A stretch of DNA of 64,000 nucleotides from Candidatus Spongiisociaceae bacterium (lineage in GTDB: Bacteria > Actinomycetota > Acidimicrobiia > Spongiisociales > Spongiisociaceae). Positions 1 through 64,000 of this stretch are shown here, one piece after another. The notes beneath the pieces were generated by a model that had not been told where the DNA came from, searched no databases, and saw only the letters and a program-made list of their open reading frames with translations. How positions within the stretch are numbered: the stretch's first letter is position 1; each line of letters begins with the position of its first letter. A program made the translations under genes and the position numbers. Where the stretch lies: the NCBI GenBank assembly GCA_965262915.1, contig OZ253564.1:1165597-1229596 (forward strand), read 5' to 3'.

Positions 1-74
1 CTCAGGTTCGACGCGGCCGCGGCCGAGGCTGTACCGCCGCCCAGGAGCATGACGGTCTCGGAGAGACCCGCCAT
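1..74 (-). CDS. FAD-dependent ferredoxin reductase (pyridine nucleotide-disulfide oxidoreductase type), 5' end only; gene runs off the window
   Basis: ATG at 74 lies directly after the Rieske gene stop (76-78). N-terminus MAGLSETVMLLGGGTASAAAASNL looks like a GxGxxA dinucleotide-binding start. Confidence 0.4.
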   Translation of the reverse strand, partial: MAGLSETVMLLGGGTASAAAASNL

Positions 75-75
75 G

Positions 76-396
76 TCAGCCGGGCGGCGCTACACAGATG
101 ACGCCTCCCTCAACCTTGCAGGGAATGGAGAAGAGGGCCGAGTCCGCGGGGTTGATGCCTTTGCCGGTGACGGCGTTGAACTCCCACAGGTGGTTGACGC
201 ACGTCAGTACCTCGCCGTCCAGATCCCCGTCATGGAGAGGCCATGCCTGATGGGGACAGCGGTCCCGGTAGGCGCGTACCTCCCCGTCCACGTTGACGAT
301 GACGACCTTCGTGCCGCCGGCATCGACCCCTTCGATGTCGCCTTCCCAGAGGTCATCGAGGTCCATTACCTCCAGCCACCGGGCTGCGTCGCTCAT
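76..396 (-). CDS. Rieske [2Fe-2S] ferredoxin component of the monooxygenase (TmoC-like)
   Basis: Rieske motifs CPHQAWPL and CVNHLWEF. Start taken at MSDAARW (ATG 396) rather than the ORF-track start at 432. Confidence 0.85.
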   Translation of the reverse strand: MSDAARWLEVMDLDDLWEGDIEGVDAGGTKVVIVNVDGEVRAYRDRCPHQAWPLHDGDLDGEVLTCVNHLWEFNAVTGKGINPADSALFSIPCKVEGGVICVAPPG

Positions 397-398
397 CC

Positions 399-470
399 GA
401 GTGGTCTGTCTGTGAAGGGCCGTCGCTGGCAAGCAGGCCGCAGCGAATCACTTTGCGGACAGACCACTAG
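399..470. repeat. Small inverted-repeat element, family C (arms GAGTGGTCTGTCTG / CGGACAGACCACTAG)
   Basis: Arms at 399-412 and 456-470 are reverse complements. The same arm sequence recurs at 20122, 20270, 31474, 31526 and 61765. The right arm overlaps the beta-subunit stop codon. Confidence 0.45.
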
Positions 471-1495
471 CCGACGGATTGGAGGGCGCCAAGCCCGGCA
501 TCGGCGAGAAGTTGCTCCCGTGCTGCCTTGGCCTCCCCAGCCACCGCTTCGGCACTGACATCTCCGGCCGGGGCCTGGGCGAGTATCCCACCCAGCGCCA
601 GCGCAGCGGCGTCTGCGCGCGGTGCCCATTTCGCGATCCATCGCTCGAAGGCCGGGACGTTCTCCGGCCGCCCCTCTACCGCCAGGCTCCCCACGGCCGC
701 CGACCACCTGGCCCTCCGAGCCGAGTCCTCGTGCAGGTTCTGGCACAGCAGCCACGTGAGGTCGTCACCGTTGGCGCGGGCTGCCTCTCCCAACGCCCGG
801 TTGAGGACGTCGTCGAGTGTCGGAGCTATCACCAGGTTGGCGGCGGTTATAGCCTCGCCCCAGTCGTAGGCGATCAGCGCCCGCTCGAGAAGTTCTCGTG
901 TCGGTTGCCATCCCTCGTGGTTCTCCCAGACATCCCGCTCGCCAGTGGCGAAACCCGCGTCCGGGTAGCCCAACTGCAGCTCCCGCGTACGGATCGATAC
1001 CACCGTCACCCGCCGGAGCTGGTCTGCCGCCGCCAAGGCTGCCGCATTGGTGATGTACGCCGTGGGCGACATGTGTGCCACGTAGGCCTGCAACATCTGA
1101 ATGGCATGGGCCGGGTATCGGATCGGTGTGTAGAAAGTCCGGAGTATCTCCACCCATTCGGGGGAGAGGGACCGGTCGTGGCCTATGCTCGCATAGCTGT
1201 CCAGCAGACCGGCGACCTTCGTCTCCTGGGCCGCCTGCTTGGCCACATAGGCCCGGTACGTCAGCTGGTCCGGATCCCTGAACACTTCCCAGTCGTCGAG
1301 TTGGATCGGCGAGTTGTCACGATAGGCCAGGAACCACAGGTTGCCCGGTGAGGAGGGGTTCTGCTCCAACGGCGCCAGCCGGCCCTTTCGCATCGTGTAG
1401 TTGGCGGCGTGGGTGCCGATCTCGTACTCGGTGGGCCTGCGGCGGATATCGCCGAACTCGCTCCAAGTGCGTAGCTTCCGCTTCTTGGCGCTCAT
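467..1495 (-). CDS. Soluble di-iron monooxygenase beta subunit (TmoE-like)
   Basis: 342 aa. Position in the operon and resemblance to toluene/alkene monooxygenase beta subunits. Its start overlaps the effector stop by 4 nt. Confidence 0.8.
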   Translation of the reverse strand: MSAKKRKLRTWSEFGDIRRRPTEYEIGTHAANYTMRKGRLAPLEQNPSSPGNLWFLAYRDNSPIQLDDWEVFRDPDQLTYRAYVAKQAAQETKVAGLLDSYASIGHDRSLSPEWVEILRTFYTPIRYPAHAIQMLQAYVAHMSPTAYITNAAALAAADQLRRVTVVSIRTRELQLGYPDAGFATGERDVWENHEGWQPTRELLERALIAYDWGEAITAANLVIAPTLDDVLNRALGEAARANGDDLTWLLCQNLHEDSARRARWSAAVGSLAVEGRPENVPAFERWIAKWAPRADAAALALGGILAQAPAGDVSAEAVAGEAKAAREQLLADAGLGALQSVG

Positions 1496-1797
1496 GATGT
1501 CACCTCCTCCTCGGTCGCACCGCCCAGGGACCAGCTCGTCTGGTCGCTGCGGGAAGTGTTGATACGGCCGGCGTTGGCGGTCAACAGGGTCTCCAGCGAC
1601 CGCAGTTGGTAGTCGGGTCCGAGATACCGCTTGAGCGAACTGGCCGTCAGCTTCAGGAACGAGGAGGCCTGGATGCGCACGTAGGCACCCCGATCGATCA
1701 CCTCGATCTCGCGGCCCGGATTGTCGTCCTCGATGGCGCTGATGATCTCTTCGATCGTGTCGCTCATCCGCAGGATCGGTCCTACCGGATTCTCCAT
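1492..1797 (-). CDS. Monooxygenase effector/coupling protein (MmoB/DmpM family, TmoD-like)
   Basis: MENPVGPILRMSD...DNPGREIEVIDRGAYVRI resembles the TmoD N-terminus. AGGAGG-like RBS lies upstream of ATG 1797. Confidence 0.8.
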   Translation of the reverse strand: MENPVGPILRMSDTIEEIISAIEDDNPGREIEVIDRGAYVRIQASSFLKLTASSLKRYLGPDYQLRSLETLLTANAGRINTSRSDQTSWSLGGATEEEVTS

Positions 1798-1807
1798 ACG
1801 GACCCTC

Positions 1808-2083
1808 CTACTCTTCCCAGTCCACACGGATGTGGTCGAGGGGGGCGATCCCCGCCTCGACCACCGTCACGTCGTCGGGCAGTATCCGGTTGTTGTGAAT
1901 CACCAGCTTGGGCAAGCCGCGGTCCCGCACCCGGACTCCCACCGTATGGTGGGCGACCGCCTCTGCCACCTCCGCGATGGTGTTGTTGGACATCACCGGG
2001 ACGAGAATCTCCACGAAGTCGTCGGCGAAGATGGCGTTCAGCGGGACGAGCTGGGGTTCGGCGGCGCCGCCGTTGTCGCTCAT
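1808..2083 (-). CDS. TmoB-like small (gamma) subunit of a four-component alkene/aromatic monooxygenase
   Basis: 91 aa between the alpha and effector genes. ATGA overlap with the alpha stop. Size and position fit the TmoB family. Confidence 0.7.
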   Translation of the reverse strand: MSDNGGAAEPQLVPLNAIFADDFVEILVPVMSNNTIAEVAEAVAHHTVGVRVRDRGLPKLVIHNNRILPDDVTVVEAGIAPLDHIRVDWEE

Positions 2084-3588
2084 CCACCCACCCCCGCGCC
2101 AACGGGTTCGGTTCGCGCGTAGGCCTCGGTCCAGTCGTAGCCGCCGGCGTCGTCACCCATCACATCGGGGGTGAGACCCATGTAACCCAGGATGCCGGGG
2201 ACGTCCATCGGCTGGATCTGGCCGGCGAGGAAGCGCTCCACCACCGTCTTGTTGTTGAGAGCGTCGCGATCCTCCCACCAGATCTGGCGGCAGGTCCTGG
2301 TGCAGAAGTGGTAGCGCACCCCGTTGTGCTTGAGCGAGTGGTTGCGGACCCGCCACTTGCCGTCCCGTCCGTAGGTGGCGTTACAGGTCGGAAGGTGGCA
2401 ATAGTTGCACAGCCAAGGGAGAGTCTCAGGTAGGGCTCGGTGCATATTGCCGGCGTTGATGTTCTCCGCCAACACCTTCCACTTGTCACCGTAGAGGAGA
2501 TCCCAGTTGGGGTACTTCTCGATGAGCCACTCGCGGGATTCGGGGCTGACCCCGACCGGCTTCCACCACAGGGTCGGGCGCCAGAACCACTCGCCCATCT
2601 GCAGCGAGTGATGCCATACGTCGAGACCCGCGATGAACTCGTCCCAGTACCAGGGGCGCTTCAGGCCGTAGTCCTGGATGGTGCGGACGAACTGATCGAT
2701 GATCCACTCCTCCATGAACTCCCGGTAGCTCTGCTTGCGGTGCTCGACCGGCGTGTTGTAGTCCATCGACGGTCCGGTCAGGGCGGAGAAGGCCCGGGCC
2801 GAGAGCCAGAAGAACTTGTCCACTGTCCACTGGGCTCGTACCGGATCGTGCTCGACCAGGACCTCCAACGTGGGTCCGCCCTGCTGGGAGTGCCGGGCCT
2901 CGTCGGTCTGGATCGAGGAGATCAGGTTGGCGAATGCCACGTCGCCGGCTTCGAGGGCATCGGCGGCCAGGGCCACGAACTGGATGTTGGTGAAGCCCGT
3001 CTCGAACGCGAACGGGAGCTGGATGGCGATATCCACCACGCTGCCGCCGATCATCATGTTGTCGATCAGCGCCCGCAACGCGATGCTCACCCAGTCGTTG
3101 GTCAGCAATGCCCGGTGAGCCCAGTCGAACTGGGGATCGCGTTCCACCAGCTCGTGCGCGAACGTAAGGCTGAGCTGGCCGTGGCGGATCTCGTCGAGGG
3201 TGCCCATGACCGCCATGTTGCGCCAAGCGGGGCTCAGGCCGAAGCGGGCCATTCGGCTCTCCCCGTACACGGCGCCGTACTCGACTAGGGCGATCCCGCC
3301 GAGATGCATCTTGACCGACGACCTCCACGCCTCGTCCAGCATGTCGTACTGGTTCGACCGGTGCAGGGCGGCCTTCACTGCGTAGGCGGCGGTCTCCTTC
3401 TCGTTCTGGGTGGCTACGTATTCAGGGTAGGCGACCTTGTAGCTCTCCTCCCAGGCCGACCAAGCCTCACGAGGAACCTTGCCCGATCCGCTCAACCAGT
3501 CAGGGAAGACGGCCTCGTCGTCCACGTAGCCCAGCGTCCAGTCGACATCCCGGACGATCCCTTGCCATTCCTCACGTTTGAGAGTCAT
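2080..3588 (-). CDS. Soluble di-iron monooxygenase alpha (hydroxylase) subunit, TmoA-like
   Basis: Two di-iron ligand motifs, LDEIRHGQ and TDEARHSQ. Start at MTLKREEW (ATG 3588) preceded by GAAGGAG. Confidence 0.92.
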   Translation of the reverse strand: MTLKREEWQGIVRDVDWTLGYVDDEAVFPDWLSGSGKVPREAWSAWEESYKVAYPEYVATQNEKETAAYAVKAALHRSNQYDMLDEAWRSSVKMHLGGIALVEYGAVYGESRMARFGLSPAWRNMAVMGTLDEIRHGQLSLTFAHELVERDPQFDWAHRALLTNDWVSIALRALIDNMMIGGSVVDIAIQLPFAFETGFTNIQFVALAADALEAGDVAFANLISSIQTDEARHSQQGGPTLEVLVEHDPVRAQWTVDKFFWLSARAFSALTGPSMDYNTPVEHRKQSYREFMEEWIIDQFVRTIQDYGLKRPWYWDEFIAGLDVWHHSLQMGEWFWRPTLWWKPVGVSPESREWLIEKYPNWDLLYGDKWKVLAENINAGNMHRALPETLPWLCNYCHLPTCNATYGRDGKWRVRNHSLKHNGVRYHFCTRTCRQIWWEDRDALNNKTVVERFLAGQIQPMDVPGILGYMGLTPDVMGDDAGGYDWTEAYARTEPVGAGVGG

Positions 3589-3601
3589 GGTTGCTCCTTC
3601 C

Positions 3602-4066
3602 TCAGTCGACTTCCATGTGACCGAGTTGGCGGTAGATCGAGGCACTGTCCCAGTAGGCGGTCAGGCTCTCGATCCGGCCGTCGTCGTTTACATCGAATAT
3701 GAAGGCGTGCGGTTCCCAGTACTTCATACCTTTGGGGGCGATCGGTCCCCACGCCTTCTCCTGGTGACCGCCGATGCTCACGACCGCCGCCACCTTTCCG
3801 TCCTCCGAGGCGGTGATCGAGTGGACCTCGTTGGACAGATCCGGGAAGGAGTTGATCAACCCTTCCCATATCGGCCGGGCCAACGTGGCGACCTTGCCGT
3901 CACCTCTGATGACCCGCTGCTTGGTCCAGATCTCGAACGGGACGTACGAGAAGTCGGCATTGTCGGTACAGAGGTCCACCATTGACAATGTGTCGTGCCG
4001 GCGGTAGGCCTCGAAGAAGGCTTCCACCGTTGCAACGGGGTCTGCCCTCGTAGCAGTTGTAGTCAC
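3602..4066 (-). CDS. SnoaL/NTF2-like fold protein (possible limonene-epoxide-hydrolase-like enzyme)
   Basis: 154 aa, typical SnoaL-like pattern (VEAFFEAYRRHD...). Stop lies 13 nt upstream of the alpha start. Confidence 0.65.
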   Translation of the reverse strand: MTTTATRADPVATVEAFFEAYRRHDTLSMVDLCTDNADFSYVPFEIWTKQRVIRGDGKVATLARPIWEGLINSFPDLSNEVHSITASEDGKVAAVVSIGGHQEKAWGPIAPKGMKYWEPHAFIFDVNDDGRIESLTAYWDSASIYRQLGHMEVD

Positions 4067-4078
4067 GGATTCTCCTTC

Positions 4079-4498
4079 CTAGACGATCGACACCGCGTCG
4101 AGGCGTTTGACCGCCAGCCTGCGGTACAGGATGTTCTGATCCCAGAACCCCCGGATGGAAGTTATCCGGCCGTCGGAGACGCCCAGCATCCATACTTGGT
4201 CGAGGTCGATGTGTTTTTCCTGGTTGACGACGCCTAGATAGTCGGCGGCCTGGGTGCCCTCCATCTTCAATTCCGTGACCGCCGTACCGTCGGTTCCCAT
4301 GAAGTGGTTCTTGGTGGTGAGAAGAAGATCCGGGAAGGCCGTGACCGTGGCCGCGAAGAAGCCTCTGGCCTCGTCCCTGCCACCCTTGACGTTGGCCGCC
4401 AGAAGATCGACGGTGGCGTCGGCCGAGACCAGATCCATCGCTCCGTCAACATCCCCTGCACTGATCGCGTCCCAGAAGGCGCCGGCTGTGTCGGACAT
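4079..4498 (-). CDS. SnoaL/NTF2-like fold protein, second copy
   Basis: MSDTAGAFWDAISAGDVDGAMDL... Start at ATG 4498 with GGGAGG 8 nt upstream. Confidence 0.65.
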   Translation of the reverse strand: MSDTAGAFWDAISAGDVDGAMDLVSADATVDLLAANVKGGRDEARGFFAATVTAFPDLLLTTKNHFMGTDGTAVTELKMEGTQAADYLGVVNQEKHIDLDQVWMLGVSDGRITSIRGFWDQNILYRRLAVKRLDAVSIV

Positions 4499-4514
4499 CG
4501 GCATCACCTCCCTG

Positions 4515-5534
4515 TCAGAGTATTGCGAGGCTCTTGAGCACCGCATCGGCCACCGCGTCGGCGGAGCCCGGGTTCTGGGCGGTGATCAGGTTACGGTCCA
4601 CCACGACATGGGACGACCAGGCGCTGCGCCCGTCGTCGAACACCGCCCCGGCGTTGCGGAGGGTGCTCTCTAGGTACCAGGAGAGACCATGCTGCCCGGG
4701 GCGGGTCTGGTCCTCTTCCTCGTCGGTGAACGACGTGACCCGGTAGCCGTCGAACAGCCACTGGCCGTCCAGGTTGGCGGGAGCCGACAGGAGGAAGGCG
4801 GGTCCGTGGCACACCGATGCGATGGCCGCCTGCTTCTCGTGGAGGATGCCGATCACCCTGGTCACGTCGGGGTTGTCGGACAAGTCCACCATGGGGCCAT
4901 GGCCCCCGGGTACGAACACCGCGTCGAACTCCGCGATGTCCTCGTCGCTCAAGGTCGAAAGGTTGGCCGGGGAGACGAAGGCGGGTAGAGAATCGAGAGC
5001 GTCCTTGACCCGCTGCGATTCTGCGTCGCTGTCGGCGATCACCTCGGCGAGGGCGGATTCGAGGTCGGCCCGGGTGACGGACTCGGGTAGGTCCCGGGCT
5101 TCGAGTTCGTCCAGGAACTGGGTGTCGTTCCGCCATGAGGCGAAGGCAGCGCCGGATATGAGCTTGCGAGCCTCGACCGGGTGCATGCCGGTCCCCTTGA
5201 GCCGGTTGAACACCCGCAGCGCGGAGATCATGCCCAGTTCGGTCAGGTGGTGCAGGGTCAGGCGGATGTCGTCAACATCGTGCGCGAACGTCCGGGTGAT
5301 GCTGTTGAGGAAGTCCTCGTCGTCATCCGGGTAGTGGAAGATCTCCTCGAGGCCGTAGGGGTCGGCGTAGGGGGAGCGGCCGTCGGGCGTGGTCACCACC
5401 ACATCAACACCCGCCTCGACAAAGCGTTCGTACGGCGTGAGCGCCTCGTCGGCGAAGTAGCCGGTCTCGTGCATGGAACCGTTGGCGAGCTGCATCTCCC
5501 GCGCGCTCGACACCAGGAACAACAATCGTGGCAT
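4515..5534 (-). CDS. DJ-1/PfpI (class I glutamine amidotransferase-like) family protein with a long insertion
   Basis: Nucleophile elbow AIASVCHGPAFL and C-terminal NLITAQNPGSA, both typical of the family. Confidence 0.75.
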   Translation of the reverse strand: MPRLLFLVSSAREMQLANGSMHETGYFADEALTPYERFVEAGVDVVVTTPDGRSPYADPYGLEEIFHYPDDDEDFLNSITRTFAHDVDDIRLTLHHLTELGMISALRVFNRLKGTGMHPVEARKLISGAAFASWRNDTQFLDELEARDLPESVTRADLESALAEVIADSDAESQRVKDALDSLPAFVSPANLSTLSDEDIAEFDAVFVPGGHGPMVDLSDNPDVTRVIGILHEKQAAIASVCHGPAFLLSAPANLDGQWLFDGYRVTSFTDEEEDQTRPGQHGLSWYLESTLRNAGAVFDDGRSAWSSHVVVDRNLITAQNPGSADAVADAVLKSLAIL

Positions 5535-5904
5535 GGCAAATCATCCTTCCGCAGCTATACCGGTCGGCCTGCCGCATCGGAGCTGCCGGATGACGATCGT
5601 ATGCCCGCGTCCGGCAACTGAACAAGAACCGGCGCTCGCGAGGCTATCAGATACGACGCTCCGGTGTCAGATTATCGATCCGATCCGGCGAGGTCTTGCC
5701 GGCGGCCCATCCTTCCTTCGCGATGGCGAACCACGTTTGCGGTCGCCCGGTGCTTTTCTGCGGTTCGGCCGTCGCGGACGTGATCGCCCGCCACCGCGCC
5801 CCACCAGCGGAAAACGCGGATTAGCCGGTGGAAGCGCCGGACGGATGTCGAGCACCCGGAACGCGACCCGAGCGGTCCGGTTCCGGGTGGGTAGGCTGAC
5901 GCCG

Positions 5905-6273
5905 ATGAGAGAGTCTGTGGCGGGCGCGCTGATCGTCCTGATGCTGGCCGCGTGCGGCGGTGAGGACTCCGGCACCGACGACGACGGTCCGCAGATCCCG
6001 CAGGGTACGGAGGAAGCCCAGGCGTCCTTCGAGCAATTCCTGAGCAGCCCCTTCATAAGCGAATCGCAGGCCGAGGAGACGAGAGCCATGGTCTGGAGCG
6101 CCTGTACCGCGTTCGATGAAGGGGCCACCTGGCCGGAGTTCGAGGATCAGACCAAGGCCGACGCCGAGGCGGAGGGCAGGCCCCTCGGAAGTCTCCAGAT
6201 AGCCGGGATGCGCACCGCCGCCGGCAAGGGTATTGCGGCCTACTGCCCCCGTCACTCGGACAAAGCACCATAG
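5905..6273 (+). CDS. Small lipoprotein
   Basis: MRESVAGALIVLMLAACGG is a signal peptide plus lipobox. The ORF-track start at 5473 is upstream Arg-rich noise. Confidence 0.55.
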   Translation: MRESVAGALIVLMLAACGGEDSGTDDDGPQIPQGTEEAQASFEQFLSSPFISESQAEETRAMVWSACTAFDEGATWPEFEDQTKADAEAEGRPLGSLQIAGMRTAAGKGIAAYCPRHSDKAP

Positions 6274-6315
6274 GCCCGTAGCCGGTCCCCCGTGGTTAGT
6301 GGTTATTTGTAATAG

Positions 6316-7572
6316 TTGATAGCTACACCCCCGGCGAGCTGGCACCTGGCACCTGGCACCTGGCACCTGGCACCTGGCACCTGGCACCTGGCACCTGGCT
6401 ACAAGGTGATCCCCGACCCCGACGCTCCGGGGCGTCACAACTACTTCCCGCATCAGGGGTTGGGCGGTATAAGGATGTTCTCCGCTCTCTGCCGGAAGCT
6501 GGAAGCGGATGGCGGCCGTATCCTCCTCGGAACGGGCTTCTCGCGATTACGGACCGGCGACCGGGGCGAAGTGGTAGGGGCGGTGTGTAACAGCGACCGA
6601 GGCGTCATCGATGTCGACGCCGCGGCGACCGTGCTGGCGACAGGGAGTTTCAGCCGCAACACCGAACTCAAGGTGCGGTACTTCGGAATCAACGGCGACC
6701 GCACCAGCTATTACGGTTCCCGCCATCACGACGGGGACGGCATCCTGGCGGCGCTGGATGTGGGTGCCTCGGTTAGCAGCGGCATCTCCGTGAGCACCGG
6801 CGGATGTGTGTTCGCCCCGCCCTTCGAGCCGCCCGACGACCGGCACGTGTTCCTGGGGGGCGGGAGTGGTCTGGCATTGGAGCAACGCCGGATGCCCGAG
6901 CCGGTGCCTTCCGGTGTCCAGCGGCTCAGCCTCCGCCCGCCGATCTGGGGTGACGAGCCGTCGATCCTCGTGAACCTCGACGGCGACCGCTTCGTCGACG
7001 AGTCCTCCCGCTACACGGTGATCGGCTGGGCGACGACCGGCCAGCGCGAGGGGCTGGGCTTCTGCATATTCGACCACCCGGTCTACGTGGAATACGCGGA
7101 GACCATCGAGGTCGCCCGCGGGATGGGTGCATGGACCTTGCGCGCGAACACGGTCGAAGAACTGGCTCTCGGACTTGCCGGCTGGCGGAGGACTCCCTCA
7201 TACAACGAAGGCGTGAACCCCCGCCGGCTCCTCCGTACGCTGGCCGAATACAACGCGGCCGCCCGGGGCCGCAGGCTGGATGACCTGTGGCCGCCACGCA
7301 AGGAGGGCGGCCGACCCCTCAACCGGCCCCCCTTCTACGCTTCGCCTGTGGTTCAAGGGGTAGTGGACCCGGCGGGTGGATTGCGCATCGACTCGGATGC
7401 CCGGGTTCTCGACCGAGGAGGGCGCCCCATCGCAGGTCTCTTCGCGGCAGGCGCCGACGCCGGCCGCGCCTACACGCGCGAGCACGGGGGCTTCGCCTTC
7501 CGTCTGATCTTCGGCCGCCGCGCGGGAACCAGTGCGGCATGGCTGTCGAGTCAGGTGCCTGACCGCCGCTAG
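6316..7572 (+). pseudogene. FAD-dependent oxidoreductase (fumarate reductase/KstD-like flavoprotein) lacking the N-terminal FAD-binding fold
   Basis: Homology begins at FPHQGLGGIRMFSALCRKLEADGG, roughly 130-150 aa into such proteins. No GxGxxG segment is present. The N-terminus is replaced by translated heptamer repeat (WHLAPGT)n. Confidence 0.6.
6339..6399. repeat. Heptanucleotide tandem repeat, 8 full GGCACCT units plus partial units
   Basis: Perfect 7-bp periodicity at 6341-6396. Same unit as the 22-copy array at 48542. Open in all six frames. Confidence 0.95.
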
Positions 7573-7767
7573 CCGTCTCAGTAAGGGTCGCGTGCCCTGT
7601 GGCGTCCCGATGAGTGGTGGAGGCGGAGGTTGGGCCCGATAGGGATGGTAAGCAGCGGCTTGTTGCGATGTTCGCGTTCGTACGGTCAGGAGTGGCAGGG
7701 CCATGAGAAAGAGGCGTCCCGTTGGCCGGGCCGCCTCTGTCGGTTGATCGATTGTGCAGCCAGTCGT

Positions 7768-8679
7768 TCAGCGGCCGAAGCCATCCCAGGGGCCGATGGT
7801 GCGGGACCGGTTGGGGATGCCGGCGATCTCGGGCGCCTGCATGGGATCGTCCGGGTCGTAGTTCTCGGCGATCCCCTTCACGATGAAGTCCGGCTCGAGG
7901 GTGACCCAGTTGATCAGGTCGCCGTCGAGGCGGAAGATCCAGGTGGTGCCTTCCTCGTTGTCGGCGAGGAACGAACCGTGCTTCACCCTCGCAGGACGCC
8001 AGAAGTAGGCGCCCGGTGAGATCGGTCCGTAGTTGTAGGTCATGCTGCCCGAGAGGCAGTAGGCCTCCTCGAACACCGGGTGGTGCATGAGCCTCTCGTC
8101 ACCCCACCCTGCAGGAGCGTGACACACGAAGGTGCGGAAACCCTTGGTCTGGTGGTCGGGATCCCAGTCGAAGTAGAGGTCCTTCTTCTGCAGGAACTGC
8201 TGGGTGAGTCCCCGTTCCGGCTTGTTCTGGATGAAGTCCATCTTCTCGCTGTGCATGATCGTGAGCTCGCCGGGTTCCTCCGACACCGTGTTCCCGCCCT
8301 TGGGGATGAAGTCGCTCTCGTCCCGATCGGCGATCGAGAAGCCCCAGTCGCCGTATTCACGGAATATCAGAACCTCCGAGCCGGACTCGATTCGCATGTG
8401 CGGAACTCTGAGACCGGCCGGGGCCCGCCAGTATCCGCCGGGTCCGAAGTCCTGGTCTCCGAGGTGGACCCGGCCGTTGAGCACGAACCATTCGGTGTCG
8501 GCGCTGTGGTACCCGCCCGGGCGGCCCCAGTCCGTCTCGAAGAAGACCTTGAAGGACCCGGCCCCGTTCTCCTCGTCGTACGAGAGGTTCTGCTGGCGGG
8601 CCCGACCCTCACCGCGTGGTAGCTCGGGCGCATGCCATATGAGATCCTGCTCGTGTACCAGTTCGACGTGCGGTCGCAT
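7768..8679 (-). CDS. Bicupin-like protein
   Basis: Start at MRPHVEL (ATG 8679) with AAGGAG upstream. Two cupin-like halves. Resembles 14425..15120. Confidence 0.65.
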   Translation of the reverse strand: MRPHVELVHEQDLIWHAPELPRGEGRARQQNLSYDEENGAGSFKVFFETDWGRPGGYHSADTEWFVLNGRVHLGDQDFGPGGYWRAPAGLRVPHMRIESGSEVLIFREYGDWGFSIADRDESDFIPKGGNTVSEEPGELTIMHSEKMDFIQNKPERGLTQQFLQKKDLYFDWDPDHQTKGFRTFVCHAPAGWGDERLMHHPVFEEAYCLSGSMTYNYGPISPGAYFWRPARVKHGSFLADNEEGTTWIFRLDGDLINWVTLEPDFIVKGIAENYDPDDPMQAPEIAGIPNRSRTIGPWDGFGR

Positions 8680-8797
8680 CCGGTCACTCCTTGTCGCACC
8701 TACACGGGCGAGTTTCGAGTGCGGGGGGCCGGGTGTCAAGCCCGTTCGGACGGAGGGTCGGCTACGCTGCGCCGGCGTGACGGGAGAGGAGCGCGAC

Positions 8798-9139
8798 GTG
8801 GGGATCACCGAACTTGCCGCGCAGATCGAGGGGTTTCTCGATTCGGTTCCCGAAGGGAGCGATGTCCGGGCGTTCCTCCGTGCGGTCGAGGGCGTGTCGG
8901 ATGTGGCGGTCCCGGTTTACGACGGACCGATCGAGCTGCTGGTGGCGCCGTCGGCGATCATCGGGAACGACGGCTCGCCCATCGTCACCAAAGAGGCCAC
9001 CCGCGGTCAGTTGATCGACGCCGCGGCGGGGTTCAGGACCAACGCGCAGAAGCTGATCGGGGAGGCGGGCCGGGCGATGGCGACCGCGATCACCCTCGAG
9101 CAGCTTGCCGACAGCCTCGCCCCCGGCAGGAGACGATAG
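8798..9139 (+). CDS. Hypothetical protein
   Basis: GTG 8798 preceded by GGGAGAGGAG. Divergent from the cupin gene. No recognisable domain. Confidence 0.4.
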   Translation: MGITELAAQIEGFLDSVPEGSDVRAFLRAVEGVSDVAVPVYDGPIELLVAPSAIIGNDGSPIVTKEATRGQLIDAAAGFRTNAQKLIGEAGRAMATAITLEQLADSLAPGRRR

Positions 9140-9229
9140 GGCCGCCGCTACCAGGGCCCCGATCCCCCGATTCCCGCGCGACGAACCACACTCGCTGCGG
9201 GATACCCGAACCGGTTGAGCCGGGTCGGG

Positions 9230-10762
9230 TCAGGTTCCGAGTACCCCCGGATTCATGATTCCGTTCGGATCGAGTTGCCGCTTCAGCGTCCGGACGTAGC
9301 CGGAGTAGCCCTCGGAGATGTGGCCTGCAAAGTCGTAGTAGCGACCGATCTGGAAGTTGACCGCGCCGTGGTCCTGGTAGATGGTGGCAACGTCGTTCCG
9401 GAAATCGGAGGCCACGCGGCGGGCCCCGTCGAAGCGGCCCCTGCGGCGGGTCACGCCTTTCACGAGGGCCTTGACCGCCATGCCCGTTGGTACCTTCCCG
9501 AGCATCTTCACGTTCCGGGGATTGAGGACGTACGCCCGACGGAGCGGATCCAGTTCGTCGGGCCACACGATGTTGGTCTCGACCAGTAGCTGTCCCTTGA
9601 CCGCACACATCAGGTGGTAGTAGTAGACGTGTTCCCGCTCGAAGGCGCCGGCATACTGCTCCGCCAGCTTGTCGACCTTCTCCATAAGGTCGAGGGTGGC
9701 CGAGAACGGAACGATCCCATGAACGGGCGCCCAGACCTCGCCGTTGGTCGATACCAGCGAAGCGGTGATACCGCCGACGAATCCCATGAACGGCTCGTCC
9801 CGCCACTTCCCGGCGAGTTCACCGGCCAATTCCCGGCCTCCGTGGTCACCAACGATGGACCGGATGGCGCCTGCGTTGGCGGAAATCACCTCCGCGCTCA
9901 GACCCTCGGTCGAGGCGTGCAGCACCTCGGCCGCTCCGGCGAGAAAGCCGTACCCGGCTCTGATCAGGCTGTCTAGACGCTTGCTGGACAGGTAGAAGAC
10001 CTCCGATGCCAGTCGTGACCGAGCTATGCCTGACATAGCGGTGAGGAGTTCCGAGAGGGAGGGGAAGTCGAAGCTCATGGACTCGTGTCCATGAGGCTGC
10101 TCCATCAACTCGAAGCTGGCTTCTGTCTTGACTCCGAATGCCCCCGAGTCCCCCACGAACATCCCGGTCAGGTCCGGCCCGTAGTACCGGAAGTGGCGCC
10201 ATCCGTCCACATGGGCGCCCGAGCCGGTCCTGATCACTTCCCCGCCGGGAGTGACCACCTCGAGGCCGAGAAGCGTGTCTCCCACCGTCCCGTACTTGCC
10301 GGACCCGTACCAGACGGCGTTGTTCGATATGCATCCCCCGAGGGTCGATCCTTCACCCGACAGCGGCCCCCAGAAGACCATACGCAGGCCCCTCTCGGAC
10401 AGGACGGAGTGGAGATCCTTCCAGGTGCAGCCGGTCTGGGCGGTGATCGACATGGAGTCCACGTCGATCTCCTGTATGGCGTTCATGCGGGATGTGTCGA
10501 GGAGGATCCCGCCTGCCACGGTCGGCGTGTAGCCGAGCGTATACGAGAGGCCGCCGCCCCTCGGATAGATTGGGGTTCCGTGCTCGTTGGCGAGGCGGAC
10601 GACGCCCGCCACCTCCCCGGTCGTGGCGGGCTGGACCACGAATTCGGCCGGCGCCACCTCCAGCCGGCTCAGGTCGGTGCCGTAGTACGCCAAGTCCCTC
10701 TTCGCGGTGGAGACGTGGGCGCCACCGACGACATCCCTGAGGTCTTGCTTCAACTGGTTCAC
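9230..10762 (-). CDS. FAD-linked oxidase (PCMH-type FAD-binding domain, GlcD-like)
   Basis: 510 aa with N-terminal FAD_binding_4-like region (PRGGGLSYTLG). Confidence 0.85.
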   Translation of the reverse strand: MNQLKQDLRDVVGGAHVSTAKRDLAYYGTDLSRLEVAPAEFVVQPATTGEVAGVVRLANEHGTPIYPRGGGLSYTLGYTPTVAGGILLDTSRMNAIQEIDVDSMSITAQTGCTWKDLHSVLSERGLRMVFWGPLSGEGSTLGGCISNNAVWYGSGKYGTVGDTLLGLEVVTPGGEVIRTGSGAHVDGWRHFRYYGPDLTGMFVGDSGAFGVKTEASFELMEQPHGHESMSFDFPSLSELLTAMSGIARSRLASEVFYLSSKRLDSLIRAGYGFLAGAAEVLHASTEGLSAEVISANAGAIRSIVGDHGGRELAGELAGKWRDEPFMGFVGGITASLVSTNGEVWAPVHGIVPFSATLDLMEKVDKLAEQYAGAFEREHVYYYHLMCAVKGQLLVETNIVWPDELDPLRRAYVLNPRNVKMLGKVPTGMAVKALVKGVTRRRGRFDGARRVASDFRNDVATIYQDHGAVNFQIGRYYDFAGHISEGYSGYVRTLKRQLDPNGIMNPGVLGT

Positions 10763-10820
10763 GGCGCCATCTCCGACCGCAGGCTAGGACCGGGCCAGAC
10801 TACAGCTCGACCAGGGCGTG

Positions 10821-11535
10821 TCACGCCCCGAGCATCTCGAATGACTCGGCCATGAGCGACTCGTCCCAGGACCCGATGGACTGGACATAGAAGCGGGTGA
10901 CGCCCACTCCGGCCAACCGGGCCATCTGATCGGCGACCTGGTGAGGGGTTCCATGGGGGAGTAGGCACTCCGCGAAGCCGGCCTCCAGGTCGTCGGCGTC
11001 CATCCTCCGGTAGGCGGCGCCCTGCTCGAGCCTTCTTCGGTAGCTCGCCCGGTCGGTTCCCACGATGACGGGTCCCATTGCGCTTACCCGAAGGGCTCCG
11101 GGTGGCCGCCCAGCTGCTAGGGCGGCCTCCCTCGCCCGCCTTATCCGGGCCTCGAGGTCGTCGATCGGGGCGAGAAGGGCAAGGTTGTACTCGTCGGCGT
11201 ACGTACCTGCCAGGTACGGTGACCTCCGGGGTCCGAATCCACCGACCATTAGTGGAAGCGCTCCGGTGGGGGACGGTTCGACCGGCTCCGCATCCAGGTA
11301 GTAGTGCTTGCCGGAGAATCCGGGAGGGCCCTTGCCGAACGCGGCCCTCAGATAACCCAGCGCCTCCTCCAGCCGCTCCCAGCGTTCGGGCCACGGTGGG
11401 TACGGGATGCCGAACCGGCGGTGTTCCTCATCGAGCCATCCCGTTCCCAGGCCCAGGGTGAAACGTCCCCCGGACATGTGATCGATGGTCACCGACTGCT
11501 TGGCCAGAACCGACGGGTGGCGGAAGTCATGTGTA
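10821..11535 (-). pseudogene. LLM-class (luciferase-like, F420/flavin-dependent) oxidoreductase, N-terminally truncated
   Basis: Homology starts at FRHPSVLAKQSVTIDHMSGGRFTLGLGTGW, which normally lies about 70-90 aa into the fold. An upstream in-frame stop precedes it. Confidence 0.65.
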
Positions 11536-11640
11536 CCCGCACTGGTTCGGTCTCGACATCAATCACTGCCGCTACTACCCGATCTACTCGGTGTGCGCAG
11601 AACTCGGCATCCCGATCGCCATGCAGGTCGGCAGCCAGTC
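11531..11640 (+). pseudogene. Amidohydrolase-2 family gene fragment (about 35 codons)
   Basis: YPHWFGLDINHCRYYPIYSVCAELGIPIAMQVG resembles an internal amidohydrolase_2 segment. No N- or C-terminal parts are present. Confidence 0.45.
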
Positions 11641-12183
11641 GAGACGTTCGGGCGGTTGGACGGTCTGGTCTGCTGTGTCGGGTCGACACCTCTCGGTGAC
11701 TTCTCGGTCGTGAACGATCACGATTGGCGGCAGGCCTTCGAGATGAAGGTGCTGGCGACGATCAGGGCTATCCGGGTGGCGCGGCCTCACTTGGCGGCGA
11801 CCGGCGCAGGACGCGTGGTGGCGGTAACCGGCAACGCCTCGCGCACCCGTCTCCCATACCTACTGACCTCCACCATCATGAACGCCGGACTCGAGGCCCT
11901 CGTTTCCTCGCTGTCCCGCCAGTTCTCCGCTGATGGGATCGCGATCAACGCGGTGTCTCCGGGGCCGGTCAACACCAGGCGCTACGAAGGGCTGGTGGAG
12001 GCGGTGGCTGTCCATACAGGGTTGGACTCGCCATCGGCCTGGCGTCACATAGAGGCGTCCATCCCGGCAGGACGTATCACGGAACCCGAAGAGGTGGTCC
12101 GCCTTGTTGCGTATCTCGTGGCCCCCTCAGCAGCGCCGGTCACAGGTAGCACCTACATCATCGACGGTGGCCAGAGCCCCTGA
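11641..12183 (+). pseudogene. Short-chain dehydrogenase/reductase, C-terminal two thirds only
   Basis: Begins at FGRLDGLVCCVG (after the NNAG-type region). Ends with the typical VTGSTYIIDGG. The TGxxxGxG N-terminus is absent. Confidence 0.65.
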
Positions 12184-12297
12184 CCTGGTGTCCTTTATTG
12201 AGGTCGCCGGGCGACCTCCACGGTGCTGCGAGCCCGATTCGCGACGGACGCGATACGCCGGGTCGATGTCAGAGCGCGCAAAGGGTACGTCCAGAGG

Positions 12298-12486
12298 TCA
12301 CGAGGGCCAGGACAGGATGACAGAAACCGCCAAGGCCAACCCACCGAGGAAGATGCCGGCAAGCCATTTGGTCTGGCGGAAGATGGTGCGTTCGACATCG
12401 CGCAACGCCTCGGATAGGTCGGTGCGTGCCTCTGCCTGACGTGCCTCGTCCTCCGCGTCTACCAGAGATTCGGTAACGGCTGCCAT
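12298..12486 (-). CDS. Small membrane-anchored hypothetical protein
   Basis: 62 aa with a charged N-terminal half and one C-terminal TM (WLAGIFLGGLALAVSVIL). AT-rich upstream region contains TATACT. Confidence 0.35.
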   Translation of the reverse strand: MAAVTESLVDAEDEARQAEARTDLSEALRDVERTIFRQTKWLAGIFLGGLALAVSVILSWPS

Positions 12487-12570
12487 GCGGACCCCCGGCT
12501 GTCAACGTCAGCTATCGTACTGTAGTTGAGTATAAGTGAGTTAATGTTAGCTGTCCACTCGCGTGGGCTT

Positions 12571-12677
12571 CTAGGAGGGTGGTGCAAAACCCCTTCACGG
12601 CGCGTCGACCGATGACATAATGCCTGTTCAGAGGAAGACGGGCCGTTGCTCCCCACCGTTTTAGACCACCCTTCTAG
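12571..12677. mobile_element. MITE family A, copy 1 (107 bp, TIR GGAGGGTGGT, TA flanks)
   Basis: Near-identical copies at 23971..24077 and, inverted, at 50550..50655. Terminal and internal (ACGGCCCGTC/GACGGGCCGT) inverted repeats. Confidence 0.85.
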
Positions 12678-12816
12678 ACCACATGCTTGCTCCGCCTCGC
12701 GACCTGAGCTTTCGGCGTAGCGGGTCCCGGCGGATCACTTTGCCGCGTCCTGCTGTCCGGATGCGAGTGGATCCGCGTCGAGGACTCCGGGGGCGCGTAT
12801 CCCCGTGTGCCGCGGG

Positions 12817-14358
12817 TCAAGAGGAGAAGCGCTCCCGCAGATCGCGTTTGAGCACCTTCATGCCGGCGTTGCGGGGGAGTACGTCGACCGTCTCGTAGCG
12901 GCGGGGGACCTTGTAGCGAGCGAGTTGCGAGCGGCACAGCTCATCCAGTTGGTCCACGGGGAGCGGTCCCTCCCCTCGTGTGACCACCACCGCGGTCACC
13001 TGCTCTCCCCACTTCTCCGACGGCAGCCCGATGACGGCAACATCCTGAACGGATGGGTGCCGCACAAGAACTTCCTCGACATCACGCGGATACACGTTGG
13101 CGCCTCCCGAGATGATCAGGTCCTTCTTGCGGTCGACGATGTAGTGGTAGTTCTCGTCGTCGACCATCGCCAGGTCACCGGCCGAGAAGAAGCCGTCCTC
13201 GGTGGTCGACTCGGCAGTGGCCTCGGGGTTCTTGTAGTACCCGTTCATCAGGTACGGGGATCTGGAGAAGAGTTCACCGATCTCGCCGGGCTGGACGGGG
13301 TTGCCATCCTCGTCGACGACGCGAACCTCGGTCATGAACCAGGCCGGCCCTACGCAGCGCTCCTTGCGCATGATGTCGGCCGGCCGCAGGTTCGTCACGA
13401 TGGCCGCCTCGGTCGATCCGTAGAGCTCGTGGAGACCGACATCGGGGAACATCCCGTGTACCCACTCCTTTAGCGCCTGGGGGAGGGGGGCGGCGTTGAA
13501 GTAGATGACCTCGAGAGAGGAGATGTCGAAGCTGCGGATAGCGTCCTCACCCAGGGAGCGGACCAGAGCGGCATGGGTCGGCACCAGGAAGACCGTGTGG
13601 GGCCGGTCCCGCTCGATAATCGAGAGCAGGCCGTCGGGACTGAAGGCTCGCAGCATCGAAACTGTCCCGCCGGTATGGACCGCCGCGTACGCAAACGCAA
13701 AACCTGCTCCGTGGTACATGGGAGCCACCGCGATGGTCGTCCTCCCCGGTCCGAGGCCCCATTCCAGGGCGGTCGCGTAGAAGGTCAGGGTCCTGGAACG
13801 GTGGCTGATGACCACTCCCTTGGGGTTGCCGGTTGTCCCGGAGGTATAGGCGATGGCGAACGGGTCGGTCTCCGCCACGCGGATCCTGGGATCGATGCTC
13901 CGGGCGTTCTCGAGAGCGTTCTCGTAGCTCCGCCCTGCCTCCTGACCTCCGATGGACAGGACGGTGGCCGGTTCGCGCGACTCGGTGGCGGCGGTGGCGT
14001 TACCGGCGAGCGAGTTTTCGAGGATGAGCGCCCTGGCGTCGGAGCGGTCGAAGATGAAGTCGACCTCCGGCGCAGGCGATTTGGGGTTGAGCGGGATCAT
14101 CACCATGCCCGCCTTGGCGATACCCGCCGCTACCTCGCAGTATTCGAGCCGGTTGCCGCTGAGGAACCCTACGTGGTCACCCGGATGGAGGCCGGCGGCG
14201 AGCAAGACGTTGGCGACACGGTTGGAACGGTCGTCGAGTTCTGCATACGTCTGCGTGCGGTCGCCGTCGATTACCGCCGTAGCGCCCGGTGTGGCGATCG
14301 CGAACTCACGGATGCCGTTGGCGATGTTGAGGTCTGCGCCTCGGGGAAGGATTGCCAT
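12817..14358 (-). CDS. Acyl-CoA synthetase (AMP-dependent synthetase/ligase)
   Basis: AMP-binding signature AYTSGTTGNPKGV. 513 aa. Confidence 0.9.
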   Translation of the reverse strand: MAILPRGADLNIANGIREFAIATPGATAVIDGDRTQTYAELDDRSNRVANVLLAAGLHPGDHVGFLSGNRLEYCEVAAGIAKAGMVMIPLNPKSPAPEVDFIFDRSDARALILENSLAGNATAATESREPATVLSIGGQEAGRSYENALENARSIDPRIRVAETDPFAIAYTSGTTGNPKGVVISHRSRTLTFYATALEWGLGPGRTTIAVAPMYHGAGFAFAYAAVHTGGTVSMLRAFSPDGLLSIIERDRPHTVFLVPTHAALVRSLGEDAIRSFDISSLEVIYFNAAPLPQALKEWVHGMFPDVGLHELYGSTEAAIVTNLRPADIMRKERCVGPAWFMTEVRVVDEDGNPVQPGEIGELFSRSPYLMNGYYKNPEATAESTTEDGFFSAGDLAMVDDENYHYIVDRKKDLIISGGANVYPRDVEEVLVRHPSVQDVAVIGLPSEKWGEQVTAVVVTRGEGPLPVDQLDELCRSQLARYKVPRRYETVDVLPRNAGMKVLKRDLRERFSS

Positions 14359-14424
14359 ATCACCTCACAGATTTGGCCACGAGACTAACGAGGCAATCCA
14401 CCATCCTATTCTTGGCAGCCCCAG

Positions 14425-15120
14425 CTACCCCGACTCCGTTCCGCCTCGCATGGGCGGGAGCTCGTAGCCGTCCACGGGCTCGTAGGTGTTGCCTATGGGC
14501 CCCGGCACGATAACGAAGAACATGCACCCGTCGATCGAATGCATCGGGCCGTGCACGTCCTCCGGGGGGTGGGCCAGGTAGGCGCCCTTGGTCATCCTCC
14601 CGAAGGTGGTGTCGATGGTCCCTTCCAGGATGTAGACCTCCTCCGAGAAAGTATGCCACTCCGTATAGGGGCTGACCCACTGGGGCAGCAGCCCGTTGAT
14701 CGACGCACCCTGCTGGGCATCCGGGTCGTTGCGCAAGGCCTTCCGGGCGGCGCCTCCCGGAAAGTCATCGAAGCGCGGGGACTCCCAGGTGACCGCCAGG
14801 CTGTCTACCGGGGGCACTGCCCGCTCGGGGCGGAACATCGGGCCCGGTTCGTCGGAGGGATGCCAGTGCGGGGTTTCCGTGAACGATGCGAAGACCACGG
14901 ATCCGGTGGAGGTACGTAGCGGCTCGCGCAGCTTGCCGGAAGGGTGGAAGGCATAGCAGTACGGGTGGCGGGTCTGGTCCCCCCACGTCATCTCGCCTTC
15001 CAGGTAGAAGATGTCCTCGTCCGAGGTGTTGTAGCCGGTCTCTCGCCGCTCGAAGCCGGGCGGGAACTCGACAACCGCCGTTACGCCCCCTGTGTCGGGG
15101 TCAGGGCTGAGGGGCTTCAT
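14425..15120 (-). CDS. Cupin-domain protein
   Basis: 231 aa. Similar in pattern to 7768..8679 (EDIFYLEGEM..., EEVYILEGT...). Confidence 0.6.
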   Translation of the reverse strand: MKPLSPDPDTGGVTAVVEFPPGFERRETGYNTSDEDIFYLEGEMTWGDQTRHPYCYAFHPSGKLREPLRTSTGSVVFASFTETPHWHPSDEPGPMFRPERAVPPVDSLAVTWESPRFDDFPGGAARKALRNDPDAQQGASINGLLPQWVSPYTEWHTFSEEVYILEGTIDTTFGRMTKGAYLAHPPEDVHGPMHSIDGCMFFVIVPGPIGNTYEPVDGYELPPMRGGTESG

Positions 15121-15235
15121 CCGGACAGGGATGTTCCCTCCGGGTAGGGCGGGCGAGTTCCACCCAGTCGATATCGTCGACGTGGATGATGTCGATGTGG
15201 GGACGGGTCACGCAGTCTTCTTCCGTAAGGCCAAG

Positions 15236-16084
15236 TCAGTTTCCCGTGATGACGTACCCGAGGACGCGGTCCACGTTCTTGGGCACCCATGCGTCGAAGC
15301 CCCGCCACGATCCGTAGCGGGGTCGTAGTTCCTCGGTCACCGTGCGGCACACTTCGTCCCGAAACCGCTCCGTCATAGCGATGCCGTCCTCGCCCGGCAA
15401 GGGGTTCTGGCCGCCACCGCGACGGAATGCTGCTTCGGTTCGCTCCACGAGTTCCTCGAAATAGGCAAGATACCCGGTCACCCATGCCGGATCTCCCGGC
15501 CCCCGATGCCCACCCATGACCGTGCGGTATTCGAGTCGGGATGCGGCACGCAAGCTCCTGATACTCCCCATGACGTCGGTGTCGGGCAACTCGCGGTAAG
15601 GGGCGACCCCTGGCTCTACGAGATCGACGAACAGGAGCATGGGGCCCGTGCCGGTGGGAAAGATGAAGGCCGAATTGGTTCGCGAGTGGTTCGGTCCGTA
15701 GTGGTGCAATTCGATCCGGTAGTCGCCGACGTCGAGTACCTCCTCATCCTGAAGATGACGTGTGGGCGCCGCGATGTCTTGGTCTCCCCGGTAGGTGAGC
15801 CATCTGCCAACGGAGTGATGAGCGATCACCTCCGCACCCGGCACGAGAGTCCGTGCGCCAGTTATGTGGTCGCGATGGTCGTGGCTGTAGAGGATCCACC
15901 TGACCGGTTCGGAGGTCACCGACGCGATCGCCTCTCGATAGGAAGCAGCGGCTACCTCATCGATTGGATCGGTGGCGACCACCCCGGAACCCGTCTCGGC
16001 GAAGACACTGGCGTAGAACCCCGGCCTCCAGCGGAACACATGCGTTCCCGCGCCCAGATCCTCGACAGCCCAGAGGTTGCCCAT
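15236..16084 (-). CDS. MBL-fold metallo-hydrolase
   Basis: HxHxDH motif (YSHDHRDHITGA). Start chosen at MGNLWAVEDL (ATG 16084) to avoid overlap with the upstream ATPase gene. Confidence 0.8.
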   Translation of the reverse strand: MGNLWAVEDLGAGTHVFRWRPGFYASVFAETGSGVVATDPIDEVAAASYREAIASVTSEPVRWILYSHDHRDHITGARTLVPGAEVIAHHSVGRWLTYRGDQDIAAPTRHLQDEEVLDVGDYRIELHHYGPNHSRTNSAFIFPTGTGPMLLFVDLVEPGVAPYRELPDTDVMGSIRSLRAASRLEYRTVMGGHRGPGDPAWVTGYLAYFEELVERTEAAFRRGGGQNPLPGEDGIAMTERFRDEVCRTVTEELRPRYGSWRGFDAWVPKNVDRVLGYVITGN

Positions 16085-16149
16085 CCGGGCATCCAGGAGA
16101 CGCCGAACCTCGCCGGAGTAGGGCTGAAGGAGGAGGGGCCGTGTTCTGC

Positions 16150-17556
16150 TCAGGTATCGACGAGCCAGGCGAGCATCGCTGTGGGGATGGCCATCATGTC
16201 CGTAGACTCGAGGTCCAAGACCGTGCGCGTGGCTATGATCCCCCGCCACTTTGAAGCCTGTATCGTCCGCGTCCGGGTACGCCACCTGCTGTCCACATAT
16301 TTGGACTCGATTGCCATATCTCCGAGATCGGGCCCGACGAAGTCGATCTCGGTCCTGGAAGGCGTCCGGTGATACAGGATTCTGTCGAAGTCGAGATAGC
16401 TTCCGGGGTCGCGGGCTTCGATGCTCCTTAGTAGGGCCAAGCCGAGTTGCTGTTCGGAGAGAACGGAGAATTCAGGTGCCGGACCGGGTACCAGGCGGGT
16501 ATAGACCGGATCCGTGAAGTACAGTTTCCTCTGCGAGCGAGGTTGCGGACGAAGTCGGTTCTCCCGATGGCATGGCCACAGCACGAACGCCGCGCAGAGA
16601 TCATCGATTCGGCTTCTCAGGGTGGGTGGAGAGACCCCGAGATCACCGGCAGTCGACGACTGGTTGGTGTGTGACGACAAGCCCTTCGTCATCCTGCGCA
16701 GGAAGGCGGCGGTTTCCGTCCGCGACCATGACGCCCGTCTGAGAGCGTCACGGTCGACGATCTCGAACAGTTCGTGTTGGAATCCCTCATCCACGTCTCG
16801 GGATATCAGGTAGGCGGTCACTGCCCGGTGGAACCCGCCTACCCATAGGTAGGTGTCCCAGGCATCGACGAGAACATCCAACCATGGTGCGAGTGTGTAG
16901 GCGGCCTCTTTCAGCCGTGGGGGGTCGAGGCCACCAACCTTCAGCCTGAGGTTGGTGGTGGGCACCTCTGCGCTCCGCGCCAGTTTCACGAATGCTCGGA
17001 ACCCCAAGGGGAGCAAGATCCGATCGGCGTCCGTGATTCGTCCTCTGCGACCGGCCAGGATCCCGATGGATTCGGAAAGGTCGGAAGAGGACGAGCCGGT
17101 CAGAACGACCGTGTCGTCGTGGAACAGTGGGTCGTTGTCGCGGAGCCACTTTATCTTGTGGGGCCATCCGTCCATGATGGAGGTGATCTCGTCGATGAAC
17201 CAGTAGCGGCGATCGTTGTCGGGCAGCAGAGACCGGGCGGCACGGACGAGTCTGACCAGATCATCCGCTGCCCATCCGTCCACCGACATGTGGACGATGC
17301 GACGCGGGTCGACTCCCGCGGCGATCAGGGCTTCGATCGCTTGCTTGACCTCTACGGACTTGCCGACCCGCCGCGGTCCTCGGAGGACATAGAGCCCGCC
17401 GGGCGTGAGGTTCGAGACAGCGCCCGACGTGTAGTCGTAGGGTGCTTCGCGTACCGCGCGGAGCTCATGATCCCGAAGGGCCCACCCCTGAGGATCGCGC
17501 CACCAACGGTTACCGTCGGATAGTGTCTGCTGTATCAATCCGGGCTTCAGCGCCAC
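16150..17556 (-). CDS. AAA-type ATPase with C-terminal DUF4143-like region
   Basis: Walker A GPRRVGKS and Walker B-like YWFIDEI. GTG start with GGAGG upstream. Confidence 0.75.
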   Translation of the reverse strand: MALKPGLIQQTLSDGNRWWRDPQGWALRDHELRAVREAPYDYTSGAVSNLTPGGLYVLRGPRRVGKSVEVKQAIEALIAAGVDPRRIVHMSVDGWAADDLVRLVRAARSLLPDNDRRYWFIDEITSIMDGWPHKIKWLRDNDPLFHDDTVVLTGSSSSDLSESIGILAGRRGRITDADRILLPLGFRAFVKLARSAEVPTTNLRLKVGGLDPPRLKEAAYTLAPWLDVLVDAWDTYLWVGGFHRAVTAYLISRDVDEGFQHELFEIVDRDALRRASWSRTETAAFLRRMTKGLSSHTNQSSTAGDLGVSPPTLRSRIDDLCAAFVLWPCHRENRLRPQPRSQRKLYFTDPVYTRLVPGPAPEFSVLSEQQLGLALLRSIEARDPGSYLDFDRILYHRTPSRTEIDFVGPDLGDMAIESKYVDSRWRTRTRTIQASKWRGIIATRTVLDLESTDMMAIPTAMLAWLVDT

Positions 17557-17761
17557 AGTTGCCTCCGACGGCGTAGTCTACGATTCTGAAAGTATAACTT
17601 TCGATCTTGGGTACATTCCTGAAAATCATGTTTTCAATACGGTAGCTTTTCTGTACGATGGCTACTTCACGTCGATGTAGTTCACGTTCCAAGGCTAGAT
17701 CCGTGTGGCGTCCGACAGCTGTCCGAGGGGTAAGCTGACCTGGAAAGGCCTTGGAGTCAGG

Positions 17762-18547
17762 ATGACGATTCGCCGTGGCATCGTGGATACACCGTACGGG
17801 CAGGTTCACGCCAGGGCCGTCGGCGGGGAGGGACGTCCCATGTTGCTGCTCCACCAGTCGCCACGAAGCGGCCTCATGTACGAGCCGCTGATGGAACATA
17901 TAGCCCGCCCGACCATGGCGCTGGACCGGCTCGGCTACGGGTTCTCCGATCCCGGACCCGACGACCCGACCATCGAGACCTATGCCGAATCGACGATGGC
18001 GGTCGTGGATGACGCCGGGTGGGATAGCTTCGACGTTCTTGGGATCCACACCGGCTCGATGGAGGCGGTCTCTATCGGGATCGGGTGGCCGGACCGGGTC
18101 AACCGCGTGGGCATCGTGGCAGTTCCCGTGCTCAACCCGGAGGAGGCGGCGGAGATCGCCTCCCTCTATGCCGAGCCCCGCGCCCGCCCTCTGGAGGACG
18201 GATCCCACCTGCTCGAATACTGGCGAGCGAGACTGGTGTGGCGGGATCCACCCTACGATCTTCAGCACCTGCAGACCCTCACCGTGGAGGAGTTGCTCGT
18301 GGGCGACCGGGCCCATATCGCATACAGGGCGGTGGTCAACTGGCCCATATCGCAGAAGCTGGCCGAGTTGGCTGTGCCGCTGGTGGTCTTCGCTCCGCAT
18401 GATGATCTCATCGTGCAGACCTCGCACATGCGGAACAGGCTTCCGTCGGGAACGGTTTACATCGACCTACCCCATATGGACATGGACATCTTCCACCGGC
18501 ATCCCGACGAGATGGCGTCTCTGGTCCGTGAGCACCTACCGGCCTGA
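17762..18547 (+). CDS. Alpha/beta hydrolase
   Basis: MTIRRGIVDTPYGQVHA...LLLHQSP...LGIHTGSM (nucleophile elbow-like). AT-rich divergent promoter region at 17557-17761. Confidence 0.75.
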   Translation: MTIRRGIVDTPYGQVHARAVGGEGRPMLLLHQSPRSGLMYEPLMEHIARPTMALDRLGYGFSDPGPDDPTIETYAESTMAVVDDAGWDSFDVLGIHTGSMEAVSIGIGWPDRVNRVGIVAVPVLNPEEAAEIASLYAEPRARPLEDGSHLLEYWRARLVWRDPPYDLQHLQTLTVEELLVGDRAHIAYRAVVNWPISQKLAELAVPLVVFAPHDDLIVQTSHMRNRLPSGTVYIDLPHMDMDIFHRHPDEMASLVREHLPA

Positions 18548-18593
18548 CCCGTGGTCCGTGACCCGCGGCTCCGTGCTCTACGCGGTTCGGTAG

Positions 18594-20084
18594 TCAGTAG
18601 CGGATATGACCCACTGACCTCCGCAGCAGCGGCAGGCCGATGAGCATCCCTATGCCGAAGAGAACGGCGGCTATCAACATCAGGTCACCGAAGGCGTCGC
18701 CGGAGGCGGACCGGATTACCGCTTCGACCTCTTCGGTCATGGCCGGATCGAAGTCCGCGAAGCGAACGCCGGAGGTGTCATAGTCCAGCGATTCCAGGGC
18801 GGCACGGGCGCGGAACTGCGTGGCGAAGGTGGCGAATGTCCCGAAGATCGCCACCGAGAACGACGCACCTACCTGCCGTACCGCACTGAGGGAGGCGGTA
18901 CCTGCCGACGCGAAGGTTGGCGGAACGCTGTTGACGATTGCGCTGCTCTCTATCGAGAAGTGCCACCCGAGGCCGAGACCGAAGAGGGCGAGCGGCGGGA
19001 GGATTGCCGCTGTGGAAGATGCCGAGGTGGCCACCAAGCCCAGCCAGGCCAAGGTGATGGCCATGAAGCCCATACCTGCCACTAGCGGTGCCCCGAACCC
19101 GAGGCGGTCACCCGCCGCCCCGGCCAGGTAAGGACTGAAGATCATCGGCACGAACACGATGGCGAGAATCACCGCTGCGGTCCACGGGCTCATGGAAAGC
19201 AGCGACTGGAGGTAGAGGGTGATGAGGAAGAACACCCCGGCGACCGCGGTGTTGACGCACACTCCGATTCGTAGCACGGTTCCGAAGGATGAATCGGTGA
19301 ACAGCGCCGGGTCGACCATCGGATGATCGGAGCGGCGCTCGACGAGAACGAATACCACGACTGCTAGCAGGCCGATCACCACGCTCAGCACCACGATCGG
19401 CGAGGTGACGCCTCGGCGGCCTGCCTCGACGAAGCCGAAAGCGAGGAAAAAGAGGGCAAGGGTCGAGGTAGCGATTCCCGGATAGTCGATATTGGCCCGC
19501 CGCCTCACCCCGTCGTCGGGGACGAACCTGACCATCCCGATCGCTCCTATGACGGTGAAGAAAGCGGTCACCCAGAAGATGGCCGGCCAGGCCAGGCGTT
19601 CGACCAGCCACCCGGCCATCAACGGGCCGGCGATCAGCGCTCCTGCCGAAAGGCTGATCCAGACTCCGACCGCCCGGCCCCGCTCGCGTTCGTCGAAGAC
19701 CACGCCGATCTGGGCAAGGGCGTTCGGGAACAGCAGCGCCATGCCGAAGCCCTGGATTGCTCTTGCACCGAGCAGCAGGCCGACCGTGGGGGTGAGAGCC
19801 GCGGCGATCGTCCCGGCCAGATAGAGCCAGTAGCCGACCAGCATCGTCCGGCGCCGCCCGTAGAGGTCCCCGAGCGAAGCGCTCAGCGGCAGCAACGTGG
19901 CATTCCCGAGCGCGAACATGACGGTTATCCACTGCAGGTCCGAGATCGACCCTCCGAGGGCCCGGCCCATCGTCGGCAGCGCGACGATAACCATCGTGCC
20001 GTCGAGGTTGGGGATCCCCAGCGCCGGGAAGAGGGCTACGAGTACCCACCATCGACGGCGGTCGGGTGGGGTAGGCGGTGACAC
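18594..20084 (-). CDS. MFS transporter (DHA2/EmrB-like)
   Basis: Multi-TM protein with LGDLYGRRR motif. Start placed at GTG 20084 (VSPPTPP...); the ORF-track TTG at 20144 is possible. Confidence 0.85.
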   Translation of the reverse strand: MSPPTPPDRRRWWVLVALFPALGIPNLDGTMVIVALPTMGRALGGSISDLQWITVMFALGNATLLPLSASLGDLYGRRRTMLVGYWLYLAGTIAAALTPTVGLLLGARAIQGFGMALLFPNALAQIGVVFDERERGRAVGVWISLSAGALIAGPLMAGWLVERLAWPAIFWVTAFFTVIGAIGMVRFVPDDGVRRRANIDYPGIATSTLALFFLAFGFVEAGRRGVTSPIVVLSVVIGLLAVVVFVLVERRSDHPMVDPALFTDSSFGTVLRIGVCVNTAVAGVFFLITLYLQSLLSMSPWTAAVILAIVFVPMIFSPYLAGAAGDRLGFGAPLVAGMGFMAITLAWLGLVATSASSTAAILPPLALFGLGLGWHFSIESSAIVNSVPPTFASAGTASLSAVRQVGASFSVAIFGTFATFATQFRARAALESLDYDTSGVRFADFDPAMTEEVEAVIRSASGDAFGDLMLIAAVLFGIGMLIGLPLLRRSVGHIRY

Positions 20085-20121
20085 CTTGGCACGATAGTAC
20101 CGATTCTCCCGCGCCGACGGG

Positions 20122-20288
20122 CTAGTGGTCTGTCTGCAAAACAACTTGCCGTGTTCTGGCAGCCATCGACGCTCCTCGCGGCGTTCCGTCTCCTCGATGT
20201 ACCGCTGCGGGTACGCCTTCGTCGGTGGGCCTTGCGAGGAACGCCGCTGCGGGCGGATACTACGCCGCCGTTTCGCAGACAGACCACC
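20122..20288. repeat. Inverted-repeat element, family C (arms CTAGTGGTCTGTCTGCAAAAC / GTTTCGCAGACAGACCAC)
   Basis: Arms at 20122-20142 and 20270-20288 in the divergent intergenic region between the MFS gene and the membrane-protein gene. Confidence 0.45.
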
Positions 20289-20350
20289 GGTGCTATCTTC
20301 CCGCAGGGCCTCCGTTGATCGACGCGGGCGGTAAACGGACTGGAGGGGAC

Positions 20351-21058
20351 GTGTTCGAGTCTTACGTACTGCTCAAGACGTTGCACGTCCTGCTCATAGC
20401 CACCTGGTTGGGGATGGACTTCGGAACCTTCATCTCCTACAGGCGAATGCGGGACGCTTCCCTCTCGATCGATACCCGCAAGCAGATGTACCGGATCTTC
20501 GCCTTCATCGACATGGGCCCCCGTTCCTCCCTGGTGCTGATGCTCACCCTCGGTGTGACCCTTACCTACATGGGCGGCTGGGGGTTCGCCGGTTCCGGAG
20601 GCCGGGCCTTCGCCATAGTGACGGCCATCGTCGGGGTCTTGTGGGTGGCGGCAATGTGGCATCAATACTGGGTCCACGAGGCTCCGCCAGGTGAGCCGCG
20701 GCCGGAACTGCATGTGAGGATCCAGAAGGTGTTCCGCCCTTTCGATATATGGCTCAGGGTGGGCCTGGCCGGAGGACTGGCCATCGCCGCCATCGTGTCC
20801 CTGGCCGGTGGGGAAGGACCGATCTACGCGAACTGGCTTGCCTGGAAGCTTATTCTGTTCGCCGGCATCGTGATGTCGGGCGTCGGCATCAGGATTTTCC
20901 TGCCGGCTGTCGTCACGGCGGTCGCCGACATATTCACCAAGGGTTCGACCCCTGAGCGAGAAGCGGCTCTGACGACCGGATCCCGCAAGACCGTCTGGTT
21001 CGTGTATGCGATCTGGGTACTGATCATCGCCATCTCGTGGATCGCGATCGCCGGGTAG
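20351..21058 (+). CDS. Integral membrane protein (paralog of 50687..51349)
   Basis: GTG 20351 after GGAGGGGA. VFESYVLLKTLHVLLIATWLGMDFGTF aligns with MTGYEVLLWVHVLLFVYWLGADIGVF. Confidence 0.6.
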   Translation: MFESYVLLKTLHVLLIATWLGMDFGTFISYRRMRDASLSIDTRKQMYRIFAFIDMGPRSSLVLMLTLGVTLTYMGGWGFAGSGGRAFAIVTAIVGVLWVAAMWHQYWVHEAPPGEPRPELHVRIQKVFRPFDIWLRVGLAGGLAIAAIVSLAGGEGPIYANWLAWKLILFAGIVMSGVGIRIFLPAVVTAVADIFTKGSTPEREAALTTGSRKTVWFVYAIWVLIIAISWIAIAG

Positions 21059-21127
21059 CCCACGGCGAGCGAGATCAAGGAACGCCTCGCCCGCGTTGTC
21101 GGAGTCTGGGAAGGCACCTACACCTCG

Positions 21128-21490
21128 GTGACTCCGATCGCCGATGTGGTCGAGCGGTACCAGAGCCGCCAGGAGACCAGGCTCGACGGCGAGGTTTGGC
21201 ACGAGCGCATCATCTACCTGCGCGACGGTCGGGAGCCAGAGGTCTACGACTTCGCCGGTAGATTCTACGACGGCATGCTCCTCTTCGAGGACGACGACAT
21301 CTCGGGTGACACCTACTTCGTCGGGGATGACATCCTCGTGCTGCCGTACACCTGGAAGTCCCGCCCGAACGAGAAGGTGGTGGAGACCGTGATCCTGGCC
21401 ACGCCGTCGCACAAGGCCCGGATCTGGCAGGTCTTCGACCGCGGGGAACTGATCCGGGTGATGATCATCAGCGAGCATCTAGTGTCCTGA
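21128..21490 (+). CDS. Hypothetical protein; 3' end displaced by the IS630 insertion
   Basis: The stop codon lies inside the IS left inverted repeat. Precise excision would give ...ISEHLADG-stop. Confidence 0.45.
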   Translation: MTPIADVVERYQSRQETRLDGEVWHERIIYLRDGREPEVYDFAGRFYDGMLLFEDDDISGDTYFVGDDILVLPYTWKSRPNEKVVETVILATPSHKARIWQVFDRGELIRVMIISEHLVS

Positions 21491-22651
21491 TTCCTTAGTT
21501 TCTTTGCCATATGCTGCTAGAATATGCAGGTCAGTAGCAGTCAGTAGTGGGAGCAGCGTATGGAGAAGCAGCGGGGTCGTAAAGCAGTGGTTATCGAGCT
21601 GGATGAAGAGGAACGCCAGACGCTCGAGCGGTGGATACGGCGGCGTAGCACCGCACAAGGGTTAGCGATGCGGTCTCGTATCGTGCTGGGAGCGGCCGAA
21701 GGCCGCACCAATGTGGACATCGCAGCGGAGGTGGGCTGCAGCGGGGTTACGGTCTCGAAGTGGCGGAACCGTTTCGCCCGGCGCCGTCTCGACGGCCTCT
21801 ACGACAATCCCCGCCCCGGGCCGCCCCGCCGCATCGACGACGCCAAGGTAGAAGAAGTGGTGGTCAAGACCCTCGAGGAAACACCGAGAGACGCGACGCA
21901 CTGGTCGACCCGGTCCATGGCGAGGGCCGTCGGCCTGTCCCAGTCGTCGATCCTAAGAATATGGCGGGCGTTCGGTCTCAAGCCGCACCGGACCGAGCAT
22001 TTCAAGATATCTCCCGACCCCCAGTTCGTGGAAAAGGTCCGCGACCTGGCGGGTTTGTACCTGAACCCGCCCGACGCGGCGGTGGTGCTGTGTGTGGACC
22101 ACAAATCCCAGATACAGGCCCTCGACCGCACCGCGCCGATCCTGCCCCTGTTGCCCGGAACCCCCCAGCGGCGCACCCACGACTACCGCCGGTACGGCAC
22201 CACCAACCTCCACGCCGCGCTCGACACGGCCACCGGCCGGGTCATCACCTCCATGACACGACGCAACCGCACCCAAGAATTCCAGACGTTCCTAAACCTC
22301 ATCAACCGCGAAGTCCCACCAGAACTCGACGTCCATGTCGTGTTGGACAACGCGTCGCCCCACAAAACAGAGCCCATAGGGCGCTGGCTGCAACGCCATC
22401 CACGGTTCACGTTCCATTTCACACCCACCTACGCGTCGTGGATGAACCTCGTCGAGCGATGGTTCTCCGAACTCACCACCAAACAGATACGCCGAGGCAC
22501 CCACCGATCCGTAGCCGAACTCACCGACGCCATCAACCAATGGACCCAACACTGGAACCAAAACCCCAAACCCTTCATCTGGCACAAAACCGCCGACCAA
22601 ATCTTCGACAACCTCACCAACTATCTACAACGAATCCCCGAATCAGGACAC
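21482..22651 (+). mobile_element. IS630-family insertion sequence (1170 bp) with TA target duplication
   Basis: Perfect 12-bp TIRs GTGTCCTGATTC (21482-21493) and GAATCAGGACAC (22640-22651), flanked by TA at 21480-81 and 22652-53. Confidence 0.9.
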
Positions 22652-22654
22652 TAG
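21560..22654 (+). CDS. IS630-family transposase (HTH plus DDE domain)
   Basis: 364 aa. N-terminal HTH regions and DDE-type core (VVLCVDHKSQ..., VLDNASPHK..., ASWMNLVERWF). The stop TAG uses the flanking TA. Confidence 0.92.
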   Translation: MEKQRGRKAVVIELDEEERQTLERWIRRRSTAQGLAMRSRIVLGAAEGRTNVDIAAEVGCSGVTVSKWRNRFARRRLDGLYDNPRPGPPRRIDDAKVEEVVVKTLEETPRDATHWSTRSMARAVGLSQSSILRIWRAFGLKPHRTEHFKISPDPQFVEKVRDLAGLYLNPPDAAVVLCVDHKSQIQALDRTAPILPLLPGTPQRRTHDYRRYGTTNLHAALDTATGRVITSMTRRNRTQEFQTFLNLINREVPPELDVHVVLDNASPHKTEPIGRWLQRHPRFTFHFTPTYASWMNLVERWFSELTTKQIRRGTHRSVAELTDAINQWTQHWNQNPKPFIWHKTADQIFDNLTNYLQRIPESGH

Positions 22655-22763
22655 CAGATGGGTGACCCGTGGTCCGTTTCTCCAGCACCTGGATGGGTCG
22701 GTCCAACTAGATACCGGCCACCAAACCAAGGTGAGCCTGGTCGACGGATCGGAGAATGGCTCA

Positions 22764-23309
22764 ATGTTTTCCGAGGTGAGGCTGGGAACGATATCGGTAG
22801 GGGATCTGGCCCGGTCCGAGCGTTTCTATCACGATGCCTTCGGGTACGTCGGCAAAGGGAATGGTGTGCTTCGCGCCGAGGACGACGACGGTCGGGTCGG
22901 GGAGGCCTGGATGATGCCGGCCGGCATGACCGCCGGGTACTCGGTTGTGGGCCCGGCCGAATGCGAGAGTTGCCTGCTCCGCATCGTGGAGTTCGACTCT
23001 CCGGGCGAGCTCATCTGGGGGGATGTGCCGGCCGGCAAGGTCATCGGCCTGTATGCCCTCAACATCCGGCTTCCCGATATCCACACCGGCTGGGAACGGA
23101 TCGTGGCCGCCGGCGGCACCGTCAAGTCTCCCCCTACCCATTGGAACCTCAGTGACGGCTCCGCCTGGGACTCCCAGATCTACGACCCGGACGGAGTCTT
23201 GATCGACGCCTGGAGCGTGGAGGGCGAGATCGCCGATCGGTCTGCCGACGTGGGGCGCCGACGGGGTTCGCTCCCGGGCCGGAGACGCCCCTCCTGTGTT
23301 CAGGGGTAA
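22764..23309 (+). CDS. VOC (glyoxalase/bleomycin resistance/extradiol dioxygenase) family protein
   Basis: MFSEVRLGTISVGDLARSERFYHDAFGY is a typical VOC start. The C-terminal tail after ...DAWSVEG looks like junction sequence. Confidence 0.6.
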   Translation: MFSEVRLGTISVGDLARSERFYHDAFGYVGKGNGVLRAEDDDGRVGEAWMMPAGMTAGYSVVGPAECESCLLRIVEFDSPGELIWGDVPAGKVIGLYALNIRLPDIHTGWERIVAAGGTVKSPPTHWNLSDGSAWDSQIYDPDGVLIDAWSVEGEIADRSADVGRRRGSLPGRRRPSCVQG

Positions 23310-23679
23310 CTCGCTCCAAGACCTGGCGGCGATGGCCGGGATCGACCCGGCCGGCCTGCTATCGACCGTTTCCGCCTACAACGCGGCGGTCGACGGTGCT
23401 CCTGACGAGCTGGGGCGGAAGCACCTGCCGCTGCCCATCGAGAACCCGCCGTTCTACGCGGTCGAGAACCACGCCACGACGTTGCGAACTCCGGGCGGGG
23501 TTGCCGTGGACGACCGGCTCCGGGTTCTCGATGCCGAGGGTCGACCCTTCGGGGGGCTCTATGCTGCGGGCGAGGTTCTGGGCAGCGCGGTGTTCAGCGG
23601 CGGCGGGGCGGCTGCCGGGATGAGCATCACTCCCGCTACGACGTTCGGCCGGTTACTCGGATCGAGCCTGGTCTCCTAG
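23296..23679 (+). pseudogene. C-terminal fragment of an FAD-dependent oxidoreductase (KstD/fumarate reductase flavoprotein-like)
   Basis: SLQDLAAMAGIDPAGLLSTVSAYNAAV...PPFYAVE...GGLYAAGEVLG is the C-terminal third of such enzymes. No upstream part is present. Confidence 0.6.
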
Positions 23680-23706
23680 AGGTTCCTCTGATCACAAGGA
23701 GTTGAG

Positions 23707-24555
23707 ATGTCTCGAAACGGCCGCCGTGCCATTGACGCAGACTCGCATGTGGGTCTTGCCCTGGATACCTGGGACCGGTTCCTCGATCCGGGATTGGCGG
23801 ACCATCCTGGCCGCCCGCGGTTCGAGGAGGCCGACGGGATCCGTCCGCGTACCGGGTGATGTCCGACGAGCACTTCTATCTCATCTACGAGGAAGCTGCC
23901 CGGCTCGATGTCCCGCTGTCGATCCACGCCTTCAGCGATCCCCACGTAGAAGGACATACCCACAACTGGCCTAGGAGGGTGGTGTGAAACCCCTTCACGG
24001 CCCGTCGACCGATGACATAATGCCTGTTCAGAGGAAGACGGGCCGTTGCTCCCCACCGTTTTAGACCACCCTCCTAGGGTGGGCTCGATGCTCTGGAGCG
24101 ACATCGTCGGGTTCCCGTTCCAAGGCATGCAGGTGTTCGTCAACCTGGTTCTCGGCGGGGTTTGCGACGTGTTCCCCGATACGAGATTCGGGATCTTCGA
24201 GTCGGGCCTGGGCTGGATGCCGATGATCATCGACCGGATCCACGAACGGCAGGAGAAGTTCGGTGACCTGGTCAGGATGGCCGCTCCCGACATGGAACTC
24301 CTCCCGGAGGAATACATCCAGCGCCAGATATGGATGGGCTTCGAACCCGAGGACCCGTTCCTGCCCGAGTTCATCGAGTGCACAAAGGCCCCCGAACGTA
24401 CCTTGCTCTCCATCGACTACCCCCACCTCGACTACGAGCCCGGCCAACTCGGTGGATTCCGCGCTCGTGGTGACGTGTCGGACGAGGACATCAGGCTGGC
24501 CGAGTGGGACAACTCGATCGAGTACTTCAGGTGGGAGGGGACCGCCGCCATCTAG
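23707..24555 (+). pseudogene. Amidohydrolase-2 family gene, disrupted by an internal deletion/frameshift and a MITE insertion
   Basis: MSRNGRRAIDADSHV start. Frame break at about 23857. MITE at 23971-24077. The C-terminal part (24078-24555) is in frame once the MITE and one TA are removed. Confidence 0.7.
23971..24077. mobile_element. MITE family A, copy 2, inserted inside a coding sequence
   Basis: 107 bp, nearly identical to 12571..12677. Removing 23974..24076 joins ...HTHNWP to RVGSMLWSDIV... in frame. Confidence 0.9.
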
Positions 24556-24666
24556 CCGCCTGGGTGAGCGCCGAGGAACCCCGCCATTGCCCCGCCGGTC
24601 GACGACGACGTCATTCCAGCGGACGGGGCCGACCGTTGTTGAAAAACGGGCGTACGATGGAGACCC

Positions 24667-25065
24667 ATGCCCAAGAACCGACGAGACAACCGCCCTTCCG
24701 ACCCGTGGCCCACGCTTGAAGACGCCATACGCGAGGCCACCGTCGTGGCCCGTTACGCACGTGCTTTCTACGGGGCCGACCTCAAGGCTGTATGGCTGTA
24801 CGGATCGCGCGCCCGAGGGGACAACAGACCCGACTCGGATCTTGATGTGTTGCTGGTGCGCGACCCACCGAATGGTCTCGATCCTATCCACGTCCCGAGG
24901 GAGTGGGCGGACGAACCCTTCCGGGACATGCTAGAGGAGCACATGGACGGGTACTCGGAGATGTTCACACCGATACAGATCAAATCGGTACAGCCAGACC
25001 AACTGGAAACCTGGGACACCATGTTCTTCCGCAGCGTCCGAGAAGACGGGATACGGATCGTATGA
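24667..25065 (+). CDS. Nucleotidyltransferase-domain antitoxin (MNT-like)
   Basis: GSRARGDNRPDSDLDVLL is the minimal nucleotidyltransferase motif. ATGA overlap with the downstream HEPN gene. Confidence 0.8.
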   Translation: MPKNRRDNRPSDPWPTLEDAIREATVVARYARAFYGADLKAVWLYGSRARGDNRPDSDLDVLLVRDPPNGLDPIHVPREWADEPFRDMLEEHMDGYSEMFTPIQIKSVQPDQLETWDTMFFRSVREDGIRIV

Positions 25066-25481
25066 CCTATCTGGATGAAGCGTGGGGCTGGCTGGAGTAT
25101 TCAGCCGATATGCTACAGGCTGCCAAAGATAACTTTAGCGTACAACAATACAGCGTGACTGTATCCCTCTCCTATTTCGCAACCTTCTATGCGGCCAAGA
25201 GCGTCATAGCCCTCTCGCGGGAGCGAGATCCCAAGACACACACCGGCGTCATTGGTCGATTCGGTGAGTTGGCCGTTCGGGATTCGGACTTTCCACGCGA
25301 GGTCGCTAGACATCTCTCCCGGCTGTCCACCCTGCGAAACAATACGGATTACGACTTCTCCTACAGAGATACCTGGAAAGCAGACAATACGGCGGAAGAA
25401 CTTGAACGAGCTCGAGCCTTCGTAGAGGAAGTACACAACTGGATCAATCGGCACTTCGAGGGCGACGGGCTAGCTGGCTAG
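25062..25481 (+). CDS. HEPN-domain toxin (HepT-like)
   Basis: 139 aa helical protein with LRNNTDYD (HEPN R-x-x-x-D-Y type motif). Lower GC than surroundings. Confidence 0.75.
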   Translation: MTYLDEAWGWLEYSADMLQAAKDNFSVQQYSVTVSLSYFATFYAAKSVIALSRERDPKTHTGVIGRFGELAVRDSDFPREVARHLSRLSTLRNNTDYDFSYRDTWKADNTAEELERARAFVEEVHNWINRHFEGDGLAG

Positions 25482-25624
25482 TCGTCACCGGCAGATAGCT
25501 TTCGCCATCCAGTCACGGGTACCGGGTGGGCCGCCGACCACGGGCTAATCCCGAGGATCGGCGGCTCTAGGATAGTGGAGGCCCGGGCCGGGCCCGCTAG
25601 GCGAAGCTCCACTCCTGCTGGCGG

Positions 25625-25855
25625 ATGTGGTTCACCCGCAGCAGGCCCTGGTCGATGCCCGCATGGTTGATCCGGCTGGACATGTACCTGTTCTGGCCCT
25701 GGTACAACCACACCGCCGGAGGCGCCAACATCCGGCCGTTGCCCGAGGTACAGGCTCTCAAGCAATGGGCCGACGACCTGCTGGCAAGCGGGCGAAGCTG
25801 GCGCGTTGCGTACCGGGCGGCCTTCGAATACCCCACCAGGGACCGGCTGCCGTGA
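25625..25855 (+). pseudogene. Fragment of an alpha/beta hydrolase paralog
   Basis: AWLIRLDMYLFWPWYNHT...WRVAYRAAFEYP aligns with RAWAIRRDMLLFWPWYRRT...WQLYHASFRYEP of 36164..37731. No catalytic N-terminal part is present. Confidence 0.45.
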
Positions 25856-26042
25856 CTGACCCGACCCACCCTGCCGGCCACATCGGCAGTCGATCCGCTC
25901 CGGGTCTATTCCGGGGAGACGGCACGGATCAGCGATGTCATCACGGTGGCCGAATCGGAAGGCTACGTTACGCCGGAAGCCTCCCGCAGAACGGCCGAGC
26001 TGTACAGGGCCTTCTCCGATCGTCAAGACGGATAGGAGCACG

Positions 26043-27033
26043 ATGTCTGAACCCGGAACCGCTCTCGGAGTCTCCATATGCGGGGTCGAGAACCTGGAGC
26101 ACGCGCTGGGGTACTACCGCGACCTGGTCGGCTTGGATGTCGTTGATCGGGAGCCCTGGTCCGGGAAGCAGTTCGAGGATCACTGGCACCTGCCTGCGGG
26201 GAGTTCAGCCCGGACCGCCCTGCTTGGCTTCGGTGACAGCCCCGTGGGTCGGGTGCTGCTGCTCGAGTTCGACGCTTCCCACCGCCTTCGGGTGCGACCG
26301 CACAGCGAGCGGGCCTTCTACGGGCTGTTCAACCTCAACTTCTACTGCTATGACATCCCGGCAGCGGTCGTGGAACTGAAGGAACGTGGGTACAACGTGT
26401 GGAGCGAGCCTCACCTACGACGTCTCCGCCCAGGCCGGCCAGCCCACCGAGGTCCTGAACGACGGACCCGACTGTGTGATCATCAACCTGGTGCAGCCCG
26501 CCGGGGGAGGAGGCACCGCGGTTGGTGAGATGAAGGCCTACCTCGACACGCACGGTGTCACCTCCCGCGGCTTCACCGAGGTGGCGACCTCGTCGCACAG
26601 AGTCAAGGAACGCGAGGCGGCTCTCGCGTTCCATCGAGGGGTGTTGGGCCAGGAGGTGTTCATCGACGCCACCTTGGGGTCGGAGACCAGCAACCAGCTG
26701 TGGGGCCTGCCCGACGAGGCCCGCACCAGGGCAACCTTCATGAGGGACGCCCATCCGTTCGGCAAGGTCGTGTTGAGCCAACCTCTCAACTACCGGCCCC
26801 CGGACTTCGTCCCCCGAGCGGTGGCCCCCAACATCGGCTACCTGGCGATGGTGTTCCCTGTCTCCGATCTCGCCGCTGCACTGGACGCGGCCGATCTGGA
26901 ACCCGATGGAGTCATCAACCCTCCGACCGATCTGATCATCCCAGGAGTCGGGAGCCGGACCGTGGCCGTCATTTGCGCCCCCGGAAGCGGCGCCCGCTAC
27001 GAACTCATGGAGGATGACGTTCCTCGACCCTAG
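26043..27033 (+). pseudogene. Two-module VOC family protein with a frameshift near 26412
   Basis: The N-terminal part ends ...KERGYNVWSEP. Continuation (L)TYDVSAQAGQPTEV... is in another frame (ORF 26386..27033). The paralog 52069 reads RFWSRPTTYEMSEAVGSPTEV uninterrupted. Confidence 0.6.
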
Positions 27034-27112
27034 ATGACGTTCCTCGATCCTATAGGTCCGCTCGGTAGTTACCCGGCTAGTTCATGGCTATGCGTATGCG
27101 GACCTACCCCTG

Positions 27113-27233
27113 GGAGGGTGCTGAAAAACATAGGAGCATCCCCGGACAAGGGGGTTCGCTCGGTAGCGCACAACTCTCTTACTAGGTGGTTTGCCACTAG
27201 CGAACCCCGCAAGGTTCGTTCTTCGCACCCTCC
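27113..27233. mobile_element. MITE family B, copy 1 (121 bp, TIR GGAGGGTGCTGAAAAAC)
   Basis: Terminal inverted repeats GGAGGGTGCTGAAAAAC / GTTCTTCGCACCCTCC. Internal inverted repeat GGGGTTCGCT/AGCGAACCCC. TA on the right flank. Confidence 0.6.
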
Positions 27234-27257
27234 TAGATCGCTACATGTACACAGGCT

Positions 27258-27548
27258 CTACGCGACTGTCGACAGACGTTCTACTTCAATGTGATGAGCG
27301 TTCCTTAGAGCCCGGGCGAGGTCGTAGGCTGCCTGGAGTCGGTACCACGTGTGGGCACCTCCACCGAATGCCTTGTCAAGCCGGATCGCCATCTCGGGCG
27401 AGATGCCCGAACGGCCATTGACCACATCCGATAGTTGTTTACGACTGACACCTAGCTTCTTCGCCGCTTCCGTCACGCTGAGCCCCAGCGGCTCCAAGCA
27501 GTCGTGACGGACGGAGAATCCAGGATGGGGCGGATCTTTCATCGGCAT
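27258..27548 (-). CDS. higA: HigA-family antitoxin (XRE-type HTH)
   Basis: [42 protein letters not shown] is the canonical HigA HTH. Lies directly downstream of higB. Confidence 0.85.
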
Positions 27549-27562
27549 TGTCGCGTCCTCCT

Positions 27563-27841
27563 TCAGTGGTAGTCGACCAAGTCCACTTCAGTCGCATGTC
27601 CCCCCTCGAACCGAAACACGATGCGCCAACCGCCGGACACGCTTACGGCCCAGTACCCGGCAAGGTCCCCTTTCAGCGGATGGAGGTGGAAGCCCGGCAG
27701 ATCCATGCTCCTGACAGCGGTTGCCTCATCGAGACGCGCCAAGATCCGCTCGATCTTGGCAACGTACGCTGGCGGTATGCGACGCCGATCCCCCTTTTCG
27801 TAGAGAAGCTTCAGGCCCTTGTGGCGGAATCGGATGATCAC
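27563..27841 (-). CDS. higB: HigB toxin (RelE/ParE superfamily, killer protein)
   Basis: [18 protein letters not shown]...[27 protein letters not shown] is a typical HigB. Confidence 0.85.
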
Positions 27842-27856
27842 TCAGGTAGTGTAACC

Positions 27857-27875
27857 TGTCACCTCTCAGGTGACA
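27857..27875. promoter_or_regulatory. Palindromic candidate operator of the higBA promoter
   Basis: TGTCACCT-CTC-AGGTGACA, a perfect 8-bp inverted repeat 16 nt upstream of the higB start, next to a TACACT -10-like hexamer. Confidence 0.5.
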
Positions 27876-28247
27876 ATACTGTCGTTGTGACTCAGCCTGT
27901 CTACCGGAAGGGTTGGCGTGTGGCCTGTGGCGTGGATCCGCCCCAGCACAGCCCACACGTTCCGTATGGCCAACGGATCGCCATCTCGGTCGGGTAGCCT
28001 CACATCTGAACCCTGTATCCGAATTCCGTCCCGGCGCCTGCCCACCAGAGCATGGTCTTAGGGAGTCACGGACGGGGGCGGCTTTCGTTTCACATCAGGG
28101 CAGCTTCCCGGGCACCAGAGACATAGGGGGAATACTGGGGGCTCCCCGATCTGCCCCTTCAGTCGGGCAGAGGCGCTCAGCGAACTGTTGGTGGAGCTGG
28201 CAGCAGGCAGGGCAACGCGCAGGTACGTTTCCTCTCGCGGTTGATGC

Positions 28248-29252
28248 TCAGACCGGAGGTGGTGGAGGTGTTAGCGGGGTGTAATCGGCCGCCAGCAGCG
28301 CCTTTCCGGACCGGCTCCGTAGAGCGGCCGCCACGCCCACCAGGGTTATGGTGCCCCCGCCGACATGGGTAAGGGTCACGGCTTCGCCTAGGAAGAACCA
28401 CGCCATGGCCGCTGCCAGGAAGGGGAGCGAAAGGTTCATCAGCGGCGGTACGTTGGCCGGGACCCAGCGGAGGCTCCAGGTAAGGAGGATGGCACCGATG
28501 CCGCCCGGCAGGACCACCACGCCAAGTACCTGGAGCATGTCCGGGCCGGTCACATCCCAGATGTCCTGACGGGTGGCGAGACAGAACAATGAAACGAACA
28601 GAGCGCTGACGAGGAGCATGCCCATCGTCAACGGAATGGTCTGCATGGTTCCCCGGGCCAGCTTCACGGTCACGAACTGCAGCGACCAGGAAACGACGGA
28701 CAGCGCCCCCAGGGCGATGCCGAGTGGGCTTCCGTCCGGCCCCGTCGAGCCGCCGAGAATCACCACCGAGGACCCGAGGATCGCCACCAAGGTCCACAGA
28801 CGGAAACGCATTCCGGGACGCTCCCCGAACAGAGGGATCGCCCACAGAGCGATGAAGACCGGATTGAGCATCGTCAGCAACGACACGTCGGCCACAGAGG
28901 TGAACTTGACCGCAGTCATGAACATCGTGGTCGAGGCGGCGTGGAACAGGCCGGCCAGAGCAGGAATCTTCCACTCGCGGCCTCGCGGTAGGGCGAGGTC
29001 GAAGCGCCCGGCGAGCGCAACCGCGGCGAAGGTAACCACGACCCCGATCCAGGACCTCCAGAACGAGAAAACCGGGCCGGTTGTGGAAGACGCCTGCACG
29101 AAGACCGGAGCGGTGCTGAAGGCCACCACCGATGTGCCGATCAGGATGAGAGGCCTGCGAGAGCCGAGGTTCCGCAGCTCCTTGATGGCCGCCGGGGGAT
29201 TCAACAAGCTTCTCGTACGAGCGCTGCTGGACGGGTGATCGGTCTCAGCCAC
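28248..29252 (-). CDS. EamA/DMT-family transporter
   Basis: 334 aa, about 10 hydrophobic segments in two EamA-like halves. Confidence 0.75.
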   Translation of the reverse strand: MAETDHPSSSARTRSLLNPPAAIKELRNLGSRRPLILIGTSVVAFSTAPVFVQASSTTGPVFSFWRSWIGVVVTFAAVALAGRFDLALPRGREWKIPALAGLFHAASTTMFMTAVKFTSVADVSLLTMLNPVFIALWAIPLFGERPGMRFRLWTLVAILGSSVVILGGSTGPDGSPLGIALGALSVVSWSLQFVTVKLARGTMQTIPLTMGMLLVSALFVSLFCLATRQDIWDVTGPDMLQVLGVVVLPGGIGAILLTWSLRWVPANVPPLMNLSLPFLAAAMAWFFLGEAVTLTHVGGGTITLVGVAAALRSRSGKALLAADYTPLTPPPPPV

Positions 29253-29423
29253 CGAGGCTCACGATTATCCAGGTTGGCGTCACTCGTTCCTTCGCCGTTC
29301 CCTAGCCGTCCGGCCGTGAGTGCCAGGTGGTTCATCAGGTGCCGGGACCAAGGCAAGGCATGGGTATACGAGTAATCCAGCATCTGTTCCCGTGTTGGAG
29401 CACACCGGTCCCGGATCGCCCGC

Positions 29424-30379
29424 TCAGAGGAACTGCCGGATCTCGAAGCGCTCCTCGTTGGGACCGGCCAGGATCGCGATCCTGTATCGATCGGATCCCA
29501 CCACGACTTCGGCGGGACCGGCGAGGATCTCTTGGGGACTCGCTCGGCCGACGACCGCGTCCAAGTCCTCCACATCGTGGGTGTAGAGAGAGATGCCGAG
29601 GTTACGCGGATGCATCCGGCCGGCCAGCCGAGGCCCGGTGCCTTCGTAGAAGTGGACCAGCAGGTACTTGCCGCTCGGGTCCGGTGGGGCGTTGAAGACG
29701 AGGAAGTGCATGGGTGTCCGCGCGGAGCCCCGACTAGCTCATTGGCGACCTCGAGCAGGTCGTCGGCCACATCGGCGGCACTGCGGACGTTCATCCCCAG
29801 TACCTCCCCGTAGAACCGCCTGCTGCGATCCGGGTCGTCACAAATCACCGAGACTGTTGCGATCTCGCTGTAGCGGGCGCCGGGCGGCTGCACCCGGTGG
29901 GAGCTGGCGGGGTGGTTGACCACCACCATGAGCAGGGACGGAACCCCGTCCGGGCCGGTGAAGAGGAGTTCCTCGGTCTCGGTGGGCCCGATCACGTAGT
30001 GGATGGGTCGCGATCTAGGCGGGAATCCGGCCGCAGTCATCTCGGCGATGGCTTCATCCAGATCGTGGTTCACGTAGAAATCGATGGCCTTCGGGCCGAC
30101 ATCCACCGCCGAGTCCGGGCCGTCGAAGTCGTCTCGGACCCGTCGCGTGGCGGCGGGCTCATGTTCCACCAGCCTCAGTTGCCCGCTCGGGTATCCCTGG
30201 TAGGAGAGGTGAGTCACCTGCGCTGAGACGCTCCCGTTGAGTTCCCAAAGATCGAGGAGATCAGGGCTCGCTTCCCACTCGGCCTCGATACGGAGTCCGA
30301 CCACATCCCGGAACAGGCGCAGGGCATCCTCGGTGTCGGTCACACCGATAGTCACGATTCGTAGCGGCCCAACGGACAT
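29424..30379 (-). pseudogene. Two-module VOC family protein with a frameshift near 29712
   Basis: The N-terminal 220 aa are good (MSVGPLRIVTIGVTDTEDALRLFRDVVGL...). After ...VGAPRG the frame becomes Ser/Thr/Arg noise. The true continuation MHFLVFNAPPDPSGKYLLVHFYEG... is ORF 29424..29711. Confidence 0.6.
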
Positions 30380-30409
30380 CCCGGACCTTCCCAGAGAGCG
30401 CGACCTATC

Positions 30410-31430
30410 TTATTGTCGGGGATCTCCGAGGATCGCGCTGCGCAGTTCGGTCCGGGCGGTCCGAACATCATCCGGGGTGAGGCCGAACGCTTCCGGCATG
30501 TGCGAGTAGAAGTTCCCGCAGTTGACCGGAACCACCTCTTCCACCTCGCCGATGGCGTCGAGATCCGCCCGTACCCGGTCGGGCGTACTGACCAGAACGA
30601 AGTCGCGTACCAGGTCGTCGGGCAGCAGCCGGCCGGCTTCTGTCCAGAGTTCCCTCTCGACGAGAACGACGAACTCGTTCCTGAACTCCTCTCCGGCTGC
30701 GTCGGCGAGGCGGGCCCATGTACCAAGCGCGCGACATGGCGATCGTGAGATCGGCACGGACCCTTAGGAGGGCTTCCTCCTCGTCCCGGTGGACCGACAC
30801 CACCATCCCGGTGCTCAGGTGGAACGGGGCGGCCGCATCCCGGGCCCCGGCAACGATGGACACGCGGTTGCGCATGACGCGGCGAGCCGTCATGAGGTGC
30901 ATGACCAGCCCGTCGGTGGCTGTAGCCGCTCACTGAACCGTGCGAGGGCCTTGCGCACCGGTCACCACGGGTACCCGGCTCCTATCGAGGCCCAACCCGG
31001 TAGAGGCGGCCCGGTAGTGCTCAGTGGTCATCTCGACCGGCTCGCCGGCTGGTCCCCGCAACACCCCGAGGACACACTCGGTGAAGTTGCGCAGGCGTCC
31101 GAGCGATGGCCGGTATCCGACGCCGAGGGCATGTTCGTTGGTTGTGGGTGTGCCGATCCCCAGCCCGAGCGTGAAGGTGCGTCCGAACCCGGCGATGCCG
31201 GCGGTGGCGAGGGCGGTCTGCAGGGGTGATCGGGTAGGGAGGGCCACGCCTATGCCGAGCGATACGTGGTCGGTGGCCGCAACCGCCAGAGCTGCGTCCA
31301 CGAAGCCGTCCCGCCCAGGGATGTCGGCCGAAAGTATGCTGCTCACCCCAGCTTTCTCGGCGCGGGCACAGTCCTCGTACCAGTCACGGGATGTTTCTGA
31401 CAGGGCTCTCGAATAGCCGACGGATGCCAT
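30410..31430 (-). pseudogene. LLM-class oxidoreductase paralog with an in-frame TGA (30930-32) and a frameshift near 30750
   Basis: Aligns along its length with 61807..62820. GPRTVQ-stop-AATATDG aligns with GPRMTRLAAEETDG. A later frame switch joins ORFs 30468..30902 and 30410..30757. Confidence 0.65.
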
Positions 31431-31473
31431 GGATACCCTCGATGTCGTCGGGGTTAGAGTCAGCCCGGCCAGC

Positions 31474-31543
31474 CTAGTGGTATGTCTGTGAAATGGCGTC
31501 GATGGCAAGCAGAGCACGGTAGGTTGTTTTGCAGACAGGGCAC
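31474..31543. repeat. Inverted-repeat element, family C, short diverged copy
   Basis: CTAGTGGTATGTCTGTGAAA ... GTTTTGCAGACAGGGCAC. The right arm abuts the AAGGAGG RBS of the VOC gene at 31555. Confidence 0.4.
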
Positions 31544-31554
31544 AAGGAGGGACG

Positions 31555-32481
31555 TTGATCTCACCCATATCGGTTGCAACGGTCGGAGTCACCGACCTCG
31601 AGGTCTCTGTCCACTTCTACCGGTCTCTCCTGGAATGGGAAGTTGTAGCCACAGGAGAGGTGGGAGGCCCTGATCTCGAGGCCCTGTGGCGTATGTCGCC
31701 GGGTCTGAGCGGACGGGCCACGGTAGTCGGCGCTCCGGGTCTGGAACTGGGGCGGGTTCGCCTCGTGGAATGGGACCGGCCCGGCGAGCTGGTTCGGGAT
31801 CCCGCCCGCAACCAGGACTTCGGCCACTACGCGCTGAACTTCCGCGTCGAGGACTTGCAGGACGTGTGGGAAGGGCTGGAGGACATAGGCGGTAGCGCTC
31901 GGTCGAGGCCTAACACGTGGGTGGTGGCCGAAGGCATACTCGCCCACGACTCGCTGTGCTACGACCCCGACGGCATCACCTGCGACGTGTTCGAGCTTCC
32001 CGACGAGGGCCCGCTCGGCCCGCTGGGTGATCGTGCCTCCAGCGAGCTGCAGACGATGGCCATCCGCCCCCGTGACATCGCTGCCTCGGCCGCCTTCTAT
32101 ACCGGGCTGGGCTACGAGACATGGTACGACCAGAAGACCGACGGGATCGAGGGATTCCTCCACCTGCCGGAGGGCACCACCCTCCACAACGTCAACTTCC
32201 ACATGCCTTCGCAAAGCCGCAACGGACGGGTCGAGTTGGCCGCTTACCTGGGCTTTCCGGGCGTCCCGACTTCGCATCGAGCCGTCCCGCCCAACATCGG
32301 GATCATGTCGATCACCTTCGAGAGCGACGACTTCGACCGGGACGCGGAACTGGCCGAGGAACTCGGAGCCACGATGGTCGCCCCGTCGCGCCAGGTCGAG
32401 GTCGGTCCCTACGGCGCCACCCGTGTAGCTACCTACCTGGGTCCGGACGGCGAGGCCATCGAACTGGTCGACATCGGATGA
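31555..32481 (+). CDS. Two-module VOC family protein (intact)
   Basis: 308 aa. TTG start after AAGGAGGG. ISPISVATVGVTDLEVSVHFYRSLL... plus a second module. Confidence 0.8.
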   Translation: MISPISVATVGVTDLEVSVHFYRSLLEWEVVATGEVGGPDLEALWRMSPGLSGRATVVGAPGLELGRVRLVEWDRPGELVRDPARNQDFGHYALNFRVEDLQDVWEGLEDIGGSARSRPNTWVVAEGILAHDSLCYDPDGITCDVFELPDEGPLGPLGDRASSELQTMAIRPRDIAASAAFYTGLGYETWYDQKTDGIEGFLHLPEGTTLHNVNFHMPSQSRNGRVELAAYLGFPGVPTSHRAVPPNIGIMSITFESDDFDRDAELAEELGATMVAPSRQVEVGPYGATRVATYLGPDGEAIELVDIG

Positions 32482-33050
32482 GCATCCCGGGCGTGCCCTT
32501 CGAGGAGATGGACCCGGCGATGCGCCGCCGGGCGGAGGTGGCAGCCGAGCTGACCGGTGACATACGTTTCATCCGGGCCATAGCGGCAGTTCCTCATATG
32601 GCCGACTTCTACTTCGGCAACTTCTACGAGCATGTGTTCTTCGGCGGCGACGTGCCGATCGTGACCAAGGAGTTGGTCCGCCTGCGCCTCTCGAACCTGC
32701 ACGGCTGCGCCTTCTGAAACCACACCAATCCCGTCTCGGCGAGACGGCAGGGAGTAACCGAAGAGCAGATCGCAGCAGTGGCCGGCGACATCTGGTCGGG
32801 TCCGTTCACCGAGGCGGAGAAGGCGGCGCTGGCCACCGTGCTTTCCAACGCAGTACAGGACGGGGTGGTTGACGAGGAACTGGCGACCGAACTCCGCCGT
32901 CACTACCCCGACGGGCAGATCATGGAGCTAGCGATGGCGATCGCCATACTGGTCGGGATGGCCCGCCTGCTGTTCGCATTCGATCTCGCCGACCGCGAGT
33001 TGGCATGTCCCGTCGGGCGCCTCTCCGATAATCGAAGCATAGGTGACTGA
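32478..33050 (+). CDS. AhpD/carboxymuconolactone decarboxylase-like protein with an in-frame TGA at the second Cys of the CxxC motif (candidate selenoprotein, otherwise pseudogene)
   Basis: ATGA overlap with the VOC stop. ...LRLSNLHGCAF[TGA 32715-17]NHTNP... continues in the same frame as ORF 32778..33050 (CMD-like C-terminal half). Combined length 190 codons fits the family. Confidence 0.6.
32731..32747 (+). other. Hairpin 13 nt downstream of the in-frame TGA (candidate bacterial SECIS)
   Basis: CCGTCTC-GGC-GAGACGG, a perfect 7-bp stem with a G-rich apical loop. Confidence 0.35.
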
Positions 33051-33068
33051 GGTGTTCCTCTGGTCCGA

Positions 33069-34079
33069 TCAATGGAGTTGGGTGTAGCCGGGTACTTTTT
33101 CGTAGGGACTGTCCAGATAGACCTTTGCCTCGGGCGCGCCACTGAAACGACCGTGGCTCCACCGTACCTCTACATGGCCATCCACGCGGATAGCCGTACC
33201 CGAATACTTGTCGGTTAGCTCGGACCACCACCTGATCATTGGCTGCCCAGCGTTGAGGTCCGGGCGCACGTCTAAGGATCGGAAGGTGTAGCGGCGCCGG
33301 AAGTCCCATGGAGTGTCAACTCGGTAGCGCATCGGAAGCTTCGTAGACGCAGCACCCAAGATGAAGTAGGGTGCCGACTGCAGCCTCAGTAGCCGCCACA
33401 GAGTCTCCTCCCTGACCTTCTTACGTTTACCCAAGGCTTTTTGCCACCGCGCAGCAGAGGTCCGCGAAACGGCGATGCAAAACCGCTGGTACGGATCCAT
33501 GAGGGTCTCCGGCCAGTGTCGCTTGAACTCCTCTTTCAATCGAACGCGATCCTGCTTCGTCAGATCACCGACTGATCCTGGTAGATTCGCAGTACCCAAA
33601 TAACTCCGGCACGCTCGGTAGAGATCCTGGTACTCGGCCGGGGCCACCTCGGAGTACCAATTCACCGGTGGCCCGTGGCGTGCGGCGAGCAACCGGACGA
33701 AGAGGTGAGAAGGTGATGCGTTATACAAGACCTTCGACATGTATTTGCAGCTCACCAGGTAGACATAGTCCACCCGGAGATCGGCAGGTACCTGCTCGTA
33801 ACCCGGGGCCTTGTGACTCCCCTTCCATTCCACGCGGAGCGGTTTTCGGTTGCGGAGGCCTTCGGACGAAGAAGCGAACATTTCGCCGTTGTTCCAAGCA
33901 CTGCTGAACAGCCGCCCGTGCTTCCCCGCTTCTCTGGCTCGTGCTAGACGATCAAAGTTCTCAGCGGTTACGTTCAGGATCTCAGCCGGACCGGTGAGCA
34001 GTGCTGTGTCCAGGGACTCGACCCCGAGCATGCCCAACCCTGTAACGATCTCGGTCAGTTCAGTCCGGAGGCTGGGCAT
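33069..34079 (-). CDS. Putative type II restriction endonuclease
   Basis: 336 aa, 40 nt downstream of the methyltransferase. Visibly lower GC. Possible PD...(S/E)xK-like segment PADLRVDYVYLVSCK. No other recognisable domain. Confidence 0.45.
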   Translation of the reverse strand: MPSLRTELTEIVTGLGMLGVESLDTALLTGPAEILNVTAENFDRLARAREAGKHGRLFSSAWNNGEMFASSSEGLRNRKPLRVEWKGSHKAPGYEQVPADLRVDYVYLVSCKYMSKVLYNASPSHLFVRLLAARHGPPVNWYSEVAPAEYQDLYRACRSYLGTANLPGSVGDLTKQDRVRLKEEFKRHWPETLMDPYQRFCIAVSRTSAARWQKALGKRKKVREETLWRLLRLQSAPYFILGAASTKLPMRYRVDTPWDFRRRYTFRSLDVRPDLNAGQPMIRWWSELTDKYSGTAIRVDGHVEVRWSHGRFSGAPEAKVYLDSPYEKVPGYTQLH

Positions 34080-34119
34080 CGATGCTGGACTGTCTCAATC
34101 TCCGAAGGTCACGCGTCAC

Positions 34120-35094
34120 TTAGGGCCGCTGGCCAGCGAGACCTATCTCTTGACTGGTGCCCCCGGAGTCATCGAGATTGGCGATACGGGCTCTGGCTAG
34201 CTTCACGTAGTCGGGATCGATGTCATAACCAACGGCGCGGCGGTTGGCCGCCTTGGCCGCCACCAGGGTAGTTCCCGAGCCCATGAACGGATCTAGGACC
34301 AGGTCTCGCTCATAGGTGTAGAGCTGGATAAGGCGCGCCGGTAGCTCAACCGGGAATGGTGCCGGATGGCCGATCCTGCTGGCGTGGGCGGGGGGGATAT
34401 CCCAGATGTCGATCGTTGCCTCCATGAACTCGTCGCGGCCGATGGTCGACTCGTACGGCATCTCGTCGGCTCTACGCTGGGCAGCAGTACGGGCTCGGTT
34501 GAAGCGGCCCTTTCCGGCCACGATGATGCGTTCGGTAACGTCTCGCAGAACAGGGTTGGCCGGGCTGCGCCATGATCCCCATGCACATGAGCCGCCCGCG
34601 GCCTTGGCCTTTCTCCAGATGATCTCGCCGCGCAGGAGCAGCCCGAGTTGGTCTTGGAGTATGCCGATCACATCCGCGCTCAAGCTACGGTATGGCTTGC
34701 GGCCGAGGTTGGCGACGTTAATGGCCATCCGACCGCCTGGTTCGAGCACCCGCACGCACTCCCGGAACACGCCGCTCAGCAGCGCCAAGTATTCCACATA
34801 GGATTCGGGCACCTGCCGACCTGCTACTGCCTGCTCGTACACCTTCCCTACGAAGTAGGGCGGTGAGGTAACTACGAGGGCGACGCAGTTGTCGGGCAGC
34901 GCAGCCATCTCCCGACTGTCACCGTGGATCGGTCGAGGCTCGTCGAAACCCTCGGCGACCTTGACGCGATCGTCGCTCGAGAGTTCCGGTGGAGGGAAAC
35001 GGGCGTAGAACGCAGACGCGTCGTGGCCCTCGCGGCGGCCCGATCCGAAACTAGAGGTAGCTGTACTCCGGCGCGTTTGCCGTGCATGATCCAC
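34120..35094 (-). CDS. Beta-class DNA methyltransferase (N4-cytosine/N6-adenine; the SPPY motif favours m4C)
   Basis: Motif IV TSPPY precedes motif I DPFMGSGTT. GTG start after AAGGAGGAGG. Confidence 0.88.
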   Translation of the reverse strand: MDHARQTRRSTATSSFGSGRREGHDASAFYARFPPPELSSDDRVKVAEGFDEPRPIHGDSREMAALPDNCVALVVTSPPYFVGKVYEQAVAGRQVPESYVEYLALLSGVFRECVRVLEPGGRMAINVANLGRKPYRSLSADVIGILQDQLGLLLRGEIIWRKAKAAGGSCAWGSWRSPANPVLRDVTERIIVAGKGRFNRARTAAQRRADEMPYESTIGRDEFMEATIDIWDIPPAHASRIGHPAPFPVELPARLIQLYTYERDLVLDPFMGSGTTLVAAKAANRRAVGYDIDPDYVKLARARIANLDDSGGTSQEIGLAGQRP

Positions 35095-35125
35095 CCCGCA
35101 CCTCCTCCTTGCCTATATTACAGCC

Positions 35126-35137
35126 TTGTAATTACAA
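35126..35137. promoter_or_regulatory. Perfect 12-bp palindrome TTGTAATTACAA in the R-M promoter region
   Basis: AT-rich palindrome 32 nt upstream of the methyltransferase start, in an otherwise GC-rich context. Confidence 0.35.
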
Positions 35138-35249
35138 ATGTAGCCTCCGTGTGTGACGGGACACCTTGTAAGGGGAAGCCAGGTCTGCGAGATCGAGTGA
35201 TCACGCAAGCACTGCCGTGCTCCGACTGCAGTGACGCTTGCCAGGCATG

Positions 35250-36110
35250 TCAATTACCTGTGATCAGGTACGAGAGTGTGCGGTTGGCGTTCATGGGGGC
35301 CCACTGCTTGAAGCCGGGCCAGTGGCCGTAGCGAGGCCTCAAGCGTTCGGCCACCCTGGCGCAGGTCTCGTTGCGGACCCGCTCGGTCATCTGCATGCCG
35401 TCCTCGCCGGGTAGGGGTTTCTGGCCACCCATCGAGTCGAACTCCTAGGCGGTGATGCCGATGAGTTCGTGGAAGTAGTTGCGATAGTCGTCGGCCCAGG
35501 AGCGGTCCCCGGGGCCGAGATGGCCACCCATGACGATGTCGAAGTGCTCGTCCTCGAGGGCGTCGAGCGTGGAGACGATCCCGGCCAGATCCGAATCGGC
35601 CAGGTCCCGGTAGGGGGCGACCCCGGGCTCGATCACATCCGAGAAGACCATCAACCTGCCGCCGTCCGTATCGGCGAACAGAGCAATGTTCGAGGTCGAG
35701 TGGTTGGGGCCGAAGTACCGGGTTCTGAACCGCACGTTGCCGAACTGAAGCACCTCCTCGTCGGCGACCAGCCGGGTGGGGATCCGCATGTCGTCGGCCC
35801 CTCTCCGCACGATCCGCTCCGCGGCCAGCGGGTGAGCGATGACTTCGGCGTCCGGATTCAGGACCCGGGCGCCGAAGGCGTGGTCACGATGATCGTGGGT
35901 ATAGACGATGGCTACTACAGGAGCATCGGTGACGGTGGTGATAGCTCTCCGGTAGGTCGCCGCGGCGGTGTCGTTGATCCGGTCGACCGCGCAGACGCCT
36001 TCCGAGCCAACGAAGAACGGGCTGGCGTAGAACCCGGCGCGCCACCTGAATATGTATACGTTCCTGCCCAGGCCCTCGACTTCCCAGTCCGGGTTGGCTT
36101 CTGTCATCAT
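35250..36110 (-). pseudogene. MBL-fold metallo-hydrolase paralog interrupted by one in-frame TAG (35445-47)
   Basis: YTHDHRDHAFGA motif. FHELIGITA-stop-EFDSMGGQKPLPGEDG aligns residue for residue with FEELVERTEAAFRRGGGQNPLPGEDG of 15236..16084. Confidence 0.7.
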
Positions 36111-36163
36111 CCATCCTCGCTCTTGCGGCCCTGCGGGGCGCGCACCACCGACGGATGATAGGT

Positions 36164-37731
36164 TTACGTGGGCACCCGGGTGTTCAGTTCGTATCCCAGG
36201 GCGGTGGCGGTGATGACCTCCCGGCCGGATGCCCCCACCATCTCGCCGACGGCCAGCGCCATGGCCGAGATGGGCGCGAACATGTGAACTCCCCTTCCCT
36301 GCTCCTCGAAGTCGGAGTCCGACGCCATCTGAGAGTTGATTCCTGCTGCGAGCCCCGCGCCGACCCGCCCGCCGTCGCCCACGATGGTCGCCTGGGGGGT
36401 TCCGCCCAACCACCTTCCCAGGGCGGCGAACGGCCGGTCGACGATGTCATAGCTGAAAAACGTGATGGCCAGGTTGTCGAGGGTGGCGCGTTTGATGGTC
36501 TCGACGGATTCCCGCGGTATGTCCTCGAACAGGTCGGGCCGTTCGATGGCCAGCTGCAGGCCGAGTACCGCACCCGTGTGGTACCCGTACACGTCGTAGT
36601 CGTCGTGACCCTCGGCATCGCAGACGTCGGCCACCAACCGGGCGAGGTCCGCCAGTCGGGCTCTCCGGGGACCGGCGCCGAGTCCCCGTTGCCCGGTGTG
36701 TCGAGCGAGAGGGTGGGCCGACCGGTTCCCATCGCCGTCATGAGCGGTTCGAGGCCGGCGCTCGATCCGGGCGGTGAGGCCTGCAGGAGGAGCAGGGGTC
36801 TCCCGTGCCCGGGACTGCGCCGTACCAGCATCTGGCCGACCGAAGTCGACACGTATCCGCGCCGGACAGCGCCCGGCGCCGGGGTAGCGGCACGAGGTGG
36901 GGGAGCATCGGCTAGCCGGGACCCCGCCAGAAAGGAGCGGATGAGCCCGACCAACTCGCCCCGGTCGCCGGTCCGGTGGATCCTGACCTCCGTGTTGGAG
37001 GCCGGTTCCGGCAACCGCTCAATGTGGCCGGCGAGGGGATCGTCGGGACCGACGGTGATCATGGTCGGCATGGTCAGACCGGCGAGGGCCCCGGCGGGTT
37101 CGTACCGGAAGGAGGCGTGGTACAGCTGCCACCAGAGCGGGCCCGCCCGCAACATGTCGACCACCTTGTCGTGGAGCACCTCCGCGGAGGGCATGTCGAC
37201 CCTGCGCCGGGCCTCCGGAGTCCGCCGGTACCAGGGCCAGAACAAGAGCATGTCGCGCCGGATCGCCCACGCCCTCACCAGATGGGATCCGTCCCAGCGG
37301 GGTTCCAGAGAGGGCGTGTAGTTGGCCAGCAGGTCAGTTCGCTCATCCTGGGTGTAGGTGCCCAGGGCGTTGAGGACTAAGCGATCGACGCGCTCCGGAT
37401 GGCGATAGGCGAAGTCCAGGGCCAGCGTGGCCCCCGTGTGCGATCCGTACAGGTCGACCCGCTCGAGCCGGAGCCAATCGAGGGTCTCTCCGAGAGCATC
37501 GGAGTAGTCGGCGCACGCCGGCGCGGAGAGCCCGAGACCCGCCGACTCGCCGGCTCCCGGCGCGTCGAGGGCGATCACCGTCCGGTCAGCGGCAAGGTCA
37601 GCCATCAGGGGCTCGAGAGCAAGCGAACTACCGGGGGCGGGATGGAGGAGGACCAGCGCCGGACCACGGCCCGCCCGCCGGTAATGGACCTCCCTGCTGC
37701 CCACGTACCCGAAATGCTTGAGCGTCGTCAC
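36164..37731 (-). pseudogene. Chimeric locus: alpha/beta hydrolase, then a second partial alpha/beta hydrolase (frameshift near 36652), fused to an MmgE/PrpD N-terminal fragment
   Basis: GTG 37731 after GGGAGGAG. First domain ...LYGSHTGATLAL... Second domain restarts at RRGYVSTSVGQMLVRRSPGHGRPLLLLQASP. The alternative frame gives LADLARLVADVCDAEGHDDYDVYGYHTGAV and then PrpD-like TLDNLAITFF...GYELNTRV. Confidence 0.55.
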
Positions 37732-37976
37732 GCCAGCCGACTCCTCCCGGTTCGTCACGGCTGTCACCCGTCCCGAGGTTGCAGCCAAGGCGCGGGTGGC
37801 ATCTCGCCATCCGTCGTATGGCAGTCGCCAAGGTCGTCGGGACCGTACATACCGCCCCGCCACGGTAGTCGAGGCGCAGCCATCCCGAGCGGCTGGACGG
37901 GCCCGGCCGGGTTGTCACCTGCCGGTGGTAGCGGGCTGCAGAGGTCGCGTTCCGCAGGTGGCGGTGGATCTCCCTA

Positions 37977-38076
37977 GGGGAATGCTGAAAAACGGGTAAT
38001 TGGTTGGCCTTCCGTCCGCTGACCTGGGAATTTGTCATCGACCGTCGGGCTAACCGGGGGTCTTGCAGCACTTTCC
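37977..38076. mobile_element. MITE family B, copy 2 (100 bp, TIR GGGGAATGCTGAAAAAC, TA flanks)
   Basis: TA-GGGGAATGCTGAAAAACGGG...CTTGCAGCACTTTCC-TA. Shares GCTGAAAAAC with 27113..27233. The right TA forms part of the carboxypeptidase stop codon. Confidence 0.55.
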
Positions 38077-39560
38077 TAGGATGCTCGTTGTGCGGATGTC
38101 GCCGGTGTGAAGGTGATGGCCGTGAACTCCTCGAACCCGTAGTCGAGCAGTACGGACACATCGCGGTAGTGTTCGTCGGAGCCGAGCACTACCGCGTATA
38201 GCCGTCTCCCGTCCCGTTCGGCGGCTGCCACCATGGTGAGAACCGCACGATTGGTAAAGCCGGTCTTGATGCCGATGGCCCCCCGGTACTGGTCCAGCAG
38301 CTTGTTGCGGTTCCTGCTCGCTCGCTCCTGACCGTCCGGGGCGGCCGGGAGGAAGATCCTTGGCGCCGCCACGATCCGGGCAAACCCCTCATCGGCCATG
38401 GCGGCCAGGGACAGCGTCAGCAGGTCGCGGGCCGAGCTGTAGTGGTCCCGGTGATCGAGACCGTGGGGATTGACGAAGTTCGAGTTCTCCAGGCCGAGGT
38501 TGCCGGCCTTGGCGTTCATCAGGGCAGCGAATCCTTCCACCGATCCGCCCACGTGTTCGGCCAGCGCCACCGCGGCATCGTTGGCGCTCCGAATTAGCAG
38601 CGCTGCCAGCAGTTCCTCGACCGTCCAGGGGTCCTCGTGGGGGATCAGGCCGATCTCCGACTCCCCCGCAAGGGTGGCCTCCTCGGAGATCTGCACCCTG
38701 TCGTCGAGTTCCGACTCCCCGAGCACCACGAGTGCGGTCACTATCTTGGTGGTGGATGCGATCGCCCGCCGGACATCGGCCTTGTATCCGGCAAGGACCT
38801 GCCCGAAGGTATCGTCGTAGAGAATCCACGCCCGGGCGGACACCTTGGGGGGCGGCGGAGCGACCAGCCCACCGTCCGCGAGCACCAGGAAGGTCCTCTC
38901 CAGGGGTATGTCGCGGGCCCGGTGGAGGAACGTGGCCATCTGTCCCCGCGTCACGTCGGTCCCCGGGCAATACCGGGACGGTCGGGTGTCACAGCCCACC
39001 GTGATACCGGCCGTCGCCAACGAGTTGATGTTGCCGGAGTGGACGTTGCCCTCGACGTCGGTGAATCCGGCATCCTCGGCCCCTGCCCGCAGCCGGTAGG
39101 CCCTGCTGAGGAAGCTTGCCATCTGTGCCCGCGTCACGGTTTCGTAAGGGCAGTAGCGGGCGGGTTCGGTCTTGCAACCCTTGGTGACACCGACAGTCGC
39201 GATGCGGGTCACGTACGGCGCCCACCACTCGCCATCGCGCACATCGGCGAAAGGAGAGGATCCTGCCGACCCGATATCGCCATCCGCCCCGATCGCGCGG
39301 GCGAGCCACACGGCCATCACCCAACGCTGGACCGGTTCATAGGGACAGAAGAGCCGGACGCCGTCCTCGCCGCATTCCGTACCTTCCAGGATTCCATCGG
39401 CTTCCAAGGTCTCGATGGCCGGTGCGTGAAGGTTCCCGTCGTCGATGTCTCCGAAACCGCTCGCCCCGGCTACGGTCGTCAGCCCGGCAACCAGCCAGAG
39501 CAGCAAAGCCGCCACCGAGATCTCGCGGCGAATCAGTGGCTTACCGAACTTCCTGGACAC
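38076..39560 (-). CDS. D-alanyl-D-alanine carboxypeptidase (peptidase S11) with three N-terminal SLH-like repeats
   Basis: SxxK (ASTTKIV), SxN (RSANDAA) and KTG (KTGFT) motifs. Three repeats of the type F.D(V/I)....H...I..L...G(I/V)T.GC....YCP...VTR.QMA.FL.RA. Confidence 0.85.
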   Translation of the reverse strand: MSRKFGKPLIRREISVAALLLWLVAGLTTVAGASGFGDIDDGNLHAPAIETLEADGILEGTECGEDGVRLFCPYEPVQRWVMAVWLARAIGADGDIGSAGSSPFADVRDGEWWAPYVTRIATVGVTKGCKTEPARYCPYETVTRAQMASFLSRAYRLRAGAEDAGFTDVEGNVHSGNINSLATAGITVGCDTRPSRYCPGTDVTRGQMATFLHRARDIPLERTFLVLADGGLVAPPPPKVSARAWILYDDTFGQVLAGYKADVRRAIASTTKIVTALVVLGESELDDRVQISEEATLAGESEIGLIPHEDPWTVEELLAALLIRSANDAAVALAEHVGGSVEGFAALMNAKAGNLGLENSNFVNPHGLDHRDHYSSARDLLTLSLAAMADEGFARIVAAPRIFLPAAPDGQERASRNRNKLLDQYRGAIGIKTGFTNRAVLTMVAAAERDGRRLYAVVLGSDEHYRDVSVLLDYGFEEFTAITFTPATSAQRAS

Positions 39561-39739
39561 TTGCCTTCCTCCCCGGGTACCGGGTTACGCCATGCATCTC
39601 CGCCGAGCGAACCGAGCGTTCCGTCCCTCGTTGACACCAATCGAAGGTCCACACGGGTACCTCCGCCGCGATTTCCACTATCGAGAGCTTCATCGGGCTA
39701 CGTGATGCCGGATCGCGATCCCCGGTCCGCGGGCCGCTG

Positions 39740-42112
39740 TCAACTACGGCGCGCCTGGGAGGTGCGTGTCGAGGCAGCGGTCTCATGGAGCGCCGGCGCA
39801 ACCTTTCTGAATAGCCGCCAAGCGCCGTCGACATCGAGGAGTCGGGCGCCTGCAGACTCGTACGAGAGCGTCTTGTCGAGCACCCAGTCCCATTTGTCTA
39901 TCTCCCGATTCTCGATCACCGCAGCCAACCCGGCGGTCGTAGGAGGTGGGTTCTCTAGGAACTGACCGATCACCTCTGCTACCTCGTCGGGGCCGGTCCC
40001 GCATATCCGGATGGCGGGGCCTTCGACGCCCACTTTGATTCCTGCCTGATGCAGGGCGATCATCGCGGTATACAGGGCGCGATCGCCGGTCCATGGAAAC
40101 AGCAGGACATCCCCGCCATCCCGGACCACGGTTCGCTTGCCCAGCCGGAATTGCTTGAACGCGGCCCGACCCTCGGCGAGCAGGTCCCTCGCGCCGGCGT
40201 CGAGCCATGTCGGGGTTTCGGTCGACGCGTAGACGGCCAGCATCTCCGCCCGAACCTCATTCGACACCGCGGGACCATGGCTGCCGGAGAAGAGGGGGGC
40301 GCCGCCAGTGGATTGTTCGAGCTCGACCACCCGGGCCGGTTTGTCGATGCCTGTCACCTTCCAGCGCTTCCCGGCGAAGATCATCAGCATCCCTTCCCGG
40401 AGGGGCTGGTAGATGGGGATCGTACCCAGAGTCCTACCACCGGTCACGACCCGCCATTCGTCGGCAGTGTGGAACGCGACATAGAAGCGGTAGTGGTTGA
40501 CGTGGCGTTCGCCGACCACCCCGTGCAGCAGCTGCCCGTCGGAGGATTGGATCAGAAGATCGTGGGACGCCATGGCTCGGAGCAACCGGACGAACCGAGC
40601 CTGGTCGACGAGGTGGAAGGGACCCGGCCCGCACAGGGCGCGATACAGGTCGGCCGCCCTCGCTCCGCCGTGCTGGGCGATGGTCGACATGATCTGCTGG
40701 ATCAGCGTCGAGTAATTGAATCCGGGATCGTCGGCGGATTCGAGCCACCTCTGGAGCATGAGGCGCACCATGGCGGTCGTCTGCACGACCCCGCAGCGCA
40801 GCCGGTCGACCGGGAGGGACCGCTCGTCGAGGGATGGTTCGCTGATGTAGAGGCGCAGCAGGGCCGGGTCGTCGCGGCGGCCCGATCTCCCCAGCCGCTG
40901 CCAGAGGGATGCGACCGATGGCGGCGGGCCTATCTGAGCCACGCTCGTTACCGAGCCGATGTCGATTCCCAGCTCGAGCGTGGACGTGCTCACCGCGGTC
41001 GCCGGTCGGGTTCGGTCCTTCATCTGCGCTTCGGCCGCCTCGCGCAGTTCCTTGGACAGGTTGCCGTGATGCGGCCAGAACTCGTTGGGGACCCGCTCCC
41101 GGTCACTTCGACGGGCGAGCAGGTCGGCGTAGGTCTCCACGTGATTGCGCGTGTTGGCGAACACCAGGTTGTCCTGGCCGCGCAGATGCCTGAACAGGTG
41201 CTCGGCTATCTCTGTCGCGTCCCCGTTCACCGTCTCTTCGACAGCTACTTCGCGGCCGGCCCGCTCGGCGTTTTCGGCCTGGTGGGGTGATACCGGTGGC
41301 GGGGTGGCCACGTACCCGCGCAGCTGCAGCATCAACCCCCGGCCGTCCGACTTCGACTCAACTATCAGGACCTGCTCCGGGTCGGTCGGGCGGAGAAACG
41401 CGGTGGCCTGATTCATGTCGCCGAGGGTTGCCGACAGCCCGATACGGGGTGGTCGTAGGCGGACCGCCAGCTCGACACGGTTCATCAGCGACTGCAGTTG
41501 GACTCCCCGTTGCGTGGCCAGGAAGGAGTGGAGCTCGTCGATCACGATGTAGCGCAACCCGACGAACAGCCTCGGCACGAGGGAGCCCCGGTTGACGAAG
41601 GTCGACTCCAAAGACTCGGGAGTTATGAGCAGTACACCGGACGGTCGGGCTATCAGGCTCTGCTTCGCCGCCGCCGAGACGTCCCCGTGCCAGCGATGCA
41701 CGGGGACATCCACCCGTTCGCAGATCCGTTCCAGGCGTTGATACTGATCGTTGATCAGGGCCTTCAGCGGCGAAAGGTACAGAGCCTGCACCCCGACGGA
41801 GGGTCCGGTCGCCGGTTCCGCCCACGGGTCGTAGGCCGTCCACGGATCTCGTTCCCCCGATGTCGGCTGGTCGGTGGCGCCGGCAAGGGTCGACAGGATA
41901 GGGAGGAAGGCGGCTTCGGTCTTTCCGGAGGCGGTCGCCGCGGCGATGATCAAATCACGGTCACCGTCAATGATCGGACCGATGGCGCGCTCCTGGGCGT
42001 CGTGCAGCGAGGTCCACCCCTGGTCGTATATCCAGCGCTGTATCCGAGGATGCAGCCGGGTGAACGCCGACGACGGGGCAGCTTCAGAGACGGAAGTGGG
42101 TGAGATGGTCAT
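39740..42112 (-). CDS. Lhr-like DEAD/DEAH-box helicase (third gene of the TerB-ATPase-helicase cassette; Shango SngC-like)
   Basis: Motif I AATASGKTEAAFLP, motif II VIDELHSF, motif III SATLG, long C-terminal extension. Start uncertain (ATG 42112 or GTG 42157); both overlap the upstream gene end. Confidence 0.85.
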   Translation of the reverse strand: MTISPTSVSEAAPSSAFTRLHPRIQRWIYDQGWTSLHDAQERAIGPIIDGDRDLIIAAATASGKTEAAFLPILSTLAGATDQPTSGERDPWTAYDPWAEPATGPSVGVQALYLSPLKALINDQYQRLERICERVDVPVHRWHGDVSAAAKQSLIARPSGVLLITPESLESTFVNRGSLVPRLFVGLRYIVIDELHSFLATQRGVQLQSLMNRVELAVRLRPPRIGLSATLGDMNQATAFLRPTDPEQVLIVESKSDGRGLMLQLRGYVATPPPVSPHQAENAERAGREVAVEETVNGDATEIAEHLFRHLRGQDNLVFANTRNHVETYADLLARRSDRERVPNEFWPHHGNLSKELREAAEAQMKDRTRPATAVSTSTLELGIDIGSVTSVAQIGPPPSVASLWQRLGRSGRRDDPALLRLYISEPSLDERSLPVDRLRCGVVQTTAMVRLMLQRWLESADDPGFNYSTLIQQIMSTIAQHGGARAADLYRALCGPGPFHLVDQARFVRLLRAMASHDLLIQSSDGQLLHGVVGERHVNHYRFYVAFHTADEWRVVTGGRTLGTIPIYQPLREGMLMIFAGKRWKVTGIDKPARVVELEQSTGGAPLFSGSHGPAVSNEVRAEMLAVYASTETPTWLDAGARDLLAEGRAAFKQFRLGKRTVVRDGGDVLLFPWTGDRALYTAMIALHQAGIKVGVEGPAIRICGTGPDEVAEVIGQFLENPPPTTAGLAAVIENREIDKWDWVLDKTLSYESAGARLLDVDGAWRLFRKVAPALHETAASTRTSQARRS

Positions 42113-43439
42113 CGTCGGGTGCTGGTCTCGGGATGGACGGCGGGGCGCCGTTGCCACTCTTGAGCGGTGCGAGGTCCGGATTGGTCTCCGCTTCGATCTC
42201 GACCCGGTCGATCAGATCGGACCAGTTCACGCCGGGGTTCTGGGCGAGCACCGAGAGGAGGTTCACGAACTCCTTGATGGTGGTCCGCGGTGTGCGGAAG
42301 TAGGCGTCACCCACACGCGACGCGCAATGGTCCATGAAGGCGGGCAAGGCTTCGTCGGGTACGAGGTAGGCGTCCGGATCGCCGCTCGCGAACACGTGCC
42401 GGAGTTTGGTGAGCAGCACGTAAATATCCTCGGGGGACAGGTTGGCGAGGCGCAATACCGGACCGGAGAAGTCAACGAGCCCCTTACGGGCGAAAGTGTT
42501 CTCGGCAAGACGTGACTGCAGGGCCGGGTACGAGTAGAGGCCGCGCCGGGTGTCTAACAGCATGTCCGGAGTGCCGCCGAACACGAACCCGAGCCCGGCA
42601 GCCGAACCCTGCAGGCAGTCGTTGAGGATGCGAAGCACCTGTTCGTAGTTGGAGTTGCGGGCCCTGGTATGCGACATCTTGTACAGATTCACCATCTCGT
42701 CCAGGCAGACGAGGAGGCCTGAGAACCCGGCCAGACGGACGAACCGCGCGAACAGCTTGAGATGGTCGTAGAAGCTCCGGTCGTCGATGATGGTGCGCAC
42801 TCCGAGCGCTTGCCGTGAGTCGGTGCGGGTCGAGAACTCGCCGCGTAGCCAGCGCACCACATCGGAGCGCAGTTGTTCGTTGCCGTTGTCATGGGCGCGC
42901 CAGTAGGCGGCGATTACTTCGGCGAAGTCGTATCCGCCGACCATCTCCTGGAGATCGGCAAGCCGTTCACGGATTACCGTCTCCGGGCTGATGTCTCGGG
43001 AGCGGGCGGCGCTCAGACCGGCCGTGATGAACCGTTCCACCACCGACGGCATCGCGCCGCCCTCCGGCTTCGCTCGCGTCGACAGGTTGCGCATCAGCTC
43101 GGCGTACAGACCGCGCGCCTGACCGCCGGTCGCGTAGAGGCGGCGTTCGGGTGACAGGTCGGCGTGGACGGTGACGAGCTTTCGTTCGAGCGCGATTGAA
43201 CGGACCAGGTTCAGGAAGAAGGACTTTCCGGCCCCGTACTCGCCGATCACGAGACGGATCGCCGAACCGCTGTCGGCGATCCGGTCGATGTCAGCGACCA
43301 CAGCGGCCACTTCGTCGGCGCGTCCGACCTGGATGTGTTGCTGGCCGACCCGTGGTACGACGCCGGCCCGCAAGGACTGGATGATCGCGTCGCGGTCCCG
43401 CGGGCGGATACGGCCGGTGGGACGGGTTAGGGATGTCAA
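42084..43439 (-). CDS. P-loop ATPase of the DUF2791/BREX BrxC-D-like type (Shango SngB-like)
   Basis: Walker A GEYGAGKSFF and Walker B-like LLVCLDEM. 4-nt overlap with the TerB gene stop. Confidence 0.75.
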   Translation of the reverse strand: MTSLTRPTGRIRPRDRDAIIQSLRAGVVPRVGQQHIQVGRADEVAAVVADIDRIADSGSAIRLVIGEYGAGKSFFLNLVRSIALERKLVTVHADLSPERRLYATGGQARGLYAELMRNLSTRAKPEGGAMPSVVERFITAGLSAARSRDISPETVIRERLADLQEMVGGYDFAEVIAAYWRAHDNGNEQLRSDVVRWLRGEFSTRTDSRQALGVRTIIDDRSFYDHLKLFARFVRLAGFSGLLVCLDEMVNLYKMSHTRARNSNYEQVLRILNDCLQGSAAGLGFVFGGTPDMLLDTRRGLYSYPALQSRLAENTFARKGLVDFSGPVLRLANLSPEDIYVLLTKLRHVFASGDPDAYLVPDEALPAFMDHCASRVGDAYFRTPRTTIKEFVNLLSVLAQNPGVNWSDLIDRVEIEAETNPDLAPLKSGNGAPPSIPRPAPDDDHLTHFRL

Positions 43440-45685
43440 GTCAGTTCCTCCACAGCGTAGGCATTGAGTACCACAGGGTTGTCACCCTCTACAAGAGGTT
43501 CGCCGCAGGCTTCCATTGCGGCTTCGTTGATCACGTCGATAGCGCCGTCGAGGAACGGCAATCCGAACGAATCGGCCATCTCCTCGGCGAAGCGGCGCTC
43601 CCACTCCGATCGGGAGGCGAGGGCCGCAAGGAGCCGCGAATGCGGCCCGTCAAGACCCTCGATCATCGATCTGGGTTCCGAGCCGGGCGTACGGGATTCC
43701 GTCTCCGGTGGTGGGTCGTCGTCTACGAAGATGTCGGTCAGCAGGTTCGACACACGGTCCGTCTCGGCCAGACGGGCTTGGATCTTTGCAGGGTCCAGGG
43801 CTACGGGACGGCGCCGCGCGGCAATCGTGCCGGGGTTGGGAAGTTCCCAACCAGTGTTGGGCGCCCCCTCTCGAACGGTGACCGGGCCGGTATCCCCCAG
43901 GTCGAGAGTATGGGCGCGGCTATACAGGTGGGATTCGTCGAGGCCCATATGTTCGAACAACCTTTCCAGGACGGCGATCTCTTTGTGATTGACGACCCCG
44001 TCGGCGGCTGCAAGCTCGATCAGAAGACTTCCGACTTTCGGCAGATCGTCGGGTTCCATCGCCTTTATCTTGCGTTTGATGCCGTACATACGGGGTTTTC
44101 GCACACCGAGCAATGCCAAGTGCGCTTGCAGCCTGGCCCGATCGGCGGTATCAAGCCCGGTGATCCCTTCCAATCGTTCAGCGAGAAACCGGTGTTCGAA
44201 GGAGTTGATCTTCCCGTCCGCTGCGGCCACTATCGCACTCAGATACACCAGCGACAGGGCGGCGCCGTACAAAGTGGGTTTCGCCCGCCCACCCTCGGGA
44301 AGCGAGAACAACACCGCATGCGTACCCGGACTTGGAGTAGGCGCACCGAAACGGACGTCGGGTTCGATTCCCACCTCGACGTTGGCGAGCATGGACGCCA
44401 GAGCAGAGGCGTCGGTCTTGGTGAGTTTCGAGGTGTGGCCGGGTGACCACATTTCCACCAGTTCATCGAGGAAAACCACCGCCCGCGGCCTACCGGCCAG
44501 TTGTTCCGATGTCCAGGCCCGGAGACCCTTGAGGATCGGACCACCGTGCTCGACAAGCAACACGTCGGGTAACAGCCCGACCGCGGCCGGGGTCCCGACC
44601 CAATCAGGGTGGCGCCCGATCAAGCGGCTGTAGGCATCGAGTTCATTGTCGCATTGCTTGGCCAACTCGTTCAGCTCGGTGATCAGCGCCGGTTCGAGCG
44701 TTACGTCAGGAATCCTGTCGAGGGTGATGAACACGCCTCCGTCGAATCCGGAGGATGTGGCCCGGTACGAGAGCCTGATCTTCCTCGCCGGTCGTGGCAC
44801 CCGGAGACCCGGTCCGAACCGCGCCCTGTAACGTATGCCGAACAGTTCGTCGAACTCGGCGGCAGCGCGCTTGGCCGGTGTTCGTAGCCGCCCCTCGGGA
44901 TGGTGCCGGAGGTAACTGAGGGCCCATTCGGCCGGGATGGCGGACCGTTCCGAAACATACTTGCCGATGCAGACTCGAACCGCGGCCGGTACGCCGAGCT
45001 TTGCGCGACCGGAATCCCATGGGACCGGTTGTGCGTCAGTGTTCACCGACAGCACGCCTTCCACGAAATCCAGCAGTTGACCCGCGCTCCCAGCGAATGA
45101 ATGCTCCTCGCGGTAGATGCCTAGGAGACGTTCGATCTCGGCCAGGATGATCGCGACCTCCGGAAGGTGGAGGTCGGCGCCAAGGTCGGCGAACAGACGC
45201 CGTTCGAGCCCGTAGAAGAACAAGAACACGTAACCGATGTAGGCGGACCTGTCCTGGCGACCCCCGGCCAGCCACTTGAGATAGGCGGCCCGAACGCGCG
45301 GGTTGGCTCGTCCGTACGACGGGTCGTGATGCATGGAAGCTCCGGTGCGATCCGCGCTTTTCCAGTTGACCGGAAGCCGAGGATCGATGAGGCTTGGCTC
45401 GGGTCCGCGTCCGTTCGCCGCCAGGGCGCCGTTGCCGATGTAGACCATCCCGCCTTCGATCGAACGGCCGGCCACGTCGATCTTCCCACCGGGTGGGACC
45501 CAGGTTGCCGGACCTCGCTTGGATCGCTTCCCTGACCACCGAAGCGGGCCGCTGTCCCACCAGTAAGGCGTCGGCGGGCCGCGCTTCGTGTTCCGTTCGG
45601 GACGGTTTGTCCCACGCTCGGGCCGGCTCACAACCCCCCTTTCAGGTACCGCCTGTCGGCTAGAGGGGAAGTGCCCGATCGGCAT
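43436..45685 (-). CDS. TerB-N / TerB / TerB-C domain protein (Shango SngA-like)
   Basis: N-terminal WVPPGGKIDVAGRSIEGGMVYIGNG...EPSLIDPRLPV (TerB-N-like). Central AIVAAADGKINSFEHRFL (TerB-like). C-terminal LDGPHSRLLAAL...FLDGAIDVINEAA (TerB-C-like). Start at ATG 45685 or 45706; the ORF-track start at 46087 overlaps vapBC and is rejected. Confidence 0.75.
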   Translation of the reverse strand: MPIGHFPSSRQAVPERGVVSRPERGTNRPERNTKRGPPTPYWWDSGPLRWSGKRSKRGPATWVPPGGKIDVAGRSIEGGMVYIGNGALAANGRGPEPSLIDPRLPVNWKSADRTGASMHHDPSYGRANPRVRAAYLKWLAGGRQDRSAYIGYVFLFFYGLERRLFADLGADLHLPEVAIILAEIERLLGIYREEHSFAGSAGQLLDFVEGVLSVNTDAQPVPWDSGRAKLGVPAAVRVCIGKYVSERSAIPAEWALSYLRHHPEGRLRTPAKRAAAEFDELFGIRYRARFGPGLRVPRPARKIRLSYRATSSGFDGGVFITLDRIPDVTLEPALITELNELAKQCDNELDAYSRLIGRHPDWVGTPAAVGLLPDVLLVEHGGPILKGLRAWTSEQLAGRPRAVVFLDELVEMWSPGHTSKLTKTDASALASMLANVEVGIEPDVRFGAPTPSPGTHAVLFSLPEGGRAKPTLYGAALSLVYLSAIVAAADGKINSFEHRFLAERLEGITGLDTADRARLQAHLALLGVRKPRMYGIKRKIKAMEPDDLPKVGSLLIELAAADGVVNHKEIAVLERLFEHMGLDESHLYSRAHTLDLGDTGPVTVREGAPNTGWELPNPGTIAARRRPVALDPAKIQARLAETDRVSNLLTDIFVDDDPPPETESRTPGSEPRSMIEGLDGPHSRLLAALASRSEWERRFAEEMADSFGLPFLDGAIDVINEAAMEACGEPLVEGDNPVVLNAYAVEELT

Positions 45686-45753
45686 GCCGCCGTGACAACC
45701 GACCATTATGGTACAAATCCGATGACTCTGAAGCCTTGGTGTATACTGAACCA

Positions 45754-45978
45754 ATGCGGCGTATACAGCTATACATGGACGATGACCTCGATGAAGCGCT
45801 ATCCGGCGAGGCGGCTCGTCTGGGCGTCTCCCGTTCGGAGCTCGTGCGAGACGCAGTGAGGGTCTCGCTACGCGGCTTTCTCGACGCTGATCGCGATGCG
45901 GTCGACGATCTGATCGGCTGGATCGACGTGGAGCCGGACGACGATATCGATTCGGTGGTCTACGGGCTCGAAGAGTGA
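45754..45978 (+). CDS. vapB: Ribbon-helix-helix (CopG/VapB-type) antitoxin
   Basis: MRRIQLYMDDDLDEALSGEAARLGVSRSELVRDAV is an RHH fold pattern. GTGA overlap with vapC. TATACT -10-like hexamer upstream. Confidence 0.75.
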   Translation: MRRIQLYMDDDLDEALSGEAARLGVSRSELVRDAVRVSLRGFLDADRDAVDDLIGWIDVEPDDDIDSVVYGLEE

Positions 45979-46376
45979 GGTTCGCCGATACATCGTTCTG
46001 GGTCGGCCTCCAAGTCGCGCGAGACCGCCGACATGCCGACGCAGTCGAGCTATGGCAGCGTGATCGCAGGCCCGTGCGGACTTCCAACCTCGTCCTCGGC
46101 GAGACATGGACGTGGCTACGGCGAAGAGCCGGTCACCCGGCAGCCGTGCGCTTTCTGGAAACGCTCGCGCAGTCCAGGCGCGTATCGGTGGTGACAGTGG
46201 ACGAGACCATAGATCAGCAGGCGTGGGTATGGCTTCGCCGCCACGACGAGCGGAAGTACTCGTATGTGGATGCCACGAGCTTCGCGATCATGCGCCGCGA
46301 GCGCATCACCGAAGCGTTGGCGTTCGACGGTGATTTCACCGCGGCGGGCTTCGTCGAGGCCCGACCTCACCGATGA
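45975..46376 (+). CDS. vapC: PIN-domain toxin VapC
   Basis: FADTSFWV...NLVLGETW...YVDATSFAIM...ALAFDGDF carries the conserved acidic PIN residues. Confidence 0.85.
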   Translation: MRFADTSFWVGLQVARDRRHADAVELWQRDRRPVRTSNLVLGETWTWLRRRAGHPAAVRFLETLAQSRRVSVVTVDETIDQQAWVWLRRHDERKYSYVDATSFAIMRRERITEALAFDGDFTAAGFVEARPHR

Positions 46377-46383
46377 TCTTCCC

Positions 46384-47205
46384 GTGACCGGCCTTACCCG
46401 GGAGATCGCTCGTTGGATCGAGTCGGTCGATCCGGGGACGATCGACGACGATACCCGGGCGGTCGTGTCCGGTTTGGTAGCCCGCGTGCTGAACGCGACC
46501 GCCGGGTCGGAGGGTGACGGGCGACAGGGTCCGACTCGCCTCGGTCTCGATCCCGTGGTTGACGCCCACTCATTCGCTGCCGGCCTGCGCGCCGAAACCC
46601 TTTCGGAACAGCAGGCGGGTCTCAGGGAGCTCGCCGCTCCGGTCGCCAGAGCGGCGCTGGCGATAGCGGTTCACCACCCATGCTCCGGTGCATCGCTGGG
46701 CGCCGCGGTCCTGGCCGGCTGCGAGCTGGGCCTGCTGCTGGCCGAGATGGCGGGCGCTGGTAGTGACTCTCGATTTCGTGCCTCGGCGGCGACATGTGCA
46801 GCTATCTCGGCTGCTCGGGTCCTTGATCTCAGCGGCGATCGGCTCGTCTGGGCGATCGGTATCGGGGCCAGCAGTTCGGTCGGTGCCGCCTATGTCCTAG
46901 ATGCTGCTTGGCAGGCCGGGAAGTCGGCGTCCAACGGAGTGCTGGCTGCCCTCCTCGCCGATGCAGACTTCACCGGTCCCGCCGACGCCATCGAACATCC
47001 CCGGGGTCTTCTCGGCGCGGTGTTCGATATGCGTGCGCCGGTTGGTACAGCAGGGGATCTGGGCAACCGGATAGGTGCAATCGAACCCCTGATCTCCTCG
47101 GCAGGAACTGCCGACGGTTTCGGGGACAAGGCGGCCGGGATGTGGGAGATGGAAAGGGCTTCCGATCTGGTTGCCGCAGTGTTTCCCGACCGGAGGTCGC
47201 GTTGA
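46384..47205 (+). CDS. Short MmgE/PrpD-related protein
   Basis: GTG 46384. About 273 aa with PrpD N-domain-like pattern. Stop overlaps the TTG start of the next gene. Confidence 0.5.
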   Translation: MTGLTREIARWIESVDPGTIDDDTRAVVSGLVARVLNATAGSEGDGRQGPTRLGLDPVVDAHSFAAGLRAETLSEQQAGLRELAAPVARAALAIAVHHPCSGASLGAAVLAGCELGLLLAEMAGAGSDSRFRASAATCAAISAARVLDLSGDRLVWAIGIGASSSVGAAYVLDAAWQAGKSASNGVLAALLADADFTGPADAIEHPRGLLGAVFDMRAPVGTAGDLGNRIGAIEPLISSAGTADGFGDKAAGMWEMERASDLVAAVFPDRRSR

Positions 47206-48536
47206 TCGGGACCGCGGTTCTCCCACGGTTGGCAGGCTTTGCGCTCGGTCCCCTCGATCTGCCCGATGAGGTAGCGCACGCCGGTCGCCGGACCGTTCTC
47301 AATGCGCTGGCGCTGGCGGTCGGTGCCGCCCGGCATCCTGCTGTCGATGCGGCTTGCGAGGTGGTTTCGCGCCTGACCCGGCGCCCTGAAGCATCGATCC
47401 CCGGCCGGTCCGCCCGGGTGGAGGCGGAGTGGGCGGCTTTCGTAGGAGGCATAGCGGTCCACGCCGAGGACTACGACGACACCCACCTGGGCACCGTCGT
47501 GCATCCGGGCGCCCCGGTCGTTCCTGCCGCCCTAGCCGCTGCCGAGTTGTACAGGAGCAGCGGACGCGAACTGCTGGAGGCTGTGGTGGTCGGGGTGGAG
47601 GTTGCATGCCGGGTGGGCCTGGGTCTCGGGCCGGGTCACTTCGACCGCGGATGGCACCTCACGGGGTCGACCGGCCGGTACGGCGCCGCCGCTGCGGCCG
47701 CCCGCCTGGCCGGGTTGGACGAGGCCACGCTGGCCGGGGTGTGGGCCCGCTCTGCAGCCGAGACGGCCGGGGTCCAGGCGGCCTTCGGCACCATGACCAA
47801 GCCGTACCATCCCGGCAAGGCTGCCTACGACGGGATCCTGGCGGTACAGGACACCGTGGACGGGCGCCGGCCTGCTCCGATGACCGCGGAGGAGGAGACG
47901 AACATGTTCCATGCGCTGGGTCCCGACCCGGATCCCCCGAAGGTCACTACCGGCCTGTGCGAACAGTGGGAGACCGCGCTGAACACATTCAAACCGTATG
48001 CCTGCGGGATCGTCAGCCATCCGGTCATAGATGCGGCGGTCGAAGCCCGGACCCGTATCGGGGGCCGGATCAACCGGATCACGGTTACCGTCAATCCCAT
48101 CGTGCTCGACGTGATGGGTGTCGAAGAGCCAGCCCACGGCCTGGAGTCGAAGTTCAGCGTCTACCACTGCGCGGCTATCGGTCTCCTCGACGGGGTCGGA
48201 GGGCCGGCCCAGTTCTCCGACGAGCGGGTCAACTCCCCGGACACGACCGCGCTGCGCCGCAAGGTCGAGGTGATCACCGATCCGAGCATGGCCCGGGATG
48301 CGGCCCGCCTGGTAGCGGATACGGCGGACGGGCGGCGGGTCGAAGTGAGGATCGACCACGCCAGGGGGAGCGCGGCGCGACCCATGACCGACGAGGATCT
48401 CGCCTTCAAGGCCCGTGACTCGATGCAGCCCGTCATCGGTGATGCCGCCGACGATCTCATCGACATGGCCTACTCCATCGAAGCTCACGAAGTACGGGAC
48501 ATCATGCAGGTGGCCGCCTCAGGGGCTGGGATGTGA
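47202..48536 (+). CDS. MmgE/PrpD family protein (2-methylcitrate dehydratase-like)
   Basis: TTG 47202 after GGAGG. AVHAEDYDDTH...HPGAPVVPAALAAAE...GVEVACRVG are typical PrpD family segments. Confidence 0.85.
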   Translation: MIGTAVLPRLAGFALGPLDLPDEVAHAGRRTVLNALALAVGAARHPAVDAACEVVSRLTRRPEASIPGRSARVEAEWAAFVGGIAVHAEDYDDTHLGTVVHPGAPVVPAALAAAELYRSSGRELLEAVVVGVEVACRVGLGLGPGHFDRGWHLTGSTGRYGAAAAAARLAGLDEATLAGVWARSAAETAGVQAAFGTMTKPYHPGKAAYDGILAVQDTVDGRRPAPMTAEEETNMFHALGPDPDPPKVTTGLCEQWETALNTFKPYACGIVSHPVIDAAVEARTRIGGRINRITVTVNPIVLDVMGVEEPAHGLESKFSVYHCAAIGLLDGVGGPAQFSDERVNSPDTTALRRKVEVITDPSMARDAARLVADTADGRRVEVRIDHARGSAARPMTDEDLAFKARDSMQPVIGDAADDLIDMAYSIEAHEVRDIMQVAASGAGM

Positions 48537-49348
48537 GCGAGGGCACCTGGCACCTGGCACCTGGCACCTGGCACCTGGCACCTGGCACCTGGCACCTGGC
48601 ACCTGGCACCTGGCACCTGGCACCTGGCACCTGGCACCTGGCACCTGGCACCTGGCACCTGGCACCTGGCACCTGGCACCTGGCACCTGGCACCTGGCAG
48701 GTTCCTGTCCGGTCGAGCCTCGCCGACAAGTGCTCACCTACGGTTGCGGCCCTGGTGATCGTGGACATGGTGAACGACTTCGTCCACCCCCGCGGTCTGA
48801 CCGCCACCAGGAGCGGCCGCTCAGTAGAAGCAGGCCGATCCTCTATCGAGCCGATCCGCACCCTCGCCGTCGTCGCCCGCCACGCCGGAGTACCGGTCGT
48901 GCATGTCCAACACTCGACGTCGCCCGACGACGCCAGCCACTCCGGTCCGTGGGTCGATGCCCGCAGGCGGGCCAGGTACAGCGCCCTCGACATATGCCTC
49001 GACGGAACGTGGGGACAGCAGGTGGTGGACGAGTTGGCCTCCGAGGACGGCGATATCGTCGTGAAGAAGCACCGCGATAGCGGGTTCGCCCGCACCGAGT
49101 TGGACCGCGTCCTGGGTGAACGCGGGCGTGAGACCATCGTGGTGTGCGGGGTCTCGACCAACGTCTGCGTCGAGTCGACCGCCCGCCAGGGTTTCGATCT
49201 TGACTACTACGTGGTTATCCCCGAGGATGCATGCATGTTATGGGACAACCGGCTGCACGAAGCGGCGCTGGAGACCGCCCGCCACCGTTACGCGGTTGTG
49301 TGCCAGACCTCGGATCTGATTTCGATATGGCAGGATTACCGGCCATGA
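48533..49348 (+). CDS. Isochorismatase-family cysteine hydrolase with the heptamer array translated as an N-terminal extension
   Basis: GTG 48533 overlaps the PrpD stop. No ATG/GTG/TTG exists between the repeat and the conserved ALVIVDMVNDF. Catalytic VVCGVSTNVCVESTAR. The domain is in frame with the start only at the present repeat length. Confidence 0.75.
   Translation: MSEGTWHLAPGTWHLAPGTWHLAPGTWHLAPGTWHLAPGTWHLAPGTWHLAPGTWQVPVRSSLADKCSPTVAALVIVDMVNDFVHPRGLTATRSGRSVEAGRSSIEPIRTLAVVARHAGVPVVHVQHSTSPDDASHSGPWVDARRRARYSALDICLDGTWGQQVVDELASEDGDIVVKKHRDSGFARTELDRVLGERGRETIVVCGVSTNVCVESTARQGFDLDYYVVIPEDACMLWDNRLHEAALETARHRYAVVCQTSDLISIWQDYRP
48542..48699. repeat. Heptanucleotide tandem repeat, 22 perfect GGCACCT units plus a partial unit
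   Basis: Counted directly: units start at 48542+7n, n=0..21. No interruption. Open in all six frames (WHLAPGT / ARCQVPG peptides in the ORF track). Confidence 0.97.
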
Positions 49349-50226
49349 GCCGATCACGGATCCCATTCTCCCAGTCGTGGGACCGGCCTGCGTTGGCGCC
49401 CCCCGACGGTAAGCTGATCATCGTCCAGATCGTGGTCAACCTGGAACTGTGGCGCTTCGATGCAGCCCTGCCCAGGTCGCTGCTACCCGCGCCGCACGGC
49501 GAGCCCCGCATACCCGACGTGCCCAACTACTCCTGGGTGGAGTACGGGCTACGCAGCGGCTTGCCGCGCATCCTGCGTCTCTTCGGATCGCTCGGAGTGC
49601 CGGCCTCCGCCTCTGTCAACGCACTCCTCTTCCAGGCCGAGCCCGCCATCGGGGAGCGGATCGTCGAGGCCGGCTTGGAGATGGTGGGGCACGGGACCGA
49701 GCAACGTGCTCTGGCTGCCCACACGGAACGGGATACGGTCCGCGCCACCCTCGATATGCTTGAGGAGTTCTCGGGTTCCCGGCCGCGGGGTTGGTTGGGC
49801 CCCGGACTACAGGAGACCTTCGAGACACCGGACGTTCTCGCCGAGGCCGGCATCGATTACGTCCTCGATTGGGCGGTTGACGACCTACCCGTCTGGATGG
49901 ACACCCGGCGCGGGCCACTGTTGGCGGTTCCCTACAACCTGGAGATCAACGACAGCCTGCTGTTCGGCGTCGAGAGGCACCCCTCTCGAGAGTTTGCGGT
50001 GCGGGTGGAAGACACCCTCAGGGTCTACGAGCAGGAGACCGGGTCGGAACCCCGGATCCTCACCCTCGGCCTGCATCCCCACCTGATCGGGATCCCCCAT
50101 CGATTCGTCTACCTCGAGCAGGTGCTGGGTGAGCTTGCTGCAAGGATCGATACGGTCTTCATGACCGGTTCGTCCATCGCCGACTGGTACCGGGCGGAGG
50201 TACCTCCAGAAGGGAGTCATCCATGA
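49345..50226 (+). CDS. Polysaccharide deacetylase family protein (PuuE-like)
   Basis: ATGA overlap with the isochorismatase stop. 293 aa with deacetylase-like pattern (...VGHGTEQRAL..., ...LGLHPHLIGIPHR...). Confidence 0.7.
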   Translation: MSRSRIPFSQSWDRPALAPPDGKLIIVQIVVNLELWRFDAALPRSLLPAPHGEPRIPDVPNYSWVEYGLRSGLPRILRLFGSLGVPASASVNALLFQAEPAIGERIVEAGLEMVGHGTEQRALAAHTERDTVRATLDMLEEFSGSRPRGWLGPGLQETFETPDVLAEAGIDYVLDWAVDDLPVWMDTRRGPLLAVPYNLEINDSLLFGVERHPSREFAVRVEDTLRVYEQETGSEPRILTLGLHPHLIGIPHRFVYLEQVLGELAARIDTVFMTGSSIADWYRAEVPPEGSHP

Positions 50227-50537
50227 GCGTGGTGAAGATCAACGCCATCACGGTGCCGGACGGGATGGGTGGAGAACTGGAAGAGCGCTTTGCCAAGCGC
50301 GCTCATCAGGTGGAGAGGATGGAAGGCTTCGAAGGGTTCGAGCTACTCCGACCTGTCGGCGGTGAGACCCGCTACTTCGTCTACACGAGATGGCGGTCGG
50401 AGGAGGACTTCCAGCGGTGGGTCAGCGGCCAGGAGTTCCGAAGGGGCCACTCGCAGTCCGATCCGGGATCCGAACGCCGGCCGGTCGGAATCGCTTCGGA
50501 GTTGCTCTCGTTCGAGGTGGTCGAGCACGTCGAGTAG
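50223..50537 (+). CDS. Antibiotic-biosynthesis-monooxygenase (ABM) domain protein
   Basis: ATGA overlap. MSVVKINAITVP...FELLRPVGGETRYFVYTRWRSEEDFQRW is a typical ABM/IsdG-like fold. Confidence 0.8.
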   Translation: MSVVKINAITVPDGMGGELEERFAKRAHQVERMEGFEGFELLRPVGGETRYFVYTRWRSEEDFQRWVSGQEFRRGHSQSDPGSERRPVGIASELLSFEVVEHVE

Positions 50538-50549
50538 ACGACGCCCCGA

Positions 50550-50655
50550 CTAGGAGGGTGGTCTAAACGGTGGGGAGCAACGGCCCGTCTTCCTCTGAAC
50601 TGGCATTATGTCATCGGTCGACGGGCCGTGAAGGGGTTTCACACCACCCTCCTAG
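50550..50655. mobile_element. MITE family A, copy 3 (inverted orientation, 106 bp)
   Basis: Reverse complement of 23971..24077 with one substitution and one 1-nt deletion. TA flanks. Confidence 0.9.
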
Positions 50656-50686
50656 GGCACGGGGTAGCCATCAGGTAGCCAGATCG

Positions 50687-51349
50687 CTAGGGCTTGGCTA
50701 TGCCGAGTAGGGCAAGCAGCGCGACCAGGGTCCAGATGGTGAACACGAAGGGGTAGCTGCGCCGCATCGCCGAGCGCAAAGTGTCGTTGACAGTTGGGCT
50801 AGGTCCGTCGGACATAAGCTGAGCGAATGCCGGTCCGAACGGTTTGAGGGTGAGGCGGATCCCCGCTCCGGAGGCCACGATGATGCCGAACAGGCCGATC
50901 TTCAGAGCAAGCCAGTTCTGGCTGAACGGGGCATCCGTGATCAGGGACACGGCCCCCGTAAGGACCAGAACCACCACCAGCACCGCCCTGAACCACACGT
51001 CGAAGCGCTCGGCGGTGCGACCCGAGACCGTGCCGGTCCGGAAGCGGATGTACCAGGTCAGACCCAACCAGGCCAGACCGATTGCCCATACAAGAATCAG
51101 CCAGATGCCCGTGATGGGGGAGATCCCGAGGGCGGCAGCCAGGGAGAAGCCGATCGGCAGCATCATCACGTGCGATGTCCGGGGCGCCATGTCGATGGTG
51201 AACAGGATCTTGGCGGCGATGGCCCGCCCGGGTACGGGAAGTTTCTCGTTGACGAGCGAGCGGGCCGAGATGAACACCCCGATATCGGCGCCCAGCCAGT
51301 AGACGAACAGCAGCACGTGAACCCAGAGCAGTACTTCGTAGCCGGTCAT
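50687..51349 (-). CDS. Integral membrane protein (paralog of 20351..21058)
   Basis: Start at MTGYEVLLWVHVLLFVYWLGADIGVF (ATG 51349). The ORF track fuses it to the upstream VOC remnant. Confidence 0.6.
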   Translation of the reverse strand: MTGYEVLLWVHVLLFVYWLGADIGVFISARSLVNEKLPVPGRAIAAKILFTIDMAPRTSHVMMLPIGFSLAAALGISPITGIWLILVWAIGLAWLGLTWYIRFRTGTVSGRTAERFDVWFRAVLVVVLVLTGAVSLITDAPFSQNWLALKIGLFGIIVASGAGIRLTLKPFGPAFAQLMSDGPSPTVNDTLRSAMRRSYPFVFTIWTLVALLALLGIAKP

Positions 51350-51498
51350 CTTCGTATCGGGAACTTGAGGCGGGTCAGTTCGATGGCGTCGTAGTGGCAG
51401 AAGAAGCTGCAGTAGCCGCAGGCGTCGCAGTCGGCGGTGAAGCGGGCATCCCAGCGGCCCTCCTGGACGTCGTCGGGCTGGATGTCGATGAACGCCAT
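51346..51498 (-). CDS. Small Cys-rich ORF with a 4Fe-4S ferredoxin-type CxxCxxCxxxC motif (below the ORF-track size cutoff)
   Basis: MAFIDIQPDDVQEGRWDARFTADCDACGYCSFFCHYDAIELTRLKFPIRR. Stop overlaps the ATG of the membrane-protein gene (ATGA). A GTG 27 nt upstream is an alternative start. Confidence 0.3.
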   Translation of the reverse strand: MAFIDIQPDDVQEGRWDARFTADCDACGYCSFFCHYDAIELTRLKFPIRR

Positions 51499-52069
51499 TA
51501 CCGGGTTGAACTGCTGGGACTTCACCCAGGAACCCGGTCGGCGTCATACCGTGCGAATCCAGGAAGGCAGCCATATCGCCGGTCTGCGTCCGCGTACCGC
51601 GTATCAACTGGATCAGGTTGACCGGCACCGAGTCGGGTGCTTCGAACACCACCTCGGTAGGAGATCCGACCGCCTCGCTCATCTCGTAGGTGGTCGGCCG
51701 GCTCCAGAACCGATACCCGGCGCCGCGGAGCCGCAGGGCTGTGTCGTGGATGTGGTTGTTGTAGAAGTTGAGGTTTCCGAGACCGATCCAGGTCGTTTCG
51801 CGACCGGCACGAACCTCTTGGCGGGAGTCGGCATGGAACTTCACCAGCATGACCCGGCCCACCCGGCTGCCTGGGAAGGTCGCTAGGACCGCTTCGGCTT
51901 CCGAACCCGGCGGACATTGCCATTGAGCAGCCAGAGACCCGCCGGACCACGGTTGGCTATCGGTCACGGTAAGGCCGATCACGTCCCGGTAGAACGTCAA
52001 CGATTGCTCCATGTCTGCCACGCCGATGAACGAAATCCCGAGGGCGGAGCGGGCTTTATGGCTGGTCAA
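51499..52069 (-). pseudogene. VOC family protein, first module only; the second module is missing
   Basis: TTG 52069 after AAGGAGAA. Homology to 26043..27033 ends at ...FLDSHGMTPTGFLGEV. The frame then runs as Arg-rich noise, without a stop, into the next gene. Confidence 0.5.
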
Positions 52070-52246
52070 TCTCGTTCTCCTTGTGGTCGGCGGTCCGTGT
52101 GCTGTCGACCTTTCTCCCTATCGGCGGCCGGTCGTCGCTGGATCGGCCCTCGCGGGGGTTTCACCGGCTTCCTGCGGAACTGTAGAGGCTCTACCCCACC
52201 TGGTCGGCTCTCGCGATGATTGGCCCGTGTGGGTACCAATCGGGAG

Positions 52247-55055
52247 ATGCTCATGCCTTTCGATTGGTCACTGCCGGATATCGAGGATCAGCCCGACGGT
52301 TTCTCGGATGCGGGTGAGGATGACCGACCCAACGTTTCCTCGTACCCGGTTGATCCGAGCGGTCGAGACAGTTCGGATGTGCTGACATTGGGCGACGGAT
52401 GGACTCTCAAGCCCGTTGTGAGGATCAGGCTCGACTCCGACCTCAGATCCGTACCCGCGAATGGTGGTCGTCAGAGGTACAACATGAACGACGCTGGTCG
52501 TTTTCTGAGGATGGTCTGCGCAGTTACCAGTACCGCTGGATGGCGGAAGCTGGCCTTCCTCGCAAGGCCCGCCGACGGGCGTACCGGTAGCGTATCCCCC
52601 AGGTACCGTTATGACGCTGGGCGGCCCAGGCTGCCTGCGGTGGGGTGGCTGAGGGGAACAGAGGAACCGGATGGCGATGGCGGTCATGTTCAACGCTGTG
52701 CTGTTCCAGTCCCACATCGCCAGCCACCACCCCACGGTGCTGTCACCCACCCAGATGATTCACCTGGGCCACGTCGACCAGCATCAGGTCTTGGTCCAGT
52801 GGGCCCACATATTGGAGATCAACTATTGGCCGATCTACGCCGTGTCGGAGAGGCTGCTGGGGGACTGCATCAGCGACGAGGCAGCCGCCGAGAGCTTGTT
52901 GGGTGTCTTGTACGAAGCGGCGGCTCGGATCGCTGGGAGACCGGAGGCGGGTGGTTTGGTCGGCCGCTTGTTCGGGGAACTGATCGGAGACCGCAAGTTC
53001 TTGGCCACGTTTTACACCTTCCCGCTTCAGCAGTGTTTTTGGCGGAACTCGCGGTCGGTCGTCTCGACGTGGATTGGGCCGACCCTGGGGTGGTAGCCGG
53101 CCTGCGGGTGGGGGACATGGCATGCGGTACGGGGGCGTTGCTGACAGCGGTGTACCGACGGGTGGCGGAACGGCATCGGGTAGCGGGAGGCGACGAAGCC
53201 GACATTCACCGGGGCCTGGTCGAAGATGTGCTCATCGGCTGTGACATTATGCCCGCCGGCGGTGCACCTGACCGCTGCCCGCCTGTCCGGGGAACGTCCC
53301 GACATTGACTACTCGGGAACAAAAGCCTGGATCCTGCCCTACGGTGAGGTGTCGACCCCGACCGGCCCGGGTGATCAAGATCGGGTCTTTGGATCTGTTA
53401 CGCGGTAACGAAACCGGCGCCCTGTGGGGAGACGGCACATCTGCTGTGACAGCTCACGGCGACGCCGCGAGCACCACCGCCGATATTCCTAACGGATCCC
53501 TCGATGTGGTCATCATGAACCACCGTTCACCCGACCCACCAACCATGAGGCCATCCACGACCCCGACATTCCGGTCCCGTCGTTTGCCGGTTTCGCCAAC
53601 GACGCCCAAGCGCAGAAGGCCATGGCGAAAGTGCTCACGGCCGTCAAGCGTCGCCTACCGAAACCGGTCGCGGGGCATGGGAACGCTGGTCTAGCGACGA
53701 ACTTTGTTGATCTCGCCCACGCCAAACTGAAACCCGGCGGTGTGCTGGCTCTCATAGTCCCCGTCAAGATCATGGAAGGAACGGGCTGGGAGAACACCAG
53801 AAAGCTGCTCGCCCACAGCTACGAGAACATCGCCGCGGTGACCATATCGTCCGACCGAGACATCACCTCCGAGTCGCGGGCGTTCTCAGCCGACACCGGC
53901 ATCGCAGAAGCGATCATCGTTGCCACCCGCCGAGCCGGCGAGGACACCCACCTCGGGCAGACTGTTAGCAACCGGCCGGTGGACACCGCCTATGCCATCC
54001 TGCATGGCAGGCCCGCCACGTCCGCGGCCGCCGTCGAAGCAGCCCGCACCATAGCGGCCGACATCAGCGGACTGCGATCACTGTCGGTCGGTGACCAGGC
54101 CATCGGGTGGGCTATCACCGGGAAGCTCGACCCGTCCGGAGGCGGGCACCCAAGCGGCGTCTCAAACCCGGCCCTAGCACAAGCAGCTCTGTCGCTCACC
54201 GAAGGCCGGCTTGCCCTACCACCCCATGAGACCCTCAGCCTGGCTATCACCCCAGTCCGCGACTTGGGTAACCGCGGGCCGGTTGATCGGGATATCAACG
54301 GCAAAACACCCAGCGGCGGTAACCGGGGCCCGTTCGACGTTGAGAAACTGGACAACCGAAGCGCGTACAAGTTGGCTAACTGGCCGATGCTGTGATCCCA
54401 CGACAACCGACACGAGACCACCCTGGTAGTGCTGCCCTGCTCACAAGGGGCCGTCCGTCCAGGTATGAACGAAGCAGCCCGCAAGCTATGGGACGGGTAC
54501 GAACACCAGGATGGTGAACCGATAGCAGCAGCCGGCCGTTTCCACATCAACTACGACTTCCGGTTTAATGCGCAGCCTCTCGGTGCCTGCCTAACCCCCG
54601 TCCCCGCCATCGGCGGCCGGGCCTGGCCATCGTTCGCGCCCACACCCACCAACAGCCCGGACGTGAACCATTGGGAAAAGGCCTTGGCGCTGTGGCTGAA
54701 CACCACCCTCGGGCTCGTAGCCCGCTGGTGGGTATCGAGCCGTCAGCAACATGGGCGGGCGAGCCTTACGGTCACAACAATCGGGAGTATTCCCGTGCTC
54801 GATCTCCGTGAGATCCCCCCGACCCGAGTGAGACGCCTTGCCGCAGAGTCCGACCGCTTCGCCGGCGAAAGTCTCCTGCCGGCTAACGAAGTCTTCCGTG
54901 ACGACACCCGCCAAGGAATAGACCGGGCTGTCCTCTGCGACGTTCTCGGACTACCCGAAAGCATCCTCGGTCCGCTCGCGACGCTGCGCCTGCAGTGGTG
55001 TACAGAACCCTCGGTACAAGGAAGCAAACGTACCGGCCCATCGGGCAGCGGATAG
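52247..55055 (+). pseudogene. Large SAM-dependent DNA (N6-adenine type) methyltransferase, degraded by at least five frameshifts and one in-frame TGA
   Basis: Pieces lie in three frames: ...FLATFYT / PASAVFLAELAV, motif I VGDMACGTGALL, DIMPAAVHLTAARL. Motif IV VVIMN-PPFTRPTNHE is broken by a missing C at about 53520. TGA at 54393-95 interrupts ...ANWPML-stop-SHDN. Confidence 0.6.
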
Positions 55056-55293
55056 GCCAGCACCTCTCGTGTCGGAGTAAGCCCCGCTCGCCCGGCCTCG
55101 TCAGATCGGCACGTCGATTCCTGATCCCGCCTCACAAACCGTTCGTCCATCGGCCTTCCTGTACGTGCCGGCGTGCTCCCGGCCCCTAAAACGGCTCCTA
55201 GCCGCTTGCGTTACGTTGGTTAACGACCCCAGGTCGGAGTTGGCCGGTTTGGAACGGTTCCCGACGGAAACAGGCCAAATCCTCGAGGGGTAG

Positions 55294-55539
55294 GGCCGCT
55301 ACGAACCAGCGGACCCTCCGGATCCGAAACTGGCCGAACACGCACGGGACGCCCTCGAAGCATTCCGAGAAAGAGAGGCCGGATGCGCGCACCTGTGCGG
55401 ATGTTGGCGGGCGTCGTCGGTGGTGGACTCGACGATCCGGATCGCTCTCGAACTCGGCGGCTGGACCGTCCGGGGCCTCGCCGCCCACATAGGGGTTTCT
55501 CCGGGCCTGATCCAGAAGCGGGCCGGACGATCCGGGTAG
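55294..55539 (+). CDS. Small conserved Cys-rich/HTH ORF without a canonical upstream start (paralog of 59226..59440)
   Basis: ...EAFREREAGCAHLCGCWRASSVVDSTIRIALELGGWTVRGLAAHIGVSPGLIQKRAGRSG. Differences from the paralog are mostly synonymous. The only canonical start is an internal GTG. Confidence 0.35.
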   Translation, partial: GRYEPADPPDPKLAEHARDALEAFREREAGCAHLCGCWRASSVVDSTIRIALELGGWTVRGLAAHIGVSPGLIQKRAGRSG

Positions 55540-55574
55540 CCCCTCGACCTGGTGGTCCTGGTGATACTTGGCCC

Positions 55575-55811
55575 ATGGAAACGATTGAGATTGAGCAAGT
55601 CTTGGAATGGGCCGAGGGCCACGTTGAGGACCTCAGCAAAGAGATGCAGTGGGTGAGAGGTACCGGAAGGTACGGCTATTGGTCAACCCCTTTTCAAGGG
55701 GCTCAGGGCAGGGTCCGGACGCGGGCGACTTCTGCGGTGGCCTTCTTGGAGCAATTTCACCGGAACTGGATCTCGCTGGTCCATGAGCGCTCGCGAGGTG
55801 TTCAACAATAA
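55575..55811 (+). CDS. Hypothetical protein, possibly the frameshifted N-terminal part of the following HEPN gene
   Basis: METIEIEQVLEWAEGHVEDLSKEM... Overlaps the next ORF by 29 nt in another frame. Lower GC. Confidence 0.3.
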   Translation: METIEIEQVLEWAEGHVEDLSKEMQWVRGTGRYGYWSTPFQGAQGRVRTRATSAVAFLEQFHRNWISLVHERSRGVQQ

Positions 55812-56295
55812 GGGCGAGAAGCAGTCGATGGAAAGCGGCGCACGCGCGGTAGGCGACGTGATCGCGGAGTGGGTTCGCATGGTCTGCTCCGGCCACGTGA
55901 AGCCCAGGCTCGTCGAATCGTTCAGCGTTAGCGCTGCAGCCTCAACGGATCTGCTTGAGCAGGTCCGGGCTCTGAATGCGGACAAAGGAGTTGTCCCGGC
56001 CGCTCCGATCGTATTGGCTGGAGTAGCTCTTGAGATCGCACTTCGGTCCGCGGTCGAGGAACTCGGTCTCACCGTCGAGGGACGGCCAAGCATCGATGCT
56101 TATGCCAAGGCGCTCCGCCAAGCCGATGTACTGAATAAGCAGGGCATCAAAGAGGTCACGCAGATGGCGGGCCTTCGCAACGACGCCGCGCATGGACATC
56201 ACGAGATGCTCAGCCGCAAGGGAGCGACCTTGATGGAACAGCAAGTGAACCTCTTCCTCGCCCGGCTGGAGCACGCCGTCCAGCAGTCGAGCTGA
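55783..56295 (+). CDS. HEPN-like (DUF4145-like) protein
   Basis: Helical protein with MAGLRNDAAHG (R-x4-H HEPN motif). Lower GC. Adjacent to the degraded methyltransferase. Confidence 0.5.
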   Translation: MSAREVFNNKGEKQSMESGARAVGDVIAEWVRMVCSGHVKPRLVESFSVSAAASTDLLEQVRALNADKGVVPAAPIVLAGVALEIALRSAVEELGLTVEGRPSIDAYAKALRQADVLNKQGIKEVTQMAGLRNDAAHGHHEMLSRKGATLMEQQVNLFLARLEHAVQQSS

Positions 56296-56612
56296 ACCCA
56301 AGCCGCTGCCCAACCAGAAACTCAAACAAGGCTGATTTCGGGGAGCTTTCCCGGTGGAGGCGTGGTACTAACAGTGGGACGTGACTACTCCGCTGTTGCC
56401 TGGTCTAGCCGGTTACCTGGCTGTTCACCACCTGTAGCAACGGACACCCCTTCCGCTGGGGCGCTTTACTCGGTCGGCGAAGCGATTCGTAGGGTCTGTT
56501 GTAGCGGGCTACGTGGTCTGGTTGCTTACTCGGCTCTGAAGCGTGGCCCTTATCCTTTGGAGTACTACCAACTTGGGGAGAGAAACGTGACCGACGTGGG
56601 TGACGAGGGACT

Positions 56613-57206
56613 ATGAGGGCTGGCAACAGTGTCAGTCTCGCCGTCACCGTCGCCGTCGCCCTGACCATCGTTGCTGTCTCGTGCGGACGTGGCAGCGAGG
56701 ACATAAGTAACCCTGACCTGTCGCCAGCGACCCCGGACCTGTCGCCAGCGACAACAAGTGAGACCCAGAGCAATCCGGACCCGTCCTCAGCGACAAGAGC
56801 GGACCTGTCCCCAGCGACAAGAATTGAGCTCCAGGCCCGCGCTTTGTCTGCTGCCTGTTTTTCGGTGTCCTGTGACACGAAGCCCGTGTACGCGTACCTA
56901 CATGCTGGCCCCGACGTGAGGGCCGCGCTGGAGGATGCGTTTGGAACGGATGTCGAGTTTCTCTCATACCAAGAACTCCGGGATGCGACTAGGTCTAATA
57001 GCACCTATGCCTACGGGGCAACTCTCTTTGACGTGATGCGGCGGACTTATCTCCCAGCGGACGGTGTAGCAGCTGTCGATATCTGGATAGGAGAGGGTTT
57101 CGGTATCGGGAGAGGAACCACGTTCCTGTTCAGGTGGAGCGGTGCAGGGTGGGAGCCGGTAACGCCTGCCGAAGCTGGCGTTACCGTGACGAGCGCCGTG
57201 ACGTAG
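56613..57206 (+). CDS. Lipoprotein with PDLSPAT-type repeats
   Basis: Signal peptide plus lipobox (LTIVAVSCG). 21-bp DNA repeats at 56711-56752 and a diverged copy near 56800. Confidence 0.55.
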   Translation: MRAGNSVSLAVTVAVALTIVAVSCGRGSEDISNPDLSPATPDLSPATTSETQSNPDPSSATRADLSPATRIELQARALSAACFSVSCDTKPVYAYLHAGPDVRAALEDAFGTDVEFLSYQELRDATRSNSTYAYGATLFDVMRRTYLPADGVAAVDIWIGEGFGIGRGTTFLFRWSGAGWEPVTPAEAGVTVTSAVT

Positions 57207-57470
57207 CATCCGCCCCTCACCTCAGTACCCCAGCACGTGGAGAGGGAAGGCCTAGTCCGGGGCAGGCCTAAGCCGAAGCCGTGGCGGGCCGGAACTCGGG
57301 GGGACTCCGCCACGCTTCATACGCGGCTTTCGTCGGCACCGATCTCCTTGCAGGTAGGGCACGAGGCTCCGGCGGAAGAAGTCGTCGTCGAGGACGGCGG
57401 GAGCGAAAGATCCGGTTCGTGGCCACCGCCCGGCCGAACGTGCTACCCAGGGGGTGGGACACCACCGGTT

Positions 57471-57512
57471 GCAGCGGACCACCCTTCTGGGGTCCGCTGC
57501 GGGGCTTTTTTT
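57471..57512 (+). terminator. Stem-loop followed by a T-run (intrinsic-terminator-like)
   Basis: GCAGCGGACC-ACCCTTCTGG-GGTCCGCTGC, then GGGGC TTTTTTT. Lies 20 nt before the dehalogenase start. Confidence 0.45.
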
Positions 57513-57532
57513 CGTCCCGTTACACTGACGGT

Positions 57533-58429
57533 ATGAGCCATGCCGAATCGCTGGGGCGGCCGGAATGGGTCTCCGGCGAGATGTTCCCGTTCGAGAGCCG
57601 GTTCTTCACCACAGCGCAGGCACATCAGATGCACTACGTCGACGAGGGCGACGGCGAGCCCGTTGTCTTCGTCCACGGCAATCCGGCCTGGTCCTTCGAG
57701 TTCCGCCATCTGATCACCGGGCTCCGGCCCCAGTATCGATGCATCGCCGCGGATCACATCGGTTTCGGGCTGTCGTCGCGTAGCAACCGTCCCGACGACC
57801 ACCACCCCCGGGCCCACGCGGCCGCGTTCGAGGCCCTGATGTTGGACTTAGACGTCGGGGACGCGACCCTCTTTCTGACCGACTGGGGCGGGCCGATCGG
57901 GTTGGACTTCGCGCGCAGGCACCCGGAACGGGTGAGGCGGCTCGTGATCGCTAACACATGGTGCTGGCCGGTCAACCGCGACTTCCACTTCTGGTTCTTC
58001 AGCTCTGTGATGTCGAGCTTTGTCGGCCAGTATTTGATCAAGAAGCGCAACTTCTTCGTGAATGGGGTGATGCTCAGGGCGGTGGGCGACAAGCAGATCC
58101 TCACTCCTGAGGTCATGAGCCACTATCGCAACGCCCAGCCCACCCCGGAGGCCCGAGCCGCCAATGCAGCGCTGCCCGGCTACATCGTCGGGGCCTCCGA
58201 GTGGCTCCAGTCGATCTGGGGCGACCGGGACACCTTCGTGGACAAGCCGTCGCTGATCCTTTGGGGCGCGAAGGACATCGCGTTCCGGACCAAGGAACTG
58301 GAACGCTGGAAGACCGAGCTCTCGCAATGCGAGGCCCATGTGTTCGCCGACTGCGGGCATTTCGTCGCGGAGGAAGCGCCGCACAGGGTGCTTCCACTGC
58401 TTCAGCAATGGATGTCAACATCCAGCTGA
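57533..58429 (+). CDS. Haloalkane dehalogenase-like alpha/beta hydrolase
   Basis: MHYVDEGDGEPVVFVHGNPAWSFEFRH and nucleophile LFLTDWGGPIG. Start at MSHAESL (ATG 57533), not the ORF-track start at 57281. Confidence 0.85.
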   Translation: MSHAESLGRPEWVSGEMFPFESRFFTTAQAHQMHYVDEGDGEPVVFVHGNPAWSFEFRHLITGLRPQYRCIAADHIGFGLSSRSNRPDDHHPRAHAAAFEALMLDLDVGDATLFLTDWGGPIGLDFARRHPERVRRLVIANTWCWPVNRDFHFWFFSSVMSSFVGQYLIKKRNFFVNGVMLRAVGDKQILTPEVMSHYRNAQPTPEARAANAALPGYIVGASEWLQSIWGDRDTFVDKPSLILWGAKDIAFRTKELERWKTELSQCEAHVFADCGHFVAEEAPHRVLPLLQQWMSTSS

Positions 58430-58943
58430 GGAACCAGATCGCACAGGAAGCGTTGACTCCCTGAACGGAAGGGCCCGGACTTAGAAGTCGGCTCCGGCCA
58501 AGCCGAGGCTGGATCCTGCCCGTCCATCCCGTCGCTGTTCCGGCTGTTCCTGGGTTTGTTCCTGGGCCTGCTTAGGCGTCTACCTCAAAGGGCCGTAGCG
58601 CCTTGAGGAAAAGAACCGGCGACGGACCACCCTTCCGCTGGGGGCTCGTGTCGGTGGTGTGGTCTCGACGACGGGCGACCTAATGGTGGTCATCCAATAT
58701 CGGCTCTTGCTCGTGTCGCTGTGGGTGCTGGTGGACAAAGACGCGCCGGCGGCGGATCGGGAGTGGTGGTCGATGGTGTCCCGCATCCGGCGAGCCCGCG
58801 GGTAGAGCGGCGTTGTGGGCCCGGGAGCCTCGGGCCGTTTCTCCCCACATAACGGCCCCTCCTACCTACTGGCGTGCTCCCGACCTCTGAAAGGACTCGG
58901 GGGGCTTGACCGGCCGCCGACAGCGGTTACCCGCCCGATGGTC

Positions 58944-59111
58944 TCACCAGCCTCGGCGGTTCCGTTTGGGTGGGTGTCGGAGGGGGGAGTGGAGGTGGCA
59001 GTGGTCGGTCGGGTTGTAGATGGACAGGCGCGCCGTGCAGCTGTCGGTGGCGCAGTAGCGGCCGGGGGGATATGTGGGTGGTGGGCGCCCTGGGGGGCGG
59101 ACTCTGCTCAT
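58944..59111 (-). CDS. Small Cys/His-rich (zinc-ribbon-like) ORF, below the ORF-track cutoff
   Basis: MSRVRPPGRPPPTYPPGRYCATDSCTARLSIYNPTDHCHLHSPLRHPPKRNRRGW. Divergent from the HTH-like ORF at 59226. Confidence 0.3.
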   Translation of the reverse strand: MSRVRPPGRPPPTYPPGRYCATDSCTARLSIYNPTDHCHLHSPLRHPPKRNRRGW

Positions 59112-59225
59112 AGGGGGTTCACGGTACTCGTTTTGTTTAGCTGTGACCGAGGGCTATCGGTTCGACGTTGCATAGCTGGTTGAAGCTGTCCCGGTGTACA
59201 CCGGCGCTGACCTGGGGTTTTGTAG

Positions 59226-59440
59226 GTTGAATCTTGCCGATCCGCCCTCGTTGGGGAATCGCTAGCGTCGTTCCGGGAAATCGAGGCGGGCTGCGTCCAT
59301 CTGTGCGGCTGCCGTCGGGCTAGTTCGGTGTTGGACTCGACGAGGCGGGCCGCGTTCGAGCTGGGCGGCTGGACCGTCCGGGGCCTCGCCAAGGCGATTA
59401 ACGTGTCACCGGCCCTGATTCAGAAACGGGCCGGACGATG
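59226..59440 (+). CDS. Small conserved Cys-rich/HTH ORF, second paralog
   Basis: ...SFREIEAGCVHLCGCRRASSVLDSTRRAAFELGGWTVRGLAKAINVSPALIQKRAGR. A 27-nt block is identical to the copy at 55294..55539, and substitutions elsewhere are mainly synonymous. Confidence 0.35.
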
Positions 59441-60415
59441 AAGGCCTGGTGGTTTCGCCTGGTCCCGCCCGGTGTCCTGGATCGGTGATAATACGGGCCG
59501 TCTCCGGCAGGGCACCAGGTGCGGCCGATGCCCGGAAACGCGGGAGTTCGTCTACTAGCCCGGTCTCCGCTGACCATCGTTGCCGGGAACAGGACGATGA
59601 CGACCCCACCCCAGCCCTACCCCAACCCCCTCTCATGATCGGATGGTCGGGTACCCAATTCGGGAGGGAGGGGTGAACCCGTGCAAACTGGGGTGGGCAG
59701 GCTGTCTAGGTCGTATTCGGACCCTCCCGGGCCTTAGATCGGCTTGTAGACCTTTGGGTCGTGTTGGTTAGCGTTCCGAACACGGTTTCTGGGGTGTTAC
59801 CGCCCGAAACCCCCTCGAGGAGTTTCGCCGCCACGGCGTGCTGAGGGAACCGGTTACCGGGCTGTTCGCCGGGTGGCGACGGATCACCTTTCCGCTGGAG
59901 GGACTCAGGGGGAGTTAGGGCTGGTCGGGGTGTTTCAGGACAGCCAGCGCCGCAGCTCCCCGTCCAGGTTCTCGCCGGCGTGGGGGATGACCCCGGATGC
60001 GGTGTGTAGCTGTCCGTCGGCGTCTACGGTGACGGCCGGGGTCGGGCCGCCGTCTAGGACTTCGATGTGTCCGTTTTGGTTGATGTGGGACAGCACGCTT
60101 ACAGCCACGTTCGTCCCTTTCGGGTGCCGGTGTGTTTGAGGGTACCGGGACGGTGTGACAGACGGCCGCCGGAGACGTTCAGCACGGCGGGTTCTTGGTC
60201 ATCGGACTGGTTCGGAGGGTTGATGGTCTTCGCCGAGGCTGGGGTTGTTGGTTCTACTGGCTTGGGTGCCGTTTCTGTGGCGGGCTGTTGAACAGTTTAT
60301 GGCCGCCGAGCTACTGTCCCGGAACGCTCGACGCGGCCTGGCTGTTCGGTGTCGGTGGCAACCGGCTGACACTTTCGTTGAATGTCGCGTAGGTGGGCAG
60401 GGCTCGGTGCGTATC

Positions 60416-61207
60416 ATGGTGATCATGAGGTTCCGTTACTTGGCCGGAGTGGCCATTGTCGGTGTTGTATTCGCCTTGGCGGGGTGCGGAGGTGGTTCCG
60501 ACGAACAGGCCGAGTCCGTTGAGCCGGTTGTGACTTCGGCGGCTGCAACGCCGATAGCGACAACCTCAGCCACGACATCCGTCGGCACCGCGGCACCAGC
60601 GTCGACTGTGGTGGAGGATACTCCCCCTGCGTCCACCACGACCGGCCTGGTTTCGACGACCGTGACGTCGGTGGTGGAGGAAGCGGTGACCACTACGGTT
60701 GCAGAGACGACCATGGTTGCAGAGACGACCATGGTTGCAGAGACGACCGTGGTTGCAGAGACGACCGTGGTTGCGGAGTCTGCTGTGGTCGTCCCCGAGG
60801 GTCCCCGTGTTCCGGCTGTCACTCTTGAGCTGGACGACGGCACCGTCTTCGTTTCGACCGAAGCTACCAGGCCTGTTCTCTACCTGTTCTGGGCTGAGTG
60901 GTGACCGGCATGTCGGCGGGAGTTGCCTGTCGTCGATTATTTGGCCGGTGAATATGCGGGCCGGGTGGATGTGGTCGCGGTCGCCTGGGCTTCGACGTAT
61001 GAGAAGACGGCCTCGGCTGCCCGTGGTTACCTCAGGTCGGGGGCTACCCGCTGGTTGCTGGACGAGGACGAGTCGGTGTTTGCTGCCTTCGAAGTGGGGT
61101 ACCAGCCGGTTGGGGTGTTTGTGGTGGACGGTGTGGAGGTGAACCGCTGGTTGGGGACTCTTCCCGAACAGGAACTGCGCGACGCCTTCGACAGCGCGAC
61201 CGCTTGA
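60416..61207 (+). CDS. TlpA/ResA-like thioredoxin-fold lipoprotein with an in-frame TGA at the first Cys of the CxxC motif (candidate selenoprotein, otherwise pseudogene)
   Basis: Signal plus lipobox (VFALAGCGG), Thr/Val-rich linker, then ...PVLYLFWAEW[TGA 60902-04]PACRRELP... continuing in frame as ORF 60923..61207 (thioredoxin-fold remainder). Confidence 0.6.
60698..60787. repeat. 18-bp tandem repeat (4 near-identical units plus 1 diverged) encoding VAETT(M/V)
   Basis: GTTGCAGAGACGACC(A/G)TG repeated from 60698, inside the linker of the TlpA-like lipoprotein. Confidence 0.8.
60914..60932 (+). other. Hairpin 9 nt downstream of the in-frame TGA (candidate bacterial SECIS)
   Basis: CGGCGGG-AGTTG-CCTGTCG, a 7-bp stem (two G-U pairs in RNA) with a 5-nt loop containing GU. 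Confidence 0.3.
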
Positions 61208-61806
61208 CATCGGCGGCGTATCCCCATCCCATGGCATTCTCGATCATGGGTCGGTTGTTCTCTCTGGGAGACGTGATTGTCAGCCGCTCTCCGTTGTCGA
61301 GGCTGATGACCGCGACGACCAGGGGAGTCAGGCCGCCGAACGGGTAGGAAACGGTTACCGGCACACAAACGAGTGTCCTGCGACGGTGAGGATCCCAGGC
61401 TTCGTGCGATCCGGACCAGGCTGGGCCGTTTGCCATCTGAGGGCAAGCTATCCGCGGCAGCCTGTATGAGCACCCAACATCCAGACCACATCGACATCCG
61501 CCAGCGCGTTCGCTAGGTGGTGGGACCACTACCGGACTGCCGAGCGGACCAGACTGGGGCGGAGCCCGGTACATCGGCGGCCGTGGCCGCTCTGGAGCTA
61601 GGGCGGCCCAGCTCGGTACTCCTCCTCGAGGAACCGTGCAAACCGGAGCGGGGCAACTCCAATGCGGAACAGCACGCTCGCGGTCATGTTTCTCCCCTTC
61701 GGGTGCCGGTAGCGTACGTTGAGGGAGGCGGAACACAGCGAGGGGCGTCGATGGCTGCCAGGACACGGCGAATCGTTTTTCAGACAGACCACTAGCCTGG
61801 CGTGAC

Positions 61807-62820
61807 GTGAACTCGCGATCGCACATCGGATTGTCCCGGGCGCTGGCCTCATCGACTTCCTCTTGGGCAAGGATGGTCAGGAGGGCCGAGGCAGCCGGTT
61901 TGGGTCAGGTGAACAGCGCCGATACGGCCGGCGCGGACTGCTTCGTGGATGGCGGTGTCGCCGTTTCCGTTTCCTCGTCGATCCGCCTCGGCGTATCGGT
62001 GGCCTTGCCCACCCGGTCTCCGCTTCAGACGGCGATCGCAGCTGCGTCGCTGGCGGACATCGCCCCTGCCCGGGTCACTCTCGGGCTTGGTATCGGTAGC
62101 CGGGATACCAACGAGAACCGGCACGGGTTCGATTACGACCCGCCACTGGCGCGGATGCGGGATTTCCTTCGCGTGATCAGCGCGCTCCTGCGCGGCCCTA
62201 AGGGAGAGCAGGTTTCGTATGAAGGACCCCTTTACCGGGCCGTCGGAGCCGACATGGGTCTGGATTCCGAGGCACTGCCGGTGGTGCTGGGTGCCCACGG
62301 CCCTCGGATGACCAGGTTGGCGGCCGAGGAGACCGACGGCCTCATAGCCCACATATTCACCCCGCTCGAGATCCTCCGGTCGAGGTTGGATTTGGTGAGC
62401 CGGGTCCGTTCCGGTCCCTTCCGGGTGGCGGCCGGACGGCCGGTTGCCGTACACGAGGACCTGAGCGAGGCCATGGAGTTGGCCCGAGCGGAGCTAGCCG
62501 CTGTTCTGTCGATACCCCGCTTCCAGCCTCGCCTGGTGGAGCTACGCGGTCCGGAGGACGCCTCCGCGGTTCTCGAACCCCTAAGAGTCGCCGATCCGAG
62601 CGCGGCGCTGGGCAGGATCGACGACGATTTGGTGAACGAGTTCGTCACAGTGGCCGAGCCGGATCGGGTGGTCGAGGAACTGGGTGATCTCCCGGGGGTC
62701 GACACGGTCGTCCCCGTTCCGGTAGGCATCTTCGCTCCGATTGTGGCGTCGAGGTTGGGTTTGGACTTGGGGAGATTCGAAGAGTCGCGGAAGGCCCTGA
62801 TATCGGCATTGCTGGAGTGA
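61807..62820 (+). CDS. LLM-class (luciferase-like, F420/flavin-dependent) oxidoreductase, intact paralog
   Basis: ...VALPTRSPLQTAIAAASLADIAPARVTLGLGIGSRDTNE... 337 aa. Family C repeat arm 22 nt upstream of the GTG start. Confidence 0.8.
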   Translation: MNSRSHIGLSRALASSTSSWARMVRRAEAAGLGQVNSADTAGADCFVDGGVAVSVSSSIRLGVSVALPTRSPLQTAIAAASLADIAPARVTLGLGIGSRDTNENRHGFDYDPPLARMRDFLRVISALLRGPKGEQVSYEGPLYRAVGADMGLDSEALPVVLGAHGPRMTRLAAEETDGLIAHIFTPLEILRSRLDLVSRVRSGPFRVAAGRPVAVHEDLSEAMELARAELAAVLSIPRFQPRLVELRGPEDASAVLEPLRVADPSAALGRIDDDLVNEFVTVAEPDRVVEELGDLPGVDTVVPVPVGIFAPIVASRLGLDLGRFEESRKALISALLE

Positions 62821-62830
62821 AGGAGAGACC

Positions 62831-62937
62831 GTGGTAGGCGCGATGGAGTACGTCACGCTGGGTGTCTCGGATATGGATGAGTCGGTTCGCCTGTTTCGTG
62901 ACGTTATGGAGTTCGATGTGGAAACGGAGTACACGCC
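62831..62937 (+). pseudogene. VOC family gene, first ~35 codons only, truncated by the IS3 insertion
   Basis: AGGAGAG RBS, (V)VGAMEYVTLGVSDMDESVRLFRDVMEFDVETEYTP, then the IS3 left end. Confidence 0.5.
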
Positions 62938-62989
62938 CTGAATCGCCCCGGGTTTCCCGGAGACTCGATTAGTTGGGAGATAATGGGGT

Positions 62990-64000
<1,011 letters not shown>

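Follow-up and report, generated by a model that had tools for sequence, protein, structure and literature searches.

A predicted selenocysteine codon with a conserved downstream hairpin in an AhpD-like gene of sponge-associated Acidimicrobiia

An in-frame TGA in the gene for a 190-residue AhpD-like protein of a sponge-associated member of the Acidimicrobiia is very probably a selenocysteine (Sec) codon; from comparison of sequences we put the probability of this reading at about 0.9. The codon lies at 32715-32717 of the window, by which we mean the whole stretch of 64,000 nucleotides of Candidatus Spongiisociaceae DNA that was analysed. Three features carry the argument.

32478-33050, + strand: predicted AhpD-like/CMD-family selenoprotein gene; 190 residues including Sec80 (from translation, Pfam and PDB matches, and the model of an ortholog)
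32706-32717, + strand: redox motif C77-A-F-U80, with TGC at 32706-32708 and the putative Sec codon TGA at 32715-32717
32731-32747, + strand: candidate bacterial SECIS hairpin; 7-bp stem 32731-32737/32741-32747 and apical loop GGC 32738-32740

The frame that opens with ATG 32478 runs to a stop at 33048-33050, and its sole in-frame TGA is the one at 32715-32717. Translation of the + strand gives the context ...LSNLHGCAF[TGA]NHTNPVSARRQG, with SNLHGCAF[TGA]NHTNPVSARR as the residues around position 80. The first-pass annotation had proposed that two ORF pieces, 32121-32717 and 32778-33050, belong to one protein, and translation bears this out: the pieces share a single frame, are split by the TGA, and when joined give 190 residues that match Pfam CMD (PF02627) with an E value of 2.9e-12 and a score of 46.8 bits (cutoff 23). 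PDB searches by sequence and by profile matched PA0269-type AhpD-like proteins at E ~1e-12 and aligned GCAF[U] to the catalytic motif GC(A/M)(Y/F)C of PA0269-type proteins, Atu0492, and Bmp8. The AlphaFold model of the ortholog P0001 (86-88% identity to the window protein; pLDDT 88.7) is all-helical, with the redox motif opening helix 78-90, and its best PDB matches were D. radiodurans AhpD, "peroxidase-related" proteins, and Bmp8, with TM scores of 0.67-0.70. Assignment as a true 4-carboxymuconolactone decarboxylase (PcaC) was considered and rejected: the structures 4g9q, 2af7, and 2q0t matched only at E values of at least 0.6, and the window protein has a redox CxxC/U motif instead.

An all-helical fold is shared with M. 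tuberculosis-type AhpD and PA0269-type proteins (PDB 2ijc, 2o4d, 7xw1, and 6k40; TM 0.55-0.70), as are a GCxxC motif at a helix N terminus and a Glu 12 residues upstream. Those proteins use Cys where the window protein is predicted to use Sec. The Glu, E65 in the window protein, is near-invariant in the homolog alignment at 12 residues N-terminal to C77. The proton relay of M. tuberculosis AhpD includes a His that has no conserved counterpart in the window subfamily.

Automatic gene callers split loci of this kind. In L002, a 744-bp ENA contig encoding a protein of ~45% identity, the caller gave two directly adjoining fragments, 79 and 108 residues long, and homologs of a second TGA gene of the window (60902, below) are also called as fragments. 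Such calls would fit a pair of independent small genes, one for 79 residues that stops at 32717 and another for 90 residues that begins at GTG 32778. That arrangement is scarcely credible here. Together the two halves make up one CMD/AhpD domain; all Cys homologs have it as one polypeptide, the P0001 model shows it as a single compact fold, and the sequence after the TGA is conserved as protein through the intervening region (NxTNPVSARRxGVTEEQI, within the 20 codons up to GTG 32778).

A protein search returned 76 homologs, and 26 were taken into a column alignment. The TGA column is Cys (GCAFC) in 24 of these 26, in agreement with the earlier placement of the TGA at the second redox Cys of the family motif. 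The same annotation described that motif as CxxC followed by His, which did not hold for the subfamily because both the orthologs and the Cys homologs carry Arg where the window protein alone has H82. This private R82H change lies next to the active site and is a point against the Sec reading. When DNA was scanned instead of called proteins, a further eight non-redundant orthologous loci were found to carry TGA there, at 45-82% amino acid identity (L003, L004, with which L033 shares an identical coding sequence, L005, L034-L037, and L002); a recent mutation private to this genome had been named as a possible objection, and the TGA is not of that kind. L003 (RHO1_bin_3), L004 (APA_bin_98), and L005 are metagenome-assembled genomes (MAGs) that represent three different GTDB species; in each the hairpin is the same and the frame beyond the TGA is intact, and L005 is itself a Candidatus Spongiisociaceae genome (class Acidimicrobiia) with the locus on a 4.39-Mb contig. 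Neither a full-length nor a fragment call from these three was present among the protein-search matches. Five TGA loci, L033-L037, come from JGI metagenomes, L033 from the Aplysina aerophoba assembly MKWU; the proteins of L034-L037 show 54-60% identity.

The closest homolog is an exception. L001, the DNA of P0001, has CGA (Arg) at the column together with an identical hairpin, so either loss of Sec is tolerated or the L001 copy is decaying. Because TGA occupies the column across the MAG, JGI, and ENA orthologs, it is the ancestral state in the clade and the CGA of L001 is derived. The name of the L001 contig includes "7x", possibly a coverage label, in which case the CGA could be an error or belong to a decaying copy.

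The frame downstream of the TGA is under purifying selection. Pairwise Nei-Gojobori estimates between the window and L003, L004, L005, and L034 gave a dN/dS of 0.12-0.23 at dS 0.6-1.4 over the 110 codons that follow the TGA, indistinguishable from the 0.13-0.25 obtained with the same four pairs for the 79 codons before it. None of the TGA orthologs has a further stop or a frameshift in the downstream codons. Comparison with L001 gave a mosaic: the 79 codons before the TGA differ by six nonsynonymous changes and one synonymous change (dS 0.018), the C-terminal part has a dS of 0.35, and the flanking genes have a dS of 0.48-1.4. This contrast in dS suggests recent recombination. Decay of the window copy was also considered, because at conserved sites it seemed to carry the derived state where it differs from L001. 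Polarising the changes with L003-L005 split them ~5:5 between the two lineages, and decay was therefore rejected.

Gene decay does occur at the locus: in the window genome the luciferase-like neighbour is a pseudogene. It has TGA at 30932-30930 where L001, L003, L004, and L005 have TGG (Trp), and a 1-nt insertion near 30717 shifts its frame. This private TGG-to-TGA change with its frameshift, the sense codon CGA of L001, and the nonsynonymous excess against L001 in the N-terminal part would all fit a reading in which the TGA of the CMD gene is a true stop, leaving a pseudogene or a gene that yields no more than the 79-residue N-terminal fragment, with an incidental hairpin. We regard a true stop as highly improbable: TGA stands at the column in eight other orthologous loci over 45-82% identity, the 110 codons beyond it are free of stops and frameshifts in every ortholog and evolve at a dN/dS of 0.12-0.23, and the invariance of the hairpin nucleotides exceeds what the protein demands (below). 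On sequence grounds the luciferase-like TGA has the look of a private, decaying codon, and the TGA of the CMD gene appears nothing like it.

The hairpin that had been pointed out downstream of the TGA, CCGTCTC-GGC-GAGACGG, is a perfect 7-bp stem 13 nt past the TGA with a minimum free energy (MFE) of -9.4 kcal/mol, as described. The spacing from UGA to loop is 20 nt, and both the first and the second loop bases are G. Published criteria for bacterial SECIS elements are a loop of 3-9 nt, a stem of 4-16 bp, a G within the first two loop positions, a UGA-to-loop distance of 16-37 nt, and an MFE of -7.5 kcal/mol or lower (PMC13188914). With its 3-nt GGC loop, 7 bp, 20-nt spacing, and -9.4 kcal/mol, the hairpin lies inside every one of these limits, and the earlier remark on its SECIS-like distance is thereby confirmed. 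Of the 747 TGA trinucleotides on the + strand, only 5 (0.7%) are followed, at SECIS spacing, by a perfect 7-bp hairpin whose loop begins with G.

The hairpin is under constraint at the RNA level beyond the need of the protein. We compared, in nine non-redundant sequences, 39 codon columns with an invariant residue and at least 4-fold degeneracy: the six hairpin codons and 33 control columns outside the hairpin. The hairpin codons CCC GTC TCG GCG AGA CGG are nucleotide-invariant at 6/6 columns down to 54% protein identity; all control columns vary synonymously (0/33 invariant), and a Fisher test on the two fractions gave ~3e-7. One of the six invariant codons is AGA, which would be expected to be a rare Arg codon in a genome with a G+C content as high as this one. 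RNAalifold gave the hairpin as its consensus structure, with the stem paired in 10/10 aligned sequences. In L002 the stem reads CCGCCTC-GTT-GAGGCGG, a compensatory U:A to C:G double change with a GUU loop; this covariation is weak, being a single event in one sequence that was matched by 49 of 500 shuffles. The nearest Cys forms, L041 and L043, have no conserved hairpin at the corresponding position. The 91-nt region around the hairpin is not unusually stable when folded as a whole (z -0.26), and the signal is thus the local hairpin rather than global stability. An Rfam scan of the whole window at gathering thresholds returned nothing at the hairpin, its sole match being an ALIL pseudoknot at 63268-63384; because such a scan returned no SECIS family, this null is uninformative.

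A scan of genomes found Cxx-TGA with a predicted hairpin at unrelated CMD loci as well, in Dehalococcoidia, Deltaproteobacteria, Burkholderiales, Rhizobium, Hyphomicrobiaceae, Rhodospirillales, and Limnocylindria. The downstream MFE of Cys and Sec forms at distant CMD loci differed modestly; the comparisons are non-independent, and we place no reliance on the difference.

A second TGA at a CxxC Cys had been noted at 60902, and this too was borne out. It falls in LYLFWAEW[TGA]PACRR, inside a Redoxin/Thioredoxin domain by translation and Pfam, and is conserved in many relatives.

60407-61207, + strand: candidate second selenoprotein gene, lipoprotein-type Trx/Redoxin fold with motif W-U-P-A-C; putative Sec codon TGA 60902-60904
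60912-60937, + strand: candidate SECIS hairpin of the second gene; loop 60923-60926, 18 nt past the UGA, -11.8 kcal/mol

The start of this gene is uncertain (GTG 60407 or ATG 60425), and its hairpin fits the loop-G rule only approximately. The protein reached no NCBIfam model cutoff. About 70 clusters of its homologs are fragments split at the TGA site; P0255 is a full-length Cys form with WAEWCPVC, and the near-identical long contigs L039 and L040 retain the TGA at the DNA level. Trx-like/thiol:disulfide interchange UxxC selenoproteins (PMC2398784 Table 2) likewise have W-U-x-x-C in a Redoxin/Thioredoxin fold; the second gene product differs in being a lipoprotein with a Thr/Val-rich tandem-repeat linker.

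The machinery for Sec decoding was sought in the window. Neither selA, selB, nor selD was detected among the ~40 ORFs scanned with Pfam, Rfam gave no match to tRNA-Sec in the 64 kb, and a tRNA scan found no tRNA at all in the window or in nine related loci. Reassignment of TGA throughout the genome was rejected because TGA ends 19 of the 29 Pfam-supported genes of the window. The second conserved Sec-type TGA in the same window gives indirect support at the level of the organism. SelA and SelB were reported as enriched in symbiont bins of A. aerophoba (Slaby et al., PMC5649159). Of the two Acidimicrobiia bins from that sponge, which is the one whose metagenome contains L033, bin76 is reported with SelA, SelB, and SelD, and bin134, with a G+C content that matches the window, with SelD only and without annotated SelA and SelB (PMC5649159 Table S4).

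That Sec machinery was not observed in the 64-kb window, and that L001 shows a standard amino acid, Arg, to be possible at the position, would be compatible with read-through of the UGA without Sec, in which a near-cognate or suppressor tRNA inserts Trp, Cys, or Arg and the hairpin is a general stimulator. We consider this very unlikely. The column is the redox Cys of a family with documented CxxU selenoproteins, the hairpin has SelB-type bacterial SECIS geometry including the loop G, and the second TGA, in an unrelated Trx-fold gene, is also placed exactly at a CxxC Cys. Since TGA sits at the redox Cys in two families, the pattern is the signature of Sec rather than of leaky termination.

If the UGA at 32715-32717 is decoded as Sec, the product would be a single 190-residue AhpD-like (CMD-family) thiol/selenol oxidoreductase with the redox centre C77-x-x-U80. 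The hairpin at 32731-32747, inside the coding sequence, would serve as a bacterial SECIS element that brings SelB-GTP-Sec-tRNA(Sec) to a ribosome stalled on the UGA, and the remaining 110 codons would then be translated. In AhpD the second motif Cys is the attacking nucleophile, and Sec at that position would therefore make chemical sense. By analogy, Sec80, at the second-Cys position and the N terminus of a helix, may be the attacking nucleophile; Cys77 would resolve the selenenylsulfide formed by Sec80, and E65 (E-x11-C) may be the counterpart of the conserved proton-relay Glu of the family. We infer these roles of U80 and C77, as we do Sec insertion, SelB binding, and the substrate.

Directly upstream of the CMD gene is a gene of the VOC/glyoxalase family.

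31555-32481, + strand: two-domain VOC/glyoxalase-family gene (Pfam Glyoxalase PF00903, E 9e-14)

The stop of the VOC gene and the start of the CMD gene overlap as ATGA at 32478-32481, and both the gene pair and the overlap are kept in L001, L003, L004/L033, and L005. By this arrangement the CMD gene appears to be translationally coupled to the VOC gene. Because the two genes would be co-translated, their products probably share a detoxification or redox pathway. The order of a divergent luciferase-like gene, VOC, CMD, and a convergent gene for a 336-residue protein is common to L001, L003, and L004; L005 has the luciferase-like, VOC, and CMD genes, and the gene for the 336-residue protein was not detected there. 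No AhpC partner gene adjoins the CMD gene. A possible CMD paralog at ~25830-26140 of the window, from a weak blastn match to L001 262-571, was rejected as compositional, its translations being without CMD-like sequence.

Among characterised members of the fold, the reductive debrominase Bmp8 (CMD family, PDB 6ohi and 6ohj) resembles the window protein in length (195 versus 190 residues, with near full-length alignment), in fold (TM 0.68), and in marine origin. The match has an E value of 1e-6 to 5e-8 at 20-22% identity, and the catalytic GCMYC of Bmp8 pairs with the window GCAFU. The VOC/glyoxalase and CxxU AhpD-like pair could on this basis form a selenol-dependent detoxification module in sponge symbionts, for example a Bmp8-like dehalogenase for Aplysina-type brominated metabolites, and the Bmp8-like length and fold, the aligned catalytic motif, and the origin of several orthologs from sponge symbionts are compatible with this. 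Pfam scans of the window ORFs found no bmp-type halogenase or biosynthetic cluster nearby. We think such a module very unlikely, and dehalogenase activity of the window protein is pure speculation; if real, it would make the protein a CMD-fold bacterial analogue of the selenoenzyme deiodinases.

That AhpD-like proteins are a known selenoprotein family, as the first-pass annotation stated, is well documented. The Sargasso Sea and GOS surveys reported CxxU forms of "AhpD-like" (COG2128) and of "CMD domain-containing/AhpD-like 2" (pfam02627) proteins as selenoprotein families of prokaryotes that rank with the most abundant in the sea, and noted a Prx-like/AhpD-like gene neighbourhood (PMC1088965, PMC2398784). 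Such proteins have been on record since 2005, and several AhpD-related CxxU families figure in recent reviews. The window gene shares with the AhpD-like 2/CMD family the same Pfam domain, a CxxU motif in which predicted Sec takes the place of the second Cys, a small hairpin that contains G shortly after the UGA, and a marine microbial source. Its clade is distinct in its proteins of ~190 residues, its occurrence in sponge-associated Acidimicrobiia, its unusually invariant candidate SECIS, and its apparent translational coupling to a VOC/glyoxalase gene. Curated NCBIfam cutoffs were not reached: the best model, NF053654 (YciW-related (seleno)protein), scored 45.4 bits against 310 and TIGR01926 (peroxidase-related enzyme) 23.6 against 81.8. 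Since no such cutoff is reached by a protein of a documented CxxU type, the window gene is an uncurated clade within the known CxxU AhpD-like/CMD family.

Known biology is thus confirmed rather than changed. The window gene and its orthologs have been missed or split by automatic annotation, as in the two fragments of L002 and the dozens of fragment clusters of the second gene. Read as a selenoprotein, the window gene would add a defined subfamily, one whose SECIS element is strikingly invariant, to the selenoproteome of sponge-associated Acidimicrobiia, and would imply that these sponge symbionts depend on selenium.

In L001, the closest orthologous locus, positions 7485-7487 read CGA (Arg) where the selenoprotein gene of the window, an AhpD-like CMD-family gene, has TGA; the candidate SECIS hairpin is intact in L001. 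The change is an apparent recent replacement of Sec by Arg, or else an assembly error, and the name of the L001 contig contains '7x', possibly a coverage label. Nucleotide identity between window 25569..34078 and L001 1..8856 is a mosaic, at 98%, then 89%, then 80%. Within the CMD gene itself, dS between the two copies rises from 0.018 in codons 1-79 to 0.35 in codons 81-190. Together, the mosaic divergence and the jump in dS suggest a recent recombination with a breakpoint within or close to the CMD gene. The surrounding genes and repeats are as follows.

Features around the CMD gene in the window and in L001
12571-12677 (-), imperfect palindromic repeat, ~110 nt
21560..22654 (+), IS630-type DDE_3 transposase
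23967-24077 (-), imperfect palindromic repeat, ~110 nt
30410..31454 (-), disrupted gene for a luciferase-like monooxygenase, transcribed divergently from the VOC/CMD genes
within 39740..46087 (-), DEAD/DEAH helicase, 805 aa
within 39740..46087 (-), BrxC/BrxD-family ATPase, 451 aa (E 7.5e-154)
within 39740..46087 (-), TerB-N/TerB/TerB-C protein, 883 aa
50550-50659 (+), imperfect palindromic repeat, ~110 nt
60407..61207 (+), second selenoprotein candidate (TGA 60902-04)
62990..63999 (+), IS3-family transposase
L001 2474-2592, imperfect palindromic repeat, ~110 nt

Mobile elements are common in the window. The IS3-family transposase contains an ALIL frameshifting pseudoknot (63268-63384; Rfam RF01497, 104.8 bits). 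The palindromic repeat, which looks MITE- or REP-like, has the terminal inverted repeats CTAGGAGGGTGGT...ACCACCCTCCTAG and folds as RNA at -55 kcal/mol. Its copy in L001 lies at the boundary of the blocks that are 98% and 89% identical to the window.

The luciferase-like gene carries a TGG to TGA change at 30932-30930 that is private to the window, the Trp codon being kept in L001 and in the orthologous loci L003, L004, and L005, and a 1-nt insertion causes a frameshift near 30717. Either the window copy is a pseudogene or the disruption is a sequencing error. In L001 the defect is a different one: ~31 residues are missing from the interior of the protein.

Window 33069..35094 (-) encodes an N6/N4 DNA methylase (PF01555) and, adjoining it, a 336-aa protein that matches no Pfam family. 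Synteny of the 336-aa gene extends to L001, L003, and L004, and the two genes may form a restriction-modification pair directly downstream of the selenoprotein gene. The helicase, ATPase, and TerB trio is defence-island-like.

The second selenoprotein candidate has the motif W-U-P-A-C in a Trx/Redoxin domain, a lipoprotein signal (LAGC), and a linker rich in Thr and Val in which VAETT(M/V) is repeated in tandem at ~60700-60790. In the database, ~70 clusters of its homologs are fragments, broken at the TGA.

The nearest Cys-form homologs of the CMD protein, P0004 (locus L041) and P0003 (L043), are encoded in a conserved cluster that adjoins bacterial microcompartment shell genes (BMC, EutN/CcmL) and includes cupin, beta-lactamase-fold, and short-chain dehydrogenase genes, a genomic context unlike the one seen in the Sec clade. 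Cxx-TGA with a predicted hairpin after it also occurs in distant CMD-family genes (L009, L015, L020-L022, L024, L025, L027, L028, and L031), with hosts in other phyla: Deltaproteobacteria, Burkholderiales, Rhizobium/Hyphomicrobiaceae, Dehalococcoidia, Limnocylindria, and Rhodospirillales. Judged from these sequences, the CMD family looks like one in which Cys and Sec have been exchanged repeatedly.

Follow-up and report, generated by a model that had tools for sequence, protein, structure and literature searches.

Shango is a three-gene system whose anti-phage activity has been shown for the homologues of E. coli and P. aeruginosa only, with a modest published protection of 10-100 fold (PMC10250203; bioRxiv 10.1101/2022.05.11.491447). 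The original prediction for the locus described here rightly invoked this activity in other bacteria, and its statement that the mechanism is not known agrees with our literature search, in which no paper on the mechanism of Shango was found. In BREX, BrxD and BrxHI form a tightly linked dyad and BrxD has been proposed to load BrxHI (PMC12839542), while the Shango helicase SngC groups with BrxHI, DruE and DpdJ (PMC12278908).

We analysed a 64-kb stretch of DNA (hereafter the window) from an uncultured, sponge-associated Acidimicrobiia bacterium. Judged from sequence, the gene trio at 39740-45706 is very probably a complete, functional-looking Shango system (sngA-sngB-sngC), carried as an accessory chromosomal cassette. 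The locus is an ordinary new instance of an already known and widespread family, to which it adds an intact Shango of an uncultured, sponge-associated actinobacterial lineage.

Gene order and family membership

The three genes and those at the edges of the variable segment are listed below.

43436..45631, minus strand: sngA, 731 aa with the GTG start favoured here, a putative scaffold or sensor protein with TerB_N, TerB and TerB_C (Pfam, PADLOC)
42084..43439, minus strand: sngB, 451 aa, TTG start, a BrxD-like (ORC/Cdc6-type AAA+) P-loop ATPase
39740..42112, minus strand: sngC, 790 aa, ATG start, an Lhr/BrxHI-like SF2 helicase
45754..46376, plus strand: vapB (RHH) and vapC (PIN), divergent from sngA, from Pfam on public gene calls; left edge of the variable segment
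38076..39560, minus strand: Peptidase_S11 gene (PF00768), D-Ala-D-Ala carboxypeptidase-like; right edge of the variable segment

All three proteins find their best matches, at near full length, in the PADLOC Shango models, which bears out the predicted type of cassette. SngA carries TerB_N, TerB and TerB_C and matches the SngA model as its sole family (1.1e-76, model positions 30-523 of 528). SngB is a BrxC_BrxD/DUF2791-type P-loop ATPase for which the SngB model (2.4e-181, 601.6 bits, positions 5-425 of 439) beats the runner-up BrxD (153 bits, 3.5e-45), and SngC is an SF2 DEAD/DEAH helicase for which the SngC model (8.5e-265, 879 bits, positions 3-718 of 720) beats the runner-up BrxHI (377 bits, 3.6e-113). 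The order is A-B-C, all on the minus strand, with overlaps of 4 nt and 29 nt and one promoter-like site upstream. Overlapping stop and start codons had been predicted throughout; the shared strand is as described, and so is the sngA/sngB junction, where the two genes share 4 nt (ACTTGA) and a GGAGGA Shine-Dalgarno precedes the sngB start by 5 nt, whereas sngB and sngC overlap by 29 nt.

The Pfam searches detected TerB_N, TerB_C and the ATPase family alike. SngB matches BrxC_BrxD (PF10923, the former DUF2791) at 7.5e-154, with Walker A GEYGAGKS at residue 66, followed by FF as in the P-loop first noticed, and Walker B LVCLDE at residue 243. SngC matches DEAD (7.7e-29) and Helicase_C (6.4e-16) and has the motifs I AATASGKT, Ia PLKAL, II DELH (residue 192), III SAT, V TSTLELGID and VI QRLGRSGR, followed by a C-terminal extension of about 350 aa, as expected for the DELH helicase of the original prediction. 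A longer sngC from GTG 42157 (805 aa) is possible, and in that version the TIGR04121 alignment reaches residue 643. The nearest solved structures to SngC are those of Lhr (5v9x, 7lhl) and MrfA (6znp); nevertheless, its scores lie far below the cut-offs of the Lhr-like equivalog TIGR04121 (201.6 against 850 bits) and of Lhr itself (NF007284, 113 against 1496 bits), and no repair-partner gene adjoins it, so that it does not qualify as an Lhr or ligase-associated DEXH repair helicase. Likewise, SngB reaches 150 bits (1.3e-43) with NCBIfam BrxD (NF033438), against a cut-off of 350. By these profile matches, SngB and SngC are homologues of the BREX type 2 BrxD-BrxHI pair.

Public gene calling found the same three genes on each of four near-identical metagenome contigs, and their proteins are 99.6-100% identical across four independent assemblies. 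The Walker A and B motifs of SngB and helicase motifs I-VI of SngC are intact. All three genes are under purifying selection, since dN/dS against two relatives, L047 and L049, is 0.14 for SngB, 0.22-0.40 for SngC and 0.37-0.48 for SngA.

The SngA protein and its start

The elements around the sngA start and the parts of its product are as follows.

45705..45732, minus strand: promoter-like site of the operon, TTCAGA-16 nt-CATAAT; the annotated ATG 45706 overlaps its -10 hexamer
45634..45643, minus strand: Shine-Dalgarno GAAAGGGGGG, ending 2 nt before GTG 45631
45509..45631, minus strand: basic Trp/Pro-rich N-terminal leader of SngA, 41 aa, SRPERGTNRPERNTKRGPPTPYWWDSGPLRWSGKRSKRGP, predicted disordered
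44873..45496, minus strand: TerB_N domain, PF13208, 5.6e-46, residues 71-278, full model length (1-207)
44258..44872, minus strand: central alpha/beta region between the Pfam matches, folded confidently in the AF2 model
43928..44257, minus strand: TerB domain, PF05099, 8.5e-12, residues 484-593, with two AADG signature motifs
43442..43822, minus strand: TerB_C domain, PF15615, 1.6e-18, residues 629-755

The public gene call begins sngA at ATG 45706 (43436..45706, minus strand, 756 aa). The most likely start codon is GTG 45631, because its Shine-Dalgarno is conserved and ATG 45706 lies inside the promoter-like -10 element: the motif CTGAAAGGGGGGTT(G/A)TG recurs in three related genomes (L047, L048 and L049), and in two of them, L048 and L049, it is preceded by stop codons in frame. 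ATG 45685 was initially favoured, as its 'MPIGHF' resembles the MGIGxLF N-termini of cousins, and was rejected on account of in-frame stops there in L048 and L049 and of the conserved Shine-Dalgarno plus GTG/ATG motif. The promoter-like site is the only sigma-70-like match on the minus strand within 39400-46000, and a CCATAATG element upstream of sngA is conserved in L047 (before both paralogues) and L048. Rfam gave no match in 38000-47000, and in folding the putative sngA 5' UTR does not surpass shuffled sequence (z = -0.4).

From the GTG start it follows that the basic, Pro/Arg-rich leader of the original prediction is real but shorter, about 41 aa instead of 60. It contains 11 K+R, 3 D+E, 7 P and 3 W, its pattern MSRP.../PYWWD...W.G+R.KRGP is common to SngA orthologues, and pLDDT is below 50 over residues 1-57 (749-aa AF2 model, started at ATG 45685). 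Among 150 diverse SngA representatives, 76 have a TM helix before TerB_N, and an N-terminal motif of the MGLxDLF type is present in 15; plasmid copies from Klebsiella, Phaeobacter and Arthrobacter are examples of the membrane-anchored type. The SngA studied here has no TM helix, and the basic leader occupies the equivalent position. The frequency of the helix in the family supports a membrane-tethered scaffold; the leader could equally bind nucleic acid.

The three TerB-related segments predicted for the first protein are all recovered by Pfam. The AADG motifs stand at residues 470 and 542 of the 731-aa protein, and both of their aspartates are invariant or nearly so among 76 SngA homologues. 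TerB_C has a predicted helix-helix-helix-hairpin layout, winged-helix-like, in the secondary structure of the AF2 model, the mean pLDDT of which is 82.6. Foldseek of this model against the PDB returned the TerB-fold structures 2h5n and 2ou3 only, and weakly (best E 0.076); TerB_N, TerB_C and the central region, the last of which also matches no Pfam family, have no structural neighbour there. Sequence searches of the PDB with SngA and with SngB gave nothing at E<=0.01, and SngA is about 30% identical to the enterobacterial plasmid copies.

Variable distribution of the cassette and its sngA paralogues

In the closest related species (L005), vapBC and the carboxypeptidase gene are immediate neighbours, and Shango is missing there; the flanks are about 80% identical and enclose about 390 bp instead of the 6.4-kb segment, and for a cassette remnant the left-flank alignment scored not above shuffled sequence. 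L049 carries an intact single-sngA cassette at a different locus, among TA genes, and L048 a lone sngA beside an IS110 transposase, a clearly degraded locus. The cassette is accessory, as the empty syntenic site and the other location demonstrate, and the comparison of synteny shows that its genes are not conserved housekeeping neighbours; copies on conjugative plasmids complete this variable distribution. The predicted flanks, a carboxypeptidase gene and a vapBC pair, were found in place, and the Peptidase_S11 gene is syntenic in L005, L047 and L056. That the region is rich in TA and R-M genes is a fair description, since at 27258-27841 there is a HigB/HTH pair and at 34120-35094 a type II methyltransferase with an adjoining, unassigned 336-aa ORF, though metabolic genes lie among them. 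A search for direct or inverted repeats flanking the cassette gave no credible ones, and its GC content equals that of the genome, so that composition carries no signal of recent transfer.

Beyond these relatives, SngA homologues form 3,777 clusters at 50% identity and occur in 681 plasmid records, 541 of them on conjugative plasmids, and the A-B-C trio is found repeatedly across phyla and also in archaea. No SngB homologue was found in 50,697 phage records. In some relatives sngC is followed by an additional nuclease gene, namely a PD-(D/E)XK nuclease gene on a Phaeobacter plasmid and an RNase_T-domain gene in L057, so that the three genes alone may not always suffice.

Sister genomes have two tandem sngA paralogues at the same site, giving a four-gene form. 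The paralogues are about 52% identical, with 72-90% in TerB_C and 34-66% elsewhere, and the sngA of the window resembles a recombinant collapse of the two (A1 body, A2 tail). We would tentatively suggest that the usual Shango of this clade is a two-sensor system, with two divergent SngA paralogues of exchangeable specificities, whose near-identical TerB_C tails dock one SngB-SngC pair, and that the three-gene form arose by recombinational collapse. If this were so, Shango, with about half of SngA proteins TM-anchored, would be a membrane-sited modular sensor platform whose variable parts, facing the phage, would be the N-terminal tether together with TerB_N and the central region. At one chromosomal site, the empty, the three-gene and the four-gene state (the last with sngA duplicated) can be compared as a natural series, and the membrane anchor and the homogenised TerB_C tail are testable handles on the site of Shango action and on the domain to which the ATPase and helicase dock.

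Rival readings, proposed mechanism and known systems

The locus might instead be a housekeeping stress-response or DNA-repair module, either for Ter-type envelope or metal stress or an Lhr-type repair operon. The TerB domain was originally described in tellurite-resistance operons, the solved structures nearest to SngC are repair helicases, and a cell-wall carboxypeptidase gene adjoins the cassette. However, the closest species lacks the cassette at the syntenic position, another relative has it elsewhere, no TerC, TerD, TerZ, TerA or TerE family occurs on the called genes within 10 kb either side, and SngC reaches only about 202 bits against the 850-bit TIGR04121 cut-off; moreover, members of the family are frequent on conjugative plasmids as well as beside TA, R-M and IS genes, and homologues have been shown to defend against phage. 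We therefore regard such a module as very improbable. A decaying, non-functional Shango remnant, which has lost a second SngA paralogue and the membrane anchor and is kept by drift alone, deserves slightly less credence still. Such decay would agree with the four-gene form of the sister genomes and the A1/A2 recombinant look of the window's sngA, with the missing TM helix, and with the existence of a clearly degraded locus in L048; but every reading frame and motif is intact, dN/dS is below 0.5 for all three genes, the proteins are nearly invariant (99.6-100% identity) in four independent assemblies, and the single-sngA cassette of L049 is likewise intact.

The least probable alternative, with hardly any weight, is that the ATPase-helicase pair derives from BREX type 2 (Pgl-like), as a remnant or satellite, and that the TerB protein is an unrelated neighbour. 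SngB does match BrxD (PADLOC 3.5e-45; NF033438 1.3e-43) and SngC BrxHI (3.6e-113), BrxD-BrxHI is a known linked dyad, and a Halocatena plasmid has Shango beside BREX-5 genes. These scores, however, fall far below those of the Shango models and, for BrxD, below the NCBIfam cut-off (150 vs 350 bits). The window has no ORF of the size of PglX, PglZ, BrxC or PglW, the largest non-Shango ORFs being of about 560 aa or less, and the BREX type 2 core families are absent from the Pfam tags within 10 kb either side. Against an unrelated TerB neighbour also stand the translational coupling of sngA to sngB through the 4-nt overlap and the recurrence of the A-B-C trio across phyla and archaea.

For the preferred reading, a Shango system, we propose a mechanism whose steps, taken jointly, are possible rather than probable. 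SngA would be a scaffold or sensor in the cytoplasm, kept close to the membrane on its inner face, the site of phage DNA entry; in about half of the family the N-terminal TM helix would hold it there, and in the present protein the +8 Trp/Arg-rich disordered leader takes the place of the helix. The four-helix TerB module with its two acidic AADG motifs may report a cue linked to infection, for instance a perturbation of ions or of the envelope. The TerB_C tail would dock the SngB-SngC pair, a role suggested because it is homogenised between tandem paralogues that share one such pair. SngB, as an ORC/Cdc6-type AAA+ ATPase and BrxD homologue, might then load or activate SngC, presumably an SF2 translocase of the Lhr/BrxHI type with 3'-5' polarity, on phage DNA that is entering or replicating, and ATP-driven unwinding or remodelling would block phage replication. 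The cassette encodes no nuclease, toxin or other recognisable effector domain.

Among known systems, Lhr and MrfA (YprA; PDB 5v9x, 7lhl, 6znp) share with SngC the DExH core and some of the region that follows it, whereas SngC misses the Lhr-family equivalog thresholds by a wide margin, lacks an MPE-type partner and is encoded by an accessory gene, not a core one. Bunzi (BnzA) and Dionysus (DinB) likewise have a TerB domain, proposed to be amphitropic and to act in membrane surveillance, but pair it with membrane or pore-forming effectors and lack the ATPase-helicase pair, TerB_N and TerB_C. The BrxD-BrxHI dyad of BREX type 2 (PMC12839542) resembles the SngB-SngC pair in the tight linkage of an ORC/Cdc6-type AAA+ ATPase to an Lhr-like SF2 helicase with overlapping reading frames; here, the pair comes without PglX, PglZ, BrxC and PglW, is coupled to a TerB scaffold and scores well below the family-specific cut-offs. 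Closest of all is Shango of E. coli and P. aeruginosa PA14 (Millman et al. 2022; Johnson et al. 2023, PMC10250203). Unlike in those systems, the host is an uncultured sponge-associated member of Acidimicrobiia and sister genomes have four genes with two sngA paralogues, and a basic Trp/Arg-rich leader stands where Klebsiella SngA has an N-terminal TM helix; the three families, their order and the accessory location in a defence or TA neighbourhood are the same.

Gene content and identity of the cassette

In the window, whose GC content is about 65%, ORF search and translation gave three long co-directional ORFs on the minus strand, which are also covered by public gene calls on four metagenome contigs that match the window at 99.8-100% nucleotide identity:

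43436-46087, minus: sngA; publicly called at 43436-45706, 756 aa
42084-43439, minus: sngB; publicly called at 42084-43439, 451 aa
39740-42157, minus: sngC; publicly called at 39740-42112, 790 aa

In Pfam, SngA matches TerB_N (5.6e-46, full model), TerB (8.5e-12) and TerB_C (1.6e-18), SngB matches BrxC_BrxD, formerly DUF2791 (7.5e-154), and SngC matches DEAD and Helicase_C. The motifs GEYGAGKS-FF and LVCLDE are present in SngB, and AATASGKT, PLKAL, DELH, SAT, TSTLELGID and QRLGRSGR in SngC, so the three genes of the original prediction, for a TerB protein, a P-loop ATPase and a helicase, are borne out in ORFs, domains and quoted motifs. Adjacent genes overlap at both junctions: by 4 nt (ACTTGA) between sngA and sngB, where a GGAGGA Shine-Dalgarno sequence precedes the TTG start of sngB by 5 nt, and by 29 nt between sngB and sngC. 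Beyond the stop codon of sngC, at a distance of 19 nt downstream, is a perfect 12-nt palindrome, GGATCGCGATCC (39710-39721), which may serve as a protein-binding site or form a terminator stem lacking a U-tract.

Regarding identity, the three proteins match PADLOC-DB models with almost complete model coverage: SngA matches the SngA model (1.1e-76) and no other, SngB the SngB model (2.4e-181) with BrxD as runner-up (3.5e-45), and SngC the SngC model (8.5e-265) with BrxHI as runner-up (3.6e-113). Among NCBIfam equivalogs none is above its cut-off, BrxD reaching 150 bits vs 350 and Lhr-like TIGR04121 202 bits vs 850. By the PADLOC and Pfam matches no defining feature is missing, and the call of Shango made earlier can be upheld with high confidence; the locus is a further member of a known, widespread defence family.

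The start and N-terminal segment of SngA

The sole promoter-like match on the sngA strand between 39400 and 46000 (TTCAGA-16 nt-CATAAT, 45732-45705) overlaps, with its -10 hexamer, the annotated ATG 45706. In addition, a CCATAATG element upstream of sngA is kept in the sister genome L047, in front of both its sngA paralogues, and in L048, the locus of another relative; a CTGAAAGGGGGGTT(G/A)TG motif is common to the window, L047, L048 and a further relative's locus, L049; and in-frame stop codons stand upstream of that motif in L048 and L049. Taken together, these observations place the translation start most likely at GTG 45631, for a product of 731 aa. From this start, the leader ahead of TerB_N comprises 41 aa with 11 K+R, 3 D+E, 7 P and 3 W; the basic leader noticed earlier therefore exists but is shorter than the roughly 60 aa claimed for it. 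SngA orthologues have the common N-terminal pattern MSRP...PYWWD...W.G(K/R)R.KRGP, and the clade of A2, a tandem paralogue found in sister genomes, begins with MSRPK followed by a Lys/Arg/Gln run. The Trp/Arg-rich leader of the window protein could bind membrane or nucleic acid.

An AlphaFold2 model of SngA was built from 76 homologues (mean pLDDT 82.6, pTM 0.67), numbered after a 749-aa version starting at ATG 45685, and the leader falls within its first 57 residues, at pLDDT <50. In the model, the TerB_N region opens with a part rich in beta structure and continues with helices; next come a central alpha/beta region modelled with confidence (residues ~300-470), the helical bundle of TerB (473-591) and, after a flexible linker, a C-terminal helix-helix-helix-hairpin-helix module which, as modelled, resembles a winged helix. 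In the alignment of SngA homologues both AADG motifs of TerB show no or almost no variation, and a Foldseek search of the model against the PDB returned TerB-fold proteins only (2h5n and 2ou3), with weak E-values.

The N-terminal segment was also surveyed across the family, in 150 diverse SngA representatives out of 3,777 clusters at 50% identity (E<=1e-3). About half of them (76/150) carry a hydrophobic helix of transmembrane (TM) length before TerB_N, in most cases within residues 1-25 and with a basic stretch after it, as exemplified by the Klebsiella plasmid protein (MELLKFLAAIFVIYLLFFRKKKRK); the Phaeobacter and Arthrobacter plasmid proteins have two TM helices each. In 15 representatives the N-terminus opens with an MGL(R/L)D(L/K)F-type motif, after which comes a Pro-rich linker, and 41 have other leaders, mostly positively charged. 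The other 18 could not be scored for a leader, 3 being 5'-truncated and 15 having <12 residues before TerB_N, possibly through late start calls. The predicted helices suggest that in this family the body of SngA is, as a rule, anchored to the membrane on its cytoplasmic side. In the window SngA a TM helix is absent, and the single hydrophobic stretch is the first TerB helix. No description of the TM helix or of the MGL(R/L)D(L/K)F pattern was found in the Shango literature searched, and this family-wide membrane-anchor pattern is a useful by-product of the analysis alongside the corrected sngA start.

Genomic setting and tandem sngA paralogues

The flanking Peptidase_S11 (carboxypeptidase) gene has relatives in MAGs of sponge-associated Acidimicrobiia, among them Candidatus Spongiisociaceae and the bins RHO1 and APA. 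Several metabolic genes, some of them fragmentary, are interspersed around the cassette, together with the following features:

27258-27841, minus: HigB-like toxin gene (PF05015, 5.7e-17) with an HTH_3 antitoxin-like partner
34120-35094, minus: type II N6/N4 DNA methyltransferase (PADLOC MTase_II, 3.3e-87)
36164-36637, minus: MmgE/PrpD piece, a 157-aa N-terminal fragment
45754-46376, divergent from sngA: vapBC (public gene calls)
46384-47205, plus: MmgE/PrpD piece, 273 aa
47202-48536, plus: MmgE/PrpD piece, 444 aa
near 63000: transposase HTH fragment

That MmgE/PrpD pieces flank the cassette to either side hints at an earlier rearrangement of the region. A 336-aa ORF adjoining the methyltransferase (the two together at 33069-35094, minus) has no Pfam or PADLOC match and might encode a so far unrecognised restriction endonuclease. 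Around the vapB start codon there are three GTATA(C/G) repeats (45737-45775), also kept in L005, the locus of the closest related species, which are probably the VapB operator; with the promoter-like site of sngA about 20 nt from the repeats, vapBC and Shango may have a common regulatory region.

Comparison of synteny with relatives, proposed earlier as a way to see whether the cassette is an island, revealed that the Shango segment is missing at the syntenic site in L005 and lies elsewhere in L049. L005, whose flanks are 79-86% identical to those of the window at the nucleotide level, is syntenic from the MmgE/PrpD genes through vapC-vapB, the homology ending just past the GTATAC operator-like repeats and picking up again inside the carboxypeptidase gene, with about 390 bp in place of the 6.4-kb Shango segment. 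In L049, sngABC (70-88% amino-acid identity) stands among PIN/RHH and HEPN/NTase pairs. Neither repeats nor a GC anomaly set the cassette apart. At L048:10001-13861 a lone sngA is followed by an IS110-family transposase, in an island with HEPN/NTase, DNA methylase, HATPase_c_3, Fic and AbiEii genes; this locus looks like a degraded Shango. Homologues of SngA occur on 681 plasmid records, mostly conjugative Klebsiella and Salmonella plasmids, and also on Roseobacter-group, rhizobial, actinobacterial and haloarchaeal plasmids; SngB was absent from the phage records searched.

At the chromosomal site of the window, three sister genomes have the order sngA1-sngA2-sngB-sngC, that is, two sngA paralogues ahead of one sngB-sngC pair (L047:10001-14574; L055:8001-12566; L056:8001-12778). 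A1 is 75-89% identical to the window SngA and A2 about 52%, and the two, about 52% identical to each other, reach 34-66% over most of their length and 72-90% in the TerB_C tail, which suggests gene conversion or a common docking partner. At the DNA level, window sngA is 92-100% identical to A1 of L047 over most of the aligned 3' portion, and over its last ~170 nt (43436-43610) it is nearer to the A2 paralogue (L047, L056) than to A1 (identities 0.85, 0.78 and 0.90 to A2 vs 0.78, 0.67 and 0.72 to A1), with the A2-type end ...GAGGAACTGACTTGACATCCC overlapping sngB. On the likeliest reading, the three-gene cassette arose when the four-gene form collapsed by recombination, in which a deletion would have fused A1 to the tail of A2. 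The empty, three-gene and four-gene states make a natural comparison series. Against L047 and L049, dN/dS is 0.14 for SngB, 0.22-0.40 for SngC and 0.37-0.48 for SngA; purifying selection acts on each of the three, and SngA is the fastest-evolving, as expected for a sensor-like component.

Proposed mechanism and comparison with BREX

Shango protects E. coli and P. aeruginosa against phages modestly, by 10-100 fold in efficiency of plating (PMC10250203; bioRxiv 10.1101/2022.05.11.491447), and a search of the accessible literature to 2026 turned up no publication on its mechanism. We tentatively propose a scheme which, as a whole, is possible rather than probable. SngA would be a membrane-proximal scaffold or sensor, perceiving an infection-linked cue via TerB_N, the central region and TerB, and its TerB_C tail would hold the SngB-SngC pair; SngB would then load SngC onto entering or replicating phage DNA, and replication would be aborted through ATP-driven translocation or unwinding. 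No nuclease or toxin is encoded in the window cassette, which fits the modest protection given by its homologues. Directly after sngC, a fourth gene of the PD-(D/E)XK nuclease family is found in the Phaeobacter plasmid CP104101 (L051:11544-13977), and an RNase_T-domain gene in another relative (L057:13799-15439); these genes, which the window lacks, could be effectors.

Among known systems, BREX type 2 has homologues of SngB and SngC in its BrxD and BrxHI, respectively. A 2026 comparative study described BrxD as an ORC/Cdc6-type AAA+ ATPase and BrxHI as an SF2 helicase with wHTH, beta-barrel and Lhr-like C-terminal domain, encoded by a tightly linked dyad, and proposed for BrxD a role in loading BrxHI on DNA or activating it there (PMC12839542). 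A helicase phylogeny places SngC in one group with BrxHI, DruE and DpdJ (PMC12278908), and the solved structures nearest SngC are Lhr and MrfA. The window has no BREX core genes, with no other ORF above ~560 aa and no such Pfam tags nearby. In the haloarchaeal Halocatena salina plasmid (L053:1-11673), sngABC lies immediately downstream of BREX-5 pglZ and a helicase-related gene; there Shango stands beside a BREX system, whose type 2 form has the homologous BrxD-BrxHI pair.

Follow-up and report, generated by a model that had tools for sequence, protein, structure and literature searches.

A hypervariable heptanucleotide array probably toggles the translation of an isochorismatase-family hydrolase gene in an uncultured high-GC bacterium

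Frame switching driven by simple sequence repeats (SSRs) is textbook knowledge for the surface or restriction-modification genes of host-adapted pathogens. To our knowledge, it is hardly documented in free-living, uncultured, high-GC bacteria or in catabolic operons. Heptamer units are also known to form genome-wide tandem arrays, as in the STRR heptamers of cyanobacteria. In the contingency loci of Haemophilus, Neisseria and Campylobacter, slippage of an SSR near the 5' end of the gene causes frameshifts that turn it ON or OFF; the classical tracts are tetranucleotide, pentanucleotide or homopolymer repeats, and function is lost most completely when they lie near the 5' end (PMC2651432, PMC3315296, PMC11868660). 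The neuO gene of Escherichia coli K1, coding for an O-acetyltransferase of the prophage CUS-3, harbours in its 5' coding region the heptanucleotide 'poly-psi' repeat AAGACTC, with 3-53 units; one count in three gives the ON state, and the OFF state was found in 65.6% of 64 genomes (PMC13001214). Reversible homopolymer frameshifts in a metabolic gene, glpK of Mycobacterium tuberculosis, are cited in PMC11868660, and most homopolymer indel rates of that species are an order of magnitude under those of typical SSR phase variation (PMC11868660). Lastly, PMC4679880 describes TAACTGA direct repeats that form genome-wide tandem heptamer arrays in Beggiatoaceae.

Here we analysed a GGCACCT array, array 1, located in a window of 64,000 nucleotides (the whole stretch of DNA under study; Table 1). 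Tandem Repeats Finder (TRF) gave a period of 7, 22.6 copies, 100% matches and 0 indels, which the raw letters corroborate, and the array begins 9 nt past the G of the GTG at 48533. The initial annotation was thus correct in describing 22 perfect heptamers at this distance from a GTG start that overlaps the stop codon of the upstream PrpD gene. A two-unit GGCACCT probe with at most one mismatch matched the window 28 times, against 0.03 matches expected from shuffles. Stop codons are missing from all six frames of the unit, as had been noted, and the three forward frames are translated into one and the same cyclic peptide, GTWHLAP; the earlier count of about 7.5 copies of the heptapeptide at the N-terminus also holds. 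Folding of array 1 as single-stranded DNA was no better than that of shuffles for both strands (z = +1.4 and +0.4), which argues against a special slipped-hairpin structure. Scans for promoters and terminators near the two arrays of Table 1 were uninformative.

Table 1. Coordinates of the two GGCACCT arrays and of their surrounding genes in the window
Feature	Position	Strand	Description	Evidence
Truncated TcuA-like ORF	6316..7572	+	FAD-oxidoreductase, 5'-truncated	Pfam, NCBIfam, orthologue alignment
Array 2	6339..6399	+	GGCACCT, 8.7 copies; absent from the initial annotation	TRF, sequence
Operon gene 1	46384..47205	+	MmgE/PrpD N-terminal domain only, 273 aa, GTG start	Pfam, sequence
MmgE/PrpD-family gene	47202..48536	+	444 aa	Pfam MmgE_PrpD_N + MmgE_PrpD_C; calls in relatives
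GTGA overlap	48533..48536	+	Hydrolase GTG 48533-48535 / upstream MmgE/PrpD TGA 48534-48536; putative translational coupling	
Hydrolase gene	48533..49348	+	Isochorismatase-family (RutB / biuret-hydrolase-like) cysteine hydrolase, 271 aa, in-frame ON allele	
Array 1	48542..48699	+	Heptanucleotide array, 22 perfect GGCACCT units plus GGCA	TRF, sequence
Second GTGA	48755..48758	+	In-frame GTG 48755 overlaps TGA 48756-48758 (stop of the shifted frame, count 0 mod 3)	
Deacetylase-fold gene	49345..50226	+	PuuE-allantoinase-like polysaccharide-deacetylase fold, 293 aa	NCBIfam, PDB
ABM gene	50223..50537	+	Antibiotic biosynthesis monooxygenase-like, 104 aa, last gene of the operon	Pfam PF03992, E = 1.4e-19

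The array-free orthologues of the hydrolase (P0003 and others, 219 aa) have the same GTG start within a GTGA overlap and the N-terminus MSTGIQVRSSLADKCSP, and the overlap is likewise shared by the array-free orthologue L146. The N-terminus encoded in the window reads MSEGTW(HLAPGTW)nQVPVRSSLADKCSP. As both the start overlap and the N-terminal peptide are kept in orthologues devoid of the array, array 1 lies inside the translated sequence. A possible proto-repeat, GGCATCCAGG, is present in an array-free orthologue, and a one-unit allele also exists. The first in-frame ATG, GTG or TTG past array 1 is the GTG at 48755, within the ALVIVDM motif, so that none precedes the core motif, in agreement with the initial annotation. 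Non-canonical initiation downstream of the array had been named there as an observation that would speak against a switch; the lack of a canonical codon before the core and the conserved start and N-terminus of the array-free orthologues argue against a downstream start.

The ORF that runs through array 1 matches Pfam Isochorismatase (PF00857) at residues 72-260 with E = 3.5e-45, which bears out the initial identification of the gene. The residues of its predicted catalytic triad, D78, K179 and C212, occupy invariant columns across 31 homologues. The closest relatives in the PDB are RutB (8bkd, E = 1e-25) and biuret hydrolase (6xjm), and the best NCBIfam matches are RutB and BiuH, with scores under the equivalog cut-offs. 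The protein is predicted to have the isochorismatase fold and the Asp-Lys-Cys triad of the RutB / biuret hydrolase group. In its AlphaFold model, pLDDT values are >90 for the core, <50 for residues 1-36 and 38-51 for the repeat region. Relative to the window, dN/dS values are 0.17-0.23, now-OFF lineages included, and the core gene appears to be under purifying selection. The window allele carries Y182D, beside the catalytic Lys, at a position occupied by Tyr in at least 90% of homologues. The hydrolase gene is a mosaic of two allele classes that are ~80% identical, in strains otherwise 98-100% identical. The hyper-divergent patch of this mosaic starts directly after array 1.

The hydrolase gene appears to stand in the middle of a catabolic-type operon of five translationally coupled genes. 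The length of operon gene 1 is supported by 273-aa gene calls in relatives; the MmgE/PrpD-family gene that follows has a TTG start overlapping the preceding stop (TTGA), with a GGAGG 5 nt upstream. The deacetylase-fold gene matches NCBIfam TIGR03212 (E = 5e-29, under the model cut-off) and the PuuE structure 3cl6 (E = 5e-22). The ATGA overlaps initially reported downstream are found between the hydrolase stop and the ATG of the deacetylase-fold gene (49345-49348) and between the latter and the start of the ABM gene (50223-50226). The surroundings of the operon form a variable island with defence genes and a toxin-antitoxin pair, and with transposases in relatives. A tRNA scan detected none, and the sole match of an Rfam scan was an IS3-type frameshift pseudoknot.

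To compare alleles, we assembled a series of 16 contigs, i.e. the window and 15 other metagenome contigs, from at least nine independent assemblies; all unit counts are based on consensus assemblies. Besides the window's own sample, the source assemblies include the ENA analyses ERZ26167216, ERZ25071132, ERZ25068966, ERZ25069191 and ERZ25766727. Array 1 has about ten lengths in this series: 1, 3, 4, 6, 7, 10, 12, 14, 22 and ~33 units. Nine contigs are in frame, with 1, 4 (five contigs), 7, 10 and 22 units, and six are out of frame, with 3, 6, 6 (degenerate), ~7 (irregular), 14 (degenerate) and ~33 units. In the single 12-unit contig, two genes are fused. The flanks of four contigs diverge from those of the 22-unit window by 0-0.17%: L124 has four units and no mismatch in 5.9 kb, L132 four units and one mismatch in 6.3 kb, L007 an irregular array of ~7 units and 12 mismatches in 20.6 kb, and L006 six units and 35 mismatches in 20.6 kb. 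The length of the tract changes far faster than its flanks, and hypermutability is localised. Counting units in related strains or MAGs had been proposed as a check in the initial annotation, and the number proved far from invariant, even among contigs with 99.8-100% identical flanks. Among close relatives, ON lengths are interspersed with OFF ones, and the core ORF of the OFF alleles is uninterrupted, with no internal stops. No direct OFF-to-ON event was seen among the consensus assemblies of the 16 contigs.

Since 7 cannot be divided by 3, the GTG is joined to the core only when the number of units is 1 mod 3 (1, 4, 7, 10 and 22). Among alleles of 20-24 units built in silico, all other counts led to stops 60 or 382 nt past array 1. 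In the natural OFF alleles, gene callers place the start at the M of VDMVNDF, which gives a product of 193 aa devoid of the invariant Asp; since this sole caller-found start lies past the catalytic Asp, the OFF alleles are predicted to be null. The GTG at 48755 is a possible reinitiation site in 0 mod 3 alleles. A change in length is thus predicted in silico to switch the expression of the hydrolase.

We consider it likely that array 1 is a hypermutable SSR within the translated 5' end of the amidohydrolase gene and that it toggles translation. Its length polymorphism is the signature that would be expected of such a tract, and the frame-switch reading put forward initially gains support from the roughly ten lengths in 16 contigs, six of them out of frame. 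At replication, slipped-strand mispairing would add or remove whole 7-nt units, as we infer from the allele series, where most differences are of whole units. Translation from the GTG would be coupled to that of the upstream MmgE/PrpD-family gene through the GTGA overlap. ON alleles would give rise to a (GTWHLAP)n N-terminal extension of variable length, predicted to be disordered and tolerated. OFF alleles would probably uncouple the translation of the two downstream genes joined by ATGA overlaps. With its 22 perfect units in frame, the long ON allele of the window should rank among the least stable.

By analogy, neuO is the closest precedent for array 1. In both cases, a stop-free, heptad-encoding 7-nt unit directly follows the start codon in the 5' coding region, and translation is full-length at every third count, in silico for the hydrolase. 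Both have a wide natural range (3-53 units for neuO, 1 to ~33 here), ON and OFF genotypes coexist among the sequenced genomes, and the repeat is read as a tolerated heptad peptide, which is a prediction for array 1. The neuO unit is AAGACTC, and it belongs to a pathogen, where it lies in a prophage gene richer in AT; ours is GGCACCT, in an uncultured high-GC bacterium. The products differ as well: NeuO modifies the surface capsule, whereas the hydrolase would be a cytosolic amidohydrolase encoded in the middle of a five-gene coupled operon of catabolic type. Furthermore, neuO switching was measured by fragment analysis, while length variation at array 1 was seen in assembled sequences. For neuO, the main count makes up 93% and neighbouring counts 2-5%. 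The isochorismatase-fold hydrolase is not an acetyltransferase, nor do the repeat units match, and the array 1 locus is best regarded as an analogue of neuO rather than a relative.

Like SSR contingency loci, this one has its repeat tract within the gene (22.6 perfect heptamers, 9 nt past the start), near the 5' end, with frameshift states that are predicted here. The classical loci, which belong to whole 'phasomes' of host-adapted pathogens, for the most part concern surface or restriction-modification functions; in contrast, two arrays only are known here, in an environmental organism and with a metabolic target. As cited in PMC11868660, glpK resembles the locus as an actinobacterial metabolic gene switched by repeat-tract indels, but its tract is a short homopolymer, while array 1 is long, consists of many heptamer units and varies widely in length. 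The initial annotation knew of no description of such a locus in a high-GC actinobacterial-type metabolic operon; this claim of novelty was too strong, given the same architecture in neuO of E. coli K1 (PMC13001214) and the case of glpK in M. tuberculosis cited in PMC11868660. The Beggiatoaceae and STRR arrays share with ours the recurrence of one heptamer unit as tandem arrays at several loci. Those arrays lie between genes, occur by the hundreds and have a proposed regulatory role, whereas ours are two in number, at least one is translated, and the effect concerns the reading frame.

An alternative view is that array 1 is an incidental microsatellite in the disordered N-terminus of a dispensable gene, the OFF alleles being loss-of-function variants en route to pseudogenes rather than states of a reversible switch under selection. 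Several observations fit this scenario. When the common four-unit allele is set aside, ON and OFF alleles stand at 4:6, no different from chance (p = 0.44). As the ratio of these derived alleles fits chance, an adaptive contingency-locus role would be hypothetical. The out-of-frame arrays of L125 and L147 are degenerate, as expected from decay rather than switching; array 2 is located on a truncated, probably dead gene; the Y182D substitution of the window affects a near-invariant position; and the operon belongs to the variable island described above. Nevertheless, the dN/dS values of the core and the absence of internal stops, even in OFF lineages, speak against this view, and in-frame alleles of widely differing length (1-22 units) persist. 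In addition, the long arrays are perfect, and their turnover must therefore be recent and frequent. We regard the incidental scenario as unlikely.

Another hypothesis is that the length of (GTWHLAP)n modulates the activity, oligomerization or stability of the protein, with frameshifts as a by-product. It is in line with the in-frame range of 1 to 22 units, with the identity of the heptad in all three forward frames and, by analogy, with a statement in PMC13001214 that NeuO activity rises with repeat number. However, pLDDT values of 38-51 predict a disordered repeat region, orthologues dispense with it, and pure tuning would not tolerate out-of-frame arrays, which occur in six of the 16 contigs. 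Such tuning seems improbable.

The second array, array 2, also varies in length, with anchor-to-anchor distances of 48 (L119), 48 (L121), 55 (L120) and 59 nt (window). Alignment with full-length orthologues placed it exactly where the first ~75 codons of the TcuA-like ORF, including the GSGIGG motif, are missing. Accordingly, the Pfam FAD_binding_2 match of this ORF begins at profile position 144 of 414, and the NCBIfam TcuA match spans positions 125-461 of 467. We also surveyed GGCACCT elsewhere. More than 110 sites with at least four units were found in GTDB species-representative genomes, in many phyla, mostly with 4-7 copies and no shared flank, and none of them matched the window. The presence of such arrays in many phyla implies that the unit is not lineage-specific, and we rejected that idea. 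The notion that GGCACCT is globally special was also dropped, as control heptamers of the same composition had 2, 5 and 0 matches in viral contigs, versus 5 for the target. No match to the downstream flank of array 1 or to the AT-rich flank of array 2 was detected in JGI metagenomes, nor to the latter flank in viral contigs. The matches of a protein search with (GTWHLAP)10 were all short, unrelated ORFs of diverse organisms, and none was located on the 5.05-Mb source contig; the power of this search is low, since long alleles are masked by the cluster representatives. We found no description of GGCACCT in bacteria, in any rotation, in the literature.

Instead of two unrelated microsatellites, the GGCACCT arrays might represent a lineage-specific evolvability element whose unit was seeded at several loci, in a translated 5' end for array 1 and exactly at the junction of a gene truncation for array 2. 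The arrays might also be local hot spots of rearrangement and of recombination with highly divergent alleles. The mosaic of ~80%-identical classes of the hydrolase in otherwise 98-100% identical strains supports this idea, which we nevertheless hold to be doubtful. If true, a single-unit 'phasome' would couple frame switching with allele shuffling of metabolic genes. Even less probable, in our view, is that a dedicated, lineage-specific process lays down or copies the arrays, e.g. at break or rearrangement junctions, in place of independent slippage. In favour of such a process, the two long arrays share their unit and strand at a distance of 42 kb and are both preceded by GCGAG, array 2 is exactly at a deletion or replacement junction, and a hyper-divergent mosaic patch directly follows array 1. 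Against this, array 1 can be derived from the proto-repeat and a one-unit allele exists, single GGCACCT heptamers are not enriched in the window, the arrays of other genomes share no flank, and the control heptamers are about equally common in viral contigs.

It is hardly conceivable that an assembler created the tract or its length, an artefact that the initial annotation had listed among possible refutations and that is largely ruled out: although long arrays are hard to assemble, L007 is irregular and several contigs have low coverage, array 1 occurs at one site in the 16 contigs from at least nine independent assemblies, with mostly whole-unit differences and coverage up to 49x, and array 2 is also found in short-read-style scaffolds. 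As for individual counts, most OFF alleles are on low-coverage contigs (3x to 15x, one 27x) that have frameshifts in other genes too. Some OFF counts could be consensus errors, yet whole-unit differences are atypical of sequencing errors.

The probable frame switch at array 1 has implications for annotation, as pipelines record the OFF alleles as truncated proteins of 193 aa, and the variation in length is lost from view when sequences are clustered at 90% identity. Public long-read metagenome assemblies already include a natural allele series with both ON and OFF states, and the switch hypothesis is therefore directly testable with existing reads. If it is true, stochastic ON/OFF switching would reach beyond pathogens to a catabolic function, and further switches of this kind could be sought in long-read metagenomes.

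The initial annotation described an uninterrupted run of heptamers just after a GTG codon that overlaps the stop of a PrpD gene. Tandem Repeats Finder and a raw reading of 48533-48699 concur with this layout: the gene opens with GTG AGC GAG (GGCACCT)22 GGCA GGT TCC TGT CCG GTC G, and its GTG at 48533 overlaps the TGA stop (48534-48536) of the preceding MmgE/PrpD-family ORF. A two-unit GGCACCT probe had 28 matches in the window versus 0.03 in shuffled sequences. Neither GGCACCT nor its complement contains a stop codon in any frame, and the array is thus open in all six frames, as had been proposed; each of the three forward frames encodes the same cyclic heptad, GTWHLAP. The claim that no ATG, GTG or TTG separates the array from the conserved core also holds, since the first such in-frame codon, GTG 48755, already lies within the ALVIVDM strand.

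The array is carried by the third of five genes joined by a 4-nt start/stop overlap at every junction, and the gene coordinates bear out the ATGA linkage reported for the two downstream genes. The nearest matches of the isochorismatase-family hydrolase are RutB and biuret hydrolase, and that of the deacetylase-like protein is PuuE allantoinase, all with scores short of the equivalog cut-offs. These homologies point to a putative catabolic module for ureides or cyclic amides. In relatives, different transposases are found 3' of the operon, and the region is therefore a variable island. The best named homologues are from Propionibacteriales and Streptomyces; the GC content is ~64%, F420-type LLM oxidoreductase-like genes are present, and an ImuA'-ImuB-DnaE2 cassette was found in one relative. 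Together, these traits are suggestive of Actinomycetota, short of proof. Among the other features of the window, the two longer-period repeats sit in low-complexity linkers of two putative lipoproteins, and the ALIL pseudoknot places an insertion sequence at the window end.

Features of the window, with coordinates and supporting details
Feature	Position	Strand	Details
Toluene/phenol multicomponent monooxygenase cluster	1-4550	-	Phenol_Hydrox alpha and beta, TmoB, MmoB, Rieske ferredoxin, reductase; annotated via relatives' contigs L119 and L120, in which SnoaL-like genes and a DJ-1/PfpI gene adjoin it
TcuA-like FAD oxidoreductase ORF	6316-7572	+	
Array 2	6339-6399	+	Perfect GGCACCT, 8.7 copies, same strand as array 1
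DDE_3/HTH transposase ORF	21560-22654	+	IS630-like
Shango anti-phage system, complete	39740-45700	-	SngA (TerB domains), SngB (BrxD-like ATPase), SngC (helicase); PADLOC, E 1e-77 to 1e-265
RHH/PIN (VapBC-like) toxin-antitoxin pair	45736-46376	+	Directly 5' of operon
MmgE/PrpD N-terminal-domain-only protein	46384-47205	+	First gene of unit
Full MmgE/PrpD-family protein	47202-48536	+	TTGA junction; GGAGG just 5'
Hydrolase	48533-49348	+	GTGA junction; Isochorismatase domain at residues 72-260, E = 3.5e-45
Array 1	48542-48699	+	Period 7, 22.6 copies, 100% matches, zero indels
Polysaccharide-deacetylase-fold protein	49345-50226	+	ATGA junction
ABM protein	50223-50537	+	ATGA junction
In-frame 21/24-nt tandem repeat	56711-56822		PDLSPAT-like; ORF 56613-57206 (+)
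In-frame 18-nt tandem repeat	60697-60778		4.6 copies, VAETTM/V; ORF 60245-60904 (+)
Rfam ALIL pseudoknot	63268-63384	+	104.8 bits; programmed-frameshift element of IS3-family transposases

In silico alleles with 20-24 units confirmed that a change of one unit shifts the hydrolase frame, all counts other than 1 mod 3 terminating early. With 0 mod 3 counts a stop occurs 60 nt 3' of the array (products of 72-79 aa), and with 2 mod 3 counts 382 nt 3' of it (177-184 aa). Both stops fall well short of the ATGA junction to the following gene, which lies 650 nt past the array, and loss of translational coupling would therefore be expected. Natural out-of-frame (OFF) alleles are called as a 193-aa product starting at the Met of VDMVNDF, devoid of the catalytic-site Asp; this Asp, K179 and C212 are invariant in 31 homologues. 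The stop of the 0 mod 3 frame, TGA 48756-48758, overlaps the in-frame GTG 48755 in a GTGA motif (48755-48758) identical to that of the natural PrpD-hydrolase junction. Termination-reinitiation at this GTG may yield a truncated enzyme that retains the Asp, which would make one of the two OFF frames leaky.

Proteins that cluster with the window protein at 90% identity are 193, 215, 222, 226, 229, 243 and 271 aa long, and we read the arrays from their contigs (16 contigs from at least nine assemblies). Unit number, which the initial annotation had singled out for comparison among related strains and MAGs, proved variable, from 1 to ~33. The in-frame (ON) alleles have 1, 4, 7, 10 or, in the window, 22 full units, the 4-unit allele being present in five contigs on three distinct haplotype backgrounds. 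Out-of-frame alleles have 3, 6, 6 (degenerate, 3x coverage) or 14 (degenerate) units, ~7 units with small irregularities (27x), or 32 units plus one irregular 10-nt unit. In a 12-unit array (contig L131, ~1395-1480), the stop/start overlap is lost through a 4-nt deletion, and the PrpD-like gene runs on into the hydrolase as a single 690-aa ORF, at 5x coverage and thus low confidence. In contig L147 (~2945-3005, 3x), a GTT to GTG change just 3' of the degenerate 6-unit array creates a start codon from which translation would skip the array.

Array length variation is uncoupled from sequence divergence. Relative to the 22 units of the window, contigs L124 and L132 have 4 units with 0 mismatches in 5.9 kb and 1 mismatch in 6.3 kb, respectively; L007 has ~7 units with 12 mismatches in 20.6 kb, and L006 has 6 units with 35 mismatches in 20.6 kb. 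Within a clade whose members diverge by at most 0.17% per site, array length has thus changed three times or more, and the array is, judging from these comparisons, mutating faster than ordinary sites by orders of magnitude. The related contigs are long-read-style assemblies, several at low coverage and some with neighbouring genes split by frameshifts, and the OFF alleles mostly come from 3x-15x contigs; in-frame alleles of differing lengths occur at 18x-49x. Whole-unit differences are not typical of read errors, though exact counts in such consensus assemblies are provisional. Array 1 is real, not artefactual, and hypermutable.

Array-free orthologues, 79-85% identical, are 219 aa long and start with MS(T/G)G(I)QVRSSLADKCSP. 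In the DNA of one of them (contig L146), a GTGA likewise joins the start to the preceding stop, and the sequence reads GTG AGC ACG GGC ATC CAG GTC AGG TCG; conservation therefore extends to both the start codon and the N-terminal peptide. The array can be traced to a GGCA..C.GG proto-repeat that expanded within codons 4-6, and an allele with 1 unit (protein P0127) is extant. In the AlphaFold model the repeat has pLDDT values of 38-51 and no secondary structure, with a core above 90, which fits a tolerated, presumably disordered N-terminal extension.

The core ORF has no internal stops in any allele, and its dN/dS relative to the window is 0.17-0.23, currently OFF lineages included, which argues for OFF states being young or transient. 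The hydrolase gene is a mosaic: comparison of window positions 48700-49350 with contigs L001, L002, L004, L005, L008, L125, L131 and L147 revealed two allele classes per block with 78-86% nucleotide identity, in independently assorting blocks of ~320 nt then ~350 nt. The first divergent block starts right after the array, and the flanking genes are 98-100% identical. Both classes look functional given these dN/dS values, and the pattern points to recombination among functional alleles that are old and divergent. Some findings speak against the locus being a finely selected switch. Excluding the common 4-unit allele, the ON:OFF ratio of 4:6 does not depart from the 1:2 chance expectation (p = 0.44); with every contig counted, the ratio becomes 9:6 (p = 0.03), but 4-unit alleles are possibly ancestral. 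Degenerate arrays occur in two OFF alleles, and codon 182 (49076-49078) encodes Asp in the window versus Tyr in at least 90% of the 31 homologues and in the sister contig L006, at a site in the KHRYSGF motif three residues past the catalytic Lys.

GCGAG precedes both GGCACCT arrays of the window. Array 2 lies exactly at the junction where the TcuA-like ORF lost its first ~75 codons and, with them, its GSGIGG dinucleotide-binding motif; a 45-nt AT-rich stretch plus the array now occupies their place. Relative to the short-read scaffold L121, the window ORF is shorter by ~80 nt just past the array (~6405-6410), the missing segment being bounded by two TGATCC direct repeats. This absence and a 4-nt difference where the array starts jointly keep the truncated ORF open. 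The anchor-to-anchor stretch measures 48, 48, 55 and 59 nt in four contigs, short-read-style scaffolds included. A special mechanism acting on GGCACCT is made less likely by the lack of enrichment of single heptamers in the window, by arrays of at least four and up to 17 units in >110 places among GTDB representative genomes (Streptomyces, Gemmatimonadota, Acidobacteriota, Gammaproteobacteria and others), among which we found no shared flank, and by control heptamers, about equally frequent in viral contigs. By crude ORF analysis, many of the GTDB arrays lie within ~100 nt of either end of a long ORF, and many have degenerate flanking units. Within 64 kb, the two arrays of the window coincide in both unit and strand.

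The closest known design is that of neuO of Escherichia coli K1, whose heptanucleotide repeat right after the start is translated as heptads, switches ON at every third copy number and varies naturally from 3 to 53 units; neuO is OFF in 65.6% of 64 complete K1 genomes (PMC13001214). Array 1 shares this design, from its position 3' of the start codon to the ON state at each third count. Nevertheless, repeat unit, protein fold and host all differ, and the locus is therefore an analogue of neuO, not a homologue. More broadly, it fits the class of simple-sequence contingency loci (PMC2651432, PMC3315296, PMC11868660) as a candidate member. A 2025 review (PMC11868660) uses as criteria localised hypermutability, a defined gene product, a high switching rate and reversibility, of which array 1 shows the first two. 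Our literature search found no description of bacterial GGCACCT arrays. The suggestion that such switching is new to high-GC actinobacterial-type metabolic operons was too broad, given the reversible frameshifts of the metabolic gene glpK in the actinobacterium Mycobacterium tuberculosis, as cited in PMC11868660.

That a heptanucleotide repeat switches the frame of a coupled operon gene is, in our view, quite probable; the odds that it serves as an adaptive bet-hedging device rather than being a tolerated mutational hot spot are about even. Natural ON and OFF alleles are already present in public assemblies, and the switch hypothesis is testable now on existing reads. Its interest comes mainly from the setting, a catabolic-type operon in an uncultured, high-GC environmental bacterium.

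Follow-up and report, generated by a model that had tools for sequence, protein, structure and literature searches.

The window (the whole 64,000-nt stretch of DNA analysed here, from a Candidatus Spongiisociaceae bacterium) harbors two open reading frames, 60245..60904 and 60923..61207, which lie in one shared frame with their starts 678 nt apart. The sequence and the ORF layout bore out the first-pass annotation, according to which the only break between the two ORFs is the TGA at 60902-60904, in the context LYLFWAEW-TGA-PACRRELPVVD. Translation through this codon gives a single protein of 263–267 amino acids. The complete gene occupies 60407..61207 on the forward strand, in a single frame with the internal TGA read through and the terminal TGA stop (61205-61207) included. 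GTG 60407, ATG 60416, and ATG 60425 are the candidate starts, and the exact start is uncertain; in the nearest relative, the gene call for the N-terminal fragment (P0057) begins at the equivalent of 60407. Nearly all relatives in the databases are represented by an N-terminal fragment ending in FWAEW and a C-terminal fragment of 80–94 amino acids. All of the ∼60 protein clusters retrieved for the clade are such fragments, the same split is seen in several other 50%-identity clusters, and the NCBI name for the fragments is 'hypothetical protein.' Split in this way by gene callers, the protein in effect escapes functional surveys.

The N-terminus of the predicted product contains a lipoprotein signal peptide (60416..60487, forward strand) with the lipobox L-A-G-C, in which MVIMRFRYLAGVAIVGVVFALAG is directly followed by the lipobox cysteine (TGC 60485-60487). 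The product had been described as a lipoprotein from the window alone, and this proved right, as orthologues share an L/V-A/G-A/G-C lipobox followed by GGGS or GS (the call in L018 is doubtful) and the lipobox is also found in the Cys-containing homologues P0044 and P0140-P0149. Such a signal would export and anchor the domain outside the cytoplasm. Export is probably by the Sec pathway, since no twin-arginine motif was found in the signal peptide. The signal peptide is followed by a low-complexity linker rich in Thr, Val, Ala, Glu, and Pro (60488..60778, forward strand), in which TRF detected an 18-bp tandem repeat of 4.6 copies (60697-60778). The length of the linker varies from ∼14 to ∼134 amino acids among orthologues, and in one paralogue (copy C) it is much longer and mostly Thr-rich.

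The remainder of the gene (60779..61204, forward strand) encodes a thioredoxin-fold domain of the TlpA/ResA/DsbF type. Pfam analysis of the read-through product, with Cys substituted for the residue encoded by the TGA, gave scores above the cutoff for Redoxin (35.3 bits, cutoff 26.6), AhpC-TSA (28.1, cutoff 26), and Thioredoxin (31.4, cutoff 23.5), and the curated threshold of the TlpA/ResA/CcmG/DsbE-like class (cd02966; Pfam Redoxin/AhpC-TSA) was passed. Among solved structures, the best match over the full domain was Mycobacterium tuberculosis DsbF (3ios; E 6.5e-9). The fold was evaluated on the Cys homologue P0044, which is 47–49% identical to the window protein and whose AF2 model has a mean pLDDT of 69, with values of 70–92 within the domain. 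The model, with its first elements predicted as strands at residues 53-55, 61-63, and 71-77 and a helix at 81-96, showed the features that mark TlpA/ResA proteins, namely an N-terminal β-hairpin, a central insert, and an active site located where helix 1 begins. It matched ResA, DsbF, DsbE, Etrx1/2, CcmG, and TlpA with target-normalised TM scores of 0.65–0.86, the best Foldseek matches being ResA, DsbF, DsbE, Etrx, and CcmG (E ∼1e-11, target-normalised TM 0.77–0.86). The assignment to a TlpA/thioredoxin-like family made in the first-pass annotation is thus in agreement with the Pfam scores, the DsbF match, and the P0044 model. A placement within CcmG or ResA proper was rejected, as the NCBIfam equivalog/subfamily scores were far under the cutoff (ResA 32 vs. 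170, DsbE 27 vs. 123, TlpA 29 vs. 230) and the ccm operon of the relatives encodes its own Cys-type CcmG-like protein (FFASWCLQC). The NCBIfam selenoprotein models likewise gave no match (WAxxUGC_long, NF041054, 23.3 bits vs. 300; TsoB, NF045694, 14 vs. 805); these families require U-G-C, whereas the motif here is U-P-x-C.

To follow the in-frame TGA across species, a set of 21 species genomes of Acidimicrobiia, mostly sponge symbionts of Ca. Spongiisociaceae, was compared along with four paralogous copies. TGA was present at the identical codon in the loci of all 21 species carrying the gene and in the four paralogues, within the shared context FWAEW-TGA-P-(A/S/T)-C-(R/Q)-RE. All orthologues have C directly 3′ of the UGA; copy A of the paralogues has G. 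The codon for the second cysteine of the motif (TGT 60911..60913, forward strand) was TGT or TGC in 20 of the 20 sequences tallied; this resolving Cys was lost (C to R) only in a degenerate copy, L013, an extra copy in another genome. The comparison of TGA with TGC or TGT at this position in orthologues, suggested in the first-pass annotation, showed that more distant homologues carry Cys where the family has TGA: P0044 reads FWAEWCPVC, and P0140-P0149 read CPVC, CPTC, CHTC, CGIC, CHSC, or CSVC. In L029, the only Cys homologue checked at the DNA level, the corresponding codon is TGC. The Sec/Cys pair that is looked for in a bacterial selenoprotein gene is therefore present in this family. The median dN/dS was 0.22 upstream (44 codons) and 0.29 downstream of the TGA at a dS of ∼0.9–1.1, so that the UGA is conserved together with coding constraint in one frame on both sides. 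Both values signify purifying selection, which for the C-terminal half thus acts in the frame of the N-terminal one. Codons +1 and +5 to +8 past the TGA showed almost no synonymous variation.

The stretch immediately downstream of the TGA folds into a hairpin resembling a bacterial SECIS (bSECIS) element (60914..60932, forward strand), and the 7-bp stem, 5-nt loop, and 9-nt distance from the TGA were found to be as originally described. A spacer of 9 nt (60905-60913) is followed by the 5′ arm CGGCGGG (60914-60920), the loop AGTTG (60921-60925), and the 3′ arm CCTGTCG (60926-60932). Two of the seven pairs are G-U, and the distance from the UGA to the loop is 16 nt. The bSECISearch model expects a UGA-to-loop distance of 16–37 nt, a loop of 3–14 nt, and a G within the first two loop positions, and the hairpin has this geometry. 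The 19-mer of the window has a folding energy of −8.8 kcal/mol (z −2.9; 1 of 200 shuffles as good), and in a 59-nt context the z score is −2.2 (8 of 200 shuffles as good). The signal in a single sequence is modestly unusual, and it is the comparison across genomes that raises it over chance. The cells of the helix were paired in 99.4% of cases, as against 32–83% after sliding the partner columns, and three of the seven pairs (pairs 2, 3, and 4) showed compensatory changes on both sides. Some of these pair changes need coupled non-synonymous changes, as in L017 and L018, where Q replaces R and A replaces V, and in paralogue copy A, whose stem reads CGGAGGG/CCUUCCG. The loop is AGUUG in 22 of the 24 aligned copies and AGUUA in the other two (L001 and L005); the bases A-G-U-U never vary, and so loop position 2 is always G and the base after it always U. 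Folding energies range from −8.8 to −12.2 kcal/mol across copies. The hairpin is thus kept with compensatory changes in the TGA-containing copies and is absent from the Cys homologue L029, which encodes a nearly identical peptide (CRKELPVVD) with other codons and forms no hairpin (−2.1 kcal/mol). No Rfam family matched the hairpin region, even with E values of up to 10 allowed; bacterial SECIS elements are poorly represented in Rfam. The A-G-U-U loop start was also observed in a second, unrelated candidate, the SLH-thioredoxin L010, for which a metagenome scan retrieved no relatives.

Taken by itself, the window shows only an in-frame stop, which could have arisen by nonsense mutation of a pseudogene or by an error of sequencing or assembly, and the extra copy L013 in another genome is truly degenerate. 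The same TGA is, however, present in independent assemblies of 21 species at a dS of ∼1, with a dN/dS of 0.2–0.3 on both sides, and in the paralogues as well. As judged from these comparative sequence data, a pseudogene or error is already refuted and retains next to no probability. It could also be argued that the UGA is a real stop, producing a lipoprotein stub ending in FWAEW and a separate 94-amino-acid protein from TTG 60923, or serving as a point of regulatory attenuation. Public gene calls are all split there, the codon TTG 60923 is conserved (TTG or TTA), and it is immediately preceded by a GGGAG run. The six codons between TGA and TTG, the one for the resolving Cys among them, nevertheless vary at the third position (TGT/TGC, CGA/CGG) but keep their amino acids, and hence these codons are translated in the frame of the TGA. 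In two genomes, TTG is replaced by TTA, which is not a start codon, and the location of TTG within the hairpin loop accounts for its conservation. The GGGAG run abuts the TTG without a spacer, which is a poor Shine-Dalgarno geometry. On the predicted fold, neither half would form a complete thioredoxin domain, as the split falls between strand β1 and the active-site helix, and the C-terminal half would be left without an export signal. Genuine termination at this codon is hence considered highly improbable.

The remaining alternatives concern the identity of the inserted residue, since conservation shows hairpin-assisted translation of the UGA and does not by itself identify the amino acid. 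The hairpin may promote reading of the UGA by a suppressor tRNA, either near-cognate or dedicated, so that the active site would hold Cys or some other residue. The decoding tRNA could be a UCA-anticodon tRNA charged with Cys and delivered by a SelB-like factor, or a near-cognate Trp or Cys tRNA favoured by a weak UGA-C stop; UGA followed by C, as found in all orthologues, is a weak termination context. TGC or TGT would be the simpler means of encoding Cys, and related lineages do use it; the retention of a costly UGA with its hairpin in 21 species and several paralogues argues for a residue other than Cys. Trp or Arg in place of the nucleophile would inactivate a CxxC oxidoreductase, and the 16-nt position and the small loop with its invariant G-U fit a SelB-type bacterial SECIS. 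Recoding to a residue other than Sec is therefore regarded as very unlikely. A particular form of it, in which hosts free of the selenium pathway insert a non-Sec residue such as Cys by means of the AGUU-loop hairpin, a UCA-anticodon tRNA, and a SelB-like factor, is likewise given only a very slim chance; if true, these surface redox lipoproteins would be a family that retains selenium-independent SECIS-directed recoding. The conservation of the TGA in 21 of 21 species, the covariation of the hairpin, and the Cys homologues together support the proposal that the leading Cys of WCxxC is replaced by Sec. The TGA almost certainly encodes an active-site Sec of a thioredoxin-like redox protein anchored to the membrane, and the probability that 60407/60416..61207 is one SelB/SECIS-decoded UxxC selenoprotein gene, with its product exposed outside the cytoplasmic membrane, is estimated to be about 0.88.

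According to the selenoprotein reading, a ribosome meeting the UGA at 60902-60904 would encounter the intra-coding hairpin at 60914-60932, which would recruit SelB carrying Sec-tRNA(Sec), and Sec would be inserted in place of termination, as by the established bacterial SECIS mechanism. The lipoprotein signal peptide would direct export of the product, Cys24 would receive the lipid, and the long, flexible Thr/Val/Ala-rich linker would tether the domain to the cytoplasmic membrane on its outer side. In the active site W-U-P-A-C, Sec would be the attacking nucleophile, and together with the resolving Cys at position +3 it would form a selenenylsulfide. With this pair of residues, the protein would act as an extracytoplasmic thiol-disulfide (selenol-sulfide) oxidoreductase. 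Its most likely role would be that of a reductant of surface or secreted clients, recycled by a membrane electron carrier of the CcdA/DsbD type.

UxxC proteins of the thioredoxin fold, including those of the cd02966/TlpA-like and Redoxin types, are an established class of bacterial selenoproteins, and signal-peptide-bearing Dsb-like and TlpA-like UxxC families have already been listed (PMC13188914, Table 1; PMC1088965 for the class). The expectation that an extracytoplasmic version would be unusual hence holds only in part, as such signal-peptide-bearing families are already catalogued (PMC13188914, Table 1), and the gene adds to the thioredoxin-fold UxxC selenoproteins described so far, TlpA-like ones included. 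With these it shares Sec in place of the N-terminal Cys of CxxC, a TlpA/Redoxin-type fold, the existence of Cys homologues, and, just 3′ of the UGA, a stem-loop whose small apical loop contains a G (PMC13188914, Table 1; PMC1088965). The agreement with the published 'thiol-disulfide isomerase-like' (cd02966, UxxC) and 'Redoxin family' (PF08534, UxxC) selenoproteins, represented by MGB1650493.1 and HEU0032618.1, is one of domain class and motif (PMC13188914). Four features were not found in the literature on the published UxxC families: a lipoprotein anchor, a Thr-rich linker of variable length, triplication in tandem, and a host among the sponge-symbiont Acidimicrobiia.

Among Cys enzymes, M. 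tuberculosis DsbF (Rv1677, 3ios) and DsbE/MPT53 (1lu4) are likewise actinobacterial and extracytoplasmic with a TlpA/ResA-like fold, and both are among the top structural matches. The active site of DsbF, FWAPWCPTCQGEAPVV, aligns with FWAEW-U-PACRRELPVV, and the orthologues L017 and L018, which read UPTCQRE, were likened to the two mycobacterial proteins. DsbF and DsbE differ in having Cys, in sharing only ∼30% identity over the aligned residues, and in being without a long linker. They are described as oxidases rather than reductases, and thus the direction of catalysis is not transferable to the selenoprotein. Bacillus subtilis ResA and Escherichia coli CcmG/DsbE, which are thioredoxins of cytochrome c maturation, and Bradyrhizobium TlpA share with it the N-terminal β-hairpin, the thioredoxin core, the central helical insert, and the membrane-tethered, outward-facing location; they differ in that the selenoprotein falls short of their NCBIfam equivalog cutoffs and is encoded outside the ccm operon. 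Streptococcus pneumoniae Etrx1 and Etrx2 (4hqs, 2yp6), also retrieved as structural matches, are lipid-anchored TlpA-like thioredoxins on the surface of a single-membrane bacterium and serve as CcdA-fed reductants for an extracellular methionine sulfoxide reductase. By analogy, they are plausible functional counterparts of the selenoprotein, from which they differ in being Cys enzymes; neither msrAB nor ccdA was seen adjoining the selenoprotein gene. The SelB-binding bSECIS elements of E. coli fdhF and fdnG are also intra-coding hairpins just 3′ of the UGA, with a G-U in an apical loop that lies ∼20 nt from the UGA. The candidate hairpin is unrelated to them in sequence; it is without the bulged U in the stem, and its loop is AGUUG.

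The Sec reading implies a full Sec machinery in these symbionts. No tRNA-Sec was detected in the window by ARAGORN or Rfam, and ARAGORN on the 21 loci also yielded none, the only tRNAs being tRNA-Gln and tRNA-Pro in L017. Pfam did not identify SelA, SelB, or SelD among 30 of the larger ORFs of the window. Searches by tblastn with E. coli SelA/B/D in 479 kb, and with Arthrobacter pYA7-1a SelA/B/D in 557 kb, of the window and related loci gave no match. The absence of a sel gene within ∼557 kb is what chance would predict, as this is a small sample of genomes of 3–5 Mb. In a protein search with Arthrobacter SelA, the best 120 of 8000 matches were all from Micrococcaceae. No report of selenium use or selenocysteine in Spongiisociaceae was found in the literature; in another order of the class Acidimicrobiia, selA, selB, selC, and selD are reported to be universal (bioRxiv 10.64898/2026.04.03.716425). 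TGA is the most frequent ordinary stop, ending 31 of 56 coding-like ORFs of the window and 14 of 21 genes tallied, the selenoprotein gene included. It follows that the genetic code is not reassigned, and a genome-wide reassignment of UGA is ruled out. A companion candidate at 32478..33050, treated as a parallel case in the first-pass annotation, was unsupported: homologues of this CMD/AhpD-like ORF do not keep TGA 32715 (Arg in the nearest, Cys in others), no split homologues were found, and the downstream fold was not significant. This candidate lends no independent support to Sec decoding.

The family described here is a well-supported addition to the selenoproteins of sponge-symbiont Acidimicrobiia (Ca. 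Spongiisociaceae), and the invariant A-G-U-U loop start is a possible lineage-specific SECIS signature for mining the remaining selenoproteome. The selenoprotein gene is triplicated in tandem in some genomes. This triplication, together with the lipid anchor, the outward-facing location, and the long tether, suggests that a symbiont living in animal tissue carries out selenium-based redox chemistry on its cell surface. In the window, the gene is unlinked to ccm; in most relatives it is located 1.5–3 kb from the ccmABCDEFH operon on the opposite strand, a proximity that hints at a link to cytochrome c or cuproprotein maturation.

The gene at 60416-61207 (+) is a genuine recoded gene that very probably encodes a selenoprotein (probability about 0.88). 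The ORFs 60245..60904 and 60923..61207 have one frame in common, in which the sole interruption is TGA 60902-60904 (...RPVLYLFWAEW[TGA]PACRRELPVVDYLAGEY...), the same layout as that described in the first-pass annotation. Translation probably begins at GTG 60407 or ATG 60416. The encoded N-terminal segment, MVIMRFRYLAGVAIVGVVFALAG followed by the lipobox Cys (60485-60487), corresponds to a lipoprotein signal peptide, and a linker rich in Thr, Val, Ala, and Glu separates the lipobox from the thioredoxin domain. The linker contains an 18-bp tandem repeat (60697-60778; 4.6 copies, 96% matches) encoding (V/M)VAETT units. Since linker length ranges from ~14 to ~134 aa among the orthologues, the length of the tether is probably set by repeat slippage.

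A search of 5.8 billion proteins showed that the relatives are almost all fragments, namely, 55 C-terminal pieces of 79-107 aa, with the start mostly called at the Leu codon just past the motif, and seven N-terminal pieces, every one ending in ...FWAEW. The sole full-length protein was the Cys homologue P0044 (49% identical), with the motif FWAEWCPVC. The matched NCBI records annotate the window-type gene as two hypothetical proteins. Scanning one genome per GTDB species identified 21 carriers of the gene, all Acidimicrobiia, of which the majority were named Ca. Spongiisociaceae or Spongiisocius or were sponge metagenome bins. When these orthologues were compared for TGC/TGT versus TGA, the codon was TGA in 21/21 genomes, in the context FWAEW[TGA]P[A/S/T]C[R/Q]RE. 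Upstream of the TGA (44 codons), the median pairwise dN/dS was 0.22, and in the downstream part it was 0.29, with a dS of ~1. TGA is the commonest ordinary stop in the window (31/56 coding-like ORFs) and is also the terminal stop in 14 of 21 tallied genes, the window gene included; therefore, these genomes do not generally read UGA as sense.

The downstream hairpin was located exactly where it had been claimed, at 60914-60932 (CGGCGGG, 60914-60920; loop AGTTG, 60921-60925; CCTGTCG, 60926-60932) after a 9-nt spacer (60905-60913). Taken alone, the window hairpin is stable yet only modestly unusual (-8.8 kcal/mol, z -2.9; z -2.2 in the 59-nt context). Its conservation was borne out across 24 copies, in which the 7-bp helix was paired in 99.4% of cells as compared with 32-83% when the partner columns were slid, and three pairs were changed on both sides (G-C to A-U, A-U to G-C, and C-G to A-U). 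Several of these substitutions entail paired amino-acid replacements (R to Q along with V to A), a pattern difficult to account for unless the RNA itself is under selection. Of the 24 loops, 22 were AGUUG and two (loci L001 and L005) were AGUUA, the first four bases being invariant. Past the TGA, synonymous variation was almost nil at codons +1 and +5 to +8, with adjacent codons varying freely. In the one Cys homologue read at the DNA level (locus L029), the codon is TGC and the next peptide, CRKELPVVD, is nearly identical with other codons used; the homologous 19 nt were unfolded (-2.1 kcal/mol), and therefore the hairpin tracks the UGA and not the protein sequence. The geometry, in which a small loop with G then U at positions 2-3 is separated from the UGA by 16 nt, fits the bSECISearch model of the bacterial SECIS (bSECIS). 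The conserved hairpin would help to decode the UGA, and its AGUU loop start is usable as a lineage-specific SECIS signature.

The read-through product, with Cys substituted for the TGA, scored above the Pfam thresholds of Redoxin, Thioredoxin, and AhpC-TSA. Its scores fell below the NCBIfam equivalog cutoffs for ResA, DsbE, TlpA, and StoA and below those of all curated NCBIfam selenoprotein families. Among solved structures, the best whole-domain match was Mycobacterium tuberculosis DsbF (FWAPWCPTCQGEAPVV; E 6.5e-9). The AlphaFold model of full-length P0044 (mean pLDDT 69; 70-92 across the domain) showed an N-terminal beta-hairpin, a thioredoxin core, and a central helical insert, as in the TlpA/ResA/CcmG class, and its top Foldseek matches were ResA, DsbF, DsbE, the pneumococcal surface lipoproteins Etrx1/2, StoA, CcmG, and TlpA. 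These results, together with the lipobox, agree with the TlpA/thioredoxin-like lipoprotein identity suggested at first reading, and the product is predicted to be a TlpA/DsbF-like oxidoreductase, anchored by lipid and facing outward, whose active site is U-P-A-C (U, selenocysteine).

Exhaustive searching with P0044 as query recovered full-length Cys forms with the motifs CPVC, CPTC, CHTC, CGIC, CHSC, and CSVC, and those reaching the N-terminus were all lipoproteins with Thr-rich linkers. Several more split-type 50%-identity clusters were also found, with N-terminal fragments ending in FWAEW and C-terminal fragments starting with MPVVD. Sec and Cys forms thus alternate inside one family, as is usual in selenoproteins. 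Among predicted bacterial selenoproteins, UxxC thioredoxin-fold proteins form the dominant class, and the window gene, likened to them by class and motif, has the same structural class and way of working. It represents no new mechanism; its interest rests on the host lineage, the uniform mis-annotation in matched records, the lipoprotein architecture, the tandem expansion, and the SECIS signature. Three tandem paralogues are present in a Ca. Spongiisociaceae contig (OZ241841.1; L018 8421-11385, same as L026 and L027) and two in locus L017 (about 10280-11500), each with a lipobox of its own, the AGUUG hairpin, and TGA at the corresponding codon. The motif is U-G-A-C in copy A, and the linker of copy C is far longer and mostly Thr-rich. 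An extra, degenerate second copy on a 2138-bp contig (L013, APA_bin_98) keeps the TGA and hairpin, with the resolving Cys replaced by Arg and stop codons upstream, and is probably a decaying duplicate.

Neither the window nor the 557 kb of related DNA searched contained selA, selB, selD, or tRNA-Sec, as expected from so small a sample. Universal Sec machinery has been reported in Actinomarinales, another order of the same class (10.64898/2026.04.03.716425). An actinobacterial SelA from the Arthrobacter sp. YA7-1 plasmid pYA7-1a was used as query, and the best 120 of 8000 matches were all close Micrococcaceae relatives. The plasmid, typed as conjugative, carries a complete fdh, selD, tRNA-Sec, selA, and selB module (NZ_CP110115.1 23387-40589) adjoined by a Tn3 transposase, making Sec decoding a mobile trait in this actinobacterium.

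A different secreted protein (locus L010, 2529-3701), with three SLH-like repeats and a thioredoxin-like domain, reads WFFAPW[TGA]PAC (TGA at 3366), followed 27 nt after the TGA by a 7-bp candidate hairpin (loop AGUUC, -10.1 kcal/mol). Relatives were not found among related loci or JGI metagenomes. This protein may be a second selenoprotein sharing the loop signature and offers an independent hint of Sec decoding. The CMD/AhpD-like gene at 32478-33050, proposed as a parallel candidate, did not hold up as it reads GCAF[TGA]NH at TGA 32715-32717, a position occupied by Arg (GCAFRNR) in the nearest homologue, P0064 (full length, 88% identical), and by Cys (GCAFCN) in more distant ones; the downstream fold was not significant (z -0.44). 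TGA 32715 lends no support to Sec decoding, and rather than encoding a selenoprotein, the gene seems to have lost its second Cys in this lineage or to be a pseudogene.

In the relatives, trpD precedes the selenoprotein gene, and 1.5-3 kb away the opposite strand carries a ccmABCDEFH-TPR-CcmG-like operon, which encodes its own Cys-type thioredoxin (FFASWCLQC). The window gene flanks showed no similarity to these trpD...ccm loci; hence, the gene appears to be relocated in the window genome, and its link to ccm is suggestive at most. Its neighbors are an alpha/beta hydrolase, a luciferase-like monooxygenase, and an IS3-family element (62990-63384 and onwards), in which the HTH_Tnp_1 ORF (62990-63262) is followed by an ALIL frameshifting pseudoknot (63268-63384; Rfam RF01497, 104.8 bits). 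The ~2 kb upstream (58430-60400) contain no ORF of coding-like composition and no similarity to trpD, which precedes the orthologues, and may be decayed or non-coding sequence.

Elsewhere in the window, a DDE_3 transposase (21560-22654) and a DNA methylase (N6_N4_Mtase; 34120-35094) are encoded. At 39740-46087 (-), an 883-aa protein with TerB_N, TerB, and TerB_C adjoins an 805-aa DEAD/DEAH-box helicase, and the two may form a stress or defense gene pair. Two Methane/Phenol/Alkene hydroxylase (soluble di-iron monooxygenase) subunit genes at 467-3645 (-) point to a capacity for hydrocarbon or phenol oxidation, unexpected in a sponge-symbiont actinobacterium.
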